Translations under genes and position numbers: made by a program | The notes under the pieces: generated by a model | The model's database searches: none | Seen by the model: only the letters and a program-made list of their open reading frames with translations | What the model was told of the DNA's origin: nothing | Shown here: in pieces, positions 1 to 64,000 of the stretch | How the letters are laid out: every line of letters starts with the position of its first letter | Position numbering within the stretch: position 1 is the first letter of the stretch | From: Dyella sp. | Lineage (GTDB): Bacteria; Pseudomonadota; Gammaproteobacteria; Xanthomonadales; Rhodanobacteraceae | Assembly: GCF_036384435.1 (NCBI RefSeq) | Contig: NZ_DASVMI010000030.1 | Span: 57,946-121,945 of the forward strand | Direction: 5' to 3' | DNA length: 64,000 nt

Positions 1-406
1 CGCGCAGGATGGCACGCTGCGGGCCCTTCTGGCCGTGCGCCTTCAGAAACGCGGCGGCATCTTCGATACCTGGCTCCACATTGCGACCCAAGGCCTGACC
101 ATCGATCAGGTCTTCGCCGTCGCGCGCAAAGATGTAGCCAATTTCGCCTTGCGGGATGGTCACCAGTTCCACCTTGTGCACCCGATACTGAAAAGGCGCG
201 AAGTAGTGCAAGCCGCCACGCAGCACACGCGGCTGATAACCCACCTCCGCGTTCAGCGCGATCAATCCACGCACCAGCGACGGTGCGCCCCACAGGCGTT
301 CGACCACACCCACGCGGTCATTGGGTATGTAGACAATGACGTTGGATATGAAAACCAGCACGATCAACACAACAACGGCAGCAGCGATTGCAATGAGCCA
401 GGTCAT
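1..406 (-). CDS. SPFH/band-7 (flotillin-like) membrane protein, N-terminal part, runs off window start
   Basis: Not in the ORF track; my translation from ATG at 406 gives MTWLIAIAAAVVVLIVLVFISNVIVYIPNDRVGVVERLWG...GYQPRVLRGGLHYFAPFQYRVHKVELVTIPQGEIGYIFARDG...GQKGPQRAILR, i.e. a TM anchor plus motifs typical of flotillin-like SPFH proteins. Confidence 0.8.
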   Translation of the reverse strand, partial: MTWLIAIAAAVVVLIVLVFISNVIVYIPNDRVGVVERLWGAPSLVRGLIALNAEVGYQPRVLRGGLHYFAPFQYRVHKVELVTIPQGEIGYIFARDGEDLIDGQALGRNVEPGIEDAAAFLKAHGQKGPQRAILR

Positions 407-619
407 GGCTGAATGTCCTTGTGTAATGAGCCCCGGCCTCGCCGGGAGAGCTCGAAAAATCGGCCGCTGCCAGCAACTGGCAAAGCGACCCCTAGCCACC
501 CGGTGCGCGGGCAGCCCTCGATGGATAAACCGGAAAACCCCTTGGAATGGGCGACTAACGCATGGCACCAGGCGCCGCGCAGACACACGGTTGACGTAGA
601 CGATGCATGGCAATTTTCC

Positions 620-1222
620 CTATCGGATAAGACCGGAGAGTTCGTTGACCGTATCGATGGCGTTGCGCCCCATCACGTCGAGCTCCTCGACGATATTGGC
701 CAGTGGCGCATGCGCGGAAATCTGTCCAAACAGAATGTAGTGATCGCCAACCAGACCCACGTTGGATAACGGCAGGCGCGGCCCCAGGCGCAGGCAGGCC
801 TCATTGAAACGAGCCGGATCGATAACCGAGGCCACATCGCACAAGGCCACGGCCATGAAGATCTCATGCTCGCTCACAACCAGTTGCACGGGCTGGTCAC
901 CGTAGTGCGCCAGCGCCAGTTCCACGGCGGGCGGCGCATCGTGCATGCGGATATCGACCAGATGCGGCCGTGTGGCCGCGTACTCGCGCAAGGCATCGAA
1001 CAAGCCTTGCGTGCTCCATTTGTCGTTCATGTCGGCGAGGTCCATGCCCTCGATCAACCGTTCGGTGCGCACGTTGCGGTGACTACGCAGAAACTCCCTG
1101 ACCAACGCCTGTTCGCTCGAAGTCATGTAGATCCGCGGAATCGTCATGCCCATCCGCGTCATGCGTTCACGAAACGCCTTCTGGCGTTGCGCTCCCGTGC
1201 TGACTGCCTGTTTGGATGACAT
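620..1222 (-). CDS. YjfI (DUF2170) family protein with N-terminal RHH-like DNA-binding extension
   Basis: C-terminal ...FNEACLRLGPRLPLSNVGLVGDHYILFGQISAHAPLANIVEELDVMGRNAID resembles YjfI; N-terminal GAQRQKAFRERMTRMGMTIPRIYMT resembles a ribbon-helix-helix. Confidence 0.7.
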   Translation of the reverse strand: MSSKQAVSTGAQRQKAFRERMTRMGMTIPRIYMTSSEQALVREFLRSHRNVRTERLIEGMDLADMNDKWSTQGLFDALREYAATRPHLVDIRMHDAPPAVELALAHYGDQPVQLVVSEHEIFMAVALCDVASVIDPARFNEACLRLGPRLPLSNVGLVGDHYILFGQISAHAPLANIVEELDVMGRNAIDTVNELSGLIR

Positions 1223-1250
1223 GGCTTTGCCGGCGCTCCCTGACGCTACG

Positions 1251-1264
1251 CGTTACGCGTAACG
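1251..1264. promoter_or_regulatory. Perfect 14-bp palindrome CGTTACGCGTAACG, putative operator
   Basis: Seen directly, 29-42 bp upstream of the yjfI-like start codon. Confidence 0.5.
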
Positions 1265-1551
1265 GAATGGATGCGTACGATACGCCGGTCAGGGCTGCTA
1301 CACAATCACACTGCTGCGGCGCGGCGCAATTTAATAAATAACAATATTAATCAGCAACTTACGTATTGAGTTTAGCGCAACTCAGCCGCTCGGCACGGAG
1401 GCCATCCCGGGACAACCTGGTGTAAAGGCCTTGTCTTGGCTGGCTGGCCTTCCCTGCTTCCGCATTCTTCCGGCAGGCCGCCTTCAATTCGCCATCTGGC
1501 AACCCGTATCAGCCACATCGCAGGACCACACTGCCAGCCAAGGAGACTTCG

Positions 1552-2031
1552 ATGAAATCCTGGTTGATCTGTGTCGCGACGCTGTTGCTGCTTCCCTTGC
1601 TGGCATTGGCCGCGTACGACGTATGCGTATTCCAGCCAGCCCGCCTGGACATGCGCATCGCCATAGCGCATGCACCGGCAGCAGACCGCGTCCCCTCACC
1701 AGGCTTCGCTGCCCAATTGCAAATGCAGACTCCGGACCTGGTTCCCTACTCCACGCGCTTGCTGATGCGGCAAGTCGATTTCTCGACATCCCGCTACTGG
1801 GGGCTGCACTATTTTCTATGGTCCCAGCTCAACGCGCTGCACCTGTCCGATGACGAGCGTCTGGCCATCATCGCAAGCCAAGGGTTCCCGGCACCGTATG
1901 GCCCGGATCTCGTGCACGCCTCGCAATGCGCCTTCGGGGAACAACCCGATCAGCTCGACAGCTCCGACATGACCGCCCTGGTGTGGCTCATTCGCGATGG
2001 CGCGCGCCAGAAGACCTGTCCGCACGCATAA
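1552..2031 (+). CDS. Hypothetical exported protein with degenerate transglycosylase (GT51)-like segment
   Basis: N-terminal hydrophobic segment; ASQCAFGEQPDQLDSSDMTALVWLIR resembles the C-terminal GT51 motif. Confidence 0.45.
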   Translation: MKSWLICVATLLLLPLLALAAYDVCVFQPARLDMRIAIAHAPAADRVPSPGFAAQLQMQTPDLVPYSTRLLMRQVDFSTSRYWGLHYFLWSQLNALHLSDDERLAIIASQGFPAPYGPDLVHASQCAFGEQPDQLDSSDMTALVWLIRDGARQKTCPHA

Positions 2032-2202
2032 ATCCGGGACATTCCCCGAGAACACCCGCCCCATGCCACGGCTTGACGACATGAAGATCGACGGTCGCCT
2101 GGACCAGTACCGTCAAGGGCGGTGCGCCAGGGGCTTCTCGACGAAGCTGAGGACAGGGATCGACGAAGAGCATCGATGCCCTGGCTTCTATCGGCACTTC
2201 GC

Positions 2203-2234
2203 AAAAAGAAAGGGCCCGCCGAGGCGAGCCCTTT
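2203..2234 (-). terminator. Intrinsic terminator of the His-rich peptide gene
   Basis: Minus strand AAAGGGCTCGCC-TC-GGCGGGCCCTTT followed by CTTTTT, just downstream of the stop at 2242. Confidence 0.7.
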
Positions 2235-2241
2235 CCAACCA

Positions 2242-2430
2242 TCAGCGGTGGTGAACCACCCGGTGATGCACCGGCCGGCGATGATGCACCGGGTGACGGT
2301 GGTGTACCGGATGATGCACGCGATGGTGCACCGGGTGATGCACAGGATGGTGAACCGGCTGCGCCATGACCGGCGAAGCCATCAGGCCCATGCCAAGCAC
2401 CAGACCCATACCCAACAGCAAACGCTTCAT
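2242..2430 (-). CDS. Small secreted His-rich repeat peptide (PVHH repeats)
   Basis: 62 aa; signal peptide MKRLLLGMGLVLGMGLMASPVMA then (P/R)VHH repeats; own terminator. Confidence 0.75.
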   Translation of the reverse strand: MKRLLLGMGLVLGMGLMASPVMAQPVHHPVHHPVHHRVHHPVHHRHPVHHRRPVHHRVVHHR

Positions 2431-2539
2431 GGCCCCTCCTCAACGTATCGACCGGAATGTGGGCGAAGCTTACTGCACGCGCACGTCGCCGCAACGCCAA
2501 GGAAAAAAGAAATTTTCCGACCCGTCCGAACGGTCGCCG

Positions 2540-2911
2540 TCAGCCCATGTCGTAGAAGAACTGTTCCGAGATCACCTTGTCATCCTTGACGTGGTACACA
2601 CAGATCTCGGTCATCAACTGCCGTCCGTGTTGCTTCATGGTCACATCCAAGGTCATGGTGATGCTGAACCATTGGCCCGCCACCAGCGGATCGCTGACCT
2701 CAATGCGATGCAGGTCATCCACGGCATCCTGGAACGCCTGCCCCTTCTTCAGGATGGCATCGAGCCCCTTCACGCTCCCCAGCGCGCCCGGCTGCGCGCC
2801 TGGCGGCTCCAGGCTCTCGGCATCCTGGGCATACAACTCCCGTTGCGCCGCCTCGAACTGTCCCGCCCGACACAACTCCACCAGGCGCCTCGCCACCGAC
2901 TCGATACTCAT
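2540..2911 (-). CDS. SnoaL-like (NTF2 fold) protein
   Basis: MSIESVARRLVELCRAGQFEAAQRELYAQDAESLEP...EICVYHVKDDKVISEQFFYD; start reassigned to ATG 2911. Confidence 0.85.
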   Translation of the reverse strand: MSIESVARRLVELCRAGQFEAAQRELYAQDAESLEPPGAQPGALGSVKGLDAILKKGQAFQDAVDDLHRIEVSDPLVAGQWFSITMTLDVTMKQHGRQLMTEICVYHVKDDKVISEQFFYDMG

Positions 2912-3051
2912 GGAAGCCACTCCACAGGAAGGAACCACCAGCCTACGCCCCCAAGCCCCACACCGCGACCCACCCCACCACTCTCGACGCCCCACCGCCC
3001 AGCGGCTAAAATTCGACGTTCCCAGCCGCGCAATGCGGCACCGCACGACGC

Positions 3052-3127
<76 letters not shown>

Positions 3128-3358
3128 CACAACAGTCCAAAGATGTCCGTGTTCTCTAAACCAAAAAGTGGCCAATTTGGCCAAGTTCTTGTTTATGGAA
3201 AGCATAAGTTGGCCGGCTTTGGCCGCAGTTAGGCAGGGCAGGGCCTCGTAGGCCATTTAGTCCTTTGGGGCTGCAACGACCCGATCGCGTGCCGAGACGC
3301 GCGCGACGGCGGACTGACTGAATGACTTAAGGTGACGGCAGATGGCTCATTGGCCGAC

Positions 3359-3860
3359 CTAGTCGCAAAGGAAGCGCACCCTGTCGCGGACGGTGTGCAC
3401 GGGCGCTTCGGCCTCAGCAACTATCGTTCTGATAAACGGTTTGCGAGGATATGAGCCATCCATCCTGGTGCGATCAAGCACCAACTGGTCGATCTGTGCC
3501 TGCTTCTGAGTACACCGTTGCTTCACGTCGTTTGCGCGCAGTTGGTGAAGCTGACGAACGAGGTTGTCTAAACATGCCGGCCGTGCGTGAGGGTGCATAT
3601 CAGCCTGCGTGGCCAAGGCCTCGTGTGTTGGATAAGGAGGCCCTCTTTGAAGGGCTTCTTCCAGCAACTGCCGGTATCTGCCCAGGCGCTCCTGACCGAT
3701 AGCTCGCCGTTTCTTCCTACGCCGAGCCGCTGGTGGAGGGATATCCATCAGTTCTTGAGAACCGGCGCACGTGGGATCTAGCAAGATGTCGAGAAGGGGC
3801 GACGTCCCCTAAGCAACCAACCAGCTTCGCTAGAGAAATTGCCCGCAGCCGGCAAACTGG
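3359..3860 (-). pseudogene. Probable C-terminal remnant of a TniQ/TnsD-family protein
   Basis: Minus-strand frames RAISLAKLVGCL / GTSPLLDILLDP...RYRQLLEEALQRGPPYPTHEALATQAD, with frameshift/stops and no N-terminus; resembles helical C-terminal regions of TniQ proteins. Confidence 0.35.
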
Positions 3861-3973
3861 CTGCCATCAGCATCATCGCGTTGCCTATTGTTGACGTCGA
3901 GCCTGACCAATACGGGTGACGTCGAGCAGGCAACGCTTGCGAGCAGCGGAGGGCGACCGGGCCAGAAGCGGAC

Positions 3974-4033
3974 AGTCAACACCTGAGTTAAGCCGCGCCG
4001 CGAAGCGGCGTCGGCTTGGAGGGATCGTTAGGC
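3974..4033 (-). mobile_element. Integron attC recombination site (59-base element)
   Basis: Minus strand GCCTAAC-GATCC-CTCCAAGC-CGACGCCGCTTCGCGGCGCG-GCTTAAC-TCAGGT-GTTGACT, 60 bp, starts immediately after the TAG of ORF 4034-4888; R''/L''/L'/R' architecture. Confidence 0.85.
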
Positions 4034-4888
4034 CTATCCCCGAGCGGACACAAGCACACAGTCGATATTGAAGGTGCGTTTCAACCGGTTCGCCAAAATG
4101 AAATACTGGCGCCTAGGTGATTGCCCCTCATGGAATCTTTCTGCCAGATCACCGTCTTCCTCGATTTGCTCCAGCGCGGCAATGATCTTTGTGTTGATCG
4201 CTGCCAATGATATTGGCTCTGCTGATTGCGCGCGTGTCAGCTCTTCATATACAGATTCCACGAAGCTCTTGCCGTCCTCCGCCCGCTCCGGCTCGGAATG
4301 GAAGCAAACGTGCTTTTTTAGGCTGTAGGTGTAGTGGTGACTTACCGTTGTGGGGTCAGCGACTTGTCTATGGGGAACAATGCTGATCGAGTGGTCAAAT
4401 GAAAGATAGTCTCGCCAGTAATACCAACCGGCATCCCACAATCCAGCGGCGCTAGGACCCCAGAACGGCTCCCGAAATGAGTACTTGTAACGCTCAAGGT
4501 CGGATTTCGTGTGGAAGAGCGGGGCAACATATCGCGAGTAATTTCCGTTTGAGTGCAGAGCCGCAAGCAAGTTATGCTGCTTATACCTGGCGGACTTCTT
4601 GTCTGGGTGAAGTGGAAATGCGTAACAGCCGGGAGCGTCTGCAATTCTAAGTTTTCTTCGCGCAGCTTGCAGAGGTGATTTAGAAAACGTGGGGTAAAGG
4701 TCTGCAACCTTTAACTGCAGAAATAGCGGCACAAGAGCGAGTGCTTCCAGGTCATACCCAAGCGCGTTTTCTTGCTTCCCCGCGTACGTGTGAATTTCAA
4801 AGCGCTGGCCTGCGTTATAAAAGCTCCTGCGTAAATCGAACTCGATAAGTGTCTGGTATGCAGCTTCAATGAACTCTACACTTTGCAT
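4034..4888 (-). CDS. Cassette-borne hypothetical protein, putative PD-(D/E)xK restriction-endonuclease-like nuclease
   Basis: ENALGYD...PLFLQLK motif (E..GYD..F.Q.K); AT-richer than flanks; bounded by TTAGGGC at 4899-4893 and the attC. Confidence 0.6.
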   Translation of the reverse strand: MQSVEFIEAAYQTLIEFDLRRSFYNAGQRFEIHTYAGKQENALGYDLEALALVPLFLQLKVADLYPTFSKSPLQAARRKLRIADAPGCYAFPLHPDKKSARYKQHNLLAALHSNGNYSRYVAPLFHTKSDLERYKYSFREPFWGPSAAGLWDAGWYYWRDYLSFDHSISIVPHRQVADPTTVSHHYTYSLKKHVCFHSEPERAEDGKSFVESVYEELTRAQSAEPISLAAINTKIIAALEQIEEDGDLAERFHEGQSPRRQYFILANRLKRTFNIDCVLVSARG

Positions 4889-5106
4889 GGGCGCCCTAAT
4901 TAGGCCGAACTATTGAATATACGGACACGCCTGTCCGGCTATACATCCCCGATCGCGCAATGAAACGCCTACGCAACCCATTTTGCAGGAGCTTATCCTT
5001 GCCACGTCCGGCTAACAACCTAACGCAAAGCCGGACACGTGGAACGGCGGCTTTGGGTCGTACTCGGCCCTTCGAAGCATCCTCGGTCGTGGCGTAAGCT
5101 CCGCCG

Positions 5107-5931
5107 TCAAGCAGACACATCAAAAGTAGAATTTCTGGCGTGATTGGTGCGGAATTCGACGGGGCTGAGGCCGCCAAGTGCATCATGGGGTCGTACTTCG
5201 TTGTAGTCGATCATCCACCAGTGTGCCGCCTCGCGAACATCTTCGAGGCGGGCAAAGAGGTGCTGGTCCAGGACCTCCTCGCGGAAGGTGCGATTGAAGC
5301 GTTCGATAAAGGCATTCTGGTTGGGCTTGCCGGGCTGGATGTATTGAATTGCCACGCCATTGGCTTTTGCCCACTGGGTGAACGCTTCGCCCAGGAACTC
5401 CGGCCCGTTGTCTGAACGCACCACCTGCGGCAGTCCGTGGTCGCGCTTGATCTGATCGAAAACTCGCACCAAGCGGCTCGAGGTAATCGATGTATCCACT
5501 TCAATATGCAGCGCCTCCCGGTTGAAGTCGTCGACGACGTTGAACGTCCGGAAGCGACGGCCGCAAGCTAGAGCATCACTCATGAAATCAATGGACCACA
5601 CGGTATCCGGCAGCCTCGGCACATAAAGCGCGACACGCTCGCGTTTCGGAAGGCGGCGCCTCGCTGCGCGCCGGATGTTGAGCTTCATCGCTTTGTACAC
5701 ACGGTAAATCCGTTTTGGGTTCCAATCCTTTCGCTTCTTGCGCAACTGGTCGCTGCACTTCCAGAAGCCCCGGCTTGGCCGCTCTTCCACCAGCTTTGCC
5801 AGGGCGGCGATCAACTCCGCGTCGCGCATCGTCCAGTCCAGTGGCGGCGCGTACCAGGCCGCTCGCGACAGCCCCAGATATCCGCAGGACCGGCTCAATG
5901 GGCGGTTGTGCACTTCGGTCAGGAAGCGCAC
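5107..5931 (-). CDS. IS3-family transposase OrfB (DDE integrase core)
   Basis: WSIDFMSD, VVDDFNRE, RSDNGPEF, IQPGKPNQNAFIERFNRTFREE motifs. Confidence 0.95.
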   Translation of the reverse strand: MRFLTEVHNRPLSRSCGYLGLSRAAWYAPPLDWTMRDAELIAALAKLVEERPSRGFWKCSDQLRKKRKDWNPKRIYRVYKAMKLNIRRAARRRLPKRERVALYVPRLPDTVWSIDFMSDALACGRRFRTFNVVDDFNREALHIEVDTSITSSRLVRVFDQIKRDHGLPQVVRSDNGPEFLGEAFTQWAKANGVAIQYIQPGKPNQNAFIERFNRTFREEVLDQHLFARLEDVREAAHWWMIDYNEVRPHDALGGLSPVEFRTNHARNSTFDVSA

Positions 5932-5944
5932 CGCCTCTCGCTTA

Positions 5945-5968
5945 TGGGCCGGCCCTATAGTTTTTTTG
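5945..5968 (-). promoter_or_regulatory. Programmed -1 frameshift signal (A7 run followed by GGGCCGGCCC hairpin)
   Basis: Minus strand GCAAAAAAACTATAGGGCCGGCCC at the orfA/orfB junction. Confidence 0.8.
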
Positions 5969-6221
5969 CGATCAGGTCCTTCAGTGCCGCGTTATCCAGC
6001 GCCAACTCCGCGTACATACGCTTCAGCTTGGCGTTCTCCGCCTCCAGGTCCTTCACCCGGCGCAACTCGGACGCCTCCAGGCCGCCGTACTTGCTCTTCC
6101 ACTGGTAGTACGTGGCGGCACTGATGCCAGCCTGGCGACACAGATCCTTCACCGGCACCCCGGCGTCGGCCTGCTTGAGAATCGAGACGATCTGCGTCTC
6201 GGTGAACTTCGATGTGCGCAT
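5955..6221 (-). CDS. IS3-family transposase OrfA (HTH)
   Basis: MRTSKFTETQIVSILKQADAGVPVKDLCRQAGISAATYYQWKSKYGG...RVKDLEAENAKLKRMYA. Confidence 0.95.
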   Translation of the reverse strand: MRTSKFTETQIVSILKQADAGVPVKDLCRQAGISAATYYQWKSKYGGLEASELRRVKDLEAENAKLKRMYAELALDNAALKDLIAKKL

Positions 6222-6422
6222 GGAACCTCCTGACTTGGGAACAATGCCAGAAAGTTCTAGTTATGAGATGTCTGTCCGACGGGGGAGCTTACGCTTCCAT
6301 ATCGACCGATGCATAGGAGGTGCGAGATTCCAGTTATGGAATTAGCTATATATTCCGCCACTAGATTGAACGGCCACCGCTGAACAACAGACGCTTGTGG
6401 CATGCCGCCACTGCTGCACCAG

Positions 6423-7940
6423 TTACCGAGGCCCTTGCTTGCTCATCGACTGTGTCGGCGGCATCGGTAACTGCGGCGAAGTCGCGCCAGCGGCCGGCCA
6501 ACGCAAGTTGGACGTCTCGATCGTCGATGTCTTGCACTTCGCTAGGAAGCGTGGCATGCCTGCTTCAACGAGCCGAAAAAGAACCGCGGGCGTTTTTTCA
6601 ATCGGCCACTGGATCCAACTGCGGTCTTTACCGGTATGGCGGTCCGCCGGAAAGCCAAACTGGCGCGCCTCTTCCTTCGGAAGAAATACGCCGCAAACAA
6701 CGTTTGGCCCGGCCAAGTAAAGAAGTACGCTTACGCGGCGCAAGGCCGGCTCGTCCTTGTAACGCAACGCTCTCTCGCCAAGTCCGATACGAACTTGCGG
6801 TGTCGTGGTGTCTATTGCTACACAGCGCATCCCTAGAAAATCACTGACCATGCATCCACACTGCAGCAACCAATTGAACATTGGATTGCCATACTCCGCT
6901 CTGCCTGCACTGCCAAATCGATAGCGCAATACCCGATCAAGGCTGATAACAGCTCCAACGCTCGAAGAATAGTCTTTGTTCTGTTTCTTCGACCAGCTAA
7001 TGAAGTGACTATCCAGCACAGGCTTGATTAACATAGCGAATGCCTCGCGCTCCTTACCTTTTAAGGACATACCAAACAAGCCATCGGTCGCCTCCATGAC
7101 ATCCATCACCATGCCGCCCGGATAGGTCTTATGTCCACCGGCGAGGGGGCGACGTGCGCCGTGGCAGACCGTACCGCCGCGCTTTTTATATTGAATGTCA
7201 ATATATCTATCCGATAAGTCACGACTGAGGTAGCTTTGCCAATTGTGGTAATAGTCCAGCGAGATGGAGGCTTTCCGGTGAGCCTTCGCCCCCATGCTCC
7301 GACTCAGCTGACGTTGCTCCCGATCTGCCTGTTCGAGCTTGCGTTCCGCTCTAGTAGGAACCGAACGCCACAATATGAGCTTGATGCCGCGATCAAGGAA
7401 CGTCATCCAGTTGCTGTTATCAATCGCAAATCTGTTGCTGTTCGACGTTGCGGGCTTTGGACGACCGGCACGATGGGGTTTCCAGCGAAGATATGCCTCC
7501 CTGATCATATCGTCGTCGACGGTCTCTGCACTATCCCATTGAGTCTTGAACCAATCACGTGCCTGTTCAAGGTGTGCCTGATCCTCCACCCGATAGCCCG
7601 CCTCGATCCAATGGCCAACCTCGTCGCCCTCGAAGCCAAGGCCATTGGCAGAAAAGTTAGCGGATCCGATGATGCCGTAGCTGGCTCCCAACAGCACTTT
7701 CGCATGCAGGTTGCTCAGCTGTTTGACCTCCACGTTCGTGTGCTTCATTAGCTCCCCGATGACGCTGGGGTTGGTTCCTCCGCTCAGGAGATTACAAATG
7801 ATTCGGCGCTTGCCGACGGCCGCCCCAAGAAGGACATCGTTCGCACCCTTTCCCCAAAAGGCAATGGCCATATCCACAGTCTCATCGGAGACGGCCAGGT
7901 CTTTGATGGCTTTGCTGTAGCCCTTGCCGACTAGAAACAT
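6423..7940 (-). CDS. Phospholipase D-family (single HKD) nuclease with long uncharacterised C-terminus
   Basis: AIAFWG...LHAKVLLG...IIGSANFSANGL...EAG: HxK..GSxN..E motif as in Nuc/BfiI-type nucleases. Confidence 0.8.
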   Translation of the reverse strand: MFLVGKGYSKAIKDLAVSDETVDMAIAFWGKGANDVLLGAAVGKRRIICNLLSGGTNPSVIGELMKHTNVEVKQLSNLHAKVLLGASYGIIGSANFSANGLGFEGDEVGHWIEAGYRVEDQAHLEQARDWFKTQWDSAETVDDDMIREAYLRWKPHRAGRPKPATSNSNRFAIDNSNWMTFLDRGIKLILWRSVPTRAERKLEQADREQRQLSRSMGAKAHRKASISLDYYHNWQSYLSRDLSDRYIDIQYKKRGGTVCHGARRPLAGGHKTYPGGMVMDVMEATDGLFGMSLKGKEREAFAMLIKPVLDSHFISWSKKQNKDYSSSVGAVISLDRVLRYRFGSAGRAEYGNPMFNWLLQCGCMVSDFLGMRCVAIDTTTPQVRIGLGERALRYKDEPALRRVSVLLYLAGPNVVCGVFLPKEEARQFGFPADRHTGKDRSWIQWPIEKTPAVLFRLVEAGMPRFLAKCKTSTIETSNLRWPAAGATSPQLPMPPTQSMSKQGPR

Positions 7941-7983
7941 AGTTGTTCCATTCCGATGGAGATGTTGGCATCCAGTATCGACA

Positions 7984-8805
7984 TCAAATCAGCGCTGCGT
8001 CGACAATCCGTTCATTGTCGACCAACCAGCGCTCTTGAAAGGAGCGTCGTGCCGCCCAGCCGATCTCTCTGAGGTACCAACTGTTCACCGAGCCTCCTAC
8101 CACTGCTCCGATAGCAGGAATAGCTTGAAGTGCCTTTCGCTTCGTCAGGTTAACGCCAAGCTGCTTTGCCAGTGTTTTGATGGCGATCACCCCGGCCTCC
8201 TTGCTCAACCTGTCCGAGGCGGCTTTCTCGGCAATCTTCTTCCATGTGGTCTTGGCGATGGTTACCTGGATCATGCGCAAGGCGGTCAGCGCTGCCGTTT
8301 TCTCGGCCATTTCATTGGCGCTTGAAGCGGAAAGTACGCCCAGCATGAAATCCTTGTCATCCTTCGTTTTCGCTTCGTAGCCGTAGCAGGCACCGATCTT
8401 GTGGATCGTGCGCAAAGCCAGGACCAGTACTGCGGGAATATCTGCAGCAATACCAAAAATGCCAGCCGCGCCTGTGGCGGCGCCCTCCGCACCGGCAATA
8501 CCTATGGCCCAGTTGTGGACCTCATCAGCCAACTTGTCGGACCGCGCCAGATCAAGTGACTTAAGCTCTTCGAGGCTCGACACGCCCGCGTCGCGAAGGA
8601 TGTCCCCGGTATCCGTTAGCCAGTCTGCCGCGGAAGAGGACAGCTCCAGCAACCCTTGGATGGCCGATACCGGCACGATCTTGTTGATCAGCCAGGACAC
8701 TGGCGTCAATGCGATACCCACGGCCTGCGAGACGACAGAGGGCTCTTCCGCCTTCCAGGCTGTAATAGCGCTGAGTTGCTTCGTCTCATATTCCGTAAGA
8801 TTCAT
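7984..8805 (-). CDS. EcsC family protein
   Basis: AEGAATGAAGIFGIAADIPAVLVLALRTIHKIGACYGY...KALQAIPAIGAVVGGSVN motifs. Confidence 0.85.
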   Translation of the reverse strand: MNLTEYETKQLSAITAWKAEEPSVVSQAVGIALTPVSWLINKIVPVSAIQGLLELSSSAADWLTDTGDILRDAGVSSLEELKSLDLARSDKLADEVHNWAIGIAGAEGAATGAAGIFGIAADIPAVLVLALRTIHKIGACYGYEAKTKDDKDFMLGVLSASSANEMAEKTAALTALRMIQVTIAKTTWKKIAEKAASDRLSKEAGVIAIKTLAKQLGVNLTKRKALQAIPAIGAVVGGSVNSWYLREIGWAARRSFQERWLVDNERIVDAALI

Positions 8806-8989
8806 CTGAGTTCCTTTTGCATTGGAATGCCACGCTGCCTGCCAAGAGGCACGTATATTCGGAGGGTAGGTAATGAGGACGATATCGACCGTTATTTCTA
8901 CAACTTGAATGACGAGCCCAGGGGCATTCTACAGCGGTCTGCGGAGCGATGTGATTTTCTCGAAGAAGCCAGCCCTCACAGGCGTTCCC

Positions 8990-9350
8990 TTATTCTTCCC
9001 AGCTACACTGAAGAGCGGTGAGGGCCAGATATCGCTTCTTCTTTCTATCTTATGTTGGTCCGCCAAAAGAAACCTAGTAGATAAAATATAATCCAAGGCC
9101 AACAGCGGAGATCGGCCATCCGAGTATGACGGTTTTAACCCATATATCTTCCGCCAGGAAGTAAGCCAAGGCCTTCGGCCAATAAATATCGAACTAATTC
9201 TTGGCTTTCAGGATGCCAGGAACTGCGGTTAACGGTAGTGTCGCCACCAGCGTGATGAAGCCTTTTCGCGCGTAGTCATAGTACCCATATTGGGTACTTG
9301 CATAGTCCTGCGATGCCTTGACTAGCTTCGACGTCCCCCGATTTTGAGTA
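8990..9350 (-). pseudogene. Degenerate AT-rich fragment of a probable 2-TM membrane protein gene
   Basis: One frame reads KASQDYASTQYGYYDYARKGFITLVATLPLTAVPGILKAKN*FDIYWPKALAYFLAEDIWVKTVILGWPISAVGLGLYFIY*VSFGGPT*DRKKKRYL with in-frame stops. Confidence 0.35.
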
Positions 9351-9618
9351 GCGCGATCACCTGTACTTCGGCGCGACTCTCGACGATCAGCTTGCCCATT
9401 TCGGCGGTGATGATACGTGCCAGCTCTTCCGTGCGCGCGTCGATCAGGTCGGCGAGTTTACGCAACACCACCAAGCGCGGCTGGATCGGGCCCTTGGACC
9501 ACTGCGATTTGTAGAGCTTATGCGCGGCGGCCAGCGCCTCTTCGACCTGTTGATCCGAATAGCTGGGCCAGGTTTTGACCAGTTCGCCGGTGGTGGGATT
9601 GAAGATTTGATATGCCAT
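9351..9618 (-). pseudogene. Truncated NAD-dependent succinate-semialdehyde/aldehyde dehydrogenase (first ~90 aa only)
   Basis: MAYQIFNPTTGELVKTWP...LARIITAEMGKLIVESRAEVQVIA, then unrelated sequence and a stop at 9322. Confidence 0.85.
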
Positions 9619-9803
9619 GAAATTCTCCAGATATGCCCGTGAGGGTGCCCGGAGCGCGCCGCACCCGCGACGCACTCATTGGCTTGCAAGGAGCTCCTTG
9701 CGGAGCGCTACGTGCTGGTAAGGCGATTTGGTAGCGGCGGTGTTTGAGCACGCATTGCCTCGTCCGTGGCGAACAATTTAGGCGCCACCCACCGCGACCT
9801 TAA

Positions 9804-9912
9804 TGACGTATATGCCAAGATTTACGCCGTCACGCGGCGCCAAATCCATTCGGGAAATGCTTGATTTTTTTGCAGTACGTCTCATTTAATCCATATTCAA
9901 TGATTTAGGACA
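9804..9912 (-). promoter_or_regulatory. Two copies of a 26-bp box (9804-9829, 9887-9912), putative GlxA-type regulator sites
   Basis: Minus strand CGGCGTAAATCTTGGCATATACGTCA and TGTCCTAAATCATTGAATATGGATTA; related copies at 10925-10950 and 14761-14786. Confidence 0.55.
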
Positions 9913-9930
9913 CTCCGTTCGGAGAAGATC

Positions 9931-10878
9931 ATGCACACCGTCGGCCTCCTCGTTTATCCCAATTTCCAGGCGCTTGGCCTCGTCGTCGGCACGGTGTTCG
10001 AGTACGCGAACCTGATGCACGACACGCCGGCCTATGACTTCAAACTGATCTCCGAGGAAGGCGGTGCGGTGATGTCGTCGCAAGGCTTCTCGGTCAACAC
10101 CGTGCCGATCAACAAGGTGGGCTACGACACGCTGATAGTCACCGGAGACAACGAATGCCGGATGCCACCGGCAAGTTTGCTCGACTACGTCAGGAACGCA
10201 CCCCAGCATTCGCGCCGCATCGCTTCGGTCTGCACCGGCGCCTTCGTGCTTGCCGAAGCAGGCTTGCTGGATGGCAAGCGCGCGACCACGCACTGGTTCC
10301 ACGCGCGCGATTTCCAGAAGCGCTATCCGAACGTGCAGTTGGAAGAAGACCGCATCTTCGTCATCGATGGACAGGTGTGGACGTCGGCTGGCATGAGCGC
10401 CGGCCTGGATCTCGCCCTTGCCGTTATCGAGAAAGATCTCGGCGTGGAAGTCGCGCGCATGGTCGCGCGCAAGCTGGTGGTGTATCAGAGGCGCGGGGGC
10501 GGTCAATCGCAGTTTTCCGCGCTGCTTGAACTCAATGCCAAATCCGATCGCGTGCAGTTGGCGCTGGCGTATGCGAAAGAAAATCTCGGTAGCGAACTGT
10601 CGGTGGAAACACTCGCCGAAGCAGCACGCTTGAGCGCGCGCCAGTTCAGCCGCGTGTTCCGCGAGGAAACCGGGCAATCGCCGGCCAAAGCCATCGAACG
10701 CCTGCGCGTGGAAGCGGCCAGGATGATGATGGAAACCAGCCGGCTGCCGATCGAAGTGATTGCGCGCGAGACCGGCTTTGGCGACCGCGAGCGGATGCGG
10801 CAAGCCTTCTTGCGTGCGTTCGGGCAACCGCCACAGGCCATTCAGCGCGCGTCAGCGGCGGCGGAATTGGCCATCTGA
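9931..10878 (+). CDS. GlxA-family transcriptional regulator (DJ-1/PfpI sensor plus AraC HTH)
   Basis: IASVCTGAFVLAEAGLLDGKRATTHW; WTSAGMSAGLDLAL; C-terminal AraC HTH. Confidence 0.95.
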   Translation: MHTVGLLVYPNFQALGLVVGTVFEYANLMHDTPAYDFKLISEEGGAVMSSQGFSVNTVPINKVGYDTLIVTGDNECRMPPASLLDYVRNAPQHSRRIASVCTGAFVLAEAGLLDGKRATTHWFHARDFQKRYPNVQLEEDRIFVIDGQVWTSAGMSAGLDLALAVIEKDLGVEVARMVARKLVVYQRRGGGQSQFSALLELNAKSDRVQLALAYAKENLGSELSVETLAEAARLSARQFSRVFREETGQSPAKAIERLRVEAARMMMETSRLPIEVIARETGFGDRERMRQAFLRAFGQPPQAIQRASAAAELAI

Positions 10879-11023
10879 ACGACTGTCGCCGATTGCCGTG
10901 CGCTGCTGACGCGCACGCTCGCATGGCCTGAAAACCCTGCCTATCCGACATGGATCGTGCGCGCGCGGCTCTCTACGATCTCTCCATGTGCTGGCCATCC
11001 GCCAGCTAACTTTGGAGATCATC

Positions 11024-11824
11024 ATGAGCACAGAAAATCTGGGCACTGCCCTCGTCACCGGCGCTTCGACTGGCATCGGCGCGCGTTACGCGCAACGACT
11101 GGCCGAGCGCGGCTATGACGTCATCCTGGTGGCGCGCAATCGCCAACGCATGAATGCGTTGGCATCCCGCCTCACCAACGAAACGGGCCGCAATTTCGAA
11201 GTGTTGGAAGCAGATCTCGTTGTTCCTGCTGACTTGCGCATGGTCGAAGAGATTCTGCGCACGGATTCGAGCATCACCATGCTGGTGAACAACGCCGGCG
11301 TCGGCGCGATCACGCCATTGGTAGATTCCGATGTCGACGACATGGAAAGCATGATCGATATCAACATCACCGCCCTGGTGCGACTCACCATGGCCGCCGT
11401 GCCGGCCTTCTTGAAGCGCGGCGCAGGCACGATCGTGCAGGTCGGTTCGGTGGTCGGCATCAAGGCCGAATGGCTGAACGGCGTCTACAGCGCATCTAAG
11501 GCCTTTGTGCTGGCCTACGCCCAATCGCTGCGCAACGAACTGTCGGCAAAGGGCATCCGCATCCAGGCGGTGCTGCCGGCCACCACGCGTACGGAGTTCT
11601 GGGATCGCGCTGGCAAGGCGTCGGATTCGCTTGCCGATGCGACCACGATGACGCCCGACGATGTCGTGCGCGCCGCGCTGGTAGGGTTGGATCAAGGCGA
11701 GTTTGTCACCATTCCGGCGCTGGAAGATGCTTCGCTCTACCAGGCTTACGACGATGCACGTAATGCGATGGCACCGGGTTTCGCCAATGGCAAACCTGCT
11801 TCGCGCTTCGCCATTCCCGACTGA
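11024..11824 (+). CDS. SDR oxidoreductase
   Basis: TGASTGIG, NNAG, YSASK motifs. Confidence 0.92.
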   Translation: MSTENLGTALVTGASTGIGARYAQRLAERGYDVILVARNRQRMNALASRLTNETGRNFEVLEADLVVPADLRMVEEILRTDSSITMLVNNAGVGAITPLVDSDVDDMESMIDINITALVRLTMAAVPAFLKRGAGTIVQVGSVVGIKAEWLNGVYSASKAFVLAYAQSLRNELSAKGIRIQAVLPATTRTEFWDRAGKASDSLADATTMTPDDVVRAALVGLDQGEFVTIPALEDASLYQAYDDARNAMAPGFANGKPASRFAIPD

Positions 11825-11905
11825 TCGCCAAGGCAGGCCGTACGTCCGATCCGGTATCGAGACCATCCGACACCGGATCGGCGTCAATAGTTATCGATAA
11901 CCTGC

Positions 11906-11934
11906 AAGGGTGGCGAAGCTCGCGACCCTTTTTT
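11906..11934 (+). terminator. Probable intrinsic terminator after the SDR gene
   Basis: AAGGGT-G-GCGA-AGC-TCGC-G-ACCCTT followed by a T-tract. Confidence 0.5.
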
Positions 11935-11964
11935 GTTTTGCCCCAAAACCCGAGGTTTTGCGTC

Positions 11965-12423
11965 ATGCCAACCTACGTTTGTTCGGTTCCTCCCCAGCGT
12001 TTGACGAAGGAACAAAAAACGGAAATCGCCACGGCCATCGGCCGCCGCCACAGCGACGCGACCGGCGCGCCGGCTTTTTTCGTGCAGGTGGACATCGATG
12101 AAAGCCCTACCAAGCTGCGCTTCCTGGGCGGAACGCTCAGCGACGCACACATTTGGATTCGCGGCGACATTCGCGCTGGCCGCACGGATGCGGTGCGCCA
12201 GACGTTGATGCTGAACATCATGAAAGACGTAAGCGCGATCACTGGCGTCAAGGAGCAGGATATCTGGATCTACCTTTGCAACCTCGTGCCCACCGATATG
12301 GTCGAGTTCGGCCGCGTGCTTCCTGTACCAGGCGAAGAACAGGCGTGGTTCGAAAGTCTCCCTGCCCACTTGCAGGCCTACATGCTCAGCCTGGGCACCA
12401 CCGGAAAAACATTCAAGCTTTGA
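11965..12423 (+). CDS. cis-CaaD-like tautomerase-superfamily enzyme
   Basis: After Met removal: Pro1, His28, Arg69, Arg72, Tyr102, Glu113, matching the cis-3-chloroacrylic acid dehalogenase catalytic set. Confidence 0.85.
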   Translation: MPTYVCSVPPQRLTKEQKTEIATAIGRRHSDATGAPAFFVQVDIDESPTKLRFLGGTLSDAHIWIRGDIRAGRTDAVRQTLMLNIMKDVSAITGVKEQDIWIYLCNLVPTDMVEFGRVLPVPGEEQAWFESLPAHLQAYMLSLGTTGKTFKL

Positions 12424-12431
12424 GAGGTTTC

Positions 12432-12827
12432 ATGCCGTACTTGCAACTCGATGTAACCGGCCATTATCCGGCACCGCTGAAGCAGTCACTGGCCGCGACG
12501 ATGAGCGAAACCTATGCACGCCTGATGTCGGTGGATATCCGGCGCATCAGCGTCGCCATCCGCGAACTTGGCGAAGGTGGCGTGTGGCGAATCCCCGAAG
12601 CCGGCGCCGAACCGATTCCCGTCTCGGTGATGATGCTCGACATTCGATCCGGACGCCCGCCCGAACTGAGGATGGAAGTGGCGAGAGCACTATGCGCGCA
12701 CTGCATCGACATCCTTGGCCTTGAAGAGCATCGACTAAACGTCGAATTCACGCAGCACTCCGGCGATGAGATGTATCACCCTGCCTTGGGTGGCTACAGT
12801 CCGGACTGGACACCCGGCGAGCACTGA
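12432..12827 (+). CDS. Second tautomerase-superfamily protein (fused beta-alpha-beta, Pro1)
   Basis: MPYLQLDV...MMLDIRSGRPPELR; AGAGG RBS 8 nt after the previous stop. Confidence 0.8.
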   Translation: MPYLQLDVTGHYPAPLKQSLAATMSETYARLMSVDIRRISVAIRELGEGGVWRIPEAGAEPIPVSVMMLDIRSGRPPELRMEVARALCAHCIDILGLEEHRLNVEFTQHSGDEMYHPALGGYSPDWTPGEH

Positions 12828-12900
12828 CGTTGGCAACATCCAAAGCGTGTTGGCTCACGTCGCTCACACGCTTTGATTGCTCGCCGTGGAATCGCACATT

Positions 12901-12929
12901 AAAAAGCCAGGGGTTTCCGCCGGCTTTTT
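12901..12929. terminator. Bidirectional intrinsic terminator
   Basis: AAAAAGCC...GGCTTTTT between convergent genes. Confidence 0.6.
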
Positions 12930-12954
12930 GTTTGGCAAAGTTTGTTGCTGCAGC

Positions 12955-13824
12955 TTAGCGCTTGATCGCCTTGTTTAACTGCGCCACCAGCGTGTCGCCG
13001 AACGCCGGGGCCGACATCGGCTGCTGGCCAGTGATCAGCTCGCGGTCCACGACAACGTTGCTGTGCCAGTTGGCCACCGAATCCACGTGCGCACCCGCTT
13101 CGGCCAACGCGTTCACCGGGTAGAACTGCACGTTGCCGCCCAGGCCGTTCGGGCCTTCTAGCTGCTGTTCTTCGCCAGTGGAGAACACCGTCACGCGATA
13201 GCCGGCATACGGCCAGTCTTTGGCCAGCGAATTGGCCTTGCCATCGTTGGCGATCAGCGAAGCGATAAACGCGTTCGGATCATTCAGCGCCGACAACAGC
13301 ACGATTGGGCCATGGCAGATGATGCCGGTCGGGCGACCCGTTTCATGGAAGCTGACCAGGATCTTGCCGAGGTTCTTGTCCTTCAGCAGATCGACCATCG
13401 GCGCGTGGCCGCCCGGGATGAACAGGCCAACGTAACCCTGCGTACCTTCGGCAACCACCGATGCCAGCGTCTTGGGGCGCTTGAGCTGCTCGATACCCTG
13501 GGCATACTTCAGCGCATCGGCGCGGGCCGCGTCGTCGCCGCCGAAAAACATCTTGTTGTTCGAGTTGGCATCCATCACCGGCTGGTCGCCATTCGGGTTG
13601 GCGATAACCGGCTCGTACCCGGCTTCGATCAACTTGCGGTACGGCACGACGAATTCGTTGAGATAGTAGCCGGTGCTGTACTTCTTGCCTTCGCGCAGAT
13701 CCAACTCGTGGGCGCTTGACATGACGACGAGCACTTTGCCGCGCGACTGGGCGGATACGGTGGGCGGAACGACGATGGCGGTGGCCATGGCCAGTACGGC
13801 GGCGCTGAGTTTCATGATGTTCAT
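12955..13824 (-). CDS. Exported DJ-1/PfpI (class I glutamine amidotransferase-like, glyoxalase III-like) protein
   Basis: Signal peptide; GYYLNE, IPGGHAPM, IICHGP (nucleophilic Cys), ITGQQP. Confidence 0.9.
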   Translation of the reverse strand: MNIMKLSAAVLAMATAIVVPPTVSAQSRGKVLVVMSSAHELDLREGKKYSTGYYLNEFVVPYRKLIEAGYEPVIANPNGDQPVMDANSNNKMFFGGDDAARADALKYAQGIEQLKRPKTLASVVAEGTQGYVGLFIPGGHAPMVDLLKDKNLGKILVSFHETGRPTGIICHGPIVLLSALNDPNAFIASLIANDGKANSLAKDWPYAGYRVTVFSTGEEQQLEGPNGLGGNVQFYPVNALAEAGAHVDSVANWHSNVVVDRELITGQQPMSAPAFGDTLVAQLNKAIKR

Positions 13825-13871
13825 GGTAATTTCTCTCTTTGGTTTGAATGGCTAAATGATGGGTGGGCGAT

Positions 13872-14681
13872 TTACACCCGAGCTTGGGTGGGTAGTACGT
13901 AACGCGGAGCGGGCTTTGCGTTGACGAGCTTTGCGGATAGATCCAGACGGCCAGCTTCCCAGCGGGACCAGTCGTCGTTGTCGTGAAGCGCGGGAATGGT
14001 GATCAGCTCGCCCTGGTCGAGGCCGGCCAGCGCGGCATCGACCAGGTCTTCGGTCGACATGGTGGAAGCGGCTTGTTTCTGCGACGCGTAGCCGGCGACG
14101 TCCCAGAATTCCGTGGCGGTGGCGGCCGGCAATACGGTCTGGATGCGTACGCCCTTGTCGGCGAGATCTTGATGCAGGCGATGGCCGAAGCTCAGCACGT
14201 AGGATTTCGACGCGCTGTAAACGCCGTTCAACTTCTCTGCCGCAATGGCCACAGCCGAGCTGATGTTGACGATGGTGCCTGCGCCACGTGCAACGAATGC
14301 AGGGGCTGCTGCATACGTAAGGCGCGTCAACGCAGTGATGTTGAGCGAGATCATCGCTTCCATCTCATCGGCATTGCTGTCGAGCACCGATGCCACCGAA
14401 CCGATACCCGCGTTGTTCACCAGCATGGTGATGTTGCGGTCGGTGCGCAGAATGGCCTCGATCCTGGCCAGCGCGGCCTTGTCGTTGAGGTCGGCGGGAA
14501 TCGCCAGCACCGTGCGGCCCGTTTCGGCGGTGATCTGGCGGTCCAGGGTATTAAGCCGCTGCTCGTTGCGGGCGACCAGGATCAGGTCGTAACCGCGCCT
14601 GGCGAGGCGATCGGCATACACAGCGCCGATCCCGGTGGAAGCGCCGGTAACCAGCGCAGTACCTTTCGTGGAGTGAGTCAT
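13872..14681 (-). CDS. SDR oxidoreductase (paralogue of 11024-11824)
   Basis: TGASTGIG, NNAG, YSASK. Confidence 0.92.
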   Translation of the reverse strand: MTHSTKGTALVTGASTGIGAVYADRLARRGYDLILVARNEQRLNTLDRQITAETGRTVLAIPADLNDKAALARIEAILRTDRNITMLVNNAGIGSVASVLDSNADEMEAMISLNITALTRLTYAAAPAFVARGAGTIVNISSAVAIAAEKLNGVYSASKSYVLSFGHRLHQDLADKGVRIQTVLPAATATEFWDVAGYASQKQAASTMSTEDLVDAALAGLDQGELITIPALHDNDDWSRWEAGRLDLSAKLVNAKPAPRYVLPTQARV

Positions 14682-14760
14682 GTCGTTTCTCTCTTCAGTT
14701 TGGCCCGACAGGGCGTCGGTGCTTGAGCTGAATTCTGAGAACGGCGGGCAATATCCTCAA

Positions 14761-14786
14761 TGTCGCATATGCAATGATTTAGGACA
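14761..14786 (-). promoter_or_regulatory. 26-bp box TGTCCTAAATCATTGCATATGCGACA, putative GlxA-type site
   Basis: 14766-14786 matches 9892-9912 at 20/21 nt; upstream of the SDR/DJ-1 operon. Confidence 0.6.
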
Positions 14787-15028
14787 TGACGGAGTTCGAG
14801 GGTTAGCGGTGTGCCCGGCCATCATCCGACCCGGTGCCCCGCACTGTGCGCATATCACTGCCGCGGCAGATCACACCCGGCAGCCAATCGCGAACCGCGC
14901 TCGAACGCACGCAGACGCGGCGGCGACGGTATGGAAAGCCAATCCAAGCACGCCTCGGCAAAACACTACTGACACATCCAGACACACGTGCGACCTACGC
15001 TGGCTCCGTTCCCAAGGAGCCATAAACC

Positions 15029-15400
15029 ATGCAGCAGATATCCATCGAGGCGTTGCCCGACGTTGTACGCAGTCATGTCGAAGCCATCAACCAGCGTCAT
15101 CTCGACGCACTCATGGCAACGCTTGCACCCGATGCGCTCATTAATGACGCCAAGCGGGAATTCCTTGGCCATGCCGCGATTCGCGCCTGGGCACGCGAAG
15201 AAATCATCGGTGCCAGCGTCACGTTGGGCATCGAGAAGGCTTATGCGCAATCGGGCAACGCGATCGCTCGTTTTCGCGTGGATGGCGATTTCGACAAGTC
15301 GAAACTGCCGGATCCATTCGTGCTGACCTACTACTTTACGATCCGCAGCGACCTGATCACTCAGTTGATCATCGTGCACAACGGCAAGAACGCATCGTAA
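15029..15400 (+). CDS. NTF2/SnoaL-like protein
   Basis: VVRSHVEAINQRHLDALMATLAPDALIND...GHAAIRAW...VDGDFDKS.LPDP. Confidence 0.85.
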   Translation: MQQISIEALPDVVRSHVEAINQRHLDALMATLAPDALINDAKREFLGHAAIRAWAREEIIGASVTLGIEKAYAQSGNAIARFRVDGDFDKSKLPDPFVLTYYFTIRSDLITQLIIVHNGKNAS

Positions 15401-15504
15401 TGGCGAATCAGAAACGAGCCCCAAGAGCGCACTGACCGGACAGGAGCGGCAACGTTCCCGTGGCCGCTCCCGCTAGGCGAAAGATCGCAGGCGTTTCAAG
15501 GCGC

Positions 15505-15690
15505 GGCCATGGACAGCTCAACACTGCGGATCGGCACGCTCGCCAGTCCTTGCGGCAACAACATCCGCGCAGTCGCGATGAGGTTCAGATACTCGCGCCG
15601 CAGTTTGATCTTGCCGTTTTCCATCACCAGCTTGGTGACGTCATCCTGCACGTACAGGCGATGCTGCAAGGTCGAAAGCGTGTTTTCGCC
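15505..15690 (-). pseudogene. C-terminal remnant of an NTF2-like gene
   Basis: ...*RGENTLSTLQHRLYVQDDVTKLVMENGKIKLRREYLNLIATARML; no start codon. Confidence 0.35.
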
Positions 15691-15736
15691 GCGTCAGGGC
15701 GGCGGAATCTCGCGCCATTGCCTCGCATGCAAGCAG

Positions 15737-16411
15737 TCACATCGATTCCTTGATGCCACGACGCATTAGCACGGCATTCACTGGATAGCTGGTGAAAAAA
15801 CCCGCGACCATTGCCCACTGCATGGCAAACCAGAATTCGACATGCCCAGCCGAGGACGGTCCACCGAGAACGCGCGGATAAAGCCAAAGCTGCACTATGG
15901 CCATCGCCCCAAACATGCCTCCCTGCCAGGCGAGCAGAGAAGCGATATCGGCGCGAAGCGCTGCCTTGAAGCCATCCCACGGCGAAAGATGCCGCATTGG
16001 AACAATGGCGAAATACTGGAAAGCGATGCCGAAGCCGAAGGCGAGTAAGGTGTCGAGAATCCAGGTGGCGAAGAGCTTCCCGTCGAACAGCCAGTGCCAG
16101 CCGAAGGCAACTGCCACACCAGGAGCACCGAGCACGAGATATTCGGCCAGTACGTCGCCAAGCGTGCACCCGCTTCCGCAATGCAACGTTCCCTTGGCCA
16201 CGCTTGCCCAACGTGGCTGCTTCTCCGTAGTGCGGCCATATCGGACGAAGAACCACACGATCCAAACCGATCCGAAGAGAGCGCAGACTGGCCAGACAAC
16301 GTTCATCACCCGCATGCGTAAGGGGTGCCTGACGAGATAAATCGACAGGCCCAGGGCACTAAGGCCGCTGAGGGCGAGGCTTATCAGGCATAGAAGATGA
16401 AACGCAGCCAT
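15737..16411 (-). CDS. DUF4396 family membrane protein
   Basis: MRVMNVVWP, TLHCGSGCTLGD, FGIAFQYFAIVPMR, GFFTSYPVN..L...GIKE.M. Confidence 0.88.
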   Translation of the reverse strand: MAAFHLLCLISLALSGLSALGLSIYLVRHPLRMRVMNVVWPVCALFGSVWIVWFFVRYGRTTEKQPRWASVAKGTLHCGSGCTLGDVLAEYLVLGAPGVAVAFGWHWLFDGKLFATWILDTLLAFGFGIAFQYFAIVPMRHLSPWDGFKAALRADIASLLAWQGGMFGAMAIVQLWLYPRVLGGPSSAGHVEFWFAMQWAMVAGFFTSYPVNAVLMRRGIKESM

Positions 16412-16691
16412 GGCGACATTCTCGCGGCTGCCATGTGCAGGCGATGCAGAGTAGAGCAGCAAGCTGCGTTCACATCGATAACATGCGAAAACGACACTGA
16501 CGTCGCTGGTATGCGATTGTTAGGCCGGTCAAGGAAAAGCCGCTCAATTGATCGTGAGTATCAGTCATCTTCAGAGGCAACGCGCCAATTGAGTGGGTGG
16601 CATGTCGAGCGTGAACGTTGGTGGCAACGCCACCACGTGCTCATAGACGCTATGGCATTGCGCAGAGCGGCCCTATTCGCAGCGATCAAGA

Positions 16692-17114
16692 TCAGAGCGC
16701 TGATCGACGCCGATGAACGAATCCATGCACAAGCATGCCTGCGATCATGGCGCCTGCGAAGACGAGCGCGAAGGGCTGGCCCGTTCCAAGCAGTGCGATG
16801 GCAGGGCCTGGGCAGACCCCAGCCAATCCCCAACCCACACCGAATATCGCCGCGCCAGCGATCAGGTTCCGGTCGATCGTGCGGTGGGTTGGAACATGCA
16901 GCGACGCGGCAAGCAGGGGCTTTTCGCGGGCACGCATCCATCGGTAGGCCGCGGCGGAGGGGATCAGCGCGCCAACCATGACCAGCGCCAGGGCAGGGTC
17001 CCAAGTGCCAGTGACGTCGAGGAAGGCAAGCACGCGCGCCGGGTTGGCCATGTCGGAAACGAGCAGTCCGAATCCGAATAACGCGCCGCAGAGGAATGCA
17101 GCCAGCCGGATCAT
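16692..17114 (-). CDS. YeeE/YedE-family sulfur transporter subunit
   Basis: GLLVSDMANPARVLAFLDV..WDP; GWGLAGVCPGPA; ATGA overlap with upstream gene. Confidence 0.9.
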   Translation of the reverse strand: MIRLAAFLCGALFGFGLLVSDMANPARVLAFLDVTGTWDPALALVMVGALIPSAAAYRWMRAREKPLLAASLHVPTHRTIDRNLIAGAAIFGVGWGLAGVCPGPAIALLGTGQPFALVFAGAMIAGMLVHGFVHRRRSAL

Positions 17115-17551
17115 GGCGCACCCCCGGTAACCATTCGCATCAGGGCGACCGTGGCCATGCCCATCAGCATGAACACGAGGGTGGCCACCATGGATCGTGG
17201 CGAAGCCCTGCTCAAGCCACACACGCCATGTCCGCTGGTGCATCCAGCGCCCAGACGTGTTCCGTAGCCGACCAGCAACCCCGCTGCCACAAGCTCCATC
17301 GCACCGTTGACGGAGAGAGGCGGCAGTGGAATGGGCTTGATCTGAAGTGCCAAGCCTGATGCCACGGCAAGTCCAGCCAGGAACAGCGCAGCGATACCTC
17401 GTCCGTCGCCTTCCGACAGGCCTAGGGTCTTGGCAAGCAGACCGGAGACGCCAGCGATGCGTCCGGCAAGAACCAGGTAGGCCCCGGCAGCCGTGCCGAT
17501 CATCACACCGCCTAGGAGCGGCCAATACCACGCCAAGGGGTGCAGGGTCAT
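17111..17551 (-). CDS. YeeE/YedE-family sulfur transporter subunit
   Basis: GRIAGVSG; GTRLGAGCTSGHGVCGLSR.SPRS. Confidence 0.9.
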   Translation of the reverse strand: MTLHPLAWYWPLLGGVMIGTAAGAYLVLAGRIAGVSGLLAKTLGLSEGDGRGIAALFLAGLAVASGLALQIKPIPLPPLSVNGAMELVAAGLLVGYGTRLGAGCTSGHGVCGLSRASPRSMVATLVFMLMGMATVALMRMVTGGAP

Positions 17552-18489
17552 AGCAAGTCCACCGGCAGCTTGAGGTAGCGCACGCCGTTGTCGTCGGGCT
17601 CGGGCAGGTGGCCGGCGCGCATGTTGACTTGTACTGATGGCAGGATGAGGCGAGGCATGGGGAGCGCGGCATCCCGTGCTTCCCGCATCTCCACGAACAT
17701 CGCTTCGGTCACGCCGTCGTGTACGTGCACGTTGGACGCCCTTTCGGCGCCGATGGTGGTTTCCCATGCGAAATGATCGCGGCCGGTGGCCTTGTAGTCA
17801 TGGCATAGGAAAACCCGGGCATGATCCGGTAGCGCCAGCAGGCGGTGGATCGAGCGATATAGTTGGCGTGCCGAACCACCAGGGAAATCGCAACGGGCGG
17901 TGCCATAGTCCGGCATAAAGAGGGTGTCGCCGGGAAACACCGCGTCTCCGATCACATAGGCCAGACATGCTGGGGTATGGCCCGGCACGTGTAGCGCTAT
18001 CGCCTCTAGATTCCCGATGTTGAAGGTGGCGCCATCAGCGAAAAGACGATCGAACTGGCTGCCATCCCGTTTGAAGTCGGCACCGGCATGGAAGACCTTG
18101 CCAAAGGTGTCCTGCACAGCAGTGATGTGCTCGCCGATAGCTAACGTGCCGCCCACCTGCTCTTGCAGCCATGGGGCCGCCGAGAGATGGTCGGCATGCG
18201 CATGGGTTTCCAGCAGCCACTGGACGTTCAGGCCTTCCTCGCGCACATACCGCACCAGTGCCGAGGCAGAGTCTGTGGAGGTGCGTCCCGCGGCCATGTC
18301 GAAGTCAAGCACGCTATCGATAATGGCGCATGCGGACGAAGCAGGATCGCGTACTACATGGGTGGCCGTGAAAGTGACCGGATCGAAGAAGGTCTGCACA
18401 TGAGGCGAAAATGCAGGGTTGGCGTGCGCCTTGAGGACGATGCCAGAAGCCCACTCCAAGGAGACATCTGCAGCTACGGACGGGTTCAC
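17548..18489 (-). CDS. Persulfide dioxygenase (Blh/ETHE1-like MBL-fold protein)
   Basis: LETHAHADHLSAA, HVPGHTPAC, GDTLFMPDYGTARCDFPGG, LCHDY. Confidence 0.92.
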   Translation of the reverse strand: MNPSVAADVSLEWASGIVLKAHANPAFSPHVQTFFDPVTFTATHVVRDPASSACAIIDSVLDFDMAAGRTSTDSASALVRYVREEGLNVQWLLETHAHADHLSAAPWLQEQVGGTLAIGEHITAVQDTFGKVFHAGADFKRDGSQFDRLFADGATFNIGNLEAIALHVPGHTPACLAYVIGDAVFPGDTLFMPDYGTARCDFPGGSARQLYRSIHRLLALPDHARVFLCHDYKATGRDHFAWETTIGAERASNVHVHDGVTEAMFVEMREARDAALPMPRLILPSVQVNMRAGHLPEPDDNGVRYLKLPVDLL

Positions 18490-18615
18490 GGCACGCTCCG
18501 CGTCGGTTGGATGGCGAGATAATTACATGATTTATGAAAGTATGCAACTATTGAATTCGTGGTAGGTTGCACCGAAGCCGCTCGCGGCGCTTTTCCCGCA
18601 AAATCCAAGGTGTCC

Positions 18616-18963
18616 ATGGCGTCCCTGCCCGCTACCAGCCCCTCGTTCACCCCGGCCGACCTTGCCGTCATGAAAGCGCGCGTGCCTGAAGTTTCCGAGT
18701 TGCTGCGCTTTATGGCCACGCCATCGCGCCTGCTGCTGCTGTGCCAGCTCGCCCAGGGGGAAATGACAGTGGGCGGCCTGGAGGAAGCGACCGGGATCCG
18801 CCAGCCAGCACTCTCCCAGCAATTGGCCGAGCTGCGTCAACGACAGCTGGTCGCTACCCGACGCGAATCGAGGTCGATCATCTATCGCATGGCGGACTCG
18901 CGCGTCGCAGCTTTGCTTACCGCGATGCATGGGATCTTCTGTATGGATGCTGCATCGCCTTAA
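18616..18963 (+). CDS. ArsR/SmtB repressor, BigR/SqrR type
   Basis: RLLLLCQL...ALSQQLAELR...HGIFC: the two Cys of BigR-type persulfide sensors; divergent from the dioxygenase. Confidence 0.85.
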   Translation: MASLPATSPSFTPADLAVMKARVPEVSELLRFMATPSRLLLLCQLAQGEMTVGGLEEATGIRQPALSQQLAELRQRQLVATRRESRSIIYRMADSRVAALLTAMHGIFCMDAASP

Positions 18964-19232
18964 AGCGATCCAGCAACTTGGCTTGATGTGCCGCGGCGAT
19001 CTCGACGTTCCTTGGTGGCAGGCTGACACAAGAGAAGTGGCTTGCTTGACGGACTTCCGGTTTGCGCCGCAAAAATACAAACAGAATCCATGCCGCAATG
19101 GGCCGCTTGAAGCCGAGAGTTATCGCCGCGCAATGCAAGCCAAGCCATTGCATTCCAACTTGACGCCTGGCCAAGTGGCACCACAGAATCCTGAATTAAC
19201 CTCCTCATAAAGTCTGTGGATAGCCAAGCCTT

Positions 19233-19679
19233 ATGAAGCATGCTCCACCCGGCTACGAATGTCCGTTCTGCGGCATTGCCGAGACGCTTCCTTCGCCGGC
19301 TTCGGAGTCTGCCGTCGTGCTCGTGGAGACCAACGTTTACGCCCTGATTCCCACGCTCTGCTACGCCGGCATCAAGGGGAATTGCCTGGTGATTCCTCGA
19401 CGACACTACGAAAACGTGCTGGATATGCCGGATGACCTTGGCAGCGATTTCTTTCGCGCCACGCGTCGCCTGGCGCAGGCCATGCTGACCGCCTTCGGGT
19501 GCAACGGCATTTCCACTCGCCAACATAACGGCCCAGCTGGCAACCAGGATGTGTGGCATTACCACCTCCATGTGTTTCCTCGTTATGCCAAAGACGATCT
19601 GTACGCCAGACCCAAGGCTCCATACACCGTGGAAGAACGCATGGAACTGGCAGCTACTCTCCGGGCGGCCTTGCAGTAA
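19233..19679 (+). CDS. HIT family hydrolase
   Basis: CPFC N-terminus; NQDVWHYHLHVFPR histidine triad. Confidence 0.92.
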   Translation: MKHAPPGYECPFCGIAETLPSPASESAVVLVETNVYALIPTLCYAGIKGNCLVIPRRHYENVLDMPDDLGSDFFRATRRLAQAMLTAFGCNGISTRQHNGPAGNQDVWHYHLHVFPRYAKDDLYARPKAPYTVEERMELAATLRAALQ

Positions 19680-19974
19680 CACGCGCTCTGCTTGCGAGCA
19701 GATCGACTTGCACGCGCCGTAGTGGCACCGTCATGGCAATCCATGCAAGCCAATGCTTTAAAATATTGCGTTACGTTCGAACAAAACGGTATGCCGGTGG
19801 TACCGATCACACTACGGGCATGGCACTCGGCCCGGCCTTGCATCGTGGTGCACACGCGGCTGCTTCTATCGTAGATGCGATGCGTCACAGGTAAGACGAT
19901 TCAACGGATCTCGCATTCACGTAACGACAAGAAAATCGGGCTGCTGGCAATGGATATGCCAGCAGCCGATTGAT

Positions 19975-20730
19975 TCAGACTTGCGCTTGACCGCCATCGA
20001 TGAAGAGCTCGATCCCGGCGATGAATGCAGCATCCGGCGAGGCAAGAAATACCGCGGCGCCCGCCACGTCGTTAGGGTCCCCCACCCGGCCGAGCGGAAC
20101 CGTGGATGCCATGTAGTCGAGCATCCCTTGCTGGTCTGCGGGGTCGGAACCGGCGAGTTCGACCAGGCCCGGTGTCTTGATCGGGCCGGGACTGATCACG
20201 TTGACGCGAATACCCCGCGACTTGAGATCAAGCGTCCAGCTACGCGCGAAATTGCGTACCGCCGCCTTCGTCGCACTGTAGACGCTGAAGGCCGGCGTGC
20301 CCTTGATGCTTACGTTGGACCCCGTCAGGATCACCGATGCACCATCGACAAGCAGAGGCAGCGCTTTTTGCACGGTGAACAGCACGCCCTTCACATTGCG
20401 ACCAAAGGTATCTTCGTAATGTTCTTCGGTGATGGAGCCAAGCGGCAGCATCGAGCCACCTCCGGCGTTGACGAACAGGATATCGATGCGACCGGCTTCG
20501 TTCTTGACCCGCTCGTAGAGACGATTGAGGTCATTGAGATCGGCGGAGTCGGCCTGCACGCCGATGGCGCCTGAACCAATCGCCGCCACCGCGGCCTGAA
20601 GCTCCTGCTGGCGGCGACCGGTGACGAACACCTGGGCTCCTTCCAATGCAAAACGCTTGGCCGTAGCCAGTCCGATACCGCTGGTGCCGCCCGTGACAAC
20701 GGCAATCTTTCCTTCCAGTTTGCGAGCCAT
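19975..20730 (-). CDS. SDR oxidoreductase
   Basis: MARKLEGKIAVVTGGTSGIG; YSATK. Confidence 0.93.
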   Translation of the reverse strand: MARKLEGKIAVVTGGTSGIGLATAKRFALEGAQVFVTGRRQQELQAAVAAIGSGAIGVQADSADLNDLNRLYERVKNEAGRIDILFVNAGGGSMLPLGSITEEHYEDTFGRNVKGVLFTVQKALPLLVDGASVILTGSNVSIKGTPAFSVYSATKAAVRNFARSWTLDLKSRGIRVNVISPGPIKTPGLVELAGSDPADQQGMLDYMASTVPLGRVGDPNDVAGAAVFLASPDAAFIAGIELFIDGGQAQV

Positions 20731-20772
20731 GGTTTGTCTCCTGTTGTGGGGTGAGACAAATCTAGGGCCGCA

Positions 20773-20792
20773 TGCTATTTTTCGAAATAGCA
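20773..20792. promoter_or_regulatory. Inverted repeat TGCTATTT-TTCG-AAATAGCA, LysR-type box
   Basis: Between the divergent SDR and LysR genes. Confidence 0.55.
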
Positions 20793-20822
20793 ACAAATGA
20801 AAACCATCATTGCATATTTGAT

Positions 20823-21779
20823 ATGTCCAAACTTCCCGATTTTGAAGGCCTGGCCATGTTCGGCAAGGTGGCCGAAGAAGGCTCTTTTGCCGGGGCAGCC
20901 ACGGCCATGGGCGTCTCGGTGGCGACGGTGTCGCGTGCGGTCACCCGACTGGAAGAGCGACTTGGCGGTCGCCTGTTCAATCGAACATCGCGTCGATTGT
21001 CCCTCACCGATTACGGCCGCTCCCTCGCAGAACGCGCCACGAAGATCTATACCGATGCCGCGGATGCCGAGGATTTCGCACGCGAGACATCGCGCCGGCC
21101 GCGCGGCCTGATCAAGCTCGCTGTGCCGCTATCGTTCGGTACGCGCTGGGTTGCGCCGTTGTTGCCGGAATTCTTTCGCGCCTATCCGGATATAGCTATC
21201 GACCTGCATGCCAGCGATGCACGAGCAGACCTGATCGGCGAAGGCTTCGATGCGGCGTTGCGCATCGCCGCCATGGAAGATTCATCACTAGTGGCGCGGC
21301 TCATCGCCCCGATGCGTCGATTCCTGGTGGCCGCTCCGGACTACCTCTCTCTTCGTGGCCGACCGCAGCATCCCCGTGATCTTGGCGCCCATCCATGCCT
21401 GAGTTACGCCATCCGCAACCGCAGGGATGTATGGCATTTCACCCATGAACGAAGTGGCGAGGAATGCAGCATCACACCTACAGGCATGCTGCGCGCCACC
21501 AGTGTGGAGATCCTGCTTCCTACCATATTGGCAGGCACGGCGATTACCGAAGTGCCCGAATTCATCGCCACCGAATACTTTCGCAGCGGGCAACTCGAAC
21601 CCGTCTTGCCTGATTGGAATATGCCATCCGGTGGCCTGTATTTTGTCACGCCGACGACCCGCGCACGGCCAGCAAAAGTCAGCGTGCTAGCGGACTTTCT
21701 CACGTCCCGGCTGGCGGTGGCGCAATGGCGATCGGAACCCCATATCGGCAAGAAGTCACCCCGTGCTCGCAGGCGATAA
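20823..21779 (+). CDS. LysR transcriptional regulator (CrgA-like)
   Basis: GSFAGAATAMGVSVATVSRAVTRLEERLGGRLFNRTSR. Confidence 0.95.
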   Translation: MSKLPDFEGLAMFGKVAEEGSFAGAATAMGVSVATVSRAVTRLEERLGGRLFNRTSRRLSLTDYGRSLAERATKIYTDAADAEDFARETSRRPRGLIKLAVPLSFGTRWVAPLLPEFFRAYPDIAIDLHASDARADLIGEGFDAALRIAAMEDSSLVARLIAPMRRFLVAAPDYLSLRGRPQHPRDLGAHPCLSYAIRNRRDVWHFTHERSGEECSITPTGMLRATSVEILLPTILAGTAITEVPEFIATEYFRSGQLEPVLPDWNMPSGGLYFVTPTTRARPAKVSVLADFLTSRLAVAQWRSEPHIGKKSPRARRR

Positions 21780-22011
21780 CGTTGGGGCTCGCGCCCTTTC
21801 ATGGTTTCTGGAACTCAAGAAGCTGCTCCTGTTCTTCGTGCTGGCCGGTTTCTGAAAGCGACGCGGAGCTGGATGACGGACGGCCAACAAGGATAGGGAT
21901 GGATGGGAGAGGTTTGCGGCGCGTCGTGCTGCCGCGAACCGGGGCACGCCCTCGCGACAGGCATCCCATCATGCGATGGCCGCTTGATACAGCGCAGGAA
22001 AATCCCTGGCT

Positions 22012-23571
22012 TTAAAGCCCGCTCTTGGCCATTCTCGCCTGCACCCACCAGGCGGCACGTCGTATCAAGCTAAGCCCTGGATACTGGCTCCATACAAAGG
22101 TGCCGACACTTTTCGGTGGCATCATGTATTCGAACCGGCTTTGATCGTCGACGACGGAAAGATGGCGCTCTTCGGCGTTGCTGTTCACCACCACCAGCAC
22201 GATGGAACTATCCACCGTGTTCTGGAATGCCACGTTCGCGATGCCCTTGTCGGTATCGGTCGAGTTCACCCGAAACGCGCCCGGCAACACGAAGCGGCTG
22301 AAATGCGCGAGGGCGTAGTATTCATCGTTGCGACTCACCTCGCCGGTTTTCGAGTCGATGGTGATCACGCCCTTGCAGTTGGCGCATCCGCCAAAATGCG
22401 GGCCGTGGTTTTCATCGAGCGCCAGATTCCAGTAGATGACGCCGCGTGCCCATTGCCGGATGCTTGCGATCAACAGGTTGCGCGAGAACCATAACAGCTC
22501 GCCGTGAATACTCGACGCCCAATCGCCGCCGGAACATTCGGTGAGATACGCATCCTTGCTCGGAAAAGCTCGATGCAGGCGCCCTTGTGCATAGGGGCTG
22601 CCTTCGTAGCAGTGCCAGGCGATGCTGTCGACATAACGGGCAGCCTCTGGATAGGCGAGCACGCTCGATGCCTGTTCGGGATGACTCCAGTTGTGATCCC
22701 ACTCCATGATGCGCGTGAAGGGCTTGCGTGTGGCCAGCTTGGGACCGAGGTAATTGGCGATCAGGCGCGTTCGCTGCTCGGATCCCATCGCCATGCCCGG
22801 ATAGGTCAAGGGCTGGAAAGCAGGTTCGTTTTGCAGGGTCAGCGCAAAAATGGGAATGCCATACTTGCGATAGGTGTCGATGTACTTGAGCAGATAGTCC
22901 GCGTACACGCTTTCGTACTGCTCCAGCAACGTACCGCCAATCAGGTTCTCGCTGCTCTTCATCCATGCCGGCGCACTCCATGACGTCGCGACAATGGCGA
23001 GCTGGGGATCGATGGCCAGGATCTGGCGTACCGTCGGTATCACGTCGAGCAGGTTGGATGCCACATTGAAATGCTCAAGCGACGGGTCGCTATCACCGAC
23101 AGGCACGTCATCGAGCGTGTAGGGCTTCAACGAAAAATCCGATGCACCAATCGTCAGGCGCATCATGTTGAAGTCGAGGTTTGGCGGCGGTCCGTAGAGC
23201 TCATGCAACAAGGCGGCGCGTTGCAGCGCATTGAGCTTGTTCTGGATCAACCAGGCCGACGAGTCGGTCATGGCCGCGCCGAATCCCACCATGGATTGAT
23301 AGGTCTTGTGTACGTCCACCACGATGTCGGCGTCGGCCTTGCCGCGCGCACTCATGGCGATGTCGGGCTGCGGCTCAAGCTTCAGCCGGCGATCGGCCGT
23401 GCTCAGCCACAGCTCGACGACAGGCACGACGGGCTTTTCGACCACGGCGATCTTGGGCGGCGCCACCATCTGCCGGGACGGCAGCGCATACAGCGCCATG
23501 AAGCTGATCACAATGAGTCCAGCGATGAGGGCGACGGTCACCCGCCCCGATCCCATCCCATGTTCATCCAT
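22012..23571 (-). CDS. Glycoside hydrolase family 30 (glucosylceramidase/beta-1,6-glucanase-like)
   Basis: GFGAAMTD, MRLTIGASDFS, LQNEP (acid/base), LTECSGG (nucleophile), WNLALD. Confidence 0.92.
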   Translation of the reverse strand: MDEHGMGSGRVTVALIAGLIVISFMALYALPSRQMVAPPKIAVVEKPVVPVVELWLSTADRRLKLEPQPDIAMSARGKADADIVVDVHKTYQSMVGFGAAMTDSSAWLIQNKLNALQRAALLHELYGPPPNLDFNMMRLTIGASDFSLKPYTLDDVPVGDSDPSLEHFNVASNLLDVIPTVRQILAIDPQLAIVATSWSAPAWMKSSENLIGGTLLEQYESVYADYLLKYIDTYRKYGIPIFALTLQNEPAFQPLTYPGMAMGSEQRTRLIANYLGPKLATRKPFTRIMEWDHNWSHPEQASSVLAYPEAARYVDSIAWHCYEGSPYAQGRLHRAFPSKDAYLTECSGGDWASSIHGELLWFSRNLLIASIRQWARGVIYWNLALDENHGPHFGGCANCKGVITIDSKTGEVSRNDEYYALAHFSRFVLPGAFRVNSTDTDKGIANVAFQNTVDSSIVLVVVNSNAEERHLSVVDDQSRFEYMMPPKSVGTFVWSQYPGLSLIRRAAWWVQARMAKSGL

Positions 23572-23751
23572 AGCGCCTGTAACGTCCTTTGCCCATGCCG
23601 CGGCTCACCTGGATCACTTTGTTGCTGGACGTGTATATCAGAGCAGGAAGTGGCATCCACTTTCCAGGCTCCCGATGCGATCAGCCTGACAAATCGATCC
23701 CAAGGAGAGCCTGAACGCGCTCCATGGCCTCCCTGCAGGAAACTGCGGCGG

Positions 23752-24375
23752 TCATAAGCCTTCGCGGCGACAGATCTCCTGGACCAGCAGATGCGACAGT
23801 GCGGCCACGTGACCATCGTATTTCCGGATGGCAGGGATGGCCCATTCACCGCCGGCAAGGACAAAGTGCTGTTCCCATTGCGGCATCGCCAGCAATTGAT
23901 CGACGGTCACGCGCCGGGAACCACCCATTTCCGCATGACCGCCACCGATGGATTGGCCAACGCCGAACAGTCGCGTGCTGAACGGATAGACGTGCACATC
24001 ATAGACATGGTGCGACGGATGCTCGGTCGTGGGCGCCTGGTTTTTATAGCTCAGGCGAAGCAGTTGATTCTCCCGTCGCTCGGCGGTCAGGGGCACCGAA
24101 TGTTCGTAAAGGTAGCTGGCAGGCAATTCACCTACCTGCGGCCAGGCCACGTGTTGCTCCGTGTACGTCAGATGCTTGAACGTTCTGGGATAGGCAAGTT
24201 GCGTCCATCCCAAGTCCTCGCGGGCGATGCTTGCATTGAACAGTCGATGTTCGCTGCCAGCAAACTCGATGACCAGTTGCCAGGTTTCATTGGGGGCGAC
24301 ACGGTGAATGCCTGGAGCACGCTTCGACATTTCCAAAGGCACGTCGCCAGGAAGCGAGTTTGTTGTGCCGGGCAT
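23752..24375 (-). CDS. Hypothetical protein, N-terminus DUF2442-like
   Basis: 207-aa ORF with coding-like composition; LVIEF..SEHRLF...FKHL....VAW...EL.A..LYE.S resembles DUF2442. Confidence 0.55.
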   Translation of the reverse strand: MPGTTNSLPGDVPLEMSKRAPGIHRVAPNETWQLVIEFAGSEHRLFNASIAREDLGWTQLAYPRTFKHLTYTEQHVAWPQVGELPASYLYEHSVPLTAERRENQLLRLSYKNQAPTTEHPSHHVYDVHVYPFSTRLFGVGQSIGGGHAEMGGSRRVTVDQLLAMPQWEQHFVLAGGEWAIPAIRKYDGHVAALSHLLVQEICRREGL

Positions 24376-24685
24376 CTTTGCAGCTCCTTTGAGTCTTATC
24401 GCATCGGCAAGTTTAGAGGCATGGGCCTGGACGCCGAAACGCGATCAATCCCTGGGCCTGATGGGTAGCCCGATCGGGTCGTGAGCCGATCAGATCCGTG
24501 ATCGGCTCATGCGACTGACCCGACCGATGGCTATCCAACGCTTGACCTGGCAACAAGCCGACCGACGCGGCCAGGATCGAAGGCCAATACTGTCGCGCCC
24601 CTGCCAGGTAGCTGCCATCAGGCTCATGAGCAGTTGCCCGGCATGCGCTAAGCTTTGCGCGGCGTAGAACCCCTGGACACGCGAC

Positions 24686-24874
24686 ATGCACAACCTGCCT
24701 CCTGATGGCCTTCCTCGTTATCGCCTGCTCACGGGCAAGGATGATGCTTCGTTTTGCCATCGTGTTTCCGAAGCCTTGAATCTTGGCTACGAGCTTTATG
24801 GCTCGCCTGCCGCAACATTCAACGGCGAACATGTCGTCGTGGCTCAGGCCATCATCTGGCCGGCGAAGGACTAG
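24686..24874 (+). CDS. DUF1737 family protein
   Basis: YRLLTGKDDASFCHRVSEALNLGYELYGSPA. Confidence 0.85.
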   Translation: MHNLPPDGLPRYRLLTGKDDASFCHRVSEALNLGYELYGSPAATFNGEHVVVAQAIIWPAKD

Positions 24875-25045
24875 CGATTCAAAAATAATCGGCAGGCGTT
24901 TCCCGCCGAATATCCCGGCCGATTTACGGGTCACGATACTTCCGTGACCGTCCATTCGCGCCCTCATCTCCCCCTTGTCTGATGTGAATTTTTGCGCCGC
25001 AGCGTGACAGCTTGCGAATTCGGCGTATTAATTTGTCACAGGGGA

Positions 25046-25444
25046 TTTAGATCGATCCAAGTTAAGTGTGACGTAGATCATGTCGCCGTGGCGACACCTC
25101 TGTGGCGCTTGATAAGGGTGGGAGGGCTAACAAGTCGGCGCGCGAGCGCTGACCGGCTTGCTGCTGCTTCCCGCCAGACCGACGAGGGAATGGGAAGCCG
25201 CTAGATGAGACGAGGTTTTACCCGCTTTTCCGCGATAACCAGGCTGCCATGTGCGCATGTTTCTTCTGTTGGGAGAGCGGCGAGCGGTGGTCTGGATGGT
25301 GGTCGCCTTGCTCATTTTGTCGCAACAGGCGGCCACATAAGGCTACGCATGAGCCGAATTCTGACCGTAACCCCCCCGGAAGCATGAAGCATCCATCGAG
25401 AGGGATGGCCGCCTTCCGGTTGTCGAAATTTTAGATCGATCCAA
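25046..25444. promoter_or_regulatory. Two identical 15-mers TTTAGATCGATCCAA (25046-25060, 25430-25444), LacI-type operator candidates
   Basis: Near-palindrome with central CG, upstream of the GH2 remnant. Confidence 0.5.
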
Positions 25445-25603
25445 AAAGCAGGAGGACGAGTGCCGTCTTGAGACCACGAATCCGCGAGCAGTGATCAAAC
25501 AGGGGATCACCTGTGCCGATTTTTATCGCGCACATTTGCATTGGGAAGTTGACACCATGACTTATCTGCCAAACATGTTGACGCGTAAGCCGGCGGCAAG
25601 CCG

Positions 25604-26650
25604 GTGGGCGCAGCAACCGGGCCCGCGAGCCAGCCACTGCACCTGGCTATCGCTCACCCTCACCTGTGGAGCCCGCAGGACCCGTTTCTGTACACCTTCA
25701 AGGCCACGTTGATACAAGGCAAACAGCGTGACGACGTCACCAGCTATGCGGGCTTGCGCAGCATTGCCATCGCAAAAGTCGACGGTCGCAATCGCATCGT
25801 GTTGAATGGCAAGCCGACATTCCTGCTCGCCACGCTGGACCAGGGCTACTGGCCCGACGGCATCTACACCGCACCCACCGACGCCGCCCTGAAATTCGAC
25901 ATACAGAAAACCAAGGACCTGGGCTTCAATACCATCCGCAAGCACATCAAGGTGGAACCGGCGCGCTGGTATTACTGGGCCGATCGCATCGGCCTGATGG
26001 TCTGGCAGTATATGCCGGCACTCTCGAACGGACACAACGATGCGCTGAGCGACGCGGACAAGACGCAATTCCGCGACGACGTCTCTGCCATCGTCAAGCA
26101 GCTCAAGGGAGAAACCTCGATCATCGGCTGGATTGCGTTCAACGAAGGCTGGGGCCGATGGAGCATCCCGGCGGCGGGCGAACTGGCCGCGCAGATCAAG
26201 CAGCTTGACCCGTCACGCCTGGTGGATGCACGCAGCGGCGCCAACTGTTGCGATACCAAGGGTGATCCGCATGCGGGCGATGTCTACGACGTCCATGACT
26301 ATCAAGGCCCCGGCCTGCCCAGCCCGGATGCCGAGCGCGCGGCGATCGACGGTGAACACGGCGGCCTGACGTTGGGCGTGCCCGGTCATGTATGGCCCAA
26401 TACCCCCATCAATCCCTATGGCGCGGTCAAGGACAGCGACGCGCTGACCGATGGCTATGTCGCCAACACCGCGGTGCTACGCGACAAGGGCCCGTCGGTC
26501 GGCGTATCTGGCAGTGTCTATACCCAGATCACCGACGTCGAGGGCGAGCACAACGGCTTGTACACCTATGACCGCAAGATCGAGAAAGTGGACGAATCCA
26601 AGGTGCGTGCCATCAACGATGCAACAATACGCGCCGGCGGGCAGCCGTGA
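25604..26650 (+). pseudogene. N-terminally truncated glycoside hydrolase family 2
   Basis: HLWSPQDPFLY, LDQGYWPDGIYTAP, NTIRKHIKVEP, FNEGWG, GEHGG present; in-frame TAA just upstream and the N-terminal sugar-binding domain is missing. Confidence 0.75.
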
Positions 26651-26971
26651 CGGCACGGCAGCGATTCGTTCAAGCGATGTGGTGTGGTGGGCGGACAGGG
26701 TCTCGAAGGAGTGGCTTTGTAGTGGCCGATGCAGGTCGCGATGGGGGCGAGGCTTGATGGTTTCGACAGCCACCACCTGCGAATGGATCGCAGATGGCTT
26801 CGCCGATGAATTTGCTCCACCCTGGAGACGCATCGTGCCTTTGTGGCGTTGCAGGAGCGACTTCGGTCACGGCTCGGGGTTTCGATAGCCATCATGTGCG
26901 GATGAATCCGTACGGCAAGGTCTTTGACGACCGGAGGGACGCGGGATACGTCAACTGCCCACGCCCCGAAC

Positions 26972-28696
26972 TCACGCACCCAGGGTCTCGGCAATCGCGG
27001 CCAACCACAGTGCCACGGCGACCGCACCGGGATCGGCATGACCACGGGTGCGATCGCCCAGGTACGAAGAGCGGCCCAGGCGGGGGGACATCTGACTGGT
27101 GGCTTGTGCGCCCGCTTGTGCTGCATCAGCGGCCGCATGGGCCACCGATGCGACAGCCATCGCCCGGCCGGCCGCTTCGGCGATCGCATCCGCGGCGGGG
27201 ATGAGCGCGTCGAGCATGGTGCGATCACCAGCGCGCCCGCCACCGAGATCCTGCACGCCTTCCACCCCCGCACGAAAAGCATCCCGCCAGGCATCGATGT
27301 CGCTGGCACTGGACGATGCCGAAAGCGTCACTGCCGCGCGCAACATGAATACAGCATACAGAGGCCCTGACGTTCCACCGATCACGCGGCGAAGAATGCC
27401 CGACAACGCAGCCAGCACAGACGCAGGATGGGATGCATCCAGCGCAGGGAGCGCATCGAGCATCGCGTTGACACCACGACTCAGGCTCAGGCCGATATCG
27501 CCATCGCCAACGATCGAATCGAGCTCCGTCAACTCACTTTCCGCCTCACGTAGCGCCGCTGCGACGCCATGCAGGCAGGCCACGAAGCGATCTGCGTCGG
27601 CAGGTTGCGCCCACGTCGGTCCAACAAGCGCGGAATCACCCGCATGCAGGTCATCCGTCGCAGGCGCTTTGACCGGCGGCGTTGAAGCCGGATGCGTCGC
27701 GGTAGTCCAGGCAGCCGCTGCCGTTGGCGCAAGAAGCCGCTCAAGCCTGGACGGATCGAGTCGCAGCAAGGACACCGAGCAACCGGGCATTTCAAGCGCA
27801 CTGAGAAAGGTACCCGCCCATGAAGCTTCTGCAGCGATGCCGGCCTGGTGCAGGCGAGCAAGCACATGGCGATTGACAATCGCCAACTCCTGCACCGCGC
27901 TACCTCCCAGGTTATTGATCAATACCGCGACCTTATCACCTGCACGCAACTGGCTGGATGCAAGCAGGCGATCCATCATCGTATCGACCATGGCATCGGC
28001 GACTTCGACATGCCCGCGTTGCGTTCCCTTCTCGCCATGAATACCCAGGCCATATTCGACTTCGTCGGCGCCCAGCTCGAATCCGGCTTTTCCTGCGGCC
28101 GGAACGATGCACGGTCCCAGGCCGAGCCCCATACTGAATACGTTATGGCTGGCCGCACTCGCTTCGTTGACTACCTCGGCAAGCGACAAGCCCGCAGCTG
28201 CCGCGGCACCGGCCACCTTGTGCACGAAGACGGTGCCGGCGATTCCGCGCCGCCCGACGGCTCCTGTTGCTTCGAGTGCTACGTCATCACCGACCACGAC
28301 CATCTCAACACGCAGCCCCGAAGCGCGGGCAATTTCAGCAGCAAGCCCGAAGTTGAGGCGATCTCCCGTGTAATTCTTCACGATCATCAAGGTCCCGGCA
28401 GGTCCGGTAACCGTACGCAAGGCCGCCAGTACAGCATCCACACTGGGTGAAGTGAAAACTTCGCCGATGACGGCTGCCGTCAACATGCCTTCACCGACAT
28501 AGCCGGCGTGCGCAGGCTCATGTCCTGCGCCTCCTCCCGAGATAATCGCGACCTTTCCGGCTGACGCATGCGCCGCATGGTCACTGCGTACGATGACGTT
28601 GTGTCCTTCCACGCGGGAAAGGCGGCCATCGGCGGCCACCAGGCCTTCAACCATGTCCTGCACGACATGCAGCGGGTCATTGATGAGTTTTTTCAC
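26972..28696 (-). CDS. dhaK: Dihydroxyacetone kinase, fused DhaK-DhaL (ATP-dependent type)
   Basis: SGGGAGHEPAHAG, KNYTGDRLNF, GIHGEKG, GDGDIG, GDRTMLDAL, GRSSY, DPGA; GTG start at 28696. Confidence 0.92.
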   Translation of the reverse strand: MKKLINDPLHVVQDMVEGLVAADGRLSRVEGHNVIVRSDHAAHASAGKVAIISGGGAGHEPAHAGYVGEGMLTAAVIGEVFTSPSVDAVLAALRTVTGPAGTLMIVKNYTGDRLNFGLAAEIARASGLRVEMVVVGDDVALEATGAVGRRGIAGTVFVHKVAGAAAAAGLSLAEVVNEASAASHNVFSMGLGLGPCIVPAAGKAGFELGADEVEYGLGIHGEKGTQRGHVEVADAMVDTMMDRLLASSQLRAGDKVAVLINNLGGSAVQELAIVNRHVLARLHQAGIAAEASWAGTFLSALEMPGCSVSLLRLDPSRLERLLAPTAAAAWTTATHPASTPPVKAPATDDLHAGDSALVGPTWAQPADADRFVACLHGVAAALREAESELTELDSIVGDGDIGLSLSRGVNAMLDALPALDASHPASVLAALSGILRRVIGGTSGPLYAVFMLRAAVTLSASSSASDIDAWRDAFRAGVEGVQDLGGGRAGDRTMLDALIPAADAIAEAAGRAMAVASVAHAAADAAQAGAQATSQMSPRLGRSSYLGDRTRGHADPGAVAVALWLAAIAETLGA

Positions 28697-28838
28697 GTGT
28701 GGCTCCTTGGGGACGGGGCAGACGCTTCGCGCATGCGACCCAGGGAGAGCCGCATCATGCGCATCGGCCAAAGCATGCGCCGTTCAAAGGGAGAATGTAC
28801 AGGCTTGGAAAACCTTCGCGACAGGCTCTTGGGTCTCT

Positions 28839-29999
28839 TCAGATCGGAGAGGCAGAAAGAACGTTACGCCCTTGCTTACCGATTGACGGCTGGCCGCCGC
28901 CCACCCAACGACGCAGCCCTGTCCTGGCAACCAACAAGGAATAACTTGCCAGGCAAACAAGCAAGGTCAGCAGTACCGACACGACCAGCTTGAGGCTCCA
29001 GTGCCATTCCAGGTCGAGCAGGCCATACTGCACGCCAAGGAGTATCGGCAGGTGCACCAGGTATACCCAATACGATGCATCCGCCAGCCATCGTAGAAGC
29101 CGGTTCGATATATCGAGCCATGTCCAGCCGGCCACCAGGCAGCAAAGTGTCAACCAACATCCAACGCACGACTCGAGCGCCGCCTTGATCGCGTCATCGT
29201 GCATATCGGCGTGACTCCAGCTCCCATGCAGTACGACGTAGGCCACCATGGCGGCGATGAACAACCAGGGCGCCAGGGTCTTGATGTCGTCGATGAACGC
29301 CCGATAGAGATAAAGATGGTAGCCGAGCCCGAAATACGCACCAAAGAAAATCACCGCCCATAGCTGGGGAAGCAGGGATTCGGGCGCGGGAAAGGGTTGA
29401 CTGGTTGCGCCGAGCGCCAGCGATAACACCAAGGGGAGCAGCCATGCGATCAACCACGACGCTTTTCGTGTCTTCATGCGTGCGTGCCAGCGCCCGGTTT
29501 CCATCGTGGAAACCACCCAGACCAGAATGGTAAACAGCATCAAATATGCGAGAAACCACAGGTGTGCGAGCCCGGGAATGAACGGCACGCTTCCATGATT
29601 CGACGCGTAGCGCCGTATCCATGCCAGCATCGGCGATGGATAACGCACCGTGCGGGCAGCCAATACGGTGAGCCAGTAAGTACTGCTCCATACGATGGGC
29701 AAGCCCACGACCAGCGGCACCAGGATGCGGCGCAGCCGTGAGCGGAACATGTTCCAGAGCCCTCGCCTGGCAACCAGCATGGCCGCAAAGAAGCCTGCCA
29801 CCACAAAGAACAACGGCATGCGAAACATATGCAGCCACCAGGCAATGGCGTCGATTGCGTTTGAGCTTTGCCTGTCCGCCACGGGCCAGATGCCGTGGAC
29901 CATCGGGCTATAAGCCAGAGCAGCATGGAAGATGACACCCGCGAGCATGGCTAGCGCCCGCAGGTTATCCATGGCATGAATCCGCCGCGCGTCTGGCAT
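28839..29999 (-). CDS. Acyltransferase family 3 (OpgC/MdoC-like) membrane protein
   Basis: DNLRALAML..VIFH, FRMPLFFVVAGFF, HLWFL, ADASYWVYLVHLP. Confidence 0.9.
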   Translation of the reverse strand: MPDARRIHAMDNLRALAMLAGVIFHAALAYSPMVHGIWPVADRQSSNAIDAIAWWLHMFRMPLFFVVAGFFAAMLVARRGLWNMFRSRLRRILVPLVVGLPIVWSSTYWLTVLAARTVRYPSPMLAWIRRYASNHGSVPFIPGLAHLWFLAYLMLFTILVWVVSTMETGRWHARMKTRKASWLIAWLLPLVLSLALGATSQPFPAPESLLPQLWAVIFFGAYFGLGYHLYLYRAFIDDIKTLAPWLFIAAMVAYVVLHGSWSHADMHDDAIKAALESCVGCWLTLCCLVAGWTWLDISNRLLRWLADASYWVYLVHLPILLGVQYGLLDLEWHWSLKLVVSVLLTLLVCLASYSLLVARTGLRRWVGGGQPSIGKQGRNVLSASPI

Positions 30000-30010
30000 G
30001 GGCCGGTTTC

Positions 30011-30685
30011 CTAGAGGAAGGAGGTCTTGCGCTTCTGTAACCAGCTGGTCAGGCCTATCGCGATGGCGATCGCCGCGCATTCTGCCGCGAGCACACCTAG
30101 CGCCGCTGGGCTCCAGACAACCCGGTCGCCACGGATGAATGGTGCGATGCCATCGAGCTGAGCGACCAGGTACATGAATGGGCCGAGCAACGTCATCAGC
30201 GCCAGCATCATGAAGGTATTCCAGCCTTCCGATTCCACTACGATGGCAAAACACAGCGAGGCGCTGAAACTGGCGAACAGGAACATCGCGGTCAACAACA
30301 TCCAGACAAGGGAACCATCCGGGATCGCGGTCAACATGATCATGGCCACCATGCCACCGGTCACCAGCGAGAAGGGCAACATGTAAATCGCCAGATTGGC
30401 CAGCAGCTTGCCCCAGTACACATCCATCGGAGACACCGGCAGGCTCATGATGAAGGCGAGCGTCTGCTGCTTGCGCTCGGTCAACAGCGAACTCTGGATC
30501 GCGAATGATCCCACCACGACCTGCAACACCAGCAACAACAGCGCGCCAGCCGACGATGCCCAGGGCTTGCCCGTGCCGATCAGGCCCAGTGCCAGCACCA
30601 TGCCAGCCACGTAGCCGGCCAGTTGCTTCTGGTAGACCTGCCAGTCCTTGATGACCAGCAAGGCGATCATGCGTGCGCGGCTCAT
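30011..30685 (-). CDS. ABC-2 type permease
   Basis: 6 TM segments; ERKQQTLAFIMSLPVS. Confidence 0.88.
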   Translation of the reverse strand: MSRARMIALLVIKDWQVYQKQLAGYVAGMVLALGLIGTGKPWASSAGALLLLVLQVVVGSFAIQSSLLTERKQQTLAFIMSLPVSPMDVYWGKLLANLAIYMLPFSLVTGGMVAMIMLTAIPDGSLVWMLLTAMFLFASFSASLCFAIVVESEGWNTFMMLALMTLLGPFMYLVAQLDGIAPFIRGDRVVWSPAALGVLAAECAAIAIAIGLTSWLQKRKTSFL

Positions 30686-31566
30686 GGGTTTGCTCCCCGG
30701 CGAACGGTCGTTACGAAGATGTCTTCCAACGCCATTGGCTCGACCGACACGATCTCCAGGCCTCTGTGCCGCAGCCCATGCAGGAACGACTCATCAAAGG
30801 CGTGGGTCTTGATTTCGATGAATGGCGCGCTTTCACGGATCGAGGCGATGCCAGGATCTTCACCGAGCCATGTGTCGATCGAACCGCGACACAGAATGCG
30901 TCGCCAACGGTCGAGGAAGGATTCTCTGTCGTCGCTGGCGACCACGCGGCCGCCGTGCAAAAACGTAATGCTATCGGCCAGTTGCTCAATGTCGGCGGTG
31001 TTATGCGAAGAGAACAGGACCGATCGCTCCTCGTCGCGGAGCACGTCGGCCAATGCACCCAGCACTTCGGCGCGAGCCACGGGGTCGAGGCCGGTAGTCG
31101 GCTCGTCCAGCAGCAGCAGGCGCGGGTGGCGGGCAAAGATCAGTAGCAGCAGCGCCTTGACGCGTTGTCCGTGTGAAAAGCCGCCAAGCTTCTGCGAGGC
31201 ACGCAGGTCGAAGCGGGAAAGCAGATCTTGCGCATACGTTTCATCCCATGCCGGATAGATCTGGCCGATCAGGTCCATATGCCATCGCAGGCTCTGTCCG
31301 CGATACAGACGTATATCGTCGGAGGCATAGCCGATCTGCTGCTTCACCTCGACCTGGGCGTCGGGCATGGGTTTGCCCAATACATCGACCGTGCCACTGT
31401 CTGCCCGAACCAGGCCGACAAGCAGGCGCATCAAGGTGGATTTACCAGCGCCATTGACGCCTACCAGCCCCATGACCTGCCCCAGGGGCAACGTCAACGC
31501 AACGTCGTGCAACGCAAATTCACCGTACTGCTTTCTGACGCCATGAAGTGCGATGGCCAAAGACAT
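30682..31566 (-). CDS. ABC transporter ATP-binding protein (YtrB-like)
   Basis: GVNGAGKST, FSHGQ, LLLLDEPT, SSH. Confidence 0.95.
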   Translation of the reverse strand: MSLAIALHGVRKQYGEFALHDVALTLPLGQVMGLVGVNGAGKSTLMRLLVGLVRADSGTVDVLGKPMPDAQVEVKQQIGYASDDIRLYRGQSLRWHMDLIGQIYPAWDETYAQDLLSRFDLRASQKLGGFSHGQRVKALLLLIFARHPRLLLLDEPTTGLDPVARAEVLGALADVLRDEERSVLFSSHNTADIEQLADSITFLHGGRVVASDDRESFLDRWRRILCRGSIDTWLGEDPGIASIRESAPFIEIKTHAFDESFLHGLRHRGLEIVSVEPMALEDIFVTTVRRGANP

Positions 31567-31599
31567 GCGATATCCCCCCTTGGGAGCCGCCCTGGACGT

Positions 31600-31989
31600 T
31601 TAAGATGTGTCGGAGGGTTGAAGCAAGGCTTCATCCACCCGCTTGCGTACTTGCCTGGGTTCCAATCCCAGTTTCCTCGCCGTGGCGATCAGTCCCGTCA
31701 ACTGGGTACGAAACTCCGCTTCCAGCATGGATCGTGACGCTTCGGGCCGATCGGCAACGAAGGAGCCCTTGCCATGCTGGGTCACGATGATCCCGGCATG
31801 CTCAAGCTCCATGTAGGCACGTTTGACCGTGATCACGCTGACCTGGCTGTTACTGGCCAGTTCGCGAATCGAAGGCAACAGATACCCTGCAGGCCATTGG
31901 CCCGCCATCACCTTTGCCACCACCTGCTCGACGATCTGCGCATACATCGGCGTGCTGGAGTGACTGGACAGAACCAGTTCGTCACTCAT
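31600..31989 (-). CDS. GntR regulator, YtrA subfamily
   Basis: PMYAQIVEQ...LPSIRELA...VSVITVKRAYMELE; short C-terminal domain. Confidence 0.92.
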   Translation of the reverse strand: MSDELVLSSHSSTPMYAQIVEQVVAKVMAGQWPAGYLLPSIRELASNSQVSVITVKRAYMELEHAGIIVTQHGKGSFVADRPEASRSMLEAEFRTQLTGLIATARKLGLEPRQVRKRVDEALLQPSDTS

Positions 31990-32006
31990 GCATGGACGGA
32001 TACTCA

Positions 32007-32029
32007 CTGTGCATAGTGAGTATATACAG
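32007..32029. promoter_or_regulatory. YtrA-type operator CTGTGCATA-GTGAG-TATATACAG
   Basis: Imperfect inverted repeat (7/9) with 5-nt spacer, 18 bp upstream of the ytrA-like start. Confidence 0.65.
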
Positions 32030-32073
32030 ATAAGCCCGGTCGTCAACTCCCGGCGGCTGGCCGCCGTCAACCA

Positions 32074-33195
32074 TCACCACACATCCACGATCAGTTCCAG
32101 AGCAGGCGGCTGGCCATCACTCCATGCCTTGATGGCAATGGTCGCCGGCACGAAACTCTGCCCCCGATATGCCGGGGATGCGGTGTATCGATTCACATGA
32201 CCGGTGCGCAAGAGTTCGACCACGTCGTGATCGATCTTCTGCTTGGCTTTCCTGGCCGCCGTGGACACAAAGCAGGTGTTGGCCGGCACGTCATCGCCGC
32301 CCAGCTCCGGTGGAAACAGCAGGACTTTTTCAAGCAAGCCTTCTGCCGCCAGTTCTTCCAGTTGCTGGCGTGAGGACACATCGGAGAAATCCGGCGGTGC
32401 GGGCGGCTCCACGACCGACGCGCGATCACGCGCGCTGAACTGGCCTGTACCCGCGGCCGCCAGACGCTCGAGCAAGGCACGCCGGCCGTGCTCTTTCGAC
32501 CATTGCATCTCGGTATCGGTGATGACGGTGGCAATGAGCCACTCCATTCGGCCGTGCGGCAACTCGATTGCCGTAGGCAATACGTCTTGCGCATGGGCAA
32601 TCAGCAAATGCACATGGTCCTGCGCACCAACCTGGATATTCTCTACGGTCAGCCCGTCATAATCATGGACGCGCTGGAGTATGCCCGCATCATGCAGCAG
32701 CTCGGCTTGCGCCACCCACTGCAGCACCCACAACGGCCATTCGGCATCTTCGTGTGCCAGCACCATGAGTTCGTAGCCGTAGCCGGCGCGACCGGCAGGC
32801 GCGTCCACGCCGGACCTGGATTGCAAGGTGGCAGAGGCCCGATCCAGGCGCCCCAAGGGATCTTGCCCGGCGACCAGGTCCGAAGACGCGACCTTCGTTG
32901 GCATATCCGTATTGGTCAGGCCAAAGGTGGTGTAGACCCAGGCATCTTCGGACAGCTTGTTTGCACGGATCGCATGCAGGCCGCCGCCTGGCCAGGTACC
33001 CACGAGATGGCCGAGTTTCAGGAGATCATCCGGCAGCTTGCCGATGTGCTCGACATAGGCACGCACGCGCGCTGCATAGCCTTCGTCCCACGACGTCACC
33101 GGTTGATGATCGGTGTTCGCGTGCGGAGCGGCGACCTCAGGTCTCACGGTATCCTTACCCAGCAGGGCAACTACCCGTTTCCAAAGCCCAGCCAT
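32074..33195 (-). CDS. Suppressor-of-fused (SUFU)-like domain protein fused to an uncharacterised C-terminal domain
   Basis: WPGGG, YTTFGLTN, GYGYELM, LIATVIT..E motifs; C-terminal LEKVLLFPPELGGDDVPANT domain. Confidence 0.7.
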   Translation of the reverse strand: MAGLWKRVVALLGKDTVRPEVAAPHANTDHQPVTSWDEGYAARVRAYVEHIGKLPDDLLKLGHLVGTWPGGGLHAIRANKLSEDAWVYTTFGLTNTDMPTKVASSDLVAGQDPLGRLDRASATLQSRSGVDAPAGRAGYGYELMVLAHEDAEWPLWVLQWVAQAELLHDAGILQRVHDYDGLTVENIQVGAQDHVHLLIAHAQDVLPTAIELPHGRMEWLIATVITDTEMQWSKEHGRRALLERLAAAGTGQFSARDRASVVEPPAPPDFSDVSSRQQLEELAAEGLLEKVLLFPPELGGDDVPANTCFVSTAARKAKQKIDHDVVELLRTGHVNRYTASPAYRGQSFVPATIAIKAWSDGQPPALELIVDVW

Positions 33196-33399
33196 GCGTT
33201 ACATCCCCTGTTCTTGAAAACCTGGCGCAGCCAAGTCCTTCACCGTCGCACGGCGAAGCTCGAAAGATAGCACTCCTGCATACACCAGGCATGTCCGCGA
33301 CATCGTATTTTCCTGCGACTCGGGCGCATGCCTCAGCGCTGGGCCGCTCACACTTTTGCTTCCAGGCTGCTAGCCTTTCCGCTCGCATGAGGCCAACGC

Positions 33400-34305
33400 A
33401 TGCCAGCTAACCTGTTGCCATTGAACGCCCTGATGGAGCCGCTGCGCGGCTTCGTCGCCGTGGGCAGGCATATGAGCATTACCCAGGCAGCACACGAGCT
33501 ATGCCTGAGCCAGTCGGCGGTAAGCCGGCAGGTACAGGCGCTCGAACAACGCCTGGGTGTGAAACTGCTGCAACGAGGTCATCGCGCGGTGACGTTTACC
33601 GCCGAAGGCGAGCGATTGTTTCGCGAAGCTGATGCCGCCTTGCGGCAGCTGCAACAGGCGGTGACGTCGATATCCGCCACGAACATCCCCCAGCCAGTCA
33701 CGGTAAGCGCCAGCATCGGGCTGACCTCCTTGTGGCTGCTGCCCAGACTGGGGCGTTTCCAGCAGCAACACCCGGCCATCGATTTGCGCGTGGCGGCGAG
33801 CAATCGCCTGGTGAACCTCGATGTCGACGATGTCGACCTGGCCATACGCTATTGCGCCAGCGCCGATGCGCCCAACGGGGCGAGGCGACTGTTCGATGAG
33901 CAGATCGCGCCCGTGGCAAGCACCCAGCCAGGGCGGCATCACCTGCAATCACCCGATGACCTCGATGGCTCGGTATTGCTGGAATATGACGACGCCAGGC
34001 GACCCTGGTTGCAGTGGCGCGACTGGCTGCAGGCCCGCAGTTGGAAGGTGCGGCCCAAGGCGATACTGCGTTTCACCCAGTACGATCAGGTGGTGCATTC
34101 GGCCCTGGCTGGCCAGGGTATTGCCCTGGGGCGCATACCCTTGCTCGGATCATGGCTGGAAGGCGGCCAGTTGCAGTTGTTGGACACGCCAGGCAAACCC
34201 CAAGGGACTGATCACGCCTACTGGCTGCTCCAGGACAACCGGCCACACCGCGACGGCGTGCTCGCCGTCGTCTCGTGGCTGCTCGCCGAGGCCGGCATCA
34301 CCTGA
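33400..34305 (+). CDS. LysR regulator (GcvA-like)
   Basis: LRGFVAVGRHMSITQAAHELCLSQSAVSRQV. Confidence 0.95.
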   Translation: MPANLLPLNALMEPLRGFVAVGRHMSITQAAHELCLSQSAVSRQVQALEQRLGVKLLQRGHRAVTFTAEGERLFREADAALRQLQQAVTSISATNIPQPVTVSASIGLTSLWLLPRLGRFQQQHPAIDLRVAASNRLVNLDVDDVDLAIRYCASADAPNGARRLFDEQIAPVASTQPGRHHLQSPDDLDGSVLLEYDDARRPWLQWRDWLQARSWKVRPKAILRFTQYDQVVHSALAGQGIALGRIPLLGSWLEGGQLQLLDTPGKPQGTDHAYWLLQDNRPHRDGVLAVVSWLLAEAGIT

Positions 34306-34424
34306 AACCCGGGTTCTGGCATGCGCCGGACGCATGCCAGATGCGCATGTTTTGCGTTTGAGGCGCCGCCGTGATCGGTGCCCAATAACCGCACACGCCA
34401 TCTGCGGCGTGTGCTGGAGCTCGC

Positions 34425-35336
34425 ATGTCGATCAAACCCGAACTATCCGCACCAGACACAGCGCATATTCCCTCAATGCATGGCGCACAAAAATGGTTCA
34501 TGCCCTCGCCGCCCATCGTGCAAGCGACGTTGAGCTACCTGGTGCCGGGCGATGCGACGCCCATCCAATACGCTTATGAGCCGCCAGCCGGCACGCCGTG
34601 GGAAAGCGGCGAATTCGATGATGCGACCATGAGCATCGGCGATGCCCGCAAGCGGGACATGCAACCATCGTTGCACCGCGATGGCTTCGAGCTATGGGAT
34701 GCCCCGACCCAACTGCAAAACCATGACGACGACGATGAAATTCGGCGCGTCTACTACCCCGAGCTCGAAGAGCTGGCCCTGGTTTCGACCGGCGGTCGCC
34801 ATGCCTTCGTATTCGACCATCTCGTACGCCAGCGCCAACCTGACGACCAGTCGCTGAACTTCGGCCGCGCCAGGCGCGGCCAGACCGCCGGACCGAACGC
34901 CCGCATCCATACCGATTACACCGAAGCATCCGGTCAGCGTCGCCTTGGCCTGGTGCTCGGCCAGGACCTCAATCGCCACCGATCCTCGCGCTATTGCATC
35001 GTCAATGTATGGCGTTCCCTGCGCGGGCCGGTATTGGACACTCCACTGGCCGTGTGCGATGCACGCAGCGTGGACGCGGGCGACCTGATTCAGGCCGAAG
35101 TGCGCTATCCGCGCCGCAACGGAGAAATCTACCTGGCCACCCGCTCGGCTCGCCATCAGTGGTGGTATTACTCGGCCATGGATCGCCCCGAAGCGTTGGT
35201 CTTCAAGCAGTACGATTCCAGGCTCAGTGGCGTATCGCGATTCGTCCCGCATGCAGCGTTCGCGCACCCGGACGCACCCAAGGATGCACCGCCGCGGCTG
35301 AGCATCGAAGCGCGCTGCCTTGTCCTTCTCGATTGA
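34425..35336 (+). CDS. CmcJ/NvfI-family Fe(II)/2-oxoglutarate-dependent oxidoreductase
   Basis: GFEL, FDHLVR, IHTDYT (HxD), NVWRSL, PLAVCDARSV, FKQYDS, PHAAF, RLSIEAR. Confidence 0.85.
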   Translation: MSIKPELSAPDTAHIPSMHGAQKWFMPSPPIVQATLSYLVPGDATPIQYAYEPPAGTPWESGEFDDATMSIGDARKRDMQPSLHRDGFELWDAPTQLQNHDDDDEIRRVYYPELEELALVSTGGRHAFVFDHLVRQRQPDDQSLNFGRARRGQTAGPNARIHTDYTEASGQRRLGLVLGQDLNRHRSSRYCIVNVWRSLRGPVLDTPLAVCDARSVDAGDLIQAEVRYPRRNGEIYLATRSARHQWWYYSAMDRPEALVFKQYDSRLSGVSRFVPHAAFAHPDAPKDAPPRLSIEARCLVLLD

Positions 35337-35339
35337 TTC

Positions 35340-35969
35340 TTGACGACGGAGCTTTCCATGATCGAATGCTGGTTCGAATTCGGCAGCAACTACAGCTATC
35401 TGAGCGTCATGCGCATCGAGCAGGAAGCTGCCGCGCGCGGCGTGACCGTTCAATGGCGCCCATTCCTTCTTGGCCCTATTTTTCATAGCTTCGGCTGGGA
35501 TAATTCACCCTTTGTGCTACAGGAAGCCAAAGGCCGCTATGTCTGGCAGGACATGCCGCGGCAATGCCTGAAATATGGGCTTGCCTGGCGACAACCCAGC
35601 CAGTTTCCGCGACGAGCACTGCTACCCATGCGCGTGGCGCTGCTCGGTGAAGACCAGCCCTGGATGGCCGCCTATTGCCGCCGTGTCATGCGCATGAACT
35701 TTGCCGAGGACCGTGACATCGACACGGTACAGGCGGTCAGCGAGGCGTTGTCCGAACTCGGGCTGCCCGTGGAGCAGATCCTTCAGCAAGCCGGTAGCGA
35801 CGAGGTGAAGCAACGCTTGCGCGAGCGCACCGAACAGGCCAAGGCGCGGGGCATTTTCGGCGCCCCCATGTTTTTCGTCGGTAACGACATGTACTGGGGC
35901 AACGATCGCCTGGAAGATGCGCTCGATGACGCCGCCGCGCGGCAGGCCACGCCTGAAGCAACAGACTGA
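35340..35969 (+). CDS. 2-hydroxychromene-2-carboxylate isomerase/DsbA-like (GST-kappa) protein
   Basis: WFEFGSNYSYL, WRPFLLGPIF, GIFGAPMF...YWGNDRL. Confidence 0.9.
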   Translation: MTTELSMIECWFEFGSNYSYLSVMRIEQEAAARGVTVQWRPFLLGPIFHSFGWDNSPFVLQEAKGRYVWQDMPRQCLKYGLAWRQPSQFPRRALLPMRVALLGEDQPWMAAYCRRVMRMNFAEDRDIDTVQAVSEALSELGLPVEQILQQAGSDEVKQRLRERTEQAKARGIFGAPMFFVGNDMYWGNDRLEDALDDAAARQATPEATD

Positions 35970-36051
35970 AACAAGCCCGCGTGCAAGGCGCGAGGCTTTG
36001 GTTCAAGCCAAGGACGGCCTGGGTGCCCGGACATTACGCTAACTGTGCCGG

Positions 36052-36540
36052 TCAGTCATCACTTGAGGCTCGCGCGCCCTCCGGCGTTAGCACGAGATGG
36101 AAGAACTGGTTGAAGTCACTGGCAACGTAATCGCCGAACGGGGCTCCGTTGGCGAAACCAAAACGCCGATACATCGCAATGGCAGCCTGGAAGGATTCGC
36201 CAGACCCCGTTTCCAGGCTGAGCCTTTCGTAACCACGTTGCTGCGCCAGCGCGATCATATGTTGCAGCAATGCCGTCGCCGCGCCCTTGCGCAAATGCGC
36301 AGGTGCAGTGCGCATCGACTTGATCTCGCCATGAGTCACGGACAGTTCGCGCAGCGCGCCGCAACCAAGCAGCTCATCGCCATCCCAGGCGGCAAAAAAC
36401 GCTATGTCAGGTCGCTTCAGACCAGACAGATCCAGGGCAAAGACGTTACCTGCCGGCGAATTGGCATGCATGCTGCGCAAATGAAAGCCAAGCAAATCGA
36501 TGACACGCGGGTCTTCCAGATGACCGCTGGAAATAATCAC
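36052..36540 (-). CDS. GNAT N-acetyltransferase
   Basis: GCGAL, GEIKSMRT, RKGAA, LSLETGS, LYRRFGF-like motif. Confidence 0.92.
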   Translation of the reverse strand: MIISSGHLEDPRVIDLLGFHLRSMHANSPAGNVFALDLSGLKRPDIAFFAAWDGDELLGCGALRELSVTHGEIKSMRTAPAHLRKGAATALLQHMIALAQQRGYERLSLETGSGESFQAAIAMYRRFGFANGAPFGDYVASDFNQFFHLVLTPEGARASSDD

Positions 36541-37043
36541 GATAGGCGCCTCGTCGCAGTATGCAGATAGGGATCATGCTCCGATTTGTGCTTTGAGCGG
36601 ACCGGAGCGATGCCAGGTGATGCGTGCCGTCGCCGTCATGTTGCTTCGTGGCGAAGGCTACGGATCTGGCTCTGTCCATGATACAAGCTGCGCATCGCCA
36701 AGCCACGGCTTGATTGTATCCAAGCGGCATGGCAGCCGGCTCAATCGGGCGAGCATGGCTTTCCAGGTCCAAAAACAGCATCCTGGTCTCGCTCCATCGC
36801 CTCGAAACCCGCGCCGCGCCTTATGGTCGACATATTGCCGACGCTTCCAAGCTGGTCGACCCCGCTGGATTCACCACCCAGGCTGGATGGCCAAGCCCCG
36901 TCACGGGAGGGAGCGGCGCCGGCAAGCCGACCGGGTATCCGCTGCCTCGATGTGATCGACGGTGTGGATGCCTGTCGAAATATCCAAGCTTCGTTCGTCC
37001 TTCTCATGAGGGTCATCCTCCCATCACTCAACGAGGTCATATC

Positions 37044-37484
37044 ATGGGTACCGTTACCTTGCACCGCGTACTTCGAGCCAGCCCCGAACGCCTGTACAAA
37101 GCATTCACTGATGCCGACGCCATGGCCAAGTGGTTGCCGCCCCACGGTTTCACCGGCAAGGTGCATCACCTGGACGCCAGGGTCGGCGGCGGTTTCAAGA
37201 TGTCGTTCACCAACTTCTCGACCGGCAAGGTGCATGCCTTCGGCGGCACTTATCTCGAACTTCAGCCACACGAGCGTCTGCGCTATACCGACGTCTTCGA
37301 TGACCCCAACCTTCCAGGCGAAATGATCACCACCGTGACGCTGAAGAAGGTATTTTGCGGCACCGAGCTATCCGTGGAGCAGGCTGGCATCCCCGACATG
37401 ATCCCTGTCGAGGCTTGCTACCTGGGTTGGCAGGAATCGTTGACCCTGCTGGCACAATTGGTGGAACCGGAAATTCCGGATTGA
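37044..37484 (+). CDS. SRPBCC/AHSA1 domain protein
   Basis: TVTLHRVLRASPERLYKAF...WLPPHGF...CYLGWQESL..LA.LVEP. Confidence 0.92.
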   Translation: MGTVTLHRVLRASPERLYKAFTDADAMAKWLPPHGFTGKVHHLDARVGGGFKMSFTNFSTGKVHAFGGTYLELQPHERLRYTDVFDDPNLPGEMITTVTLKKVFCGTELSVEQAGIPDMIPVEACYLGWQESLTLLAQLVEPEIPD

Positions 37485-37582
37485 GTTTCCCCCGCGACTC
37501 ACGATGATGCCGCTTATCGCCGTTCCAGCGGGGCGAATTTATCCGGCATCCGCACCATAAATGCAGGGCGATGCTCTCAAGG

Positions 37583-37615
37583 CTGGCAAGCCGCGACCAG
37601 GTCGCGGCTTGCCAG
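37583..37615. repeat. 33-bp palindrome (16-bp perfect arms, 1-nt spacer)
   Basis: CTGGCAAGCCGCGACC-A-GGTCGCGGCTTGCCAG. Confidence 0.9.
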
Positions 37616-38105
37616 TGCGTGGTGCATGCTTCGCGCTGAGCTTGAGCGAGACATCCCGTAACGATCAACGAAGAGGGAGGCCACTTCGCGAAGTTACGTC
37701 GCTACCTACGATGGTTTGACTTTGGGCAACCTCAGTACCCGTCCTGTCCGTCGTCCCGCCGCAGCCGAGTCCCTGAGACTCGGCTCTGATGCGGCTGGAG
37801 GCTCCAGATTTCGGCCTTCGCCGATTTTGATGAGAGGATCTCAGCGGCGCCTTGCGGAGGGCTCTTCATGCCGACAAGGGCAAGCGGCCACGGATTGACA
37901 ATAGAGGCGGCCACCCCGTGGCATTCGCCAAATAAAAATTTAGAACGTCTAAATTTAATTTGGCGAATGATTTCAGCATGTCAAGCTAAATATTGTGCCC
38001 GATTTTCACAGATAACCAACCTGACCATCATTGAAGTGGAGCTTGTCACAATAAATAATTGAGGGTTCCCTACGATTCGCCGACCGAACGGAAGAGCCCT
38101 CCCCC

Positions 38106-41100
38106 ATGTCGTCTCAAGACTTGCGCTCCTCGCTGCTGCAAAGCTCGGATGTTCTGCCCTTGTCCAGCCCGCAGCTGGATATTTTTCATGATCACCTCAT
38201 GAAAGGCAGTACTCCCGCCTACAATATCGGCGGCTATCTGGATTTTCACGGTTCAATGGATATTCAACGCTTCGAAAAAGCGCTGAATCTGGCCATAAGA
38301 AAACACGATTCGCTACGTATCATGCTAATGGCCGGCGACGACGACCTGCCAGGCCAGCGAATCATGGCCGATATGCCAGCCGATCTGATGTTGCTGGATT
38401 TTTCCCAGGATGCGTCGCCGGACGACTCGGCGCGCACATGGATGCGCAACAGCATGAACCAGCCGTTCGTCCTGGTGGGTGCCCCGCTTTTTCGCCATGC
38501 ACTGATCAAGCTTGCCGATGCGCACTATCAATGGTTCATCTGCGTGCATCACCTGATCGCCGATGGCTGGGCGATGGATACGTTGTTCCAGTCCTTCGCG
38601 GGCCTGTACAGCGCGCTCGAACAGGGTGAAGAGCCGCAGCTGGCCGCTCCCTCCTATGCCCGATTCGTCGAATCGGATCGCCTTTACCAGGCATCGGCCA
38701 GCTTTACCAAGGACCGCGACTACTGGCATGAAAAGTATCGGGATCTTCCCGATCCACTGCTCTTGGCACGACACGCCGTGCACGACCAGACGCCCATCAG
38801 CGGTGAACATGTCTGGCGCCTCGATGACGCATTGAACGCACGCATCGACGACCTGGCCACCACCCATCAGTCCACGCGGTTTCAGGTAGTTCTGGCGATC
38901 TTCCATGCCTTTTTCCAGCGCCTGCACCAGCGCGAGGAGCTGGTCATCGGCTTATCCGTGCTCAACCGCAAGGATGCCGACGCCCGCAGGACTGTCGGCA
39001 TGTTCACCAATGTGTCGGCCATGCGGCTGGCCTTTGACCTGCGCGGTTCGTTCGTCGATCTGCTCAAGGCCATCGCGCCTTCGCTGCGCCAGGATTATCG
39101 CCACCAGCGCTTTCCGATCGGGCAATTGAACAAGGGGCTGGGCTTGTTTGCTCGCCAGCGCGACCAACTCTACGAACTTTCCATCTCGTATGAAAACGGC
39201 GGCGTACCGCTCCGGTTCGGCGACGTCACGGCGTTTGTATTCAAGTGCACGAACGATTACGAAAGCACACCATTGCGCCTGTGCGTGCGCGATGACCTGC
39301 ATCGCCGAGAGACATCGCTGTTCTTCATCTTTGGCCACGCCTATTACAGCCAGGCCGAGATCGCCGTGCTGCAAGATCGTTTCATGCGCTTCACGCAGGC
39401 GCTTCTCGCCGATCCGCAGAGTTCGCTTGACAGCTTGCCGATCGTCACCCCGCAGGAGCGCGCCCAGTTCGACGCCTGGAATGCAACGGCTATCGACTAT
39501 CCCCAGGACGCATGCGTGCATGCATGCTTCGAGCAGCAGGCCGCACGGCGACCCGATGCCATCGCACTGGTGCACGAGGATACGAGCCTGACCTATGCCG
39601 AGGTCGATGCGCGCGCAAATCAGTTGGCACAGCACCTGATCGCGCTGGGTGTGGGCCCGGACGATCGGGTAGCGCTGTGCGCCGCGCGACAACCGGCAAC
39701 CATCGTTGCCATGCTCGCGATCCTGAAGGCCGGCGGCGCATACGTGCCGATTGACCCGTCCTATCCGGCTGAGCGCGTCGCTTATGTGCTGGGCGATGCA
39801 CAGCCACGACTGCTGTTGGCCGACCGGGCCGGTCGCCAGGCACTGGGAGCGCCGCCGGCCCAACTGCCAGTGCTCGACCTGGATGGCGCCGCCCTCGCCT
39901 GGGCGAGTTTGTCGCGCGAGCGTCCGCAGGTAGAAGGCCTGGATTCACGGCGGCTGGCCTACGTGATCTACACCTCCGGTTCTACGGGCCAGCCCAAAGG
40001 CGTGATGGTCGAGCATCGCCAGGTATGCCATCAGGTCACCGCACTGCGGCATGCCTACCAGTTCACCGCCGACGACCGCCTGTTGCAGTTCGCGTCCATT
40101 GCGTTCGACATGTCCGTGGAGGAAATCTTTCCCGCGCTGCTTACCGGCGCGACGCTGGTATTGCGCACGGATGCCTGCCTGGAATCGCCGGCCGCCTTCG
40201 CCGCGTTCTGTGCCGTCCACCAGCTCACGTACCTCAACCTGCCCAGCACGTTCTGGGCTCAACTGGCGTTGGCCCAACCGGAGCTGGAACTACCCGTCTG
40301 CCTGCGCCAGGTCAGTGCCGGCGGCGACGCCATGAGCCTGGCCGCCGCTTCGGCGTGGCTGCGTCGCCAGAGCCATCGTCCTGCCCTGTTCAATGCATAT
40401 GGCCCCACCGAAACCACGGTCAACGCCACCATGCTTGCGGTGGATCGGCCCATGGAAGTGTCATGCATCGGACGCCCGATCGCCAACACGCGGGCCTACC
40501 TGCTCGATGCATATCGTCAACCTGTGCCGGTCGGCGCCGTCGGCGAGCTTTACATCGGCGGCGCGGGTGTTGCCCGTGGTTATCTTGATCGCCCCCAGCT
40601 CACCATGGAGCGTTTTCTGAGCGATCCATTCTCGCCGGTTGCCGATGCACGTATGTATCGCACCGGCGACCTTGCTCGTTTTCTACCCGATGGCAACATC
40701 GAATTCCTCGGACGCAATGACCATCAGGTCAAGATTCGCGGCTACCGCATCGAACTGGGCGAGATCGAGACGCGATTGGCCAACCATCGGCAAGTCCACG
40801 AAGCGGTGGTGCTTGCACGCGGCGAGTCGCATGATCGTCGCCTGGTCGCTTATGTGGTGGGCGACGGGGACGCCAACGACCTGCGCGCGCATCTTGCCGT
40901 CGAATTGCCGCCCTACATGATCCCTTCGGCGTTTGTCCGCCTGGATGCCTTTCCGTTGACGCCCAACGGCAAACTCGATCGCAAGGCGTTGCCCGAGCCT
41001 GACGAGGCAGCGTTCGCGCATCGCGCCTATGAGGCACCGCGCGATGGCATCGAGGCGTCGCTGGCCCAGTTGTGGTGCCAGTTGCTGGACCTGGCACGCG

Positions 41101-44100
41101 TTGGTCGACACGATCATTTCTTCGAGCTGGGCGGACATTCGCTGATCGCGATTCGCCTGCTCGGCAAGGTCTCCCAACAGTTCGGTGTCTCGCTACCGCT
41201 GGCAAGCCTGTTCAATCATCCCACGCTGGCAGCCCTGGCCGAGGCGATCGCCTCCGATCATGACGGCGCAGGGACGGCGACGCTGCCTCCCATCGTCGCG
41301 GTGTCGCACGGCGATCACATCCCGCTTTCCTATGCACAGCAACGGCTGTGGTTCATGGCCCAGCTCGATCAAGCCAACGCCACCTATCATGTCTCCCTGG
41401 TGCTGCAGTTGGAGGGCGCGCTGGACATCCCGGCATTGCAACAAGCACTCGACCGCCTGCTCCACCGCCATGAAGCCTTGCGCACCGTTTTCCATGCGAT
41501 CGACGGCGAGCCGCGCGCGTCGCTGCTTCCAGCACATACGCCGTTTCCGCTGGTGGTGCATGACCTGCGCCAATCCCCTCATGCCGATGAGCTGCTGGCC
41601 CGATATAAGCACGACCATGCGCACGCGGCTTATGACATGGAGCATGGCCCGCTGGTGCGCGCCAACGTGATTCGCCTGGGTGACCGCCGGCATGTACTTC
41701 AGCTGGGCATGCACCATATCGTCTCCGATGGCTGGTCGATCAACCTGCTGGCACGCGAGATCAACGCGCTCTACGTCGCGTTTGCACAGGGACAGGCTGA
41801 CCCGCTGCCCGCGTTACGTGTGCAGTACCCCGACTACGCCGCTTGGCAACATACCGTGCTGTCGAGCGAACGACTGCGTGACCAGGCCGCGTATTGGAAG
41901 GACGCCTTGCATGGTGCGCCCGACCTGCTGCACCTGCCCACCGATCATCCGCGACCGTCGCGCCAGTCGTTTGCCGGTGCGATGCGCCCCATACGCTTGG
42001 ACGTTGCACTGACGCGTCGGCTGCGCCAGCTGGGCAAGCAGCATGGCATGAGCCTGTATATGCTGGTAACTGCCGCATGGGCCGCGGTGCTGGCCAGGCT
42101 GTCGGGCCAGGACGATGTCATGATCGGTACCTTGTCGGCCAATCGCGGCCAGCGCGAAATCGAGCCCTTGATCGGCTTTTTCGTCAGTACCTTGCCTTTG
42201 CGCATCGACCTGTCGGGCGAACCCGATGCCCTGACGTTGTTGTCGCGCGTGCGGCGCACGACGCTGGCGGCACAGGAAAACCAGGATCTTCCGTTCGAGC
42301 AGATCGTGGACATCGCCAAGCCCTCGCGTCGGCTGGATCATTCGCCGCTGTTCCAGGTGTTGTTTGCCTGGCAGAGCAACGACAAGACCGGCTTTGAACT
42401 GCCAGGTCTGACGATCAGCCAGTCGCCTATGTCGCTGGAGTCGATTCGCTACGATCTCGAGCTGCACCTGTACGAAACCGAAGACGCTATCGTCGGCGGC
42501 CTTGGCTATGCCACGGCGCTCTTTGACGAAACGACCATCGACCGCCATATCGGTTACCTGAGCACGACCCTGGAGGCCATGGTGGCCGATCCGGCTACGG
42601 CCTTGCGCGTGCCGTTGCCCGATAGCCACGAGCTGGCCCAGCTCGCGCGCTGGAACGATACCGCTGTCGATCCTGTCTCGGTCGATGCTATCCATCGCCT
42701 GTTCGAGCAGCACGCAGCCAGCTCGCCGCAGGCCACGGCATTGATATGCGACGACCAGGCACTCTCCTATGGCGCGTTGAACGCCAGGGCCAATCAATGG
42801 GCTCGTCACCTGCGATCGCTGGGGGTCGGCACGGGAGTGCGCAGCGACCCGCGCATCGCCCTGTGCGCGGAGCGCGGCTTCGACATGATCTGCGCACTTT
42901 TGGCCATTCTCAAGGCCGGTGCCTGCTACGTACCGCTGGACCCGTCCTATCCCAGCGAACGGCTGCGTCAGGTGCTGTCCGAGGCCGGTGCCGAGCTGGT
43001 ACTGCACGATACCGCAGGGCATGAAGCGCTCGGGGTATCCTCACTGGCCCGATATCGCTGCGTGGATATCGGCGAGCTTGCCATGCATGGCACCGACCTG
43101 GCCGAAGAGAACCTTCCATCGCCCGAGGGCACCGACGCCAGCAGCCTTGCCTATGTCATCTACACGTCCGGCTCTACCGGCACGCCCAAGGGTGTGGCGA
43201 TGCCGCACCGGCCGCTGGTCAACCTCGTGCAATGGCAGCTGGCCGAAGCCGTAAAGGCCGGTTTGCCGGCTCCGAAAACACTGCAATTTGCTGCACTTGG
43301 ATTCGACGTCGCGTTCCAGGAGATCTTTACCACCCTGTGCGCGGGTGCATCCCTGGTACTGGTCGATACACGCACGCGCATGCAGTTCGGCAAGCTGATC
43401 GCGCTGCTGCGCCACCAACGCGTGCAACGGGTATTCCTGCCCTATATCGCGCTACAGGCCCTGGCCGAGGCGGCCGAAGATATCCGCGATGACGGCACGG
43501 CGCTGCTGCCCGAGTTGCGCGCGATCATCGTAGCAGGGGAGCAACTGCGCCTCACGCCGCAGATCCAGCGCCTGTTCACCCGTCTGCCGGCCTGCGACCT
43601 GCACAACCACTATGGCCCGACCGAGACCCACGTGGTCACCGCACAGGTCCTGCCGGCCGGCAGCATCGCCACATCACTGCCCCATGTGCCGATTGGTCGT
43701 CCCATCGCCAATGCACGCACCTATGTGCTCGATGGGCATGGACAGCCCGTGCCGGTGGGAGTCGCCGGCGAACTGTACATCGGCGGCTTGAGCATCGCGC
43801 GCGGCTATCTGGGGCGCGATGACCTGACTGCCGCACGCTTTCTTGCCGATCCGTTCGATACGCGTACCGGAGCGCGCATGTATCGCACCGGCGACCTGGC
43901 GCGGCACCTGCCAGATGGCCGCCTGATATTTCTTGGTCGCAACGATCACCAGGTCAAGCTGCGCGGGTTCCGTATCGAGCTGGGTGAAATCGAGGCACGC
44001 CTGGCCGAACATGCCAGCGTGCGCGAGTGCGCGGTGATCGCACGCAACGACGCGCAAGGCGAGATTCAACTGGTGGCCTACGTCGTCGCGGGCTCGCATG

Positions 44101-47100
44101 CCGATGACAATCCTGCGACATGGCACGCCTACCTGGCCGCCACGCTGCCGGCATACATGGTGCCTGCCGCATTCGTCACGCTGGAGGCTATTCCTTTGAC
44201 GGCCCATGGCAAGCTCGATCGTCAGGCACTGCCCGCACCCGACGAACAGGCCCTGGTCCGCGCCCATTACGAAGCACCGCGTGGCGATGTGGAAACCAGG
44301 CTTGCCGCACTCTGGCAGGATCTCCTGGGCGTCGCCCAAGTCGGTCGCCGCGATCAGTTCTTCGAACTCGGCGGCCACTCTCTGATCGCGGTACGCCTGC
44401 TCAGCCGCATCGCCCAGGCATTCGGTGCCAGCCTGCCACTGGCCGACCTGTTTGCGTGGCCGGTATTGCATGATCTGGCCGCACGCATTGCCCAACAGCA
44501 GCGCTCGACTCCCCACCAGCAGACCGGCATCCCACGCGCCACGCGCGGGGAGATGCTACCCCTGTCGCATGCACAGCAACGCCTGTGGTTTCTCGCCCAG
44601 CTCGATGGCGACAGCGCGACTTACCACATCCCGATTGCCGTGCAACTGGACGGCCCGCTGGATGTGCCCGCGCTGCGCGAAGCGTTGCAACAAGTGTTCG
44701 CACGCCATGAAAGTCTGCGCACGGTATTCGTCGCGCGACACGGCCAGCCGCATGCCCGGCTGTTGGACAGCAATGCCGAGGTTGCACTTCACCAGCATGA
44801 TCTTCGTCACTACGGTGCAAGCGAACGTGTAGACGCAGCCACCATACTGCTCGCCCGAGAGCGCAACCGGCCCTTCGATCTGGCGGCAGGGCCGCTGCTT
44901 CGCGCCAGTCTGCTGCGCACCGAAGAACAACAGCATGTATTGCAACTGACCTTGCACCACATCGTGGCCGACGGCTGGTCGCTGGGCATTCTCTCCCGAG
45001 AGCTCGGCGCCTGCTATGCCCAGGCACAGGGTTCGCGTTCCGACATGCTGGCCCCACTGCCGATCCAGTACGCCGACTATGCGGCATGGGAGCATGGCTG
45101 GCTGGTCAGCGAACGCATGCTTGAACAGGTCACTTTCTGGCAAGACCAACTCGCCGGATCGCCATCCTTGCTTGAGCTTCCCACGGATCGACCACGCCCG
45201 GCACGGCAGTCGTTCGAGGGTGCCTTTGTTCCGATCGAGCTGGATGCCAACTTGACGCAGGATCTCAAGCGGCTCGCGCAGCACCACGGCGCGACGCTTT
45301 TCATGATCGTGCTGGCCGCGTGGGCGCTGGTGCTTTCGCGACTATCCGGGCAGCGCGACATCGTGATCGGCACGCCGACGGCCGGTCGGGGACGACCGGA
45401 ACTTGAATCGCTGATCGGCTTTTTCGTCAACACGCTGCCGCTGCGCATCGACCTGCATGAGGCCACCGATGTCGCATCACTGCTACGCCACGTTCGCACG
45501 ATCGCACTGGATGCCCAGGCACATCAGGAGCTTCCCTTCGAGCGCATCGTGGAGCTGGCCAAGGTGCCTCGTCGCATCGACCACACACCGCTGGTCCAGG
45601 TGCTGCTGGCGTGGCAGAGCCATGACGAAGGTTCCTGGAACCTGCCGGGAATGACCGCCACACCGGCGCATGGCGACTTTGACTGGGTGAAGTTCGACCA
45701 GGAGTTGATTCTGAGCGACGCCGACGGCCACATCCGGGGCGGCATCAACTATGCCACGGCGCTGTTCGATCGATCGACCATCGAACGCCACGCCGGCTAT
45801 CTGCGCAACGTGCTCAAAGCCATGGCTGCTGGCGATACGCGCCCGCTGCATCGCATCCCGATGCTCGCCGACGACGAACGCGAGCAGTTGATAGAAATGT
45901 GGAACCGCACCGATATGGCGGTCGAATCGTTGTGCCTGCATCAACAGGTGGAGCGTCACGCCCACGAATCGCCGCATTCGCTGGCGCTGGTCAGCCAACA
46001 GGAACAGGTGACCTATGCCGACCTGAACGCACGGGCCAACCACCTCGCGCATCACCTGGCACGCATGGCTGTGCGACCGGGCGATCGCGTAGCATTGTGT
46101 GTGGAGAAGGGGGTCTCCATGTTCGTCGGCCTGCTGGCGATCATGAAAGCCGGTGGCGTGTACGTGCCGCTGGATCCGGCGTACGCCTCTGCACGCCTGG
46201 ACCATATCCTCCTCGATGCAACACCGCGTCTGCTGCTTTGCGACGAGATCGGTCGCGAGGCCCTGGGAGCCGGTGCGAGAGGCCGGTTGCCGGCGCTCGA
46301 TATGGATCAGGCATCGGCATGGGAGCATGAGCCAGGCGACAATCCGGCCGTGCCAGGCCTCGATGCCCGGGCCTTGGCGTATGTGATCTACACGTCCGGC
46401 TCCACCGGCGCGCCCAAGGGTGTGATGGTCGAGCACCATGGCATCATCAATCTGGGCCACTCGCTTGGTGAGCGCCTGGGTATCGACGCAGATAGCCGCA
46501 TCAGCCAGTTTGCCTCCGCCGGCTTCGACGCCAGCATCTTCGAGTGCTCGATGGCGTTCACCGCGGGTGCGGCGCTGTACCTGCCGTCGGTCGCCGAACG
46601 GCAGAGCCCATCCGCGTTCATGGCCTTCATCGGACGCCAGCGCATCACCCATGCCACGCTGCCACCGGCGTTCCTGCAGGGCCATGCCGAAGCCCCGTGC
46701 TGGGCGCACCGCCCAATGTTGATCTTTGCGGGCGATGCATCCAGCCCTGGCCTGTTTCGTCACTGGAGCCGCTACGCAAGACTTGCCAATGCCTATGGCC
46801 CCACCGAGATCACCGTCTGTGCCAGCACCTGGGTCTGCCCCGATGAGCCAGGCGAACTGTCCGTGGTGCCGGTAGGGCGTCCCATCGGGAATACTCGCCT
46901 GTACTTGCTCGACGAACACGGCCTGCCCGTGCCTCGCGGCAGCATCGGCGAGCTGTATATCGGGGGTGCGAACGTCGCGCGCGGCTACCTGGACCGCCCT
47001 GCGCTGAATGCGGAGCGCTTCGTCTCCGACCCATTCGATGATAAGCCACAGGCACGCATGTATCGTAGCGGCGACCTGATGCGCTACCTTCCCGATGGCA

Positions 47101-48854
47101 ACCTGGTTTTCCTCGGCCGCAACGATCATCAGGTCAAGCTGCGCGGGTTTCGCATCGAGCTGGGCGAGATCGAGGCCAATCTGGCGAGCCACGCCGCGGT
47201 TCGCGAGTGTGTGGTGCTGGCGCGCGAAGACGTACCCGGCGACAAGCGACTGGTGGCCTATGTCGTGCTGGACAAGCCGGCTGCCAATGCCATTGCGCAG
47301 CTACGCGAACACCTCGCCAAGCGCCTGCCCGAATACATGGTGCCCACGGCTTTCGTGGCCATGGAGGCGATGCCGCTGACCTCGCATGGCAAGCTCGATC
47401 GCAAGGCCCTGCCCGCCCCCGGCGACCAGGCGTTCGCACGACGCACCTATGCACCGCCGCAAGGCGTCGCCGAGCACGCGATCGCCACGCTGTGGGGTGA
47501 ACTGCTCGGTGTCGAACGCATCGGGCGACATGATCACTTCTTCGAGCTCGGCGGCCATTCGCTGCTGGTCACCCGGCTGGCTGCGCGCATGCACGAGCAG
47601 TTCGACAAACCAGTCGCCGTGCGTGACCTGTTCAATCACCCGGTGCTCAAGGACATGGCCGCGTTGATAAGCTCCAATAAGTCACGCGATCATGACATGC
47701 TCGACTTGGACGCCGAGTTGGTGTTGGATGAGACCATCCGTGCGTCTTCTGCGCCCCGCCAAGGCGACGAGCCGCAGCATATCCTGCTGACCGGCGCATC
47801 GGGGTTTCTCGGCGCATTCCTGCTTGTACGCCTGCTCGAATGCAGCCGTGCCGTCGTGCATTGCCTGGTTCGCGGTGATGACGATGCGGATGCGCGAGCC
47901 AGGCTGGATGCCAACATGCGCCAGCTCGGCCTGGATGAGTACGAGCGGGCGCGCGTGTCGGTGATCGCTGGCGACCTCGCCTTGCCCTTGCTGGGCCAGG
48001 ACCGCACGCGCTTCGATCACTTGGCCAACCTGATCGACGTGATCTACCACAACGGCGCCTGGGTCAATTCGCTGCATACCTACGAAAGCCTCAAGGCCGC
48101 CAACGTGCTCGGTACGCAGGAGATTCTGCGGCTTGCCGCACAAGGCACGCCCAAGCATGTGCACTACGTATCCACGCTGAGCACGATACCGCTGGCGCAA
48201 ACGGCGGGGGTACACGTCACCACCGAGAGTGAACTGGCCGAGCACTGGCGAGGGCTGGCATCGGGCTATGCGCAGAGCAAATGGGTCGCCGAACGCCTGT
48301 TGCGTATCGGCGGTGAACGCGGCATTCCCTATACGATCTACCGTCCGACACATATCGGCGCGGCACGTGACAGCGGCGCCAGCAACCCCAGCGACACCTG
48401 GAGCCTGTTCATTGATGCCTGCCTGCGGCTTGAGCGTGTTCCCGAGGTTGATACCGGCATCAACTCCCTGCCGGTCGATTACATGAGTGCATGCATCGTT
48501 GAGCTATCCATGCGCGATGACATTCATGGACGAAGCTTCAATCTCGCCAGCATGCAGTCATTCCAGCTGAGCGAATTGACCCGTCAGATCGCGGCCATCG
48601 AGGAACTGTCGGTCAAGACAGTCGACTATCGCGCGTGGCGCCGCCAGTGCGCGGCGCAGCCGGCGACCAGCCGCCTGGCGGCGGTCATGCCAGCCGAACT
48701 GGTCGAAGAAGATGCCGAGGAGCCCTCGCGCATCCCGCTTGGCAATGCCGTGGAGGACCTATCGCGCCACGGCATGCCCTGCCCGGCACCGAGTACCGAG
48801 ACATTGCGGAAATACGTGCGCTGGCGTTACCGACAAAGCGTGCAACCGGCATGA
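38106..48854 (+). CDS. Trimodular NRPS Cstarter-A-T-C-A-T-C-A-T-R (terminal thioester reductase)
   Basis: Three HHxxxDG C domains, three YTSGSTG.PKG A domains, three GGHSL T domains; terminal TGASGFLG...VSTLST...YAQSK reductase. Confidence 0.97.
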   Translation: MSSQDLRSSLLQSSDVLPLSSPQLDIFHDHLMKGSTPAYNIGGYLDFHGSMDIQRFEKALNLAIRKHDSLRIMLMAGDDDLPGQRIMADMPADLMLLDFSQDASPDDSARTWMRNSMNQPFVLVGAPLFRHALIKLADAHYQWFICVHHLIADGWAMDTLFQSFAGLYSALEQGEEPQLAAPSYARFVESDRLYQASASFTKDRDYWHEKYRDLPDPLLLARHAVHDQTPISGEHVWRLDDALNARIDDLATTHQSTRFQVVLAIFHAFFQRLHQREELVIGLSVLNRKDADARRTVGMFTNVSAMRLAFDLRGSFVDLLKAIAPSLRQDYRHQRFPIGQLNKGLGLFARQRDQLYELSISYENGGVPLRFGDVTAFVFKCTNDYESTPLRLCVRDDLHRRETSLFFIFGHAYYSQAEIAVLQDRFMRFTQALLADPQSSLDSLPIVTPQERAQFDAWNATAIDYPQDACVHACFEQQAARRPDAIALVHEDTSLTYAEVDARANQLAQHLIALGVGPDDRVALCAARQPATIVAMLAILKAGGAYVPIDPSYPAERVAYVLGDAQPRLLLADRAGRQALGAPPAQLPVLDLDGAALAWASLSRERPQVEGLDSRRLAYVIYTSGSTGQPKGVMVEHRQVCHQVTALRHAYQFTADDRLLQFASIAFDMSVEEIFPALLTGATLVLRTDACLESPAAFAAFCAVHQLTYLNLPSTFWAQLALAQPELELPVCLRQVSAGGDAMSLAAASAWLRRQSHRPALFNAYGPTETTVNATMLAVDRPMEVSCIGRPIANTRAYLLDAYRQPVPVGAVGELYIGGAGVARGYLDRPQLTMERFLSDPFSPVADARMYRTGDLARFLPDGNIEFLGRNDHQVKIRGYRIELGEIETRLANHRQVHEAVVLARGESHDRRLVAYVVGDGDANDLRAHLAVELPPYMIPSAFVRLDAFPLTPNGKLDRKALPEPDEAAFAHRAYEAPRDGIEASLAQLWCQLLDLARVGRHDHFFELGGHSLIAIRLLGKVSQQFGVSLPLASLFNHPTLAALAEAIASDHDGAGTATLPPIVAVSHGDHIPLSYAQQRLWFMAQLDQANATYHVSLVLQLEGALDIPALQQALDRLLHRHEALRTVFHAIDGEPRASLLPAHTPFPLVVHDLRQSPHADELLARYKHDHAHAAYDMEHGPLVRANVIRLGDRRHVLQLGMHHIVSDGWSINLLAREINALYVAFAQGQADPLPALRVQYPDYAAWQHTVLSSERLRDQAAYWKDALHGAPDLLHLPTDHPRPSRQSFAGAMRPIRLDVALTRRLRQLGKQHGMSLYMLVTAAWAAVLARLSGQDDVMIGTLSANRGQREIEPLIGFFVSTLPLRIDLSGEPDALTLLSRVRRTTLAAQENQDLPFEQIVDIAKPSRRLDHSPLFQVLFAWQSNDKTGFELPGLTISQSPMSLESIRYDLELHLYETEDAIVGGLGYATALFDETTIDRHIGYLSTTLEAMVADPATALRVPLPDSHELAQLARWNDTAVDPVSVDAIHRLFEQHAASSPQATALICDDQALSYGALNARANQWARHLRSLGVGTGVRSDPRIALCAERGFDMICALLAILKAGACYVPLDPSYPSERLRQVLSEAGAELVLHDTAGHEALGVSSLARYRCVDIGELAMHGTDLAEENLPSPEGTDASSLAYVIYTSGSTGTPKGVAMPHRPLVNLVQWQLAEAVKAGLPAPKTLQFAALGFDVAFQEIFTTLCAGASLVLVDTRTRMQFGKLIALLRHQRVQRVFLPYIALQALAEAAEDIRDDGTALLPELRAIIVAGEQLRLTPQIQRLFTRLPACDLHNHYGPTETHVVTAQVLPAGSIATSLPHVPIGRPIANARTYVLDGHGQPVPVGVAGELYIGGLSIARGYLGRDDLTAARFLADPFDTRTGARMYRTGDLARHLPDGRLIFLGRNDHQVKLRGFRIELGEIEARLAEHASVRECAVIARNDAQGEIQLVAYVVAGSHADDNPATWHAYLAATLPAYMVPAAFVTLEAIPLTAHGKLDRQALPAPDEQALVRAHYEAPRGDVETRLAALWQDLLGVAQVGRRDQFFELGGHSLIAVRLLSRIAQAFGASLPLADLFAWPVLHDLAARIAQQQRSTPHQQTGIPRATRGEMLPLSHAQQRLWFLAQLDGDSATYHIPIAVQLDGPLDVPALREALQQVFARHESLRTVFVARHGQPHARLLDSNAEVALHQHDLRHYGASERVDAATILLARERNRPFDLAAGPLLRASLLRTEEQQHVLQLTLHHIVADGWSLGILSRELGACYAQAQGSRSDMLAPLPIQYADYAAWEHGWLVSERMLEQVTFWQDQLAGSPSLLELPTDRPRPARQSFEGAFVPIELDANLTQDLKRLAQHHGATLFMIVLAAWALVLSRLSGQRDIVIGTPTAGRGRPELESLIGFFVNTLPLRIDLHEATDVASLLRHVRTIALDAQAHQELPFERIVELAKVPRRIDHTPLVQVLLAWQSHDEGSWNLPGMTATPAHGDFDWVKFDQELILSDADGHIRGGINYATALFDRSTIERHAGYLRNVLKAMAAGDTRPLHRIPMLADDEREQLIEMWNRTDMAVESLCLHQQVERHAHESPHSLALVSQQEQVTYADLNARANHLAHHLARMAVRPGDRVALCVEKGVSMFVGLLAIMKAGGVYVPLDPAYASARLDHILLDATPRLLLCDEIGREALGAGARGRLPALDMDQASAWEHEPGDNPAVPGLDARALAYVIYTSGSTGAPKGVMVEHHGIINLGHSLGERLGIDADSRISQFASAGFDASIFECSMAFTAGAALYLPSVAERQSPSAFMAFIGRQRITHATLPPAFLQGHAEAPCWAHRPMLIFAGDASSPGLFRHWSRYARLANAYGPTEITVCASTWVCPDEPGELSVVPVGRPIGNTRLYLLDEHGLPVPRGSIGELYIGGANVARGYLDRPALNAERFVSDPFDDKPQARMYRSGDLMRYLPDGNLVFLGRNDHQVKLRGFRIELGEIEANLASHAAVRECVVLAREDVPGDKRLVAYVVLDKPAANAIAQLREHLAKRLPEYMVPTAFVAMEAMPLTSHGKLDRKALPAPGDQAFARRTYAPPQGVAEHAIATLWGELLGVERIGRHDHFFELGGHSLLVTRLAARMHEQFDKPVAVRDLFNHPVLKDMAALISSNKSRDHDMLDLDAELVLDETIRASSAPRQGDEPQHILLTGASGFLGAFLLVRLLECSRAVVHCLVRGDDDADARARLDANMRQLGLDEYERARVSVIAGDLALPLLGQDRTRFDHLANLIDVIYHNGAWVNSLHTYESLKAANVLGTQEILRLAAQGTPKHVHYVSTLSTIPLAQTAGVHVTTESELAEHWRGLASGYAQSKWVAERLLRIGGERGIPYTIYRPTHIGAARDSGASNPSDTWSLFIDACLRLERVPEVDTGINSLPVDYMSACIVELSMRDDIHGRSFNLASMQSFQLSELTRQIAAIEELSVKTVDYRAWRRQCAAQPATSRLAAVMPAELVEEDAEEPSRIPLGNAVEDLSRHGMPCPAPSTETLRKYVRWRYRQSVQPA

Positions 48855-48899
48855 TGGCAATGCCACGGTTCCTGGCCTGCCATCTGGAGCCGTGGTACC

Positions 48900-49595
48900 T
48901 CACGGCAAGCGTTCGGGGTGATAGGCCTTGATGAACGGATCGTAGAGTGCCTGGGCTTGCGACGCCGTCATGCCGCCGACGGCGGTGCCGTGATCCTTGG
49001 CCTGGATGCCCAGGACATAGCGATCCCTGGGCAGCGCCACCACCTGCACGGGCCCGCCGTCGTCCTTGCGTGGTACCTCGATGACGAGGCGATCGCCGGT
49101 CGGTTCGGGCAAGGCGACGGATAGATAGTCGGGGCCGCCATAGGCCGGCAGCAGCTCTGGATTGGCCTTCATGCCGTCGATGGTATCCAGCATCATCTGC
49201 AAGGTGGCCTTGGTCATGTTGCGCTGGCGCTCGAATGTGGCTTTCACGCCAGGCGCGACGTCGGGCTTGTCCAGCCCAGGCGAGCGCGTGTCCGTCAGCG
49301 ATACATCCACCTCTCGCCCATTGTCGTCACCGTAAATGGCCGTGATGGCGTTGAATGTGCAGCTCCAGCGCTTGAACGGCAGGCCGCCGATCGTGGCCTT
49401 GGGCGGCATCGCCTTGACCAGTACATGACCTTCGCACTCAGCCGTCGATGCCGCATCCTGCTGCGCGCTGTCGGGACCCGACGGGGCACTGGCCTGCTGT
49501 GCGTCGCCATGACGTCCGCTGCAAGCGGCGAGCAGCGTGGCCAAGAACCACGCCAGCCCATGGCGTGCACGCGGAGTCGATCGTAGAAAAGCCAT
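48900..49595 (-). CDS. Hypothetical lipoprotein
   Basis: Lipobox LLAAC after a basic/hydrophobic leader; coding-like 231-aa ORF. Confidence 0.7.
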   Translation of the reverse strand: MAFLRSTPRARHGLAWFLATLLAACSGRHGDAQQASAPSGPDSAQQDAASTAECEGHVLVKAMPPKATIGGLPFKRWSCTFNAITAIYGDDNGREVDVSLTDTRSPGLDKPDVAPGVKATFERQRNMTKATLQMMLDTIDGMKANPELLPAYGGPDYLSVALPEPTGDRLVIEVPRKDDGGPVQVVALPRDRYVLGIQAKDHGTAVGGMTASQAQALYDPFIKAYHPERLP

Positions 49596-49763
49596 GGAGG
49601 GATCCGGCAAAGCGTCTTGATGTCGACATGAGCGCGTATTGTCCCTGCATGCGTGTATCGGGGAGGTCAGGAGTTGGGCGTGAGGAGTGAGGGGTAAAAG
49701 CCGGTGAGCCCGAATTCTGCTCTTGCACCCGACGCCTCGCGGGTGCGCGAATAGCCGCCTGCT

Positions 49764-50429
49764 TCATACCGCTCGCATCGACAACTCCACATCCTCGCCG
49801 AACGGAACCGACAAGTAGCCACCTTCCGGAGCGCGCATCCGCGTCAGATAGTCTGGATTGAAGTCGGCATTGTCGGCCACGATCAGTGCACCGGGCCGCA
49901 GCCGGTGCTCGACCAGGTCCAGCACATCACCATAGAGTGCCTTGGCACCGTCGAGCAGCAACAGGTCGACGCTGTCGGGCAGATCCCTCGCCAGCGTCTG
50001 CAGGGCGTCGCCTTCGCGGATGTCCACCAGATCCAGCAAACCGCCTGCGGCCAGGTGTTCGCGTGCGCGAATGACCTTCGAGGGTTCGAACTCGCTGGTG
50101 ATCAGCTGGCCGCCACCATTGTCGCGCAGCGCAGACGCCAGATGCAGCGTGGAAATGCCGAATGACGTGCCGAACTCGACGATGTGCCTGGCACCGATGC
50201 TGCGCGCGAGCATGTACAGCAACAAGCCGGTCTCGCGTGAGACCGCCAGAGGAAAGTCCTTCAGGTGACCGTAGAACTCGCGGTAATCGGTACGGCTGCG
50301 CAGGAGGCGGCCGCGCTCCTGAGACGACAGGGCGGCCATGGCCGGCGACGACAGGGGCGAGGATGCCTTGGCTTCACGAAACAGTTGGTCGAGCAGGGGC
50401 GCCACAGGCGCGGCGTTCAAGGTAGTCAT
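49764..50429 (-). CDS. Class I SAM-dependent O-methyltransferase
   Basis: IVEFGTSFGISTLHLA, GDALQTL, LLLDGAKALY. Confidence 0.92.
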   Translation of the reverse strand: MTTLNAAPVAPLLDQLFREAKASSPLSSPAMAALSSQERGRLLRSRTDYREFYGHLKDFPLAVSRETGLLLYMLARSIGARHIVEFGTSFGISTLHLASALRDNGGGQLITSEFEPSKVIRAREHLAAGGLLDLVDIREGDALQTLARDLPDSVDLLLLDGAKALYGDVLDLVEHRLRPGALIVADNADFNPDYLTRMRAPEGGYLSVPFGEDVELSMRAV

Positions 50430-50474
50430 GGGTATTCCGAGGGGTTGGTTACGCCATAGCGATCGGCTTAGAAT

Positions 50475-50490
50475 GCGATGAATTCATCGC
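50475..50490. promoter_or_regulatory. Perfect 16-bp palindrome GCGATGAATTCATCGC, TetR operator candidate
   Basis: Between the divergent methyltransferase and TetR genes. Confidence 0.65.
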
Positions 50491-50517
50491 GTTTTCTAAT
50501 CGCATTTCCGGCGCCCC

Positions 50518-51147
50518 ATGACCGAGCAACCCAGACCACGGCTTTCCCCACGAAAACAGCCCAAACAGGCGCGCTCGACCGAGCTTGTCGCGGTCATCCT
50601 GGAGGCGGCGGTTCACGTTTTGGCGAAGGAAGGCGCCCAGCGCTTCACCACGGCCCGCGTTGCCGAAAAGGCCGGGGTCAGCGTGGGTTCGCTGTATCAG
50701 TATTTTCCCAACAAGGCCGCCATTCTCTATCGCCTGCAAAGCGACGAGTGGCGGCAAACGCTGGACATGCTGCGCACTATCCTCGAAGACAGGTCGCTAT
50801 CGCCTGTCGATCGCCTGCGCAAACTGGTCCACGCCTTCATTCGTTCCGAGTGCGAGGAGGCAGGCATGCGTACCGCACTCAGTGACGCGGCGCCGCTTTA
50901 TCGCAATGCACCCGAGACACTGAGTGCCAAGGCCGAGGGCGCGCAGATCATTCGTGCGTTCATGCGCGAAGCATTGCCCGGGGCGACGGAGCAGACCTTC
51001 GACATGGCCGCGAAACTGATCACCCACACGCTGAGCGCGGTGGGAAAACAGTTCTCCGAAACGCCACGTCGTGACAGCGACATCATCACCTACGCCGATG
51101 CGCTGGCGGATATGTTCCAGGCCTACCTGCAAAGCTTGCAGCACTGA
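50518..51147 (+). CDS. TetR-family regulator
   Basis: FTTARVAEKAGVSVGSLYQYFPNK. Confidence 0.95.
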   Translation: MTEQPRPRLSPRKQPKQARSTELVAVILEAAVHVLAKEGAQRFTTARVAEKAGVSVGSLYQYFPNKAAILYRLQSDEWRQTLDMLRTILEDRSLSPVDRLRKLVHAFIRSECEEAGMRTALSDAAPLYRNAPETLSAKAEGAQIIRAFMREALPGATEQTFDMAAKLITHTLSAVGKQFSETPRRDSDIITYADALADMFQAYLQSLQH

Positions 51148-51313
51148 TAGGCCAGCCAGGAAACCAAGGCGGTGTTCTTGAACCGCCGGGCCGGGCATGT
51201 TAGCGTCCTCGCCGCCAAGCCATCCGGCTATGCCGTAAGCGTTTACGTCAACCAACGCGCAATGTCGCCACGCGAGCTACGCATGCTCGCGGGCCTGCGC
51301 CCGAGGTTGATCG

Positions 51314-52570
51314 ATGAAAACGCCTTCCCTGCTCGCTACGCCTTTCCTGCCACGAATACGCATCCGACCGGATGCCACGGCAATGTGCCTGTATTTTCTC
51401 GCTGGCCTGGCAGACGGTGCACTGATGCCATTCTTCGCGCTCTGGGCGCAGCACGAGGCGGCCATACCGACCCGCTATATCGGTTTGCTGCTGGCGTGCT
51501 ATGCCGGCGGTGAACTGGTGGCCACACCTATTCTCGGCGGCATTGCCGACCGGCTTGGGCGGCGTCCTGTGCTGCTGCTCTCGACACTGGGCGTGGGTGT
51601 CGGTTTCATGCTGCTGGCGCATCTGCAGGGGATGATCGCCGTGGCCGTGAGCTTGCTGGCCATCGGCATGTTCGAGTGCGCCCTGCATCCGACCATCGCC
51701 ACTGTCATCGCCGATACGGCAGATGACGAGTCACTGCGCATGCGCTATGCCATGGCGCGCATGGCCGCTGGCAGCGGGCACGTGGTGGGCCCGGCGCTCG
51801 GGTCGGCCCTGGCACTGATCTCGCTGAACAGCGTGTTTTCCGGTTGTGGCCTTGCCTTGCTCATGGCCTCGCTGATCATCCTGGCGATTCTTCCCGAGAC
51901 GCGTGCCACGGCAGCCAACGTGGCGGCCAGCGATGACCAGGAAGACGAGGATGAAGAAGGCTTGTCTTCATTGTTGCCAGCCTTTCGCGACCGACGCCTC
52001 GCCAGCCTGCTGCTGTGGTTTACGCTCATGGAGATCGTCGGCGGATGGACGGAAGCCATACTGCCGCTCTACGCACATGGCGAGCGCGCGCTTTCCACCA
52101 CTGGCGTCGGCCTGCTGTTCTCGTATGCGGCGGCGGCAGCCGTGGCGTTGCAGTGGCCAATCACACGCTGGAGTTCGCGCATGTCCGCGTATTCACTGCT
52201 GCTTGGCGCAGGCGTCGTGCTTGCAGGCGGCTTCTGCACGCTGTTGCTCACACCAAGTCTCGTGTCATTGGGTGCTTGCGTCACATTGATGGCTCTTGCA
52301 CAGGCCTTGATCGGCCCGCTGATCCCGGTTGCGGTCAATGCCATGGCAGCGCCATCGGCACGCGCAAGCTACATGGCGGCGATCTCCACCGCCAATGACC
52401 TGAAGGATTCGGCCGGTCCCGCATCAGGCATGTATCTGTACGGGCTATCGACCAGGCTGCCCTGGCTGCTCGGCATACCGGTTGCCCTGGTCGCTGCCCT
52501 GGCGCTGGCCATCACCGTCAGAAGCACCGAGACTCGCCGGAGCGGCCTGGGTCGCGAATGCGGGCCCTGA
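51314..52570 (+). CDS. MFS transporter (TetA/DHA1-like)
   Basis: GGIADRLGRRPVLL motif A; about 12 TM segments. Confidence 0.9.
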   Translation: MKTPSLLATPFLPRIRIRPDATAMCLYFLAGLADGALMPFFALWAQHEAAIPTRYIGLLLACYAGGELVATPILGGIADRLGRRPVLLLSTLGVGVGFMLLAHLQGMIAVAVSLLAIGMFECALHPTIATVIADTADDESLRMRYAMARMAAGSGHVVGPALGSALALISLNSVFSGCGLALLMASLIILAILPETRATAANVAASDDQEDEDEEGLSSLLPAFRDRRLASLLLWFTLMEIVGGWTEAILPLYAHGERALSTTGVGLLFSYAAAAAVALQWPITRWSSRMSAYSLLLGAGVVLAGGFCTLLLTPSLVSLGACVTLMALAQALIGPLIPVAVNAMAAPSARASYMAAISTANDLKDSAGPASGMYLYGLSTRLPWLLGIPVALVAALALAITVRSTETRRSGLGRECGP

Positions 52571-52668
52571 AAACCGCCAAGCCACGACCTCGTCGCACCT
52601 TGCATCGCAACTGAAGTCGCTCCTGGGGTCAACGGCGACTTGCAATGGGACAATGGCCACCAGAAAAC

Positions 52669-52700
52669 AAAGAGCCGGGAGGTTGCCCTCCCGGCTCTTT
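52669..52700. terminator. Bidirectional intrinsic terminator
   Basis: AAAGAGCCGGGAGG-TTGC-CCTCCCGGCTCTTT. Confidence 0.75.
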
Positions 52701-52737
52701 ACCCACTCAAGCCCTGCGAGGCTTCAACAAGCTTACA

Positions 52738-53820
52738 TCAGTTCGATTCAGTGAACTGGATCGACGGGTTCGAACCACCCGCTGTCGTGCACGAATGCAG
52801 GGTCAGGTTGTTGGTCTCACCCGTGGAACCGGCATTCGACGCGCAGGTCGGCGCCGAGGTGCTACCGTTGCTGACGGCGACCTTCACGGTGACCGAGGAA
52901 CCCGAGTTGAACTGGGCCTTCGAACCGCCAGCATTGCCGACCACGTTGAACTCCGACGACTTCCACACGCTGGCAATGTGCAGCTTGCTGTCGCTGCCGC
53001 TAGCGCTATAGGCGTGGGTGCCGTTGGTGAAGGTCACGGTGTCGTTGCCGCCATTGACCACGGTGCCGGTCAACTTGAGGTTGGCCAACTGGGTCGCCGG
53101 TACGTCCGGAGCAGTCGCGGCACTGCTGTTGCCATAGCAATCGCCTTCGCCGTCACTGCCGAAGCCGCTCGGGCAACGGCTGCTACCCCAGCCGATCAGC
53201 CAATACTGCATGAATACGGCGGCCTGGCCGTCTACGTTGTAATCCGGCGAGTAGATGAACTGTTGCCACACCACGCAACCCGAATGCCCGGCGCACGAAG
53301 ACGTAGTCGAGTTGAAATCGGTGTTGATCTGCAGCGTGTACTCGTTCGGTCCCAGGATGCCGCCACCACCGAACGACGATACGCCCACGCCCGACTCGGA
53401 GGTAACACCGGTCACCGACGGGAACGAGCCCACGGTGCTGGTGATCAGGGTGTTGCTCTTCAACGCATAGTCGTTGCCGTTGCCGACGGTCTGGCCACCA
53501 CCACTGAGCAATGTCAGGTGATGCGGCGGTACCGGCGGGATGCTGTGTGCGCGCGCCGGAGCGGTATTACAGGCCACCTGCTTCCAGGTGGTGCTGGGAT
53601 ACTCGGCCTCGAAGCATCCATCGGCCGGCGCGGAAAGATGCGAAATGGTTTCACGCCAGTTGGTCTGGGCCTGCGCCTGCAACTGATCGGTCTGTACAGC
53701 CTGCTGTTCCACGCTCGAGGCAGCGAATGCGGTGGGAACCGACATGGCTCCTCCCGCAAGACCGGCCAGGATCGCGACCTGCAACATGTAACGCACCCCA
53801 CGTTTCACGTTCGACTGCAT
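52738..53820 (-). CDS. Secreted Ser/Gly/Thr-rich protein, putative thermopsin/glutamic-peptidase-like zymogen
   Basis: Signal peptide, Cys-pair pro-region, EYTLQINT, VWQQFIY, SEFNVVGNAGG. Confidence 0.6.
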   Translation of the reverse strand: MQSNVKRGVRYMLQVAILAGLAGGAMSVPTAFAASSVEQQAVQTDQLQAQAQTNWRETISHLSAPADGCFEAEYPSTTWKQVACNTAPARAHSIPPVPPHHLTLLSGGGQTVGNGNDYALKSNTLITSTVGSFPSVTGVTSESGVGVSSFGGGGILGPNEYTLQINTDFNSTTSSCAGHSGCVVWQQFIYSPDYNVDGQAAVFMQYWLIGWGSSRCPSGFGSDGEGDCYGNSSAATAPDVPATQLANLKLTGTVVNGGNDTVTFTNGTHAYSASGSDSKLHIASVWKSSEFNVVGNAGGSKAQFNSGSSVTVKVAVSNGSTSAPTCASNAGSTGETNNLTLHSCTTAGGSNPSIQFTESN

Positions 53821-54356
53821 ACAACCCTCCCATAACGATGGTTTTTTCGACTCCGGACGATCCGGCGTCGGGATAATCCCCCTGAAAGCAATTACAACCG
53901 TCGCAAATTCGGCGCATACATAATTCGAGCCTATTAATCGGAGTTAAATCCAATCGCAAGATAATTCGAATCATCAATATAGGATGCCGTCATTGCCGTC
54001 GCCTGAAGACACACTCCCCTTGCGGGTACGAAAATGCTTTCGTATCCGTAACTTAGGGTTACATCAAGGCGATAAAAACGATTGTGCCCGCGTCAACAAA
54101 CTCATTTTGTGACGTGCAACTGCTTTATGACGCCAAATATCAAAGGCGCTGCAAATATTGAATTTTTCAGGGAAACGCAGGTGAATTAAAAAACCCTACC
54201 CATGATGAAGTCATTATTCGAAGCAATGCCTCACTTCGCGACCCAAGTCACATGAGATTGTTCACCGATGTAAAATCCATGCATGCGAAGTTATTTACGA
54301 TGCGCGGCAATCGCCAGCCATATAACCAAGCAGCCATGCATAGGCCTGCAAACACT

Positions 54357-54950
54357 TCAGGATTGCCAGGAAAGCTTGCGGTCCACGACCCGCCAGGTGC
54401 CACTCGAGCGACTCAGCACGATAAACCCGCTGTGCGCGCAGAGGCCGCCGCATTCCTCGGTGAGATACACCACGGCCTGCAAACCATCGGCGGCATAGGC
54501 GGGCATGCTGACGCGCACCAGTATTCTCGCGTTGGGAAAGGTCGCGCGAAACGCGGTGCCATCGCCCAAGGCAATCGCCTGTCCAGACGCTACGGTCGTC
54601 GGCTTGCCGACCTGGGTCTGCATCAACGTGTGCAATCGCTGTTCATCGACCACATAAAGCTGGGCACAGGCGGAGATATCGGGCAGTCGCTGCGTGGCGC
54701 GTGTGCGATCCACCAGTTGCTTGAGCATCTGCAGCGACAGGCTGCCGGGCCCGGACGCCTGGCCTTGCTTGTCGATATCCGGGAGCACGGGCTGGGTGGA
54801 AAGTACGACGGCTCCGTGCTTGCCCTGCGCGCACGACTGGCTAAGCACCGCATCGAGTACGGCCTGGTCGTCCGGTGATGCCTGATGCGATGAGCAGCCA
54901 TCGAGGATGACCGAAACGGTGAGCAGCAGCGCGACGAGGCATCGGTTCAT
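54357..54950 (-). CDS. Hypothetical lipoprotein
   Basis: MNRCLVALLLTVSVILDGC leader; C-terminal ECGGLCAHSGFIVLSRSSGTWRVV. Confidence 0.65.
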   Translation of the reverse strand: MNRCLVALLLTVSVILDGCSSHQASPDDQAVLDAVLSQSCAQGKHGAVVLSTQPVLPDIDKQGQASGPGSLSLQMLKQLVDRTRATQRLPDISACAQLYVVDEQRLHTLMQTQVGKPTTVASGQAIALGDGTAFRATFPNARILVRVSMPAYAADGLQAVVYLTEECGGLCAHSGFIVLSRSSGTWRVVDRKLSWQS

Positions 54951-55122
54951 CACGCGACGATAGCATTTGCCGCGCCTTCGATCGGCAACGCGCCTGCTGG
55001 AACCTCTCATCGACATCGTCATTCCGGCGAAGGCCGTAATCCAGCGCCTCCAGTTCCATCAAAGCCAAGACGCCAGGACGACGGATAAGCGAGGTTTTAC
55101 AGGCTCCTTGAAGTCGCTCTTA

Positions 55123-56193
55123 TCACGGCGCGGTTTGCCAGGCGGCACGATCCTCGACTGTCCAGAGGGGACTCACCGCGCTACCCTGCGCGGCCGCGGC
55201 TATCGCTGCTTCAAGCACCATCATCACGGTGATGGCCTGGGCAGGCGTCACGGGATTGCTGCCCTGGCCGAGCAAGGCATCGCGCAACGCCTGGTAATAC
55301 CGCCGTTGATCGCCCAACGGCACCAGCTCGCGCGATATGCCACCGGCACCATCGTGGAAGACCAGCGCGTCCTCGTCCTCCCCCCAGGTGGCCTGGCCTG
55401 GACGCACGCCAGCCAGCAACTGTGCTTCCTGTGGGTCGGGCAGATATTTTACGGCGCTGCCGCGCGTACCATGCACGACAAAGCGTGGGCTGCCGCCAGC
55501 CACCAGCATGCTGGCATGCAGGACCACCCGCCGCTGTCCGTATATCAGCACCACGTGCGCCCAATCCGGCGTTTCACCATCCGCACGCTGCACCGCAAGA
55601 CTCGCCATCACCTGGTCAGGCAGACCGAACAGCACCAGGGCCTGATCGACCAGATGCGGCCCGAGGTCATACCACAGCCCCGTACCGGCGCCAGCTTGTT
55701 CACGCCAGCGCGCCCGCACTTGCGGTCGAAAGCGATCAATATGCGATTCGAAATGCACGACATCGCCGAGCCGGCCGCTGTCGATACCTTGTCGCACCCC
55801 GAGAAAGTCACTGTCCCAGCGACGATTCTGGAAGACCGACAGCACGCGATCGTGCTTGTACGCTGTGCCAGCCAGTGCACGCGCCTGCGTCACGTCGAGC
55901 GCGAACGGTTTATCCACCACGACGTGCTTGCCCGCTTCCAGCGCGGCGTGCGCGAGGGGAGCATGCGTGTCGTTGGGCGATGCGATGACCACCAAATCGA
56001 TATCTGGATGGGTGAAGGCTTGCGACGGTTCGGCCATCACCTGGACATCCGGCAGATCGGCGTGCACCTTGGCCGCGTCTCGCGATACCACGCTCGTCAA
56101 TGCCAGCCCAGGCACCCCGGTAATCAGCGGAGCATGAAATGTCTTGCCGGCATAGCCGTAACCGATCAACGCAACATGTATGGCAGCAGCCAT
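55123..56193 (-). CDS. Gfo/Idh/MocA oxidoreductase (YdgJ-like)
   Basis: IGYGYAG, VVVDKPF, FQNRRWDSDF, GLWYDLGPHLVDQA. Confidence 0.93.
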   Translation of the reverse strand: MAAAIHVALIGYGYAGKTFHAPLITGVPGLALTSVVSRDAAKVHADLPDVQVMAEPSQAFTHPDIDLVVIASPNDTHAPLAHAALEAGKHVVVDKPFALDVTQARALAGTAYKHDRVLSVFQNRRWDSDFLGVRQGIDSGRLGDVVHFESHIDRFRPQVRARWREQAGAGTGLWYDLGPHLVDQALVLFGLPDQVMASLAVQRADGETPDWAHVVLIYGQRRVVLHASMLVAGGSPRFVVHGTRGSAVKYLPDPQEAQLLAGVRPGQATWGEDEDALVFHDGAGGISRELVPLGDQRRYYQALRDALLGQGSNPVTPAQAITVMMVLEAAIAAAAQGSAVSPLWTVEDRAAWQTAP

Positions 56194-56263
56194 GAATCTT
56201 CACCATCAAGAACGAACCCGCACCCATGATAAGCGGTGCGGGTTCCATGCCATGTCTACGCGG

Positions 56264-56800
56264 TCATGCCAGTGCAGGCGCGGCGGGGAAATCCACTGGG
56301 ACGCGGGTGACGCCATGCAGGTAGTTGGTCACCGTCTTGTCGCCGATGACCACGATGACATCGACCAGGTTTTCCTGAGTCCAACCTGCAGCCAGGAAGG
56401 CGTCGACCGGGGCCGGATCGGCGTGCCCACGCTGTACCGCGACATCCTTTACCAGGCGCGCCAGCGCGTCGAGCTTTGCATCGAAGCCCGCAGTGCCACC
56501 GCGAATCTGGAGCATCTGCTCGTCGGTGAAACCATGCATCCGGCCAATCAACGTATGCGCCGCCAGGCAATACTCACAGTGATTGACCTGACTGACCACC
56601 AGGTTCACTACTTCACGCGCCTTGCCGGTCATGCTGCTTGGCGCATTCTGGAAGGCCAGGTAATTGCCCAGCGCGTGTTCGGAAAGCGCGAGCGTGGCAT
56701 ACAAGTTGGGTACCTTGCCCAGGGCCTTGGTCAGGTTGTCGAACAAAACCTGGTTGGCGGGAGATACGTCGGTGCGAGAGGGAACGACGAACGTGGTCAT
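56264..56800 (-). CDS. AhpD/carboxymuconolactone decarboxylase family protein
   Basis: VSQVNHCEYCLAAH. Confidence 0.92.
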   Translation of the reverse strand: MTTFVVPSRTDVSPANQVLFDNLTKALGKVPNLYATLALSEHALGNYLAFQNAPSSMTGKAREVVNLVVSQVNHCEYCLAAHTLIGRMHGFTDEQMLQIRGGTAGFDAKLDALARLVKDVAVQRGHADPAPVDAFLAAGWTQENLVDVIVVIGDKTVTNYLHGVTRVPVDFPAAPALA

Positions 56801-56857
56801 GGGAAACTCCGTGTCTGATGAAAAGAAACCTGATGAAGGGAAACCTGAAAAGGGGAA

Positions 56858-57607
56858 TCACTGCGCGAGATAGCCGCCATCGACCGCAATCGACTGCCCG
56901 GTAAGAAAGCGCGCCTTGTCGCTGGCCAGAAACAGGATGGTCTGCACGATCTCATCGACCTGGGCGGCCCGGCGCGCGGGAATCGTCGCCAGGAAGCCGG
57001 CCTTGCTGTCCTCGCTGCGGCCGACGAAACGATCGAGCATGTCGGTGGCCACCGGACCCGGGGCCACGGCGTTGACGCGAATGCCAAGCGCCGCGCCTTC
57101 CAGCGCCACGCTGCGCGTCAAGCCCTCCACCGCATGCTTGCTGGCGACGTAGACCGAAGCGCCCGGGATGCCGATCTTGCCGGCGATGGAAGACACGTTG
57201 ACGATGGCGCCAGCGCCCTGCTCACGCATCGCACGCATTTCGTGCTTCATGGAAAGCAACGTGCCCAGGACATTGGTCGCGAAGGTGGTCTCGTAGTTGT
57301 CGACGGTCTGCTCGTCGACGGGCGCCGACTGGCCTTCGGTGCCGGCGTTGTTTACCGCCACATCAAGGCGACCGAAGCGCTGTACCGTCTGTTCGACCAG
57401 CTGCCGAACTTCGGCTTCGGCACGCACATCCGCGCGAATGAATTCGGCCTGTGCACCCAACGCACGTAATTGAGCCGCCACGGCCTGTCCGGCTTCTTCG
57501 CGACGGCCGCTGACGACTACGCGGGCACCTTCGCGGGCGAACGCCACGGCCGTGGCGTGACCGATACCAGTCAGGGCGCCGGTCACCAGGACAACGGGGG
57601 TATTCAT
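56858..57607 (-). CDS. SDR oxidoreductase
   Basis: TGALTGIG, NNAGTEG, YVASKHAV. Confidence 0.93.
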   Translation of the reverse strand: MNTPVVLVTGALTGIGHATAVAFAREGARVVVSGRREEAGQAVAAQLRALGAQAEFIRADVRAEAEVRQLVEQTVQRFGRLDVAVNNAGTEGQSAPVDEQTVDNYETTFATNVLGTLLSMKHEMRAMREQGAGAIVNVSSIAGKIGIPGASVYVASKHAVEGLTRSVALEGAALGIRVNAVAPGPVATDMLDRFVGRSEDSKAGFLATIPARRAAQVDEIVQTILFLASDKARFLTGQSIAVDGGYLAQ

Positions 57608-57722
57608 GCTTAACTCCTTGGCAAGCAGGTTGCGTTGGAGCGGACTTTGATTCATTCCCCTTTACGCAACTAGAAGCGCAATTGGCATATCATTAAGTCC
57701 ATTCAGGCATGAAATGATCCCG

Positions 57723-58634
57723 ATGGATAAATTGCAGGCAATGCAAACCTTGGTGCGCGTGGTCGAGTCGGGGAGTTTTTCTGCCGTGGCGCGCGAGCAG
57801 AACACGACACAGAGTGCGGTGAGCAAACAGGTCGCCGCCCTTGAGCGTGCACTGGATGCGAAGTTGTTGATCCGCACCACGCGCTCGCTGGCACTGACTG
57901 AGGAAGGCGAACGCTATTTCGAGCAGGCACGGCGCGTGGTCGCCGACGTGGCTGAGGCCGAGACGTCGCTCAAGCATGGCTCGACGCAACTGAAGGGATG
58001 GCTGCGCGTGGCGGCATCCGGTGGCTTTGGGCGTCTCAAACTGATGCCGCTCGTGCAGACCTTCCTGGCCCAGCACCCGCAGGTGAGAATCGACCTGAGG
58101 CTGAGTGATGGCTTCATCGACCTGGTCGAGCAGGGCATCGACATCGCCGTCCGCATCGGCGAACTGGCCGACAGCCGGCTGGTGGCACGCCAGGTTGGCA
58201 CGTCGCGGCGTGGACTCATCGCGCACCGCACCTACCTGCGCAAGCTTCCCAAAGGCATCAAGCCACCGCGCACGCCAGAGGACTTGGCGCAGCACAACTG
58301 CATCGTCTATACCGGTTCCAGCATGCGCAACGCATGGCGTTTACAGGCCGGTGCCGGCGCCGCCGAACCGGAGGGCACAGGGCGCAGCGTCAAGGTCGAG
58401 GGCAACTTGCAGACCGACAGCAGCGAGGTGGTACGCGCATCGGTGCTGGCAGGGATGGGCATCTGCTACACGCCGTCCTGGTTGTTCGACGACGAACTGG
58501 CCAGCGGCGAGGTGGTGCGGTTGCTGCCGGACTGGTCGGTACTATCGCCCGTGCACCTGGTCACGCCACAGGAACGGCGGCATTCGGCAAAAGTACGCGC
58601 GTTCGGCGACCACGTAGCGGCGAGCCTGGCCTGA
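57723..58634 (+). CDS. LysR regulator (CrgA-like)
   Basis: GSFSAVAREQNTTQSAVSKQVAALE. Confidence 0.95.
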   Translation: MDKLQAMQTLVRVVESGSFSAVAREQNTTQSAVSKQVAALERALDAKLLIRTTRSLALTEEGERYFEQARRVVADVAEAETSLKHGSTQLKGWLRVAASGGFGRLKLMPLVQTFLAQHPQVRIDLRLSDGFIDLVEQGIDIAVRIGELADSRLVARQVGTSRRGLIAHRTYLRKLPKGIKPPRTPEDLAQHNCIVYTGSSMRNAWRLQAGAGAAEPEGTGRSVKVEGNLQTDSSEVVRASVLAGMGICYTPSWLFDDELASGEVVRLLPDWSVLSPVHLVTPQERRHSAKVRAFGDHVAASLA

Positions 58635-58815
58635 GTGATTCGGGCCGCTGCGCCTCTGATCGAACGCAGCCATCGAAACAATGCAAGGCAGCATCGTGCA
58701 AACGGCAAATCTGTCACGGCAGTTTGGATTATCATAGGCGCCACAATTCCCAGCCGTTGTCCGCCGTGAACCTCCCCACTCCCGCGCCGACAGTGAAACC
58801 TAACGGGTTTCGTGC

Positions 58816-60258
58816 ATGAGCGCGCCGCAAGACTCTTCGACACCCCCCGAAGCCGCCACGGCCCCGGTCACCATCGATTACCGCATCATTTCCCTGATCG
58901 TCGCGTGTTCCATCTTCATGGAACAGCTCGACGCTACGGTGCTGGCCACCGCATTGCCGGCCATGGCCAGGGATTTCCACGTCAACGCGCCGGCGATGAG
59001 CATCGCGATCACCTCCTACCTGTTGATGTTGGCGATCTTCATTCCGGCCAGTGGCGCCATGGCCGATCGTTTCGGCGCGCGGCGCGTATTCAGTTCGGCG
59101 ATCGGCGTATTCGTGGTCGGCTCCATCCTGTGCGCCTGGACGACCAGCCTGCCGCTGATGGTGGCCGCTCGCGTGCTGCAAGGCGCCGGCGGCGCGATGA
59201 TGGCTCCCATCGGGCGGTTGATCCTGTTACGTACTGTGGAACGCAAGTACCTGGTTTCGGCGATGTCCTGGACGCTGGTGCCGGCCTTCCTGGGGCCGCT
59301 GATCGGTCCGCCACTGGGCGGCTTCATCGTGACTTATCTCGATTGGCGATGGATCTTCTACATCAACGTACCGGTTGGGGCGCTCGGTTTCGTGCTCGTG
59401 AGTCGGCTCATTCCCGATATCGCGGCCGAGAGCCATGCCACACGTTTCGATTTTCCCGGATTCGTGCTGTGCGGCGTCGGCTTGGGCTGCCTGTTGTTCG
59501 GTTTCGAAACGGTGGGACAGGGCTCCGAATTGACGCGTGCACTGGTATTGCTCGCCATCGGCCTGGCGGCCAGCATCGGCTATGTCATCTATGCGCGTCG
59601 ACGTGAAAATCCTTTGCTCGATCTTTCGTTGATGAAGATCGATTCGTTCCGCCTGTCGACGATCGGCGGCTCGCTGATGCGCATCACCCAAGGCGCCCAA
59701 CCGTTTCTGCTGCCGTTGATGTTCCAGATCGGCTTTGGCTGGTCGGCGGTCAAGAGCGGCCAGTTGATCCTGGCCACCACGCTTGGCGCCATCGTCACCC
59801 GAAGTTTCACGCCACGCCTGCTTCGCAGGGTCGGCTTCCGCAACGGCATGATCTTCAATGGCGTGCTATCGAGCCTGGGCTATGCGGTGTGTGCGCTGTT
59901 TCGTCCTGGCTGGCCTTATCCGGTGATGTTCGTGCTGCTGTTCTGCTGCGGCGCGTTCATGTCGTTCCAGTTCGCCGCCTATAACACCATCGCTTACGAG
60001 AACGTGCCCAGCACACGGGTAAGTGCCGCCAACAGCTTCTACACCACGTTGCAGCAATTGATGCTCTCGGTCGGCGTGTGCGCCGGCGCGCTGATCCTCA
60101 AGACGGCCATGGTGGCCGGTGGCAGCAAGCAACCGGAGCTTTCCGACTTCTCCATCGCATTCCTGGTAGTGACACTGATTTCGCTCAGCTCCACCCGGTG
60201 GCACGTGAAATTCGCCCCCGATGCGGGGCACGAATTGAGTGGGCATCGGAGCCGCTGA
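58816..60258 (+). CDS. MFS transporter, DHA2 (14-TM) type
   Basis: MEQLDATVLATALP, ADRFGARRVF, GPPLGG, WRWIFYINVPVG. Confidence 0.93.
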   Translation: MSAPQDSSTPPEAATAPVTIDYRIISLIVACSIFMEQLDATVLATALPAMARDFHVNAPAMSIAITSYLLMLAIFIPASGAMADRFGARRVFSSAIGVFVVGSILCAWTTSLPLMVAARVLQGAGGAMMAPIGRLILLRTVERKYLVSAMSWTLVPAFLGPLIGPPLGGFIVTYLDWRWIFYINVPVGALGFVLVSRLIPDIAAESHATRFDFPGFVLCGVGLGCLLFGFETVGQGSELTRALVLLAIGLAASIGYVIYARRRENPLLDLSLMKIDSFRLSTIGGSLMRITQGAQPFLLPLMFQIGFGWSAVKSGQLILATTLGAIVTRSFTPRLLRRVGFRNGMIFNGVLSSLGYAVCALFRPGWPYPVMFVLLFCCGAFMSFQFAAYNTIAYENVPSTRVSAANSFYTTLQQLMLSVGVCAGALILKTAMVAGGSKQPELSDFSIAFLVVTLISLSSTRWHVKFAPDAGHELSGHRSR

Positions 60259-60403
60259 CGCGAGGCTTGGCTGGGTCACCGGCCGCTCTGCACACAGGAG
60301 CGAATTCATTGGCGATGCAACTTGCGATTCAGTCGCAGGTTGGGGCTTTTAAAACCTCCACACCCCAACTCCCTTGCAATTTGCATCGCGGATGAATTCG
60401 CTT

Positions 60404-61177
60404 CTACGGCGTCGCGTCGCGGCGTTGAAAATCGCAGCGGTGCCGGCTTGGCATGACTTCGAGTGTGTCAGCCAATTGCAAGCGTGCCTTGGCACCGCCT
60501 TCGCGCACGTATGCCAGTTCCTTGGCGGTGATCAGCACGATCGGCACCATGCGTACCGGAGACAGCGGCATGTCCTGGATCACGTCGGGGAAGTCGGGGC
60601 GCGGACCGCCCAGCAGGATGCCCAGGCAATCGTCTTCGCTGATGAAATGCCCGGGTACCTGCACAGCAATATCCGGCGCCTGGCTGACGCCTGGCAGTTC
60701 CATCGACAACACGCCGTAGGTCTCCAGGCGATCGACGATCCCGCCCGCGCCGGCCACGAGCTCGCCCACATGGTGCAATAACTGAAACGCCCAACTGTCC
60801 TTCAACCGGCTGACGTCGCCCCGCCGGCCGGCGAAAGCCGGATCGATATCCGACGTTTCCAGGAACAGCTCCATGCCGAAGCCATTGAGCGGCGGCTGCA
60901 ATGACTCGAAAGGATCGGACATGCCGTCGGTGGCAAGCACGATAGCGTGGTCACGACGCACCACACGATACGCCTGGCGCAAGGTCGGCCATGCCACACC
61001 GCCGGTGAGCTGCGGGCTGATCAGATTGGCCAGTACATCGCGCTCGGGTGTACCGACCGAGGCCCAGTACGCATCCAGGCGCTGGTGGGTGACGTCATCG
61101 GCCGGCTGCCCCGAACGCGCCGGCTCGTTCGGCGGCGTTGCTTGATTGTGCTTGCGAAACCGGTCAAACCATCCCAT
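60404..61177 (-). CDS. SUFU-like domain protein
   Basis: WPTLRQAY, LATDGMSDPF, GFGMELF, VLSMELP, LITAKEL. Confidence 0.8.
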   Translation of the reverse strand: MGWFDRFRKHNQATPPNEPARSGQPADDVTHQRLDAYWASVGTPERDVLANLISPQLTGGVAWPTLRQAYRVVRRDHAIVLATDGMSDPFESLQPPLNGFGMELFLETSDIDPAFAGRRGDVSRLKDSWAFQLLHHVGELVAGAGGIVDRLETYGVLSMELPGVSQAPDIAVQVPGHFISEDDCLGILLGGPRPDFPDVIQDMPLSPVRMVPIVLITAKELAYVREGGAKARLQLADTLEVMPSRHRCDFQRRDATP

Positions 61178-61197
61178 TACTCGATCTCCCTCTCAAA

Positions 61198-61950
61198 TCA
61201 ACCTGGACGGTGCACCGCCAACGGTCCGAACGCCTGTGTTACAGGCATCACCTCGATGGTGTTGACGTTGAAATGCGGCGGCAGGCTGGCGATCCAGAAC
61301 ACCGTCTGGGCAATATCCTCGGCGCTCAGGAATTGCGTGTTCTCGTAGACCTTGGCCGCACGCGACGCATCGCCATGAAAACGTACCTTGGAAAACTCGG
61401 TACCACCGGCGAGGCCTGGCTCGACATCGGTCACGCGCACTGGCGTGCCCAGCAGGTCCGCGCGCAGGTTGAGCGAGAATTGGCGCACGAACGCCTTGGT
61501 CGCACCGTACACGTTACCGCCGGGATACGGATAGGAACCGGCGACCGAACCGATGTTGATCACATGGCCACGGCCCCGTTCGACCATGCCCGGCAGGAAG
61601 CTGCGCGTGGCATACATGACACCCTTGATGTTGGTGTCGACCATGGTTTCCCAATTATCCATGTCCGCCTGCTGTGCCGGCTCCAGGCCCAGCGCTAGAC
61701 CTGCGTTGTTGACCAGCACATCGACCGCGGCAAATTCCGCAGGCAAATTCGCCGGCAATGCCGCCACCGCCGCGCGATCGCTCACGTCAAGCACGAACGG
61801 CAGCACATGCTCGCGTCCCAGTTCATCGGCGAGTTTTTCCAGCAATGGACCGCGACGGCCCACCGCGACAACGCGGTGCCCATCAGCCACGAAGCGGCGA
61901 ACGATGGCTTCACCAAAACCCGAGGAAGCCCCGGTAACCAGGATGATCAT
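61198..61950 (-). CDS. ydfG: NADP-dependent 3-hydroxy acid dehydrogenase (YdfG-like SDR)
   Basis: TGASSGFG, NNAGLALGLEPA, YPGGNVYGATKAFV, EPGL.GGTEFS.VRF.GD. Confidence 0.9.
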   Translation of the reverse strand: MIILVTGASSGFGEAIVRRFVADGHRVVAVGRRGPLLEKLADELGREHVLPFVLDVSDRAAVAALPANLPAEFAAVDVLVNNAGLALGLEPAQQADMDNWETMVDTNIKGVMYATRSFLPGMVERGRGHVINIGSVAGSYPYPGGNVYGATKAFVRQFSLNLRADLLGTPVRVTDVEPGLAGGTEFSKVRFHGDASRAAKVYENTQFLSAEDIAQTVFWIASLPPHFNVNTIEVMPVTQAFGPLAVHRPG

Positions 61951-62529
61951 GACGTACCTCTGACAATCGAAAACCATGGCGCGAGCGCCGCGCAAGGCCG
62001 GCGCGCCCTCAATCATCGTCAAAGGATGCCACAGGCAGATGCCTGTACGGTGTTGTCTTCGTGACTGCGCATGGGCCTGATCGCGCGCAAATCAGATGAG
62101 GCATGCTTTCACGCCAGCGTCTTGCCCCATCAGGTGCCCGAGCAGGTCCTGCCCGCCAGCGCGCTCCGATACCTGGAGGGACCTGAAACACCCGGGTTTC
62201 ATCGATCACCCGGGCGGCCAGGCCATGGCACCCAGGCATCCGCGCGGCGGCTGCGGCAGCCCGGCGATCGACACGTTGTGACTGATCCGTCGTTCGCCGT
62301 GGCCATGGTCACGGCGCTCCGAGCAGATCATCGTGCCATGGTGCGAACGGATCGAGTGACAGACCCGCGCATCGTCACGCCGCGCCTGGCCTGGGCGTGA
62401 TCGCCAGGCACCGGGTGGAAGCCGCCTCGTTCATTTGACGGACATCCGGCAGTGGAGACACTACCGGCTTTGGCATTCCCCGGATACGCCGTGCTGACCG
62501 TACAAGATCGACCACGTGCCCAGGGCGGC

Positions 62530-63636
62530 ATGACCCGGCGCCTGCTGCGCGCCACCCTGTCCTTGGCGGCCTGCCTGTCTCCCATGGCCGCCTGCCACGC
62601 CCAGGCCACGAACGCCGATACCGCGCCACGCGGTCCCTTCAACATCGTGGTGAAGAACGACAAGCTCACGCTCGCCGTCGCCAAGGCTACGCAGGTGTAT
62701 ATCTCCGGCACCATCGATGCGAACGCACCCAAGCGCTTCGAGGACATGCTGCGCACAGGCAAGATTCCGTCCGACTCGGATATCTACCTGGATGCCTCCG
62801 GCGACGACGTCACCGCCGGCTACGCCCTTGGCAAGCTGTTTCGCGATTCGGCCATGACCACGCACCTGGGCGCACTCAAGCTGCCTGGAGAGCCGCCTCG
62901 ATCCGCCACGTGCAGCAACGCCTGCCTGTTTGCCTTCATGGGCGGCCTTTATCGCTGGTCGCCCTCTGGCGCGGACCGACTGGGCGTGCGCCAATCATTC
63001 GTGGGCGGACTTTGGCCGCGAGGTCCGCAGAAGACGCAGACGCCAGCGGACATGGTCGATTACCTCAAGCGCATGGACATCAACTTCTGGTCACTGGTGC
63101 GCTCGCCGGTGCCGCAACCCAATGACATGGTGTGGCTGGATGCAGATCAGACCAATGGCTGGGGCGTAGCCAACAATGGTCGGCTGCCTTTGCACGCCGA
63201 CTATCCCACCGAAGCCATTCCGCCCACGCTGACCTTGAGCCAGGTCACGCGCGCCGGCATGAATCGCATGACCGTGGTGTGCACACCCACCGGCGCCACG
63301 CTGACCGCCTATTACACAGTGGGCGCCGAACGCGCCAAGCAGCTGGTCGCCCGACAGCAACGCGCGCTGTTCGAAATCAATCAGCTGGAAATCCTGCCGA
63401 TGCAATCCGGGCGCGCTCGCGTGACTGGCGACGCCATCGTCATTAGCAGGCCGCTGTCGTTCGAACAACTCAATGCGTTTCTCAATACGTTCTCCACGGG
63501 CGCCTGGATCAAGGACAAGAACGGCGCCGTTCGCTACGGCTTCACCATGGGGCCGGCACGCGTAAAGGACAGCTACACCACATACTTCGCCAACTGCCAG
63601 AAGTCGGCACCACGCGCCGCTTCGCCAGCTCAGTAA
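62530..63636 (+). CDS. Exported protein with degenerate ClpP/crotonase-like (COG3904-type) domain
   Basis: Signal peptide; ISGTID...IYLDASGD...TCSNACLFAFMGG..R...LGVRQ. Confidence 0.65.
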   Translation: MTRRLLRATLSLAACLSPMAACHAQATNADTAPRGPFNIVVKNDKLTLAVAKATQVYISGTIDANAPKRFEDMLRTGKIPSDSDIYLDASGDDVTAGYALGKLFRDSAMTTHLGALKLPGEPPRSATCSNACLFAFMGGLYRWSPSGADRLGVRQSFVGGLWPRGPQKTQTPADMVDYLKRMDINFWSLVRSPVPQPNDMVWLDADQTNGWGVANNGRLPLHADYPTEAIPPTLTLSQVTRAGMNRMTVVCTPTGATLTAYYTVGAERAKQLVARQQRALFEINQLEILPMQSGRARVTGDAIVISRPLSFEQLNAFLNTFSTGAWIKDKNGAVRYGFTMGPARVKDSYTTYFANCQKSAPRAASPAQ

Positions 63637-63646
63637 CTTCTCGCTC

Positions 63647-64000
63647 CTAGCCTGCCAGCGCCTCGATCACGCTTTGCCGCAACCACGCATGCGCCGCATC
63701 GCTATCGCGGCGCGCATGCCAGACCAGCCGGAAAGCGAATGGCTCGATCTGCAACGGCGGGGCGAACACGCGCAAGCGGCGGTTACGGCTGGCTTGCCGC
63801 AGGCTGCGTTGCGCCACGGTAAGTATGAGATCCGTTCCGGCGATCACCTCGGCGGCCACGCCCCAGTGCGGCAACGTCAGCCTGACCACACGCTTCACAC
63901 CATGCAAGGACAGTGCGCGATCGATCTCGTTGTCCACCTCGCCATACAGGCCGACCAGCACGTGCGGACGTCCCAGCCAGCTCGCCAAGTCCAAGGCGTT
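63647..64000 (-). CDS. LysR regulator, C-terminal substrate-binding part (start lies beyond the window)
   Basis: LPHWGVAAEVIAGTDLILTV...WHARRDSDAAHAWLR. Confidence 0.85.
   Translation of the reverse strand, partial: NALDLASWLGRPHVLVGLYGEVDNEIDRALSLHGVKRVVRLTLPHWGVAAEVIAGTDLILTVAQRSLRQASRNRRLRVFAPPLQIEPFAFRLVWHARRDSDAAHAWLRQSVIEALAG

Follow-up and report, generated by a model that had tools for sequence, protein, structure and literature searches.

The window, that is, the whole 64-kb stretch of DNA analysed here, carries a single gene cassette of 930 bp on its minus strand. Its host is a probable member of the Rhodanobacteraceae (Xanthomonadales) sampled from soil and root metagenomes. The cassette spans positions 3980–4909. 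Its first letter is the T next to the 5′ crossover, G(4910)|TT, and its last is G(3980) in the R′ core of the attC. It opens with the core site GTTCGGC (4910–4904) and a 21-nt leader (together 4889–4910, minus strand), which we placed by comparison with homologous cassettes and with the copies in two other organisms, X5 and X6. An open reading frame of 855 bp follows (4034–4888, minus strand, ATG to TAG) and encodes a 284-aa protein of an uncharacterised family. The attC site closes the cassette (3974–4033, minus strand).

On the downstream side, a flank conserved along with the cassette in X5 and X6 (3806–3979, minus strand) contains a terminator-like hairpin at 3857–3841, and a tRNA-Met gene (CAT; 3052–3127, plus strand) points its 3′ end at the cassette from 852 nt away. 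In X6 the distance from the tRNA to position 3836 is only 119 nt. The tRNA adjoins, as the first-pass annotation had it in calling the site a tRNA island, and the stretch is lower in GC; no tRNA-end direct repeat that would limit an island and no island integrase were found, and the term therefore applies only loosely. The upstream flank (4911–5091, minus strand) contains neither an attC nor an identifiable attI: with filters off, our attC covariance model gave no match there, and the sequence shows no structure (z −0.2). It is common to X5 up to the edge of an IS3-family insertion sequence (5092–6294, minus strand), which sits 182 nt upstream of the cassette, has 43-nt imperfect inverted repeats and HTH_Tnp_1 and rve ORFs, and lacks a target-site duplication. 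Its transposase cluster takes in Luteibacter and Dyella proteins. The X5 contig, which does not have the element, matches 4901–5093 with 10 substitutions and 13 gap letters and diverges exactly after 5093. A simple IS insertion at 5092 is ruled out, since there is no target duplication and X5 differs from the window from 6295 on. For neither flank of the cassette did we find homology to any other locus.

The attC site comprises R″ (GCCTAAC, 4033–4027), an L-box and variable stem with one extrahelical base (4017–3990) and R′ (GTTGACT, 3980–3974), with the crossover between 3980 and 3979. The first-pass annotation had proposed an attC here and named a covariance model as its test. We built such a model from 10 Xanthomonadales-type attC sites of other loci, leaving out the copy in the window, and it finds exactly 3974–4033 on the minus strand (41.2 bits, E 1.3e-7). 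As positive controls, the class 1 integron attCs of aadB and catB3 scored 64 and 63 bits with the same model. Folding of the stem yields −16 kcal/mol (z −2.7 to −3.0), and one T bulges out of the bottom strand. A likeness to the aadB 59-be, noted at first pass, proved correct, as the site is 93–95% identical to the attC after aadB over 56–59 nt (2,513 plasmid records), including 41 consecutive identical bases. In the source metagenomes, the depth over the attC core is 30–45 times that of its flanks, and many unrelated contigs share 3978–4033 and diverge exactly at these two positions. Being GC-rich and placed right behind a stop codon, the hairpin could also be a chance palindrome or a plain terminator behind an ordinary chromosomal gene. 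We give this reading a negligible probability: the match to a model trained without the site, the identity to the aadB attC and the diverging metagenome contigs refute it, and no T-run follows the hairpin. The unique match and the aadB identity together establish a genuine integron-type cassette with an attC of the Xanthomonadales/aadB type.

The aadB (ant(2″)-Ia) cassette of class 1 integrons is the closest known counterpart of this site. Each attC measures 60 nt and has R″ GCCTAAC immediately behind the stop codon, and the two agree exactly in their L boxes, stem, loop and bulged base. They differ in the R′ half past the crossover, which reads TTGACT in the window and TTAGAC or TTAGGC in the aadB type, so that the R box of the window attC pairs poorly. 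Unlike the aadB cassette, the element carries no resistance gene and has no integron platform or neighbouring cassette. The likely host order agrees with the 'Xanthomonadales-like' attC clade described by Ghaly et al. (2021, PMC8352920). The cassette pool of soil and plant Xanthomonadales is regarded as a source from which class 1 integrons drew resistance cassettes (PMC8352920), and an attC nearly identical to the clinical aadB attC makes the locus another direct sample of that pool.

The 5′ boundary lies about 10 nt further upstream than first proposed. The motif TTAGGGC-GCCC before the ATG is indeed present (4899–4889), but TTAGGGC (4899–4893) lies inside the leader and is not the core site. 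The orthologous core in X6 is a perfect GTTAGGC (X6 reads TATTCAACAGTTAGGCCTATCAGGGCGGGT-ATG), to which GTTCGGC at 4910–4904 is identical in six of seven positions, a 5′ core of the G|TTRRRY type that is complementary to R″. At the position of the leader, X6 reads GTTAGGCCTATCAGGGCGGGT-ATG and X5 reads GTTCGGCCTATTAGGGCAGGCTC-ATG. In the homologous cassettes compared (L006, L019, L001 and L014), a leader of 19–22 nt likewise follows GTTAGGC, which together with X6 rules out TTAGGGC. With G|TTCGGC as the true core site, the cassette runs from 3980 to 4909 and measures 930 bp in place of the roughly 920 bp estimated before.

A search of 3100–5400, a weak test, gave no sigma-70-like promoter, and the TAG (4036–4034) abuts R″ at 4033; both results agree with the earlier description of a promoterless ORF ending straight at an attC. 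The same unit of ORF plus attC recurs as a module in other arrays and contexts (L014, L005, L006 and L019). Homologues sit in true attC-flanked arrays: one with five attCs (L014), the lamG-side array of X. cucurbitae (L005) and a cluster of three attCs (L006). The homology to the closest cassette, L019 (84% nucleotide identity), is confined to 4889–3983 and ceases at the cassette ends. Among the contigs, which drop rare variants, no excised form of the cassette was seen.

In the window the cassette stands by itself. The covariance model reports no second attC over the 64 kb up to E = 10, and none that is credible with filters off in the first 14.9 kb and in 2.8 kb beyond the window start. ORF annotation and tblastn with an approximate IntI query gave no intI in the window, as noted before. 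A single attC without intI is a SALIN, neither a complete integron nor a CALIN, which has at least two attCs and which the first-pass annotation had taken as its label. A CALIN is likewise an attC-bearing cassette element in the chromosome with no intI nearby; the window element differs from it in its one attC and in being conserved with its flanks in three organisms. In Xanthomonas genomes, attC-bearing elements without intI often occur away from the ilvD integron (bioRxiv 10.1101/2025.06.18.660453). The cassette might instead be part of an integron that still works, or of a longer array, with the intI or further attCs lying beyond the examined DNA or too diverged for the model. The Xanthomonadales-type training set may miss other attC types, GTTAG-like boxes (GCGTTAGGTTGTTAGCC) and a repeated TAGCCGGAC in the upstream flank could be attI remnants, and X5 has another attC of the same type elsewhere. 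We nevertheless regard this as improbable, because neither an attC nor an intI turned up in the DNA reaching 6.8 kb to one side and 59 kb to the other, the upstream 116 nt are unstructured, and the site is flanked by the IS3 element and ordinary chromosomal genes.

The cassette occurs together with its flanks at about 95% identity in X5 and about 91% in X6, which indicates that the insertion is old and probably fixed. Searches of GTDB genomes with a protein pattern and with the 30-mer at the X5 junction returned nothing. An integron integrase may have inserted the cassette as a circle at a GTT, which would have been a secondary site or else what was left of an earlier array. For a secondary site, the reconstructed target would be TATTCAAYAG|TTGACTG, and the empty site would read TATTCAAYAGTTGACTGTCC. 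The recombined form lacks a partner site upstream, and its R′ box is weakened. Vertical inheritance would since have carried the insertion into at least three related organisms, leaving a fixed SALIN and not a working integron. The evidence fits secondary-site insertion and array decay alike. The locus is an example of a cassette that has left the integron and is now a chromosomal gene, fixed and passed on in related organisms.

The ORF has a GC content of 51%, compared with 60.8% for the window, and its Shine-Dalgarno sequence is weak relative to those of its homologues. A dN/dS of 0.09–0.12 shows that it is a real gene under purifying selection. In the partial data for X5, about 23 non-synonymous and 17 synonymous changes among the listed differences suggest relaxed constraint on that copy. 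No RNA runs containing the gene were found. The protein has 17 close homologues (47–86% identity) among 5.8 billion proteins and belongs to a wider superfamily of about 194 clusters at 50% identity, whose members show a variable helical C-terminus. Plasmid and phage collections contained no relatives, and JGI metagenome contigs added two more short loci, both without attC. Pfam, NCBIfam, PADLOC and PHROGs gave nothing significant for the protein or 80 relatives; the PADLOC search (PADLOC-DB v2.0.0 of 2023), a check proposed at first pass, thus places it in no known system. A PDB sequence-profile search, with the full length and with the N-terminal domain, was also without match. The invariant or near-invariant residues are E8, E40, G44, D46, Q58, K60, R77 and Q104-H105-N106, followed by Y120, P172-H173, H184, Y186 and F196-H197-S198.

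Our preferred reading of the locus is a solo 930-bp cassette, now a fixed SALIN, with an intact gene that most likely encodes a stand-alone anti-phage effector of the PD-(D/E)xK type; we put its probability at about 0.5. The putative nuclease assignment draws on just two things, the invariant D...QxK motif and the way helices and strands follow one another in the prediction. An E..GYD...FLQLK motif had earlier been taken as a sign of a PD-(D/E)xK nuclease, and what stands of this proposal is the motif, placed as expected; a significant fold or profile match did not emerge. PD-QxK is a recognised Mrr-type variant (PMC11037411, PMC6765204), and across 80 superfamily members D46, Q58 and K60 vary little or not at all. 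An AF2 model from 80 sequences (pLDDT 81, pTM 0.76), used in place of a run with 17 sequences (pLDDT 47), predicts helix 8–25, strands 31–34, 47–50 and 56–59, helix 72–79 and strand 87–92. D46 thus precedes strand 47–50 and Q58 and K60 lie on strand 56–59, a placement known from linear order alone, and within the N-terminal domain the motif region 31–60 is modelled with less confidence (pLDDT 68–76). In a PD-(D/E)xK fold, D46 would stand before strand β2 and Q58-x-K60 on strand β3. The protein has no methyltransferase partner, as had been remarked, and would cleave DNA that enters the cell, possibly in modified form, with no cognate methylase.

The Mrr-like catalytic domain of type IV restriction enzymes (PF04471) has in common with this family the D...Q-x-K, the upstream glutamate in the first helix and the absence of a methylase, whereas the family of the window has in addition a conserved region rich in histidine, and its helical C-terminus is variable. 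At E ≤ 10 the Mrr_cat HMM matched neither the protein nor any of the 80 relatives, and hhalign comparisons with two Mrr_cat proteins from cassettes gave a probability below 1%. Foldseek, the structural search suggested at first pass, returned no match at E ≤ 1e-3 in PDB or BFVD (best E 0.17–0.9). The relative P0080 has neither D46 nor Q58, and none of its neighbours is clearly a defence gene.

It is doubtful, although worth some weight, that the cassette is right and the protein has a new fold or is another enzyme, for example a metal-dependent hydrolase using H105, H173, H184 and H197; a defence role would be possible for such an enzyme as well. The lack of a structural or profile match to any nuclease speaks for it. 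So does the strongly conserved His-rich second half (PH, HxYxY and FHSEP), which lies outside the putative nuclease core: this second invariant block (H105, H173, H184 and H197-S198) is not accounted for by a simple PD-(D/E)xK site. However, D46, Q58 and K60 are conserved as much as the histidines and fall at the expected PD-QxK places in the predicted order, and the weak BFVD matches (E about 1) include several VRR-NUC, Hjc and PD(D/E)XK proteins. Slightly less probable again is a function other than phage defence, such as a toxin or addiction-type role, DNA repair or a niche function, with defence islands being merely hot spots of mobile DNA. No experiment or homology links the family to a defence system, most integron cassettes have no known function, and some contexts are unrelated to defence (L006, between icd and housekeeping genes, and L026). 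Against this, one relative (P0168) lies between pglX and pglZ in a type 1 BREX operon, another (P0072) is in an overlapping operon with DUF499, and, in a small sample, most independent contexts have recognised or candidate defence genes (by PADLOC or Pfam) within 10 kb.

It is the gene neighbourhood of the relatives that makes a stand-alone anti-phage effector the most likely candidate function of the protein, and by this association the candidate-defence label of the first-pass annotation holds. The loci are varied. A Mza system and Dcm/Vsr adjoin at L009; PDC-M01/PtuA-like (Septu-like) genes and an AbiC-like gene at L004; a type II RM system and GajB/OLD-like genes at L001; and at L012 a helicase/methylase pair with type III R-M-like domains (ResIII and N6_N4_Mtase, by Pfam annotation only). 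At L014, Mrr_cat and AbiC cassettes are in the same array. Apart from an AbiC-like gene in two loci, no neighbour gene is conserved across the loci. Integron cassettes are rich in defence genes, Mrr_cat fusions included (Darracq et al., bioRxiv 10.1101/2024.07.02.601686), which agrees with the enrichment cited at first pass. The single-gene defence cassettes of sedentary chromosomal integrons in that study are likewise small, promoterless and single-ORF, without a methyltransferase, and several carry Mrr_cat or other nuclease domains. The present cassette differs from them in matching no named system, in having a Xanthomonadales host and not Vibrio, and in being known here from sequence alone.

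Tentatively, the 284-aa protein might be the first examined member of a new single-gene anti-phage family, with a nuclease core diverged beyond the reach of present profile and fold searches and joined to a conserved His-rich module. The family would move between integron cassettes, defence islands and BREX interiors and might serve as a type IV-like reserve against phages that evade methylation-based systems. BrxU, a GmrSD-family type IV enzyme, is also embedded in BREX but belongs to a different family, and the likeness is positional only (PMC8565348). The cargo is a small (855 bp), easily cloned candidate from a protein superfamily without any annotation, and the ties of the superfamily to BREX, Mza, Septu-like and RM loci make a defence role directly testable. 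If true, both the defence catalogue and the set of integron-borne defences would gain a further family, a useful result and an unsurprising one given the many such reports. In the window itself, two neighbouring genes in the same lower-GC stretch (6423–8805, minus strand) encode a 505-aa PLD-like protein (6423–7940, minus strand) with DpdK/DrmC-like matches (E 1.6e-5 and 5.5e-4) and an EcsC-family protein (7984–8805, minus strand) that matches the candidate defence family PDC-S29 (E 3.9e-18).

The locus is read here as a stranded integron cassette with a candidate single-gene defence nuclease, and its cargo family is wholly unannotated and easily testable. An open reading frame of 284 codons runs from ATG to TAG on the minus strand (4034-4888), and an integron recombination site (attC), GCCTAACGATCCCTCCAAGCCGACGCCGCTTCGCGGCGCGGCTTAACTCAGGTGTTGACT, lies directly 3' of the TAG (4033-3974, minus strand). 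The first-pass annotation had described this arrangement, a promoter-less ORF whose TAG abuts a 60-bp attC, and had noted a likeness to the aadB 59-be; both descriptions hold. Over 56-59 nt the site has 93-95% identity to the attC that follows aadB (2,513 plasmid records), with 41 consecutive bases identical, and its type agrees with Xanthomonadales attC sites (PMC8352920). We built a covariance model (CM) from 10 attC sites of homologue-bearing arrays (loci L005, L014 and L006), with the window copy left out. The R''/R' and L''/L' pairing in its alignment was written by hand, and 69% of cells were paired versus 27-44% for slid partners. Up to E=10, the sole match of this CM across the 64 kb of the window was exactly 3974-4033 on the minus strand (41.2 bits, E 1.3e-7), and with filters off the site was again the sole credible match in the first 14.9 kb and 2.8 kb beyond the window start. 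As positive controls, a class 1 integron (intI1-aadB-catB3-qacEdelta1-sul1) gave 64 bits for its aadB attC and 63 bits for its catB3 attC. Folded as single-stranded DNA, the central stem has an energy near -16 kcal/mol (z -2.7 to -3.0) and a single bulge, a bottom-strand T. We regard the identity of 3980-4909 as an integron cassette as solid, with a probability of about 0.9.

Contigs of other public runs aligned with the region show the same cassette in two further organisms, X5 and X6. The ATG is preceded by TATTCAATAGTTCGGCCTAATTAGGGCGCCC in the window and by TATTCAACAGTTAGGCCTATCAGGGCGGGT in X6. Because the orthologous X6 sequence, a perfect GTTAGGC, aligns there, the 5' core site is G/TTCGGC at 4910-4904 on the minus strand (the slash marks the junction). 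Homologous cassettes start with GTTAGGC or GTTCGGC, followed by a leader of 19-22 nt (L006, L019, L001 and L014). The TTAGGGC at 4899-4893, previously taken as the 5' end of a cassette of about 920 bp, is rejected in the light of X6 and these homologous cassettes, and the boundary cores delimit a cassette of 930 bp (3980-4909, minus strand). The closest cassette from elsewhere, in L019, shows 84% nucleotide identity with homology only from 4889 to 3983; that it ends at the cassette ends is the behaviour expected of a mobile module.

No second attC was found by the CM over the 64-kb window or, with filters off, over its first 14.9 kb and 2.8 kb outside. Neither the called genes between 6.8 kb on one side and 10 kb on the other nor the window's larger ORFs include a tyrosine recombinase, and tblastn with IntI1 gave no match in the window or any locus, which is a soft negative. 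These negatives agree with the earlier remark that no integrase gene is visible. As IntegronFinder 2 reserves CALIN for at least two attCs and SALIN for one attC with no integrase, the element is a SALIN; "CALIN-like solo cassette" was right as to the orphan state and wrong as to the label. Upstream of the core site, 116 nt show no structure (z -0.2) and no match to any other sequence compared. Past the crossover R' reads TTGACT, which leaves the integrated R box with only 3-4 paired positions. Given this poor pairing and the lack of an upstream partner site, the cassette is probably immobile.

The observed junctions, ...AATAG/TTCGGCC... and ...CAGGTG/TTGACTG..., would be the product expected if IntI had inserted a cassette circle at a target containing GTT (...AATAG/TTGACTG...). 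They fit equally well a remnant whose cassette is the last survivor of a decayed array. A search of GTDB genomes by protein pattern and the X5 junction 30-mer found no empty site. The cassette and its flanks are common to the window, X5 and X6, and the insertion is thus older than the split of these organisms and was inherited with its flanks. X5 shares 3806-3858 and 3930-5093 with the window at about 95% identity, and its attC has only two substitutions.

The runs with this region are soil and root metagenomes. Taken with the Luteibacter and Dyella proteins in the cluster of the neighbouring IS transposase, they make a Rhodanobacteraceae (Xanthomonadales) host probable, in keeping with the attC type. 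In the source runs X1 and X2, word depth is 400-670 for the attC core (3978-4033) and about 15 for its flanks, a 30-45-fold difference, and at least six other contigs carry 3978-4033 and diverge at both ends. Many other cassettes of this soil and root community therefore use the same recombination site, and cassettes with aadB-type attC form a large pool there.

The 284-aa protein is rare, with 17 close homologues among 5.8 billion proteins, all full length save one truncated copy of 188 aa in X. cucurbitae. With a dN/dS of 0.09-0.12 (window gene versus L019, L014 and L004), homologue length indicates that the protein is real. Relatives are absent from GTDB representative genomes, plasmids and phages; JGI metagenomes yielded two more, and a profile search of 1.84 billion representatives extended the family to a superfamily of 194 clusters, whose proteins have about 300 aa. 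Among 80 members, E8, E40, G44, D46, Q58, K60, R77, Q104-H105-N106, Y120, P123, F125, P172-H173, H184, Y186 and F196-H197-S198 are invariant or nearly so. A promoter search and RNA runs gave no evidence of expression, the Shine-Dalgarno sequence is weaker than those of the homologues, and a partial comparison of the window with X5 suggests relaxed constraint.

Neither the protein nor any of the 80 relatives matches Pfam, NCBIfam, PADLOC or PHROGs, and PDB sequence profiles gave no match. We modelled the protein with AlphaFold2 from the 80-sequence alignment (pLDDT 81, pTM 0.76; pLDDT 47 with 17 sequences). Foldseek against PDB and BFVD returned no nuclease, or anything else, at E<=1e-3; the weak BFVD matches (E 1-3) include eight VRR-NUC, Holliday-junction-resolvase or PD(D/E)XK proteins, no more than a suggestive sign. 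Along the chain, the model predicts helix 8-25, strands 31-34, 47-50 and 56-59, helix 72-79, strand 87-92, helix 103-113 and strand 118-123, and this succession is the alpha-beta-beta-beta-alpha-beta order of PD-(D/E)xK nucleases. In the model D46 lies just ahead of strand two, and Q58-x-K60 lies on strand three. The motif behind the PD-(D/E)xK proposal made earlier is conserved and placed as in such nucleases in the predicted order; profile and Foldseek searches gave no significant match. Among the Mrr-type catalytic domains found in type IV restriction enzymes, 'PD-QxK' is a recognised form (PMC11037411, PMC6765204). The family HMM, run on the protein and 80 relatives, and hhalign against two Mrr_cat cassette proteins did not place it in Mrr_cat. 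Beyond the putative nuclease core are a His-rich second half and a variable helical C-terminus (209-273). From motif and predicted topology, we give a PD-QxK nuclease mechanism an even chance; type IV-like specificity would be speculation.

No neighbour is conserved across the loci, so the gene stands alone. Its relatives lie near a type II RM with GajB-like and OLD-like genes (L001), an AbiC-like gene with a PDC-M01/PtuA-like pair (L004), MzaB-E with Dcm/Vsr (L009-11), and a helicase/methylase pair whose Pfam domains (ResIII and N6_N4_Mtase) are type III R-M-like, the helicase having no PADLOC match (L012); this is a striking set of neighbours. L014 is a five-attC array with Mrr_cat and AbiC cassettes. 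L005, an X. cucurbitae array with Mrr_cat and SymE, lies beside a Laminin_G gene, the reported site of Xanthomonas CALINs (bioRxiv 10.1101/2025.06.18.660453). One of its attCs (8819-8878) has R' ATTAGGC, not GTTAGGC, and a further one is degenerate (11958-12018), both signs of array decay where the homologue is cut to 188 aa. L006 (7400-9470) is a three-attC cluster without integrase (CALIN) between two housekeeping genes, isocitrate dehydrogenase and a methyltransferase; its homologue has a 93-nt attC of different type and keeps the TAG-GCCTAAC junction.

In the wider superfamily, P0168 (339 aa, 29% identical, motif kept; L024/L025, 8001-9020) sits inside a type 1 BREX operon (brxA-brxB-brxC-pglX-P0168-pglZ-brxL; gaps of 4 and 22 nt), and type IV enzymes such as BrxU are known from inside BREX loci (PMC8565348). 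P0072 (L027, 3599-5843) overlaps its neighbours and is translationally coupled in a DUF499 operon; this operon, which also comprises genes for a DUF499 protein of 916 aa and an unannotated protein of 329 aa and one more downstream gene, may be an undescribed multi-gene system. Integron cassettes are rich in defence genes, as the first-pass annotation had stated, and 18% of tested unknown-function cassettes of V. cholerae protect against phage (bioRxiv 10.1101/2024.07.02.601686). By gene association in a small context sample, a defence role is plausible and somewhat favoured.

A tRNA-Met (3052-3127, plus strand) lies 852 nt from the attC. GC content is 52-60% between 3 and 10 kb versus 60-65% elsewhere in the window, and 51% in the 284-aa gene. 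The proposed "tRNA island" is right as to the nearby tRNA and lower GC; no repeat of the tRNA end occurs in the window, and the island borders are thus undefined. In X6 the 708 nt between tRNA and cassette block (3128-3835) give way to 119 nt joined to position 3836, and X5 has other sequence here, marking a variable spot directly after the tRNA. This interval carries a 141-aa ORF (3359-3784, minus strand) with no match in the family search.

An IS3-family element (5092-6294; HTH_Tnp_1 ORF 5955-6221, rve ORF 5107-5931) with 43-nt imperfect inverted repeats lies 182 nt upstream of the cassette, and its transposase shares 90% identity or more with Luteibacter yeojuensis and Dyella proteins of the same cluster. 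The element lacks a target-site duplication, and X5 is IS-free, departs from the window exactly at 5093 and differs from 6295 on, so an IS-associated rearrangement or deletion at 5092-6294 appears likely. The 34-nt segment 5060-5093 recurs in another X2 contig, there followed by CGCGGGCGCAA; X5 continues after this point with CGCAGGCGCAA. The segment looks like a short repeated element that was the IS insertion target.

Within 6423-8805 (minus strand), a DpdK/DrmC-like protein of 505 aa that carries a weak PLD/HKD nuclease motif adjoins an EcsC-family protein matching PADLOC PDC-S29 (E 3.9e-18), and the pair may form a two-gene defence module in the lower-GC stretch. A 98-aa aldehyde-dehydrogenase fragment (9322-9618, minus strand) is probably a truncated gene marking the far edge of that region. 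Further along, 38106-48854 (plus strand) encodes a 3,582-aa non-ribosomal peptide synthetase with three condensation/adenylation/carrier modules and a terminal reductase domain.

What the first reader, a model, noticed from the sequence alone, without database searches (positions are those of the whole stretch)
6423..8805. EcsC plus single-HKD PLD nuclease: candidate two-gene defence module
Seen: co-oriented ORFs 43 bp apart inside the AT-richer tRNA island, next to an IS and a nuclease cassette. The 505-aa protein has an N-terminal HxK..GSxN..E nuclease domain and about 340 aa with no motif I recognise; there is no methyltransferase or helicase nearby. Established: single-HKD PLDs dimerise to form nucleases in several restriction and defence systems; EcsC proteins are helical, hydrophobic and functionally obscure. 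Inference: a sensor/effector pair, or a stand-alone PLD defence gene; I know of no named system with this pairing.
Basis: partly seen in the sequence, partly recalled or inferred. Interest (0 to 1): 0.65.

Follow-up and report, generated by a model that had tools for sequence, protein, structure and literature searches.

The report
Two unrelated genes, not one module
The two neighbouring genes are real, but they are independent cassettes joined by recombination in a variable tRNA-linked island: the larger one belongs to an uncharacterised family of stand-alone DNA-cutting enzymes that sits among anti-phage genes, and the EcsC gene travels on its own.

Summary
Both ORFs exist as described: EcsC (273 aa, 7984-8805, minus strand) and a 505-aa single-HKD PLD protein (6423-7940, minus strand), 43 bp apart, in a lower-GC island beside tRNA-Met and an IS3 element.

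The proposed two-gene module is not supported. No EcsC was found in 29 PLD-family loci, and no PLD in 21 EcsC loci. A related genome carries the same EcsC block (94% nt, 98% aa) at the same tRNA-Met hotspot without the PLD gene. That homology stops 25 bp before the PLD start codon.

The PLD N-terminus (about residues 1-165) folds like the nucleases SauUSI, NucT, Zucchini and Nuc. Residues 171-505 model confidently but match no solved fold. This part diverges much faster than the catalytic domain.

PLD relatives lie next to GmrSD, Mrr, Lamassu, Dsr1-like SIR2, Eleos-like GTPases, HsdR and WYL regulators.

Best reading: a stand-alone restriction-like nuclease with a conserved PLD N-terminal domain and a variable C-terminal recognition region. 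The nearest tested analogue is the END nucleases, but it lacks their defining domain. EcsC is a separately mobile membrane-associated gene of unknown role. Interest is moderate, and lies in the PLD family rather than the pairing.

The parts
6423..7940 (-). 505-aa single-HKD PLD-family protein, intact, stop codon included
   Evidence: ORF. Homologues of 37-47% identity over 92-98% of its length. The C-terminus aligns with P0002 and P0003. AF2 pLDDT is 88.9.
7446..7940 (-). N-terminal Nuc-like PLD nuclease domain, residues 1-165. Conserved residues: H79, K81, G92-S-A-N95, E104, E113.
   Evidence: Invariant columns. Foldseek PDB hits: SauUSI 7clg E=1.6e-7, NucT 6ehi, Zucchini 4gel, Nuc 1byr, PLD3/PLD4. 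Weak DpdK and DrmC HMM hits over residues 66-113.
6897..7427 (-). Family-specific middle domain, residues about 172-348, alpha/beta, with no known fold match. Candidate recognition domain.
   Evidence: Present in both the short (310-350 aa) and long forms. Only 17% identical to short forms, against 41% for the N-terminal domain. No significant PDB fold or sequence match.
6531..6893 (-). Extra C-terminal alpha/beta domain, residues about 350-470, found only in the rare long form
   Evidence: Covered in 11 of 11 long forms but 3 of 116 short forms. Only weak YjbR/YdhG-like Foldseek hits, probability 0.57 or lower.
7941..7983 (-). 43-bp spacer holding the recombination junction at 7966-7970. No terminator and no promoter-like site on the coding strand; weak RBS.
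   Evidence: Sequence. Homology to L028 and L029 ends at 7966 or 7970. Promoter and terminator scan.
7984..8805 (-). EcsC-family protein, 273 aa, with a hydrophobic Gly/Ala-rich core at about residues 108-135
   Evidence: PF12787 E=7e-47. PADLOC PDC-S29 E=3.9e-18 and PDC-S30 E=1e-10. dN/dS 0.08 and hydropathy.
7966..9332 (-). 1.37-kb horizontally shared EcsC block: EcsC, its upstream region and the 3' remnant of a membrane-protein gene
   Evidence: 94.3-94.4% nt identity to L028 and L029, against 70-80% for the surrounding backbone. The contig lay-down agrees.
8993..9328 (-). Pseudogene remnant: the last 113 codons of a 276-aa membrane protein that is intact upstream of EcsC in L028. It carries three in-frame stops and a 1-residue gap.
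   Evidence: tblastn. Intact gene listed.
8926..8955 (-). Only sigma-70-like promoter match on the coding strand. It lies upstream of EcsC inside the shared block and is the likely source of read-through into the PLD gene.
   Evidence: This is a consensus match only, with 3 sites found against 1.9 expected.
5092..6294 (-). IS3-family insertion sequence (orfA 5955-6221, orfB 5107-5931) with 43-nt terminal inverted repeats
   Evidence: Pfam HTH_Tnp_1 and rve.
3052..3127 (+). tRNA-Met (CAT), the anchor of the variable island
   Evidence: The same tRNA and backbone synteny occur in L028.

Best explanation
The two genes are independent cassettes that recombination has placed side by side in a variable island next to tRNA-Met.

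The 505-aa protein is a rare long form of a large uncharacterised family. The family has a conserved N-terminal single-HKD, Nuc-like PLD nuclease domain and a fast-diverging C-terminal region.

I propose it is a stand-alone, restriction-like DNA endonuclease. Two N-terminal domains would dimerise to form one metal-independent HxK active site. The middle and C-terminal domains would select the substrate, possibly modified or otherwise foreign DNA. This is the same logic as BfiI, SauUSI and the END nucleases.

EcsC is a separately mobile, membrane-associated protein. It is under purifying selection, and its role (defence or not) is unresolved.

At this locus the PLD gene has lost its own upstream region. 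It is probably transcribed by read-through from the EcsC promoter, an operon by accident.

Shown: gene identities, the nuclease-type fold of the N-terminus, the lack of conserved pairing, the position of the junction, and the defence-rich neighbourhoods of PLD relatives.

Inferred: dimerisation, DNA cleavage, the recognition role of the C-terminal region, the anti-phage function and co-transcription.
For: No conserved pairing.
- An EcsC HMM finds nothing (E<=1) in 29 PLD-family loci (226 kb). A PLD HMM finds nothing in 21 EcsC loci (232 kb). Both find the window genes, at 4e-145 and 4.5e-130 (tblastn).
- No neighbour is conserved among 10 EcsC loci from at least six phyla.

Junction.
- L028 and L029 carry a 98%-identical EcsC.
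- DNA identity is 94% over window 7966-9332 only, and ends 25 bp before the PLD ATG.
- The backbone of that genome (tRNA-Met, SnoaL_5, DUF2170, Band_7) is only 70-80% identical.
- So the EcsC block moved horizontally and independently of the PLD.

Nuclease fold.
- Every Foldseek hit to residues 1-165 with E<=1e-5, apart from the DNA-binding protein TrmBL2, is a PLD nuclease: SauUSI, NucT and Zucchini. Nuc (5e-5) and PLD3/PLD4 follow.
- H79, K81, S93, N95 and E113 are conserved in at least 90% of 128 relatives.

Modular architecture.
- The N-terminal domain is 41% identical to short-form relatives, but the middle domain only 17%. The last domain is present in 3 of 116 short forms.
- There are 2727 cluster representatives at E<=1e-3 and 726 at E<=1e-30. 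Most of the 150 best are about 310-350 aa.

Defence context of relatives.
- GmrSD type IV enzymes: L011, L017.
- LmuB directly upstream: L008. A probable Lamassu operon alongside: L044.
- Dsr1-like SIR2 plus DEAD helicase: L031.
- Eleos-like LeoA/LeoBC plus a WYL regulator: L002, L004. The L018 locus, with a truncated PLD, has homologous neighbours.
- Mrr: L009. Vsr, Dcm, a GHKL-type ATPase (HATPase_c_3) and Mrr: the P0003 contig. HsdR: at least one locus.
- Sources.

Precedent. PMC12191111 shows that a single-gene protein with a PLD N-terminal domain and a sensor C-terminal domain (END) is a working anti-phage defence. It describes a wider group of PLD N-terminal domains with variable C-terminal domains.

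Expression. There is no terminator or promoter-like site between the genes.
Against: - No experiment or transcript data exist for this locus; only DNA metagenomes hold it.
- Pfam PLDc_2 is below its gathering score (18.1 against 27).
- The canonical D of the HKD motif is replaced (A86).
- The C-terminal 335 residues have no significant structural match, so a recognition role is by analogy only.
- Hints of PUA-like folds (ASCH, YTH, SRA) are individually insignificant.
- The neighbourhood sample is modest: about 25 independent PLD contexts and about 12 independent EcsC contexts. No defence-enrichment statistic against a background was computed.
- Some relatives sit on megaplasmids among hypothetical genes.
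- The tight 43-bp co-oriented spacing, stable in three samples, is compatible with functional coupling at this one locus.
Confidence: 0.62

Rival explanations
1. One reading: EcsC and the PLD protein form a dedicated two-gene defence system. EcsC would be a membrane sensor or partner, and the PLD nuclease the effector.
For: The genes are co-oriented, 43 bp apart, with no terminator between them. The arrangement is identical in three metagenome samples. EcsC is distantly related to the PADLOC single-gene candidates PDC-S29 and PDC-S30. EcsC-like genes have been noted in putative operons with the JukA sensor (bioRxiv 10.1101/2022.09.17.508391).
Against: There is no co-occurrence in 29 PLD loci or 21 EcsC loci. 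The closest PLD homologue (47% identity) follows an LmuB gene, not EcsC. A 98%-identical EcsC occurs without the PLD at the same hotspot, and the homology breaks inside the spacer. EcsC stays under purifying selection without the PLD (dN/dS 0.08). In Stenotrophomonas it lies in a conserved non-defence context.
Confidence: 0.07
2. The PLD protein is a promiscuous effector cassette. It plugs in downstream of varied upstream partners (LmuB/Lamassu, a 70-aa zinc-ribbon protein, EcsC) and depends on whichever partner precedes it.
For: In several loci a co-oriented gene ends shortly before the PLD start. Examples are LmuB 41 bp upstream in L008 and a conserved 70-aa CxxC zinc-ribbon ORF in L002, L004 and L010. 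Others are unknown genes in L009, pQBR103 and Thioclava p6, and EcsC here. A Lamassu system neighbours the family twice (L008, L044).
Against: The upstream partners share no detectable similarity. In L044 the Lamassu genes are divergent, not co-oriented. Several loci have no co-oriented upstream gene (L012, L013). The protein carries about 340 residues of its own non-catalytic domains, as stand-alone enzymes do. There are no PADLOC LmuA hits.
Confidence: 0.13
3. The PLD protein is not an immune gene. It could be a housekeeping or mobile-element nuclease (DNA uptake, plasmid or island maintenance, repair), or a phosphodiesterase acting on lipids or other substrates.
For: NucT (competence) and Nuc (plasmid-borne) are among the best structural matches. 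Relatives occur on Pseudomonas megaplasmids among hypothetical genes. The gene lies next to an IS element in a decaying island with gene remnants. No PADLOC family matches beyond weak DpdK and DrmC hits.
Against: There is no signal peptide or transmembrane-like segment of the kind a secreted NucT/Nuc-type enzyme would have. The maximum hydropathy window is a predicted buried strand. Known defence genes recur as neighbours across unrelated taxa. Lipid-type PLDs rank far below the nucleases in the fold search. There are no phage homologues.
Confidence: 0.15

Closest known systems
END nucleases (END-PaCF1 and homologues; PMC12191111)
   Same: A single gene in a defence island. The N-terminal PLD nuclease domain has SauUSI as its best structural match, followed by a non-catalytic C-terminal region. 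The catalytic and sensing parts are modular.
   Different: END is defined by an inactivated endonuclease III/Ogg-like, all-helical C-terminal domain. Here the C-terminal region is two alpha/beta domains with no HhH-GPD or OGG Pfam hit and no EndoIII fold match. No phenotype is known.
SauUSI (PDB 7clg), an ATP-dependent type IV restriction endonuclease
   Same: It is the best structural (E=1.6e-7) and sequence-profile (E=0.014) match to the N-terminal PLD domain.
   Different: SauUSI has helicase and target-recognition domains and is 953 aa long. The window protein has no helicase or ATPase domain, and none is nearby.
BfiI, Nuc and NucT: single-HKD PLD nucleases that dimerise to form one active site
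   Same: One HxK...GSxN...E motif per chain and a Nuc-like fold. Like BfiI, it combines an N-terminal PLD domain with a C-terminal DNA-recognition region.
   Different: There is no B3-like pseudobarrel match and no adjacent methyltransferase. Nuc and NucT are about 150-180 aa, secreted or periplasmic and non-specific.
DpdK (Dpd 7-deazaguanine system) and DrmC (DISARM), PLD proteins of multigene defence systems
   Same: These are the only PADLOC and NCBIfam hits, and they cover the HKD core at residues 66-113.
   Different: Scores are far below the cut-off (21.9 bits against 100). Those proteins are 150-220 aa. No dpd or DISARM genes are nearby.
EcsC family (PF12787; B. subtilis ecsABC) and the PADLOC candidates PDC-S29 and PDC-S30
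   Same: Full-length Pfam match. Partial HMM matches to the single-gene defence candidates.
   Different: No ecsA/ecsB ABC-transporter genes are adjacent. The PDC matches cover only residues 87-260, and those candidates are untested as far as I could find.

Membership tests
EcsC family (Pfam PF12787) | Match to the family HMM above the gathering score over most of the model | tested here: met
   160.5 bits against a cut-off of 30.4; residues 9-261 cover model positions 2-240 of 240.
EcsC as part of the ecsABC ABC-transporter operon | Adjacent ecsA (ABC ATPase) and ecsB (permease) | tested here: not met
   No ABC transporter genes are annotated within about 10 kb on either side. None occur in 21 other EcsC loci by listed Pfam hits or neighbour comparison.
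PLD superfamily, single-HKD nuclease branch (Nuc, NucT, BfiI, SauUSI N-terminal domain) | HxK...GSxN...E catalytic motif, one copy per chain | tested here: met
   H79, K81, G92, S93, N95, E104 and E113 are invariant in 13 full-length homologues. H79, K81, S93, N95 and E113 are conserved in at least 90% of 128 relatives. The D of HKD is replaced by A86.
PLD superfamily, single-HKD nuclease branch | Pfam PLDc_2 above the gathering score | tested here: not met
   18.1 bits against a cut-off of 27. Several homologues do carry a precomputed PF13091 hit.
PLD superfamily, single-HKD nuclease branch | Nuc-like fold of the catalytic domain | tested here: met
   The AF2 model has pLDDT 88.9. Foldseek probability is 1.00 to SauUSI, NucT, Zucchini and Nuc, with TM-score (target-normalised) 0.67-0.69 for NucT and Nuc.
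PLD superfamily, single-HKD nuclease branch | Homodimer forming one active site; metal-independent DNA cleavage | not testable with these tools
   No multimer prediction or biochemistry was available.
END nucleases | Inactivated endonuclease III / Ogg-like (HhH-GPD) sensor domain | tested here: not met
   No such Pfam hit. Residues 171-505 are predicted to be mixed alpha/beta with 11 strands. There is no EndoIII or Ogg structure among the listed Foldseek hits (top 50).
Proposed EcsC-PLD two-gene system | Conserved adjacency of the two families across lineages | tested here: not met
   0 of 29 PLD loci and 0 of 21 EcsC loci, with positive controls. A 98%-identical EcsC occurs without the PLD.
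Lamassu (PLD as an LmuA-type effector) | LmuB SMC-like ATPase (with or without LmuC) in the same operon; an LmuA HMM match | tested here: not met
   There is no LmuA hit for the PLD and no LmuB-like sequence in the window. LmuB does neighbour relatives in L008 and L044.
DpdK / DrmC | Family HMM above the cut-off, with the dpd or DISARM gene set nearby | tested here: not met
   NCBIfam DpdK scores 21.9 bits against a cut-off of 100. No partner genes are present.
Juk-type system (JukA sensor plus an EcsC-like partner) | Adjacent jukA/YaaW gene (DUF3944 / Cbp3-like) | tested here: not met
   No such Pfam family appears among the called genes within about 10 kb on either side. The gene upstream of EcsC is the remnant of an unrelated membrane protein.
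PADLOC PDC-S29 / PDC-S30 candidates | HMM match with PADLOC's own coverage and score thresholds | tested here: inconclusive
   E=3.9e-18 and E=1e-10, but only over residues 87-260. PADLOC's thresholds were not available.

The most novel reading that the evidence does not exclude
The 505-aa protein and its relatives (726 cluster representatives at E<=1e-30) would form a new, widespread family of single-gene immune nucleases. A conserved PLD cutter would be steered by a previously undescribed, rapidly diversifying recognition fold. The rare long form would add a further sensor domain. The family would recognise a class of foreign or modified DNA not covered by known type IV enzymes.
Probability: 0.4. 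Interest if true: 0.55.

Novelty: new variant of a known kind. Interest (0 to 1): 0.38.

Why it matters
The pairing that made this finding attractive is a local accident, so no new two-gene system should be claimed from it.

What remains is useful but incremental. It is a large, unnamed family of proteins with a PLD N-terminal domain and a variable C-terminal region. These proteins sit among restriction, Lamassu, SIR2 and WYL-regulated genes. Their non-catalytic domains match no solved structure.

If the family is shown to restrict phage or plasmids, it would add a new recognition module to the toolbox of restriction nucleases, possibly modification-dependent ones. It would also add a missing family to defence-annotation databases.

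The locus is also a clean example of how tRNA-linked hotspots assemble apparent operons from unrelated cassettes. That is a caution for guilt-by-association predictions made from a single genome.

Tried and rejected
- IS truncation of the PLD gene: rejected. The IS ends 128 bp beyond the stop codon, and the C-terminal tail aligns with P0002 and P0003.
- Upstream genes in other PLD loci as divergent EcsC relatives: rejected by BLASTP and Pfam and by the EcsC HMM.
- Searching for other architectures that carry the C-terminal region: only the protein itself and P0002 came back.
- Transcript evidence for co-transcription: only DNA metagenome runs hold the locus.
- Taxonomic placement using the Dak kinase: the best GTDB matches are about 50-60% identical and scattered across phyla, so this was uninformative.
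- Phage-encoded relatives of the PLD: none. No PHROG hits for either gene.
- The metagenome scan added 12 more PLD loci, none with EcsC.
Full report
**Observation**

6423-7940(-) encodes 505 aa and 7984-8805(-) encodes 273 aa, with a 43-bp spacer.

The 273-aa protein is a full-length EcsC family member (PF12787, E=7e-47). The 505-aa protein has one HxK...GSxN...E motif. H79, K81, G92, S93, N95, E104 and E113 are invariant in 13 full-length homologues.

Pfam PLDc_2 is below threshold at 18.1 bits against 27. So I checked the assignment by structure. An AF2 model built on 128 relatives has pLDDT 88.9. Its first 165 or so residues match PLD-family nucleases at Foldseek probability 1.00. These are SauUSI (E=1.6e-7), NucT, Zucchini, Nuc and PLD3/PLD4. 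Lipid PLDs rank well behind them.

The surroundings are also as described:
- GC is 0.52-0.56 across about 3.5-9.5 kb, against 0.59-0.63 in the flanks.
- tRNA-Met lies at 3052-3127.
- An IS3 element has 43-nt inverted repeats at 5092-5134 and 6252-6294.
- No methyltransferase or helicase lies within about 10 kb.

The IS ends 128 bp beyond the PLD stop codon. The C-terminal tail aligns with homologues, so the gene is intact. The neighbouring 'nuclease cassette' (the 284-aa ORF at 4034-4888) could not be confirmed. It has no hit in four HMM libraries.

**Is it a two-gene module?**

No evidence supports that, and several lines argue against it.

*Homologues do not co-occur.* The PLD protein has few close relatives: 48 hits, with full-length ones at 37-47% identity. 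I fetched their contexts, genome and metagenome loci, and plasmid records.

An EcsC profile HMM finds nothing at E<=1 in these 29 loci (226 kb). It does find the window gene at 4e-145. Conversely, a PLD-family HMM finds nothing in 21 EcsC loci (232 kb). Allowing for near-duplicate loci, this is about 25 independent PLD contexts and about 12 independent EcsC contexts.

The closest PLD homologue (P0002, 47% identity) follows, 41 bp downstream, the 3' end of a Lamassu LmuB gene (E=3e-63), not EcsC. Ten EcsC loci from Planctomycetota, Bacillota, Bacteroidota, Beta- and Deltaproteobacteria and others share no neighbour at all.

*The junction is visible.* Contigs L028 and L029 come from a related organism. 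Their backbone of tRNA-Met, SnoaL_5, DUF2170 and Band_7 is in the same order but only 70-80% identical in DNA. They carry an EcsC that is 98% identical in protein.

The shared DNA block is 94% identical and spans only window 7966-9332. An independent contig lay-down puts its ends at 7970 and 9322. The block stops 18 bp after the EcsC stop codon and 25 bp before the PLD start codon.

In L028 no PLD-like gene follows EcsC; downstream come a 69-aa ORF and a short-chain dehydrogenase gene. It is preceded by an intact 276-aa membrane protein. Only the last 113 codons of that protein survive in the window, at 8993-9328, with three in-frame stops.

A block far more similar than its backbone means recent horizontal transfer of EcsC, independent of the PLD.

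*EcsC is maintained without the PLD.* dN/dS between the two copies is 0.08. In Stenotrophomonas, a 78%-identical EcsC sits in a conserved chromosomal context. Its neighbours are a Dyp peroxidase, an NMN transporter and a TonB receptor, with no defence genes.

*Expression at this locus.* The spacer has no terminator or promoter-like site. The only promoter-like match on that strand lies upstream of EcsC, inside the shared block. The PLD ribosome-binding site is weaker than in its homologues. I infer that the PLD gene is expressed here by read-through, an operon created by the junction rather than inherited.

**What the PLD protein is**

An exhaustive profile search found 2727 cluster representatives at E<=1e-3 and 726 at E<=1e-30. 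Most of the 150 best are about 310-350 aa and cover the N-terminal domain plus a middle domain. The 470-520 aa long form with an extra C-terminal domain is rare.

Conservation is strongly asymmetric. Against short-form relatives, the N-terminal domain is 41% identical and the middle domain only 17%. The last domain is present in 3 of 116.

Residues 171-505 were modelled alone and fold confidently (pLDDT 88.7) into two alpha/beta domains. They have no significant match to any solved structure (best Foldseek E=0.044) or PDB sequence.

Weak hits do recur. Some are to PUA-like readers: ASCH, DUF3850, YTH and SRA. Others are to YjbR/YdhG-like proteins. I record these only as leads.

**Genomic company of the family**

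Known defence genes flank relatives in unrelated taxa:
- GmrSD type IV enzymes in Luteibacter (L011) and Pseudomonas (L017).
- LmuB in L008, with genes upstream of it in L044 that look like the rest of a Lamassu operon.
- A Dsr1-like SIR2 protein and an overlapping DEAD helicase gene on a 16-kb Thioclava plasmid (L031).
- Eleos-like LeoA/LeoBC dynamin GTPases with a divergent WYL-WCX regulator in Rhodanobacteraceae (L002, L004). The L018 locus, with a truncated PLD, has homologous neighbours.
- Mrr (L009).
- Vsr, Dcm, a GHKL-type ATPase (HATPase_c_3) and Mrr on the P0003 contig.
- Type I HsdR matches to two neighbours. I could not assign them to a locus; the largest neighbour, in L045, is a candidate.

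No background statistic was computed. The pattern is suggestive rather than proven.

**Mechanism proposed**

By analogy with Nuc and BfiI (established knowledge of single-HKD PLD nucleases), two N-terminal domains would pair to form one metal-independent active site. The fast-evolving middle and C-terminal domains would choose the DNA substrate.

The closest experimentally supported analogue is the END nucleases. These are single-gene defences with a SauUSI-like PLD N-terminal domain and a C-terminal sensor. That paper explicitly describes a wider group of PLD N-terminal domains fused to variable C-terminal domains, including EVE/PUA, helicase and pseudobarrel types (PMC12191111).

The window protein works like that group but is not an END nuclease. 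The defining inactivated EndoIII domain is absent. It is also not DpdK or DrmC (21.9 bits against a cut-off of 100, and no partner genes). It is not an LmuA either.

**EcsC**

It has a hydrophobic Gly/Ala-rich core at about residues 108-135. Some sources annotate its relatives as DUF697-like. It matches the PADLOC single-gene candidates PDC-S29 and PDC-S30 only partially. I found no functional test of those candidates.

A preprint notes EcsC-like genes in putative operons with JukA sensors, but no jukA is present here. Its contexts range from mobile or defence-like (DUF4145, a PIN toxin-antitoxin pair, a phage replication gene) to plainly chromosomal. Identities of 50-65% across phyla point to frequent transfer. 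Its function stays open.

**Rivals**

- A true EcsC-PLD pair: about 0.07.
- The PLD as a plug-in effector for varied upstream partners: about 0.13. Several loci do have a co-oriented gene ending just upstream, including a conserved 70-aa zinc-ribbon ORF in Rhodanobacteraceae.
- A non-immune nuclease or phosphodiesterase: about 0.15.

**Verdict**

Novelty lies in the uncharacterised C-terminal domains and the size of the family, which make this a new variant of a known kind. Interest is moderate.

Noticed in passing
window 38106-48854 (+): A 3582-aa trimodular non-ribosomal peptide synthetase. It has three condensation, three adenylation and three carrier domains, and ends in a reductase (NAD_binding_4) domain.
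   Followed up: partly
L002 7723-7932, L004 7710-7922, L010 1219-1431: A conserved ORF of about 70 aa with two CxxC pairs (zinc-ribbon-like) sits directly upstream of the PLD gene. It lies between the PLD gene and a divergent WYL-WCX regulator in Rhodanobacteraceae relatives. The copies are 61-77% identical to each other. It may be a small partner or regulator.
   Followed up: partly
L008 2-712 and L044 3-1481: PLD-family genes lie next to Lamassu LmuB genes in two unrelated loci. In L008 the PLD gene is co-oriented and 41 bp downstream. In L044 the arrangement is divergent, and two further genes upstream of LmuB may complete a Lamassu operon. This could be chance within defence islands or a real association.
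   Followed up: partly
L031 (Thioclava plasmid p6) 2581-6804: On a 16-kb plasmid, a short-form PLD gene overlaps the start of a DEAD/ResIII helicase gene by 11 bp. A convergent Dsr1-like SIR2 gene faces them. Together these look like a split SauUSI-like arrangement.
   Followed up: partly
L028 442-5874: The sister island holding the 98%-identical EcsC also carries other genes. These are a ThiF-family gene with three small co-oriented ORFs, an HTH-Xre/Peptidase_M78 pair and an SDH-type (S49-like) protease. They may form a separate defence or mobile-element module.
   Followed up: no
window 8993-9328 (-) and 9322-9675 (-): Two gene remnants flank the EcsC block. One is the 3' end of a 276-aa membrane-protein gene, with three in-frame stops. 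The other is an aldehyde-dehydrogenase fragment of about 100 aa. Both point to repeated recombination at this hotspot.
   Followed up: yes
window 4034-4888 (-) and 3359-3784 (-): Two island ORFs (284 aa and 141 aa) have no hit in Pfam, NCBIfam, PADLOC or PHROGs.
   Followed up: partly
L024 4959-5804 (Sutcliffiella sp.): The EcsC homologue is split into three ORFs, so it appears to be a pseudogene in that genome.
   Followed up: no
window 26972-28771 (-): The dihydroxyacetone kinase has no relative above about 60% identity among 185,579 species representatives. The source organism, from soil and root metagenomes, appears to lack a close sequenced relative.
   Followed up: partly

Follow-up and report, generated by a model that had tools for sequence, protein, structure and literature searches.

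The locus described here raises the question of what a stand-alone nonribosomal peptide synthetase (NRPS) that ends in a reductase domain makes, and whether the gene is able to make it without the help of its neighbours. The gene lies in a 64-kb stretch of DNA (the window) from a Dyella-like Rhodanobacteraceae bacterium that is known from root and soil metagenomes only. A sequence-only reading of the window had predicted an N-acyl tripeptide aldehyde with a basic residue (Arg, Orn or Lys), proline and phenylalanine. Our best explanation, which we consider probable as a whole, is that the gene encodes a functional, self-contained three-module enzyme of this bacterium and that its predicted product is a fatty-acyl-ornithine-proline-phenylalanine aldehyde.

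The NRPS gene is intact and encodes three modules and a terminal reductase

The open reading frame of the NRPS (38106..48854, + strand) starts with ATG and runs unbroken for 10.7 kb as a single gene encoding 3582 amino acids; on the ENA scaffold BAND20-1...scaffold_70, gene calling gives this 3582-aa gene too. When three metagenome runs were each assembled independently, the gene was covered at even depth with 0 mismatches. These assemblies broke only at a 31-mer of the A8 motif (43948-43978) that is repeated inside the NRPS gene. Six uninterrupted full-length homologues run colinearly through this position, as does a seventh that a frameshift divides. The per-run assemblies and the colinear homologues thus rule out an assembly chimera. 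None of the RNA runs searched contains the gene, and exact-sequence database look-ups with the NRPS and two neighbours returned no match, though the scaffold is on record.

The Pfam scan of the protein found three Condensation, three AMP-binding (with AMP-binding_C) and three PP-binding domains and one NAD_binding_4 domain (residues 3228-3462), but neither an epimerisation domain nor a thioesterase domain. The domain order is C-A-T-C-A-T-C-A-T-R, and every catalytic motif is intact: the condensation motifs HHLIADG (148), HHIVSDG (1203) and HHIVADG (2284), the A3 core motifs of the adenylation domains (623, 1687 and 2763), the carrier motif LGGHSL (1008, 2088 and 3148), and the reductase motifs TGASGFLG (3229) and GYAQSKW (3387). 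The protein therefore has what defines a type I modular NRPS, namely C-A-T repeats with HHxxxDG, the A core motifs (Lys517 among them) and the GGxS site for phosphopantetheine. The Stachelhaus codes, taken from a MAFFT alignment to GrsA-PheA in which the reference sequence yields DAWTIAAICK at the published positions, are DMENSGAVNK for A1, DVQFIAHVVK for A2 and DAFTIAAVCK for A3. Both the architecture given in the sequence-only reading, with a starter C domain in front and no E or TE domain, and all three of its hand-aligned codes were reproduced. The features of the locus, all on the + strand, are as follows.

37930..38105, +, AT-rich upstream region (consensus matches only)
38106..48854, +, NRPS gene, predicted Cs-A(Orn)-T-C-A(Pro)-T-C-A(Phe)-T-R (ORF, Pfam, motifs)
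38106..39500, +, C1, starter (lipoinitiation) condensation domain, residues about 1-465 (PDB ranking, identity, neighbour-joining tree)
39501..41060, +, A1, adenylation domain, pocket DMENSGAVNK, predicted L-ornithine (code, colinearity with Pseudomonas synthetases)
41061..41285, +, T1, carrier domain, LGGHSL, Ser1012 (Pfam PP-binding 986-1048, motif)
41286..42680, +, C2, elongation domain of LCL type, HHIVSDG at 1203 (PDB ranking)
42681..44240, +, A2, adenylation domain, pocket DVQFIAHVVK, predicted proline (code)
44241..44525, +, T2, carrier domain, LGGHSL at 2088 (Pfam, motif)
44526..45905, +, C3, elongation domain of LCL type, HHIVADG at 2284 (PDB ranking)
45906..47420, +, A3, adenylation domain, pocket DAFTIAAVCK, phenylalanine-like (code)
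47421..47705, +, T3, carrier domain, LGGHSL at 3148 (Pfam, motif)
47706..48854, +, R, terminal NAD(P)H-dependent thioester reductase, TGASGFLG, HYVST, GYAQSKW (Pfam NAD_binding_4, PDB matches)

In the upstream region, consensus matches point to a putative sigma-70-like site (TTGAAG-17-AATAAT, 38031-38059) and a putative ribosome-binding site (GGAAGAG) about 10 nt ahead of the ATG.

The NRPS belongs to a conserved single-gene family

Homologous loci were found with a two-sequence C1 profile, while single-sequence C1 patterns gave no match in the genome scan. Rhodanobacteraceae and Acetobacteraceae of soil and roots contain colinear homologues that are 54-70% identical and carry the same codes. 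The full-length homologues comprise six uninterrupted genes and the gene of Dyella silvatica RBB189, which is frameshifted in its assembly, in the A2 region; it may be dispensable there, or the frameshift may be an assembly error. All motifs are kept, including HHxxxDG of C1 in every homologue, and the family codes read DMENxGAVNK, DVQFIAHVVK and DA(F,M)TIAA(V,I)CK. Judged from these sequences, the retention of motifs and codes reflects functional constraint, and the NRPS is not a one-off but a member of a conserved single-gene family that, like its product, is uncharacterised. In a Dyella subtropica paralogue, the third module (C3-A3-T3) is swapped and has a basic-type pocket instead of the Phe pocket.

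The flanks of the family loci are unrelated to those in the window, and common flanks were seen only between two Acetobacteraceae loci. Since no flanking gene is common to hosts of different genera, the NRPS gene is a true single-gene cluster. The Pfam scan across the 64 kb, which covered nearly all ORFs of at least 200 aa that do not shadow annotated genes, detected no second NRPS/PKS ORF, nor genes for MbtH, a PPTase, an acyl ligase/ACP or an N-hydroxylase, in agreement with the earlier description of the NRPS as stand-alone. The neighbouring methyltransferase, TetR, MFS, GNAT, SRPBCC and DsbA-like genes were rejected as cluster members because none is conserved beside any homologue. Similarly, a 9+3+9 palindrome upstream of the NRPS gene (37936-37956) was rejected as a family-wide operator because it is absent upstream of the homologues. 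The window also contains a dihydroxyacetone-kinase gene, an accessory gene that has matches of about 50-60% in assorted Alphaproteobacteria and is uninformative as a taxon marker. By its GFO/IDH/MocA oxidoreductase gene, the window falls near Dyella.

Modules 2 and 3 are predicted to add L-proline and L-phenylalanine

Among the PDB matches of C2, Txo2/Txo1 (1e-122) and TycC6 (3.5e-71) ranked far above the DCL references TycB1 (5e-31) and SrfA-C (1e-25), and for C3 the ranking was Txo2 (9e-127) and TycC6 (9e-72) versus TycB1 (6e-37) and SrfA-C (9e-35). By these rankings C2 and C3 are of the LCL type, not DCL, and the peptide is therefore expected to be all-L. The features of an epimerising NRPS (E, dual E/C or DCL-type C domains) were not found in the protein, as the absence of epimerisation proposed before would have it.

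The A2 pocket is identical across all family members and has Val236/Gln239, the hallmark of proline-activating A domains (PMC12283262), which upholds its earlier assignment to Pro. The A3 pocket equals that of GrsA at eight of 10 positions, with the conservative changes W239F and I330V, and remains Phe-like as first read.

The terminal reductase is predicted to release an aldehyde

The R domain follows the last T domain and is conserved in the family. Its motifs TGASGFLG, HYVST and GYAQSKW show that the Rossmann and Thr/Tyr/Lys context is intact, and they align with those of its best PDB matches (E about 1e-65), a PKS terminal reductase (8V1X) and MxaA (4U7W, 7e-65). The NCBIfam model MxcG covers C3-A3-T3-R (residues 2149-3573) with a score below its cut-off. 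By its motifs, R is an intact MxaA-type thioester reductase that is redox-competent and predicted to be active, and the claim that the domain is present and intact has held up.

MxaA catalyses the four-electron reduction to the alcohol, and an MxaA-like R makes an alcohol product quite possible. If R is a four-electron reductase, or if a host dehydrogenase finishes the reduction, the stable product would be N-acyl-Orn-Pro-phenylalaninol, an alcohol; this cationic lipopeptide would carry no warhead. This is the alternative that survives best, although we still consider it unlikely. MxaA is among the closest structural relatives of R, and several SDR genes lie within the window; on the other hand, two-electron and four-electron reductases are not separable by sequence, and the SDR genes of the window are not conserved beside the homologues. 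We infer that the product would be released as an aldehyde rather than as an alcohol.

An aldehyde could also be captured by the predicted ornithine. An R domain is present and a free Orn delta-amine is predicted, and the product may be a Pro-templated 12-membered cyclic carbinolamine or imine, closed from side chain to tail in a manner analogous to nostocyclopeptide or koranimine. The ornithine would leave one free primary amine, its alpha-amine being blocked by C1, and every homologue retains the central Pro without exception. Imine macrocyclisation after reductive release is an established route (PMC7551626). We regard this outcome as rather improbable, since a 12-membered ring with three amides would be strained and the replacement of Phe by a basic residue in D. 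subtropica better fits the tuning of P1 in a linear inhibitor.

A1 most likely loads L-ornithine

The pocket DMENxGAVNK is found at the Orn positions of a cormycin-type synthetase (L174) and a syringotoxin-type synthetase (L186). The Pseudomonas mediterranea synthetase (L174) reads Ser-[DMENMGAVNK]-x-[DLKNVGSDVK]-[DSALIAEVW], which matches Ser-Orn-Asn-Hse-His of cormycin A, and the Pseudomonas viridiflava synthetase (L186) reads [DLEHNTTVSK]-[DILQFGLICK]-[DLKNVGSDVK]-[DMENMGAVNK]-Thr-Thr, which matches Dab-Gly-Hse-Orn-aThr-Dhb of syringotoxin (peptide structures from the table in PMC3039948 and from PMC6433849). The A1 pocket and the Pseudomonas Orn pocket are identical at nine of 10 positions and differ only at position 299, where A1 has S and Pseudomonas has M; the homologues vary there too (I, A or V). 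Over the whole domain, A1 is 54% (54.2%) identical to the Orn-module A domain of L174, compared with 47-50% to the other four A domains of that synthetase. The nearest relatives of the A1 pocket are mostly of the D-x-E-(D/S/N) type. Searches for the Stachelhaus code strings in full-text literature gave no match, and the supplements of two A-domain specificity papers contain no DMEN codes.

No ornithine/lysine N-monooxygenase was found within the 64 kb or at any homologous locus. Because the same pocket occupies Orn positions by colinearity and no N-hydroxylase is encoded nearby, A1 most likely loads plain L-ornithine rather than hydroxy-ornithine, Arg or Lys. The basic residue of the sequence-only reading is thereby kept, as ornithine, whereas its generic Arg/Orn/Lys choice and its comparison with a hydroxy-Orn code are not. 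For the same reasons (no linked N5-monooxygenase found in the 64 kb, and the Orn colinearity), a hydroxamate siderophore was rejected.

A pocket for N5-hydroxy-ornithine, Lys or Arg, which would lead to a hydroxamate- or nitrone-forming or another cationic peptide, is in our judgement quite unlikely. Seven of 10 positions of DMENSGAVNK are common to the coelichelin hydroxy-Orn code DMENLGLINK, and many of the nearest pocket relatives have Lys-like D-x-E-D/S codes. Against these stand the nine-position match to pockets that, in two families of Pseudomonas lipopeptides, sit where chemistry has established Orn, the lack of an N-monooxygenase gene also in the family flanks, and the movement of the gene alone between bacterial classes, which favours a universally available substrate.

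C1 groups with starter condensation domains

C1 begins about 15 residues past Met1; no carrier domain precedes it in the protein, and no NRPS or carrier gene was found upstream of the NRPS gene. Its best PDB match was the rhizomide starter domain RzmA-Cs (7C1H, E 4e-43, about 30% identity), followed by ObiF1 (5e-35) and TycC6 (8e-29). The identity of C1 is 39-40% with the Pseudomonas starters of viscosin type and 33% with that of cormycin, but only about 25% with C2 and C3 of its own protein. Loci found with the C1 profile include the first synthetases of classic Pseudomonas lipopeptides (Leu-Glu, 2105 aa; 38-40% identity), and a word-index-limited search of a 5.8-billion-protein database with C1 returned relatives of at most 35% identity. 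In a neighbour-joining tree built on a small reference set (13 domains), starter and elongation C domains were split in 199 of 200 bootstraps, and the starter clade contained C1, RzmA-Cs and the viscosin-type and cormycin starters. The domains labelled L002 (D. subtropica) in this tree are its second and third C domains, the N-terminal motif HHVIDDH having been missed by the regular expression; the starter clade is unaffected. By clade membership C1 is a starter (lipoinitiation) domain, and both its designation as a starter C domain and its expected place in the C-domain phylogeny are supported.

RzmA is acetyl-specific with the pocket residues Q36, Y138, M143 and R148, and replacements Q36G, Y138A and M143A, or a shortened R148, lengthen the accepted acyl chain (PMC7804268). 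The acyl-pocket residues of C1 are G43, I145, V147, A152 and M157. At the positions equivalent to Q36/Y138/M143/R148, C1 has G/V/A/M and the Pseudomonas fatty-acyl starters have G/A/(L,V)/F. The C1 pocket thus resembles those of fatty-acyl starters, unlike that of acetyl-specific RzmA, and the residues at the gate positions predict a longer acyl chain for C1. In CdaPS1, a Met at the gate goes with a C6 acyl group (PMC7804268). This rule is not universal, since Pseudomonas starters that load 3-hydroxy-C10 carry a bulky Phe at the gate, and chain length is therefore not confidently predictable from it; which acyl group C1 takes, and how long it is, we infer with this restriction. It is very unlikely that C1 is silent, giving a free-amine tripeptide aldehyde, or uses a non-fatty donor such as a carrier-bound aryl acid encoded elsewhere: the second-best match ObiF1 has an N-terminal C domain that takes an aryl-carrier-bound donor and no acyl ligase or ACP is linked, but C1 falls inside the starter clade beside fatty-acyl starters, its HHxxxDG is kept throughout the family, and RzmA and HolA, without a linked ligase or ACP, use acyl-CoA directly (PMC7804268).

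Proposed biosynthesis and significance

In the proposed pathway, C1 would place a fatty acyl group, probably a medium-length chain that may bear a 3-hydroxy group like those of Pseudomonas lipopeptides, on the alpha-amine of T1-bound L-ornithine, with acyl-CoA or acyl-ACP from primary metabolism as the donor. C2 and C3 would then attach L-proline and L-phenylalanine, and R would use NAD(P)H to free the thioester as N-acyl-L-Orn-L-Pro-L-Phe-al. The aldehyde may persist, equilibrate with the carbinolamine or imine via the Orn delta-amine, or go on to the alcohol. Lipoinitiation, LCL elongation and reductive release are textbook enzymology, and the novelty lies in the predicted compound family, not in the mechanism.

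If the prediction holds, one 10.7-kb gene would suffice for a new cationic lipo-tripeptide aldehyde without any tailoring genes. Its building blocks (a fatty acyl thioester, Orn, Pro and Phe) are ubiquitous, which would make heterologous expression unusually straightforward. That Rhodanobacteraceae and Acetobacteraceae keep the same codes suggests an ecological role that has been conserved. The product may have biological activity; for example, it may block chymotrypsin- or subtilisin-like proteases, or proteasomes, of competitors, grazers or hosts. The third-module swap in D. subtropica would be a natural example of retuning the terminal residue, and the product of this paralogue is predicted to act more on trypsin-like enzymes. 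As a speculation that we hold to be doubtful, the family could serve root-associated Proteobacteria as a mobile platform, one gene in size, for making warhead peptides: a conserved acyl-Orn-Pro scaffold would carry an exchangeable C-terminal residue (Phe here, a basic-type residue in the D. subtropica paralogue), and the Orn delta-amine would reversibly mask the aldehyde as a Pro-templated 12-membered imine or carbinolamine, a self-protecting pro-inhibitor. If true, such a masked-aldehyde pro-inhibitor scaffold is not known to have been described.

Comparison with known systems

A hydrophobic or aromatic P1 residue is a feature of chymostatin and the tyropeptins, and the Phe predicted here would match it. 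To our knowledge, there is no peptide aldehyde with the sequence acyl-Orn-Pro-Phe, and none of the known inhibitors of this kind comes from Rhodanobacteraceae or Acetobacteraceae. Searches of open-access literature text (Pro-Phe aldehyde, phenylalaninal, lipopeptide aldehyde, Dyella/Rhodanobacter NRPS) found no characterised product, in line with the earlier statement that no such compound has been characterised. The chemotype predicted here, in which reductive release from an NRPS leaves an N-acyl di- or tripeptide with an aldehyde at its C-terminus, is common to the fellutamides, flavopeptins, tyropeptins, leupeptin, chymostatin and the dipeptide aldehydes of gut-bacterial C-A-T-C-A-T-R enzymes, which are protease or proteasome inhibitors (PMC7586950).

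Two Lysobacter NRPSs also end in R. Over A1-T...R, the one in Lysobacter sp. CA199 (L003) shows 55% identity, and its pockets include Pro-type and Phe-like ones; the one in L. enzymogenes (L004), possibly the Le-pyrrolopyrazine region, is 47-49% identical. L003 is without a starter C domain, the first pockets of both are unrelated to Orn, and both lie inside multi-NRPS clusters. Among the MxaA/MxcG-type reductases of myxalamid and myxochelin, R aligns end to end with MxaA; the scaffolds on which those enzymes form their alcohols or amines are polyketides or catecholates.

Like the NRPS gene here, RzmA and HolA (rhizomide and holrhizin; 7C1H) have no linked acyl ligase or ACP, but RzmA is acetyl-specific while a longer chain is predicted for C1, and their products are released by a TE rather than by an R domain. 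The initiation modules of Pseudomonas cyclic lipopeptides (viscosin/massetolide-type and cormycin/thanamycin) have an N-terminal starter C domain in the same clade as C1, and the cormycin and syringotoxin synthetases have the Orn pocket DMENxGAVNK, as in A1. These Pseudomonas lines make 9- to 22-residue depsipeptides from several genes with dual E/C domains and tandem TE domains, whereas the NRPS described here is a single three-module gene with LCL-type elongation and predicted reductive release.

Identification of an intact reductase-terminated NRPS gene

A single large synthetase gene is found in the window:

38106-48854 (+): uninterrupted NRPS open reading frame, ATG start, 3582 aa, the only such frame in the window

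Pfam analysis of the encoded protein showed three Condensation, three AMP-binding (each with AMP-binding_C) and three PP-binding domains and one C-terminal NAD_binding_4 domain, with no epimerisation or thioesterase domain. All condensation motifs (HHLIADG, HHIVSDG, HHIVADG), three LGGHSL carrier sites, three A3 core motifs and the reductase signatures TGASGFLG and GYAQSKW are present. To obtain the Stachelhaus codes, the three adenylation domains were aligned to a GrsA-PheA reference, whose numbering was verified by its yielding the published code DAWTIAAICK at positions 235-517. This gave DMENSGAVNK (A1), DVQFIAHVVK (A2) and DAFTIAAVCK (A3), in exact agreement with those aligned by hand in a previous sequence-only reading. 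What that reading had observed, including the order Cs-A-T-C-A-T-C-A-T-R with intact catalytic motifs and no epimerisation domain or TE, is confirmed in full, and the gene is real and intact and evidently functional.

Between 97 and 100% of sampled words of the window DNA were present in two root and one soil metagenome runs, and the ENA scaffold BAND20-1_SAMN13481414_METAG-scaffold_70 matches the window, with the same 3582-aa gene called there; no RNA run contained the gene. Independent per-run assemblies covered 37500-49500 with 0 mismatches and even depth. The sole breakpoint of all three per-run k-mer assemblies in this interval is 43948-43978, a 31-mer of the A8 motif with repeats elsewhere in the gene and a higher depth; the depth is equal on either side of the join, and six uninterrupted full-length homologues and the frameshifted Dyella silvatica gene are colinear across it. 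Because of the absence of mismatches, the even depth and the colinear homologues, a chimeric join is very unlikely.

Adenylation domain A1, a probable ornithine domain

To assign A1, we searched the protein database with its pocket-bearing part and extracted the pockets from the best 46 matches. Most read D-x-E-(D/S/N)-(I/V)-G-(T/S/A)-(V/I)-x, and two carry DMEN, in Pseudoalteromonas sp. MMG007 (DMENSGAVN, identical) and Pseudomonas corrugata (DMENMGAVN). The P. corrugata-type domain was located in genomes in two readable synthetase contexts:

P. mediterranea, P. brassicacearum and relatives: Cs-A(DVWHLSLIDK)-A(DMENMGAVNK)-A(third module)-A(DLKNVGSDVK)-A(DSALIAEVW...)
P. viridiflava: A(DLEHNTTVSK)-A(DILQFGLICK)-A(DLKNVGSDVK)-A(DMENMGAVNK), then two Thr-type domains

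In the table of PMC3039948, cormycin A is FA-Ser-Orn-Asn-Hse-His-aThr-Dhb-Asp(3-OH)-Thr(4-Cl) and syringotoxin B is FA-Ser-Dab-Gly-Hse-Orn-aThr-Dhb-...; brasmycin and thanamycin have been predicted as Ser-Orn-Asp-x-His-... (PMC6433849). The cormycin and syringotoxin frames agree in placing DLKNVGSDVK on Hse and DMENMGAVNK on Orn. Over the whole domain, A1 is 54.2% identical to the cormycin-type Orn module versus 47-50% to the remaining four A domains of that synthetase, and its pocket differs from the Pseudomonas Orn pocket only at position 299, which is variable (S, I, A, V) within the homologues. Thus, colinearity with the Pseudomonas peptides makes L-ornithine the best-supported substrate of A1.

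The sequence-only reading had proposed a basic residue for A1 and likened its code to the coelichelin hydroxy-Orn code. The basic residue stands and is narrowed to Orn; hydroxy-Orn is less likely, given the Orn positions in cormycin and syringotoxin and the lack of an N-hydroxylase gene in the 64-kb window or beside any homologue. Since the gene also moved between classes alone and Orn is a universal metabolite, plain L-Orn is best supported, with Lys or Arg likewise less likely. DMENSGAVNK also occurs in unrelated marine gammaproteobacterial NRPSs, namely locus L195 of Rheinheimera sp. A13L, where a Ser module precedes it, and protein P0052 of Pseudoalteromonas sp. MMG007.

Predicted proline, phenylalanine and an all-L backbone

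The A2 code is invariant among the homologues and has Val236/Gln239, the hallmark of most Pro domains (PMC12283262). A3 differs from the GrsA Phe code only by W239F and I330V. Both codes bear out the earlier assignments of A2 as a Pro domain and of A3 as close to GrsA. C2 and C3 matched structures that we take to be LCL references (teixobactin Txo1/Txo2 modules, 1e-121 to 1e-127; TycC6, about 1e-71) far better than those that we take to be DCL references (TycB1, 5e-31 and 6e-37; SrfA-C, 1e-25 and 9e-35), which suggests that both are of LCL type. With no epimerisation domain present, an all-L peptide is expected.

Predicted lipoinitiation by C1

Among solved structures, C1 best matched the rhizomide starter domain RzmA-Cs (PDB 7C1H, E 4e-43), followed by ObiF1 (5e-35), the LCL domain of TycC6 (8e-29) and the CDA starter (2e-28). 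The C1 profile with which we retrieved homologues from genomes also retrieved the first synthetases of viscosin/massetolide-type Pseudomonas cyclic lipopeptides (2105 aa; C-A(Leu, DAWFLGNVVK)-T-C-A(Glu-type, DGWKLGVVDK)-T), whose N-terminal domains are textbook examples of lipoinitiation. The identity of C1 is 39-40% to these starters, 33% to that of the cormycin synthetase and 30% to RzmA-Cs, versus only about 25% to C2 and C3 of its own protein. Neighbour joining separated starter domains (including C1 and those of two homologues) from elongation domains in 199 of 200 bootstrap replicates. From the structure ranking, the identities and this split, we accept C1 as the starter domain that it had been called.

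The acyl-pocket residues Q36, Q136, Y138, M143 and R148 of RzmA-Cs (PMC7804268) map to G43, I145, V147, A152 and M157 of C1. In RzmA-Cs, Q36G, Y138A, M143A and shortening of R148 shifted the specificity from C2 towards C10-C16, and a gate Met is that of CdaPS1, with a C6 acyl group (PMC7804268). Starters for 3-hydroxydecanoyl groups in Pseudomonas resemble the homologue family at the first three specificity positions, with G/A/(L,V), but their gate residue is a bulky Phe. The C1 pocket is therefore of the fatty-acyl rather than the acetyl kind, with a chain length that is not reliably readable. No acyl ligase or ACP gene lies within the 64-kb window; since RzmA and its holrhizin counterpart HolA also have neither linked and use acyl-CoA directly (PMC7804268), this is no problem for C1.

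Reductive release and the proposed product

The last 380 residues (R) align end to end with the PKS terminal reductase 8V1X and with MxaA 4U7W (E about 1e-65). In these alignments the motifs for nucleotide binding and the Thr/Tyr/Lys motifs coincide, and the homologues conserve them. The reductive release claimed earlier is thus well supported, while its aldehyde end-point is not readable from sequence.

We propose that C1 would load an acyl group from primary metabolism, probably a medium-chain and possibly 3-hydroxylated fatty acid, and that the product would be N-acyl-L-Orn-L-Pro-L-Phe-al. In this model domain order, subtypes, pockets and conservation are observed, and the source of the acyl group, the Orn residue, release as an aldehyde and the function are inferred. 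One rival is over-reduction to an alcohol, as MxaA, a close structural match of R, itself reduces on to the alcohol. Another, already raised in the sequence-only reading, is that the free delta-amine of Orn attacks the aldehyde to give a 12-membered cyclic carbinolamine or imine, which the Orn assignment and the invariant central Pro make somewhat more concrete. A third has another basic residue at position 1; all three rivals depart from the model only in what becomes of the product or in a single building block. A C1 that is silent or takes a non-lipid group is unlikely.

A mobile single-gene family

Homologues of the NRPS gene (locus; architecture; full-length identity)
Rhodanobacteraceae bacterium ZG21-1 (L081); colinear C-A-T-C-A-T-C-A-T-R; 69.9%
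Dyella tabacisoli (L082); colinear, same order; 66.2%
Rhodanobacter sp. A1T4 (L083); colinear, same order; 65.8%
Dyella silvatica (L001/L084); frameshift-split in that assembly; about 66%
Dyella subtropica (L096); colinear, same order; 62.8%
Uncultured Acetobacteraceae MAG (L086); colinear, same order; 55.5%
Rhizosaccharibacter radicis, Acetobacteraceae (L085); colinear, same order; 54.2%

All catalytic motifs are kept across the homologues, whose pockets are DMEN(S/I/A/V)GAVNK, DVQFIAHVVK and DA(F/M)TIAA(V/I)CK, except for A3 of L096. No flanking gene is common to the window and any homologue locus, and only the two Acetobacteraceae loci share neighbours; the gene alone is therefore the conserved unit, and "stand-alone", as it had been described, holds in a strong sense. 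The gene has crossed between Gamma- and Alphaproteobacteria and belongs to a single-gene family that is small, mobile and uncharacterised. The D. silvatica RBB189 ortholog (L001 499-11167; L084 9980-20648) lies in two overlapping reading frames; the split falls between window residues 1975 and 2004, in the C-terminal subdomain of A2, and is due either to a genuine frameshift (pseudogene) or to an assembly error.

L096 (D. subtropica NODE_6, 9962-20785) shares about 70% identity with the window gene across C1-A1-T1-C2-A2-T2 and R, versus 57% for C3, 45% for A3 and 60% for T3. The A3 pocket of L096, DTEDVGTIGK, is acidic, of a type found in basic-residue domains, and suggests a basic C-terminal residue instead of Phe. 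It appears that the terminal residue has been exchanged within the family, with the acyl-Orn-Pro part and the reductase kept. Such a C3-A3-T3 exchange would be expected of a warhead peptide whose targets are determined by its C-terminal residue, which is suggestive only; Phe would then direct it to chymotrypsin-like and a basic residue to trypsin-like enzymes. The D. subtropica genome also has a second, more distant C-A-T-C-A-T-C-A-T-R gene (L002; NODE_7, 23-11212; 50% identity). The C domain at its N-terminus is of another kind (HHVIDDH, 21% identity to C1), and its pockets read DSALLGEVWK, DVQFIAHVVK and DALVIGAVCK.

Genomic neighbourhood

Features around the NRPS gene
Upstream genes: LysR, DsbA-like, GNAT, SRPBCC
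Downstream genes: hypothetical protein, SAM-dependent methyltransferase, TetR, MFS
5107-5931 (-): IS3-family integrase/transposase (rve, rve_3, HTH_21), about 32 kb upstream of the NRPS
6423-7940 (-): 505-aa frame without Pfam match, adjoining an EcsC-family gene (7984-8805)
26972-28771 (-): fused Dak1/Dak2 dihydroxyacetone kinase
32074-33195 (-) and 60404-61177 (-): bacterial SUFU-like (PF05076) proteins
37936-37956: perfect 9+3+9 palindrome AAATTTAGA-ACG-TCTAAATTT, in AT-rich DNA, about 150 bp ahead of the start of the NRPS gene
38031-38059: sigma-70-like site, near the palindrome

No second NRPS/PKS, MbtH-like protein or PPTase gene was found within the 64-kb window. The G+C content of the NRPS body (40000-48000) is 0.636-0.650, slightly above the 0.585-0.625 of the flanks (6 kb each side), which fits the variable genomic context and the cross-class distribution. 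The homologues lack the palindrome in their upstream regions, so any operator role would be confined to this genome. Among genomes, the kinase is best matched (about 50-64%) by Alphaproteobacteria (Acetobacteraceae, Inquilinus, Stellaceae) rather than Rhodanobacteraceae, and may have been acquired horizontally. Bacterial SUFU-like domains are often discussed as immunity-type proteins of polymorphic toxin systems. The GFO/IDH/MocA oxidoreductase of the window is 76% identical to that of Dyella jiangningensis/AtDHG13, 71-72% to other Dyella, 69-71% to Rhodanobacter and 65-67% to Lysobacter, so the host is a Dyella-like member of the Rhodanobacteraceae.

Comparison with known systems

The predicted chemotype is that of the N-acyl peptide aldehydes, such as fellutamides, flavopeptins, tyropeptins, leupeptin and chymostatin, and the dipeptide aldehydes of gut-bacterial C-A-T-C-A-T-R synthetases belong to it as well. 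Reductive release in peptide aldehyde biosynthesis is described in PMC7586950. In the open-access literature we found no description of a product of this family or of acyl-Orn-Pro-Phe-al, in line with the earlier statement that no characterised compound of this structure was known. The sequence-only reading is right in its essentials and is sharpened at two points, to ornithine as the first residue and to a fatty acid as the acyl group, and the gene is a good, cheap target for compound discovery.

Two Lysobacter loci, L003 (55% identical) and L004 (47-49%), have no Orn pocket and, unlike the window NRPS, lie inside multi-NRPS clusters; L003 also lacks the starter C domain. All parts of the window NRPS are familiar, and no new mechanism is involved: lipoinitiation is like that of the Pseudomonas lipopeptide synthetases and RzmA/HolA, the Orn domain is like those of the cormycin and syringotoxin synthetases, and the reductase is of the MxaA type.
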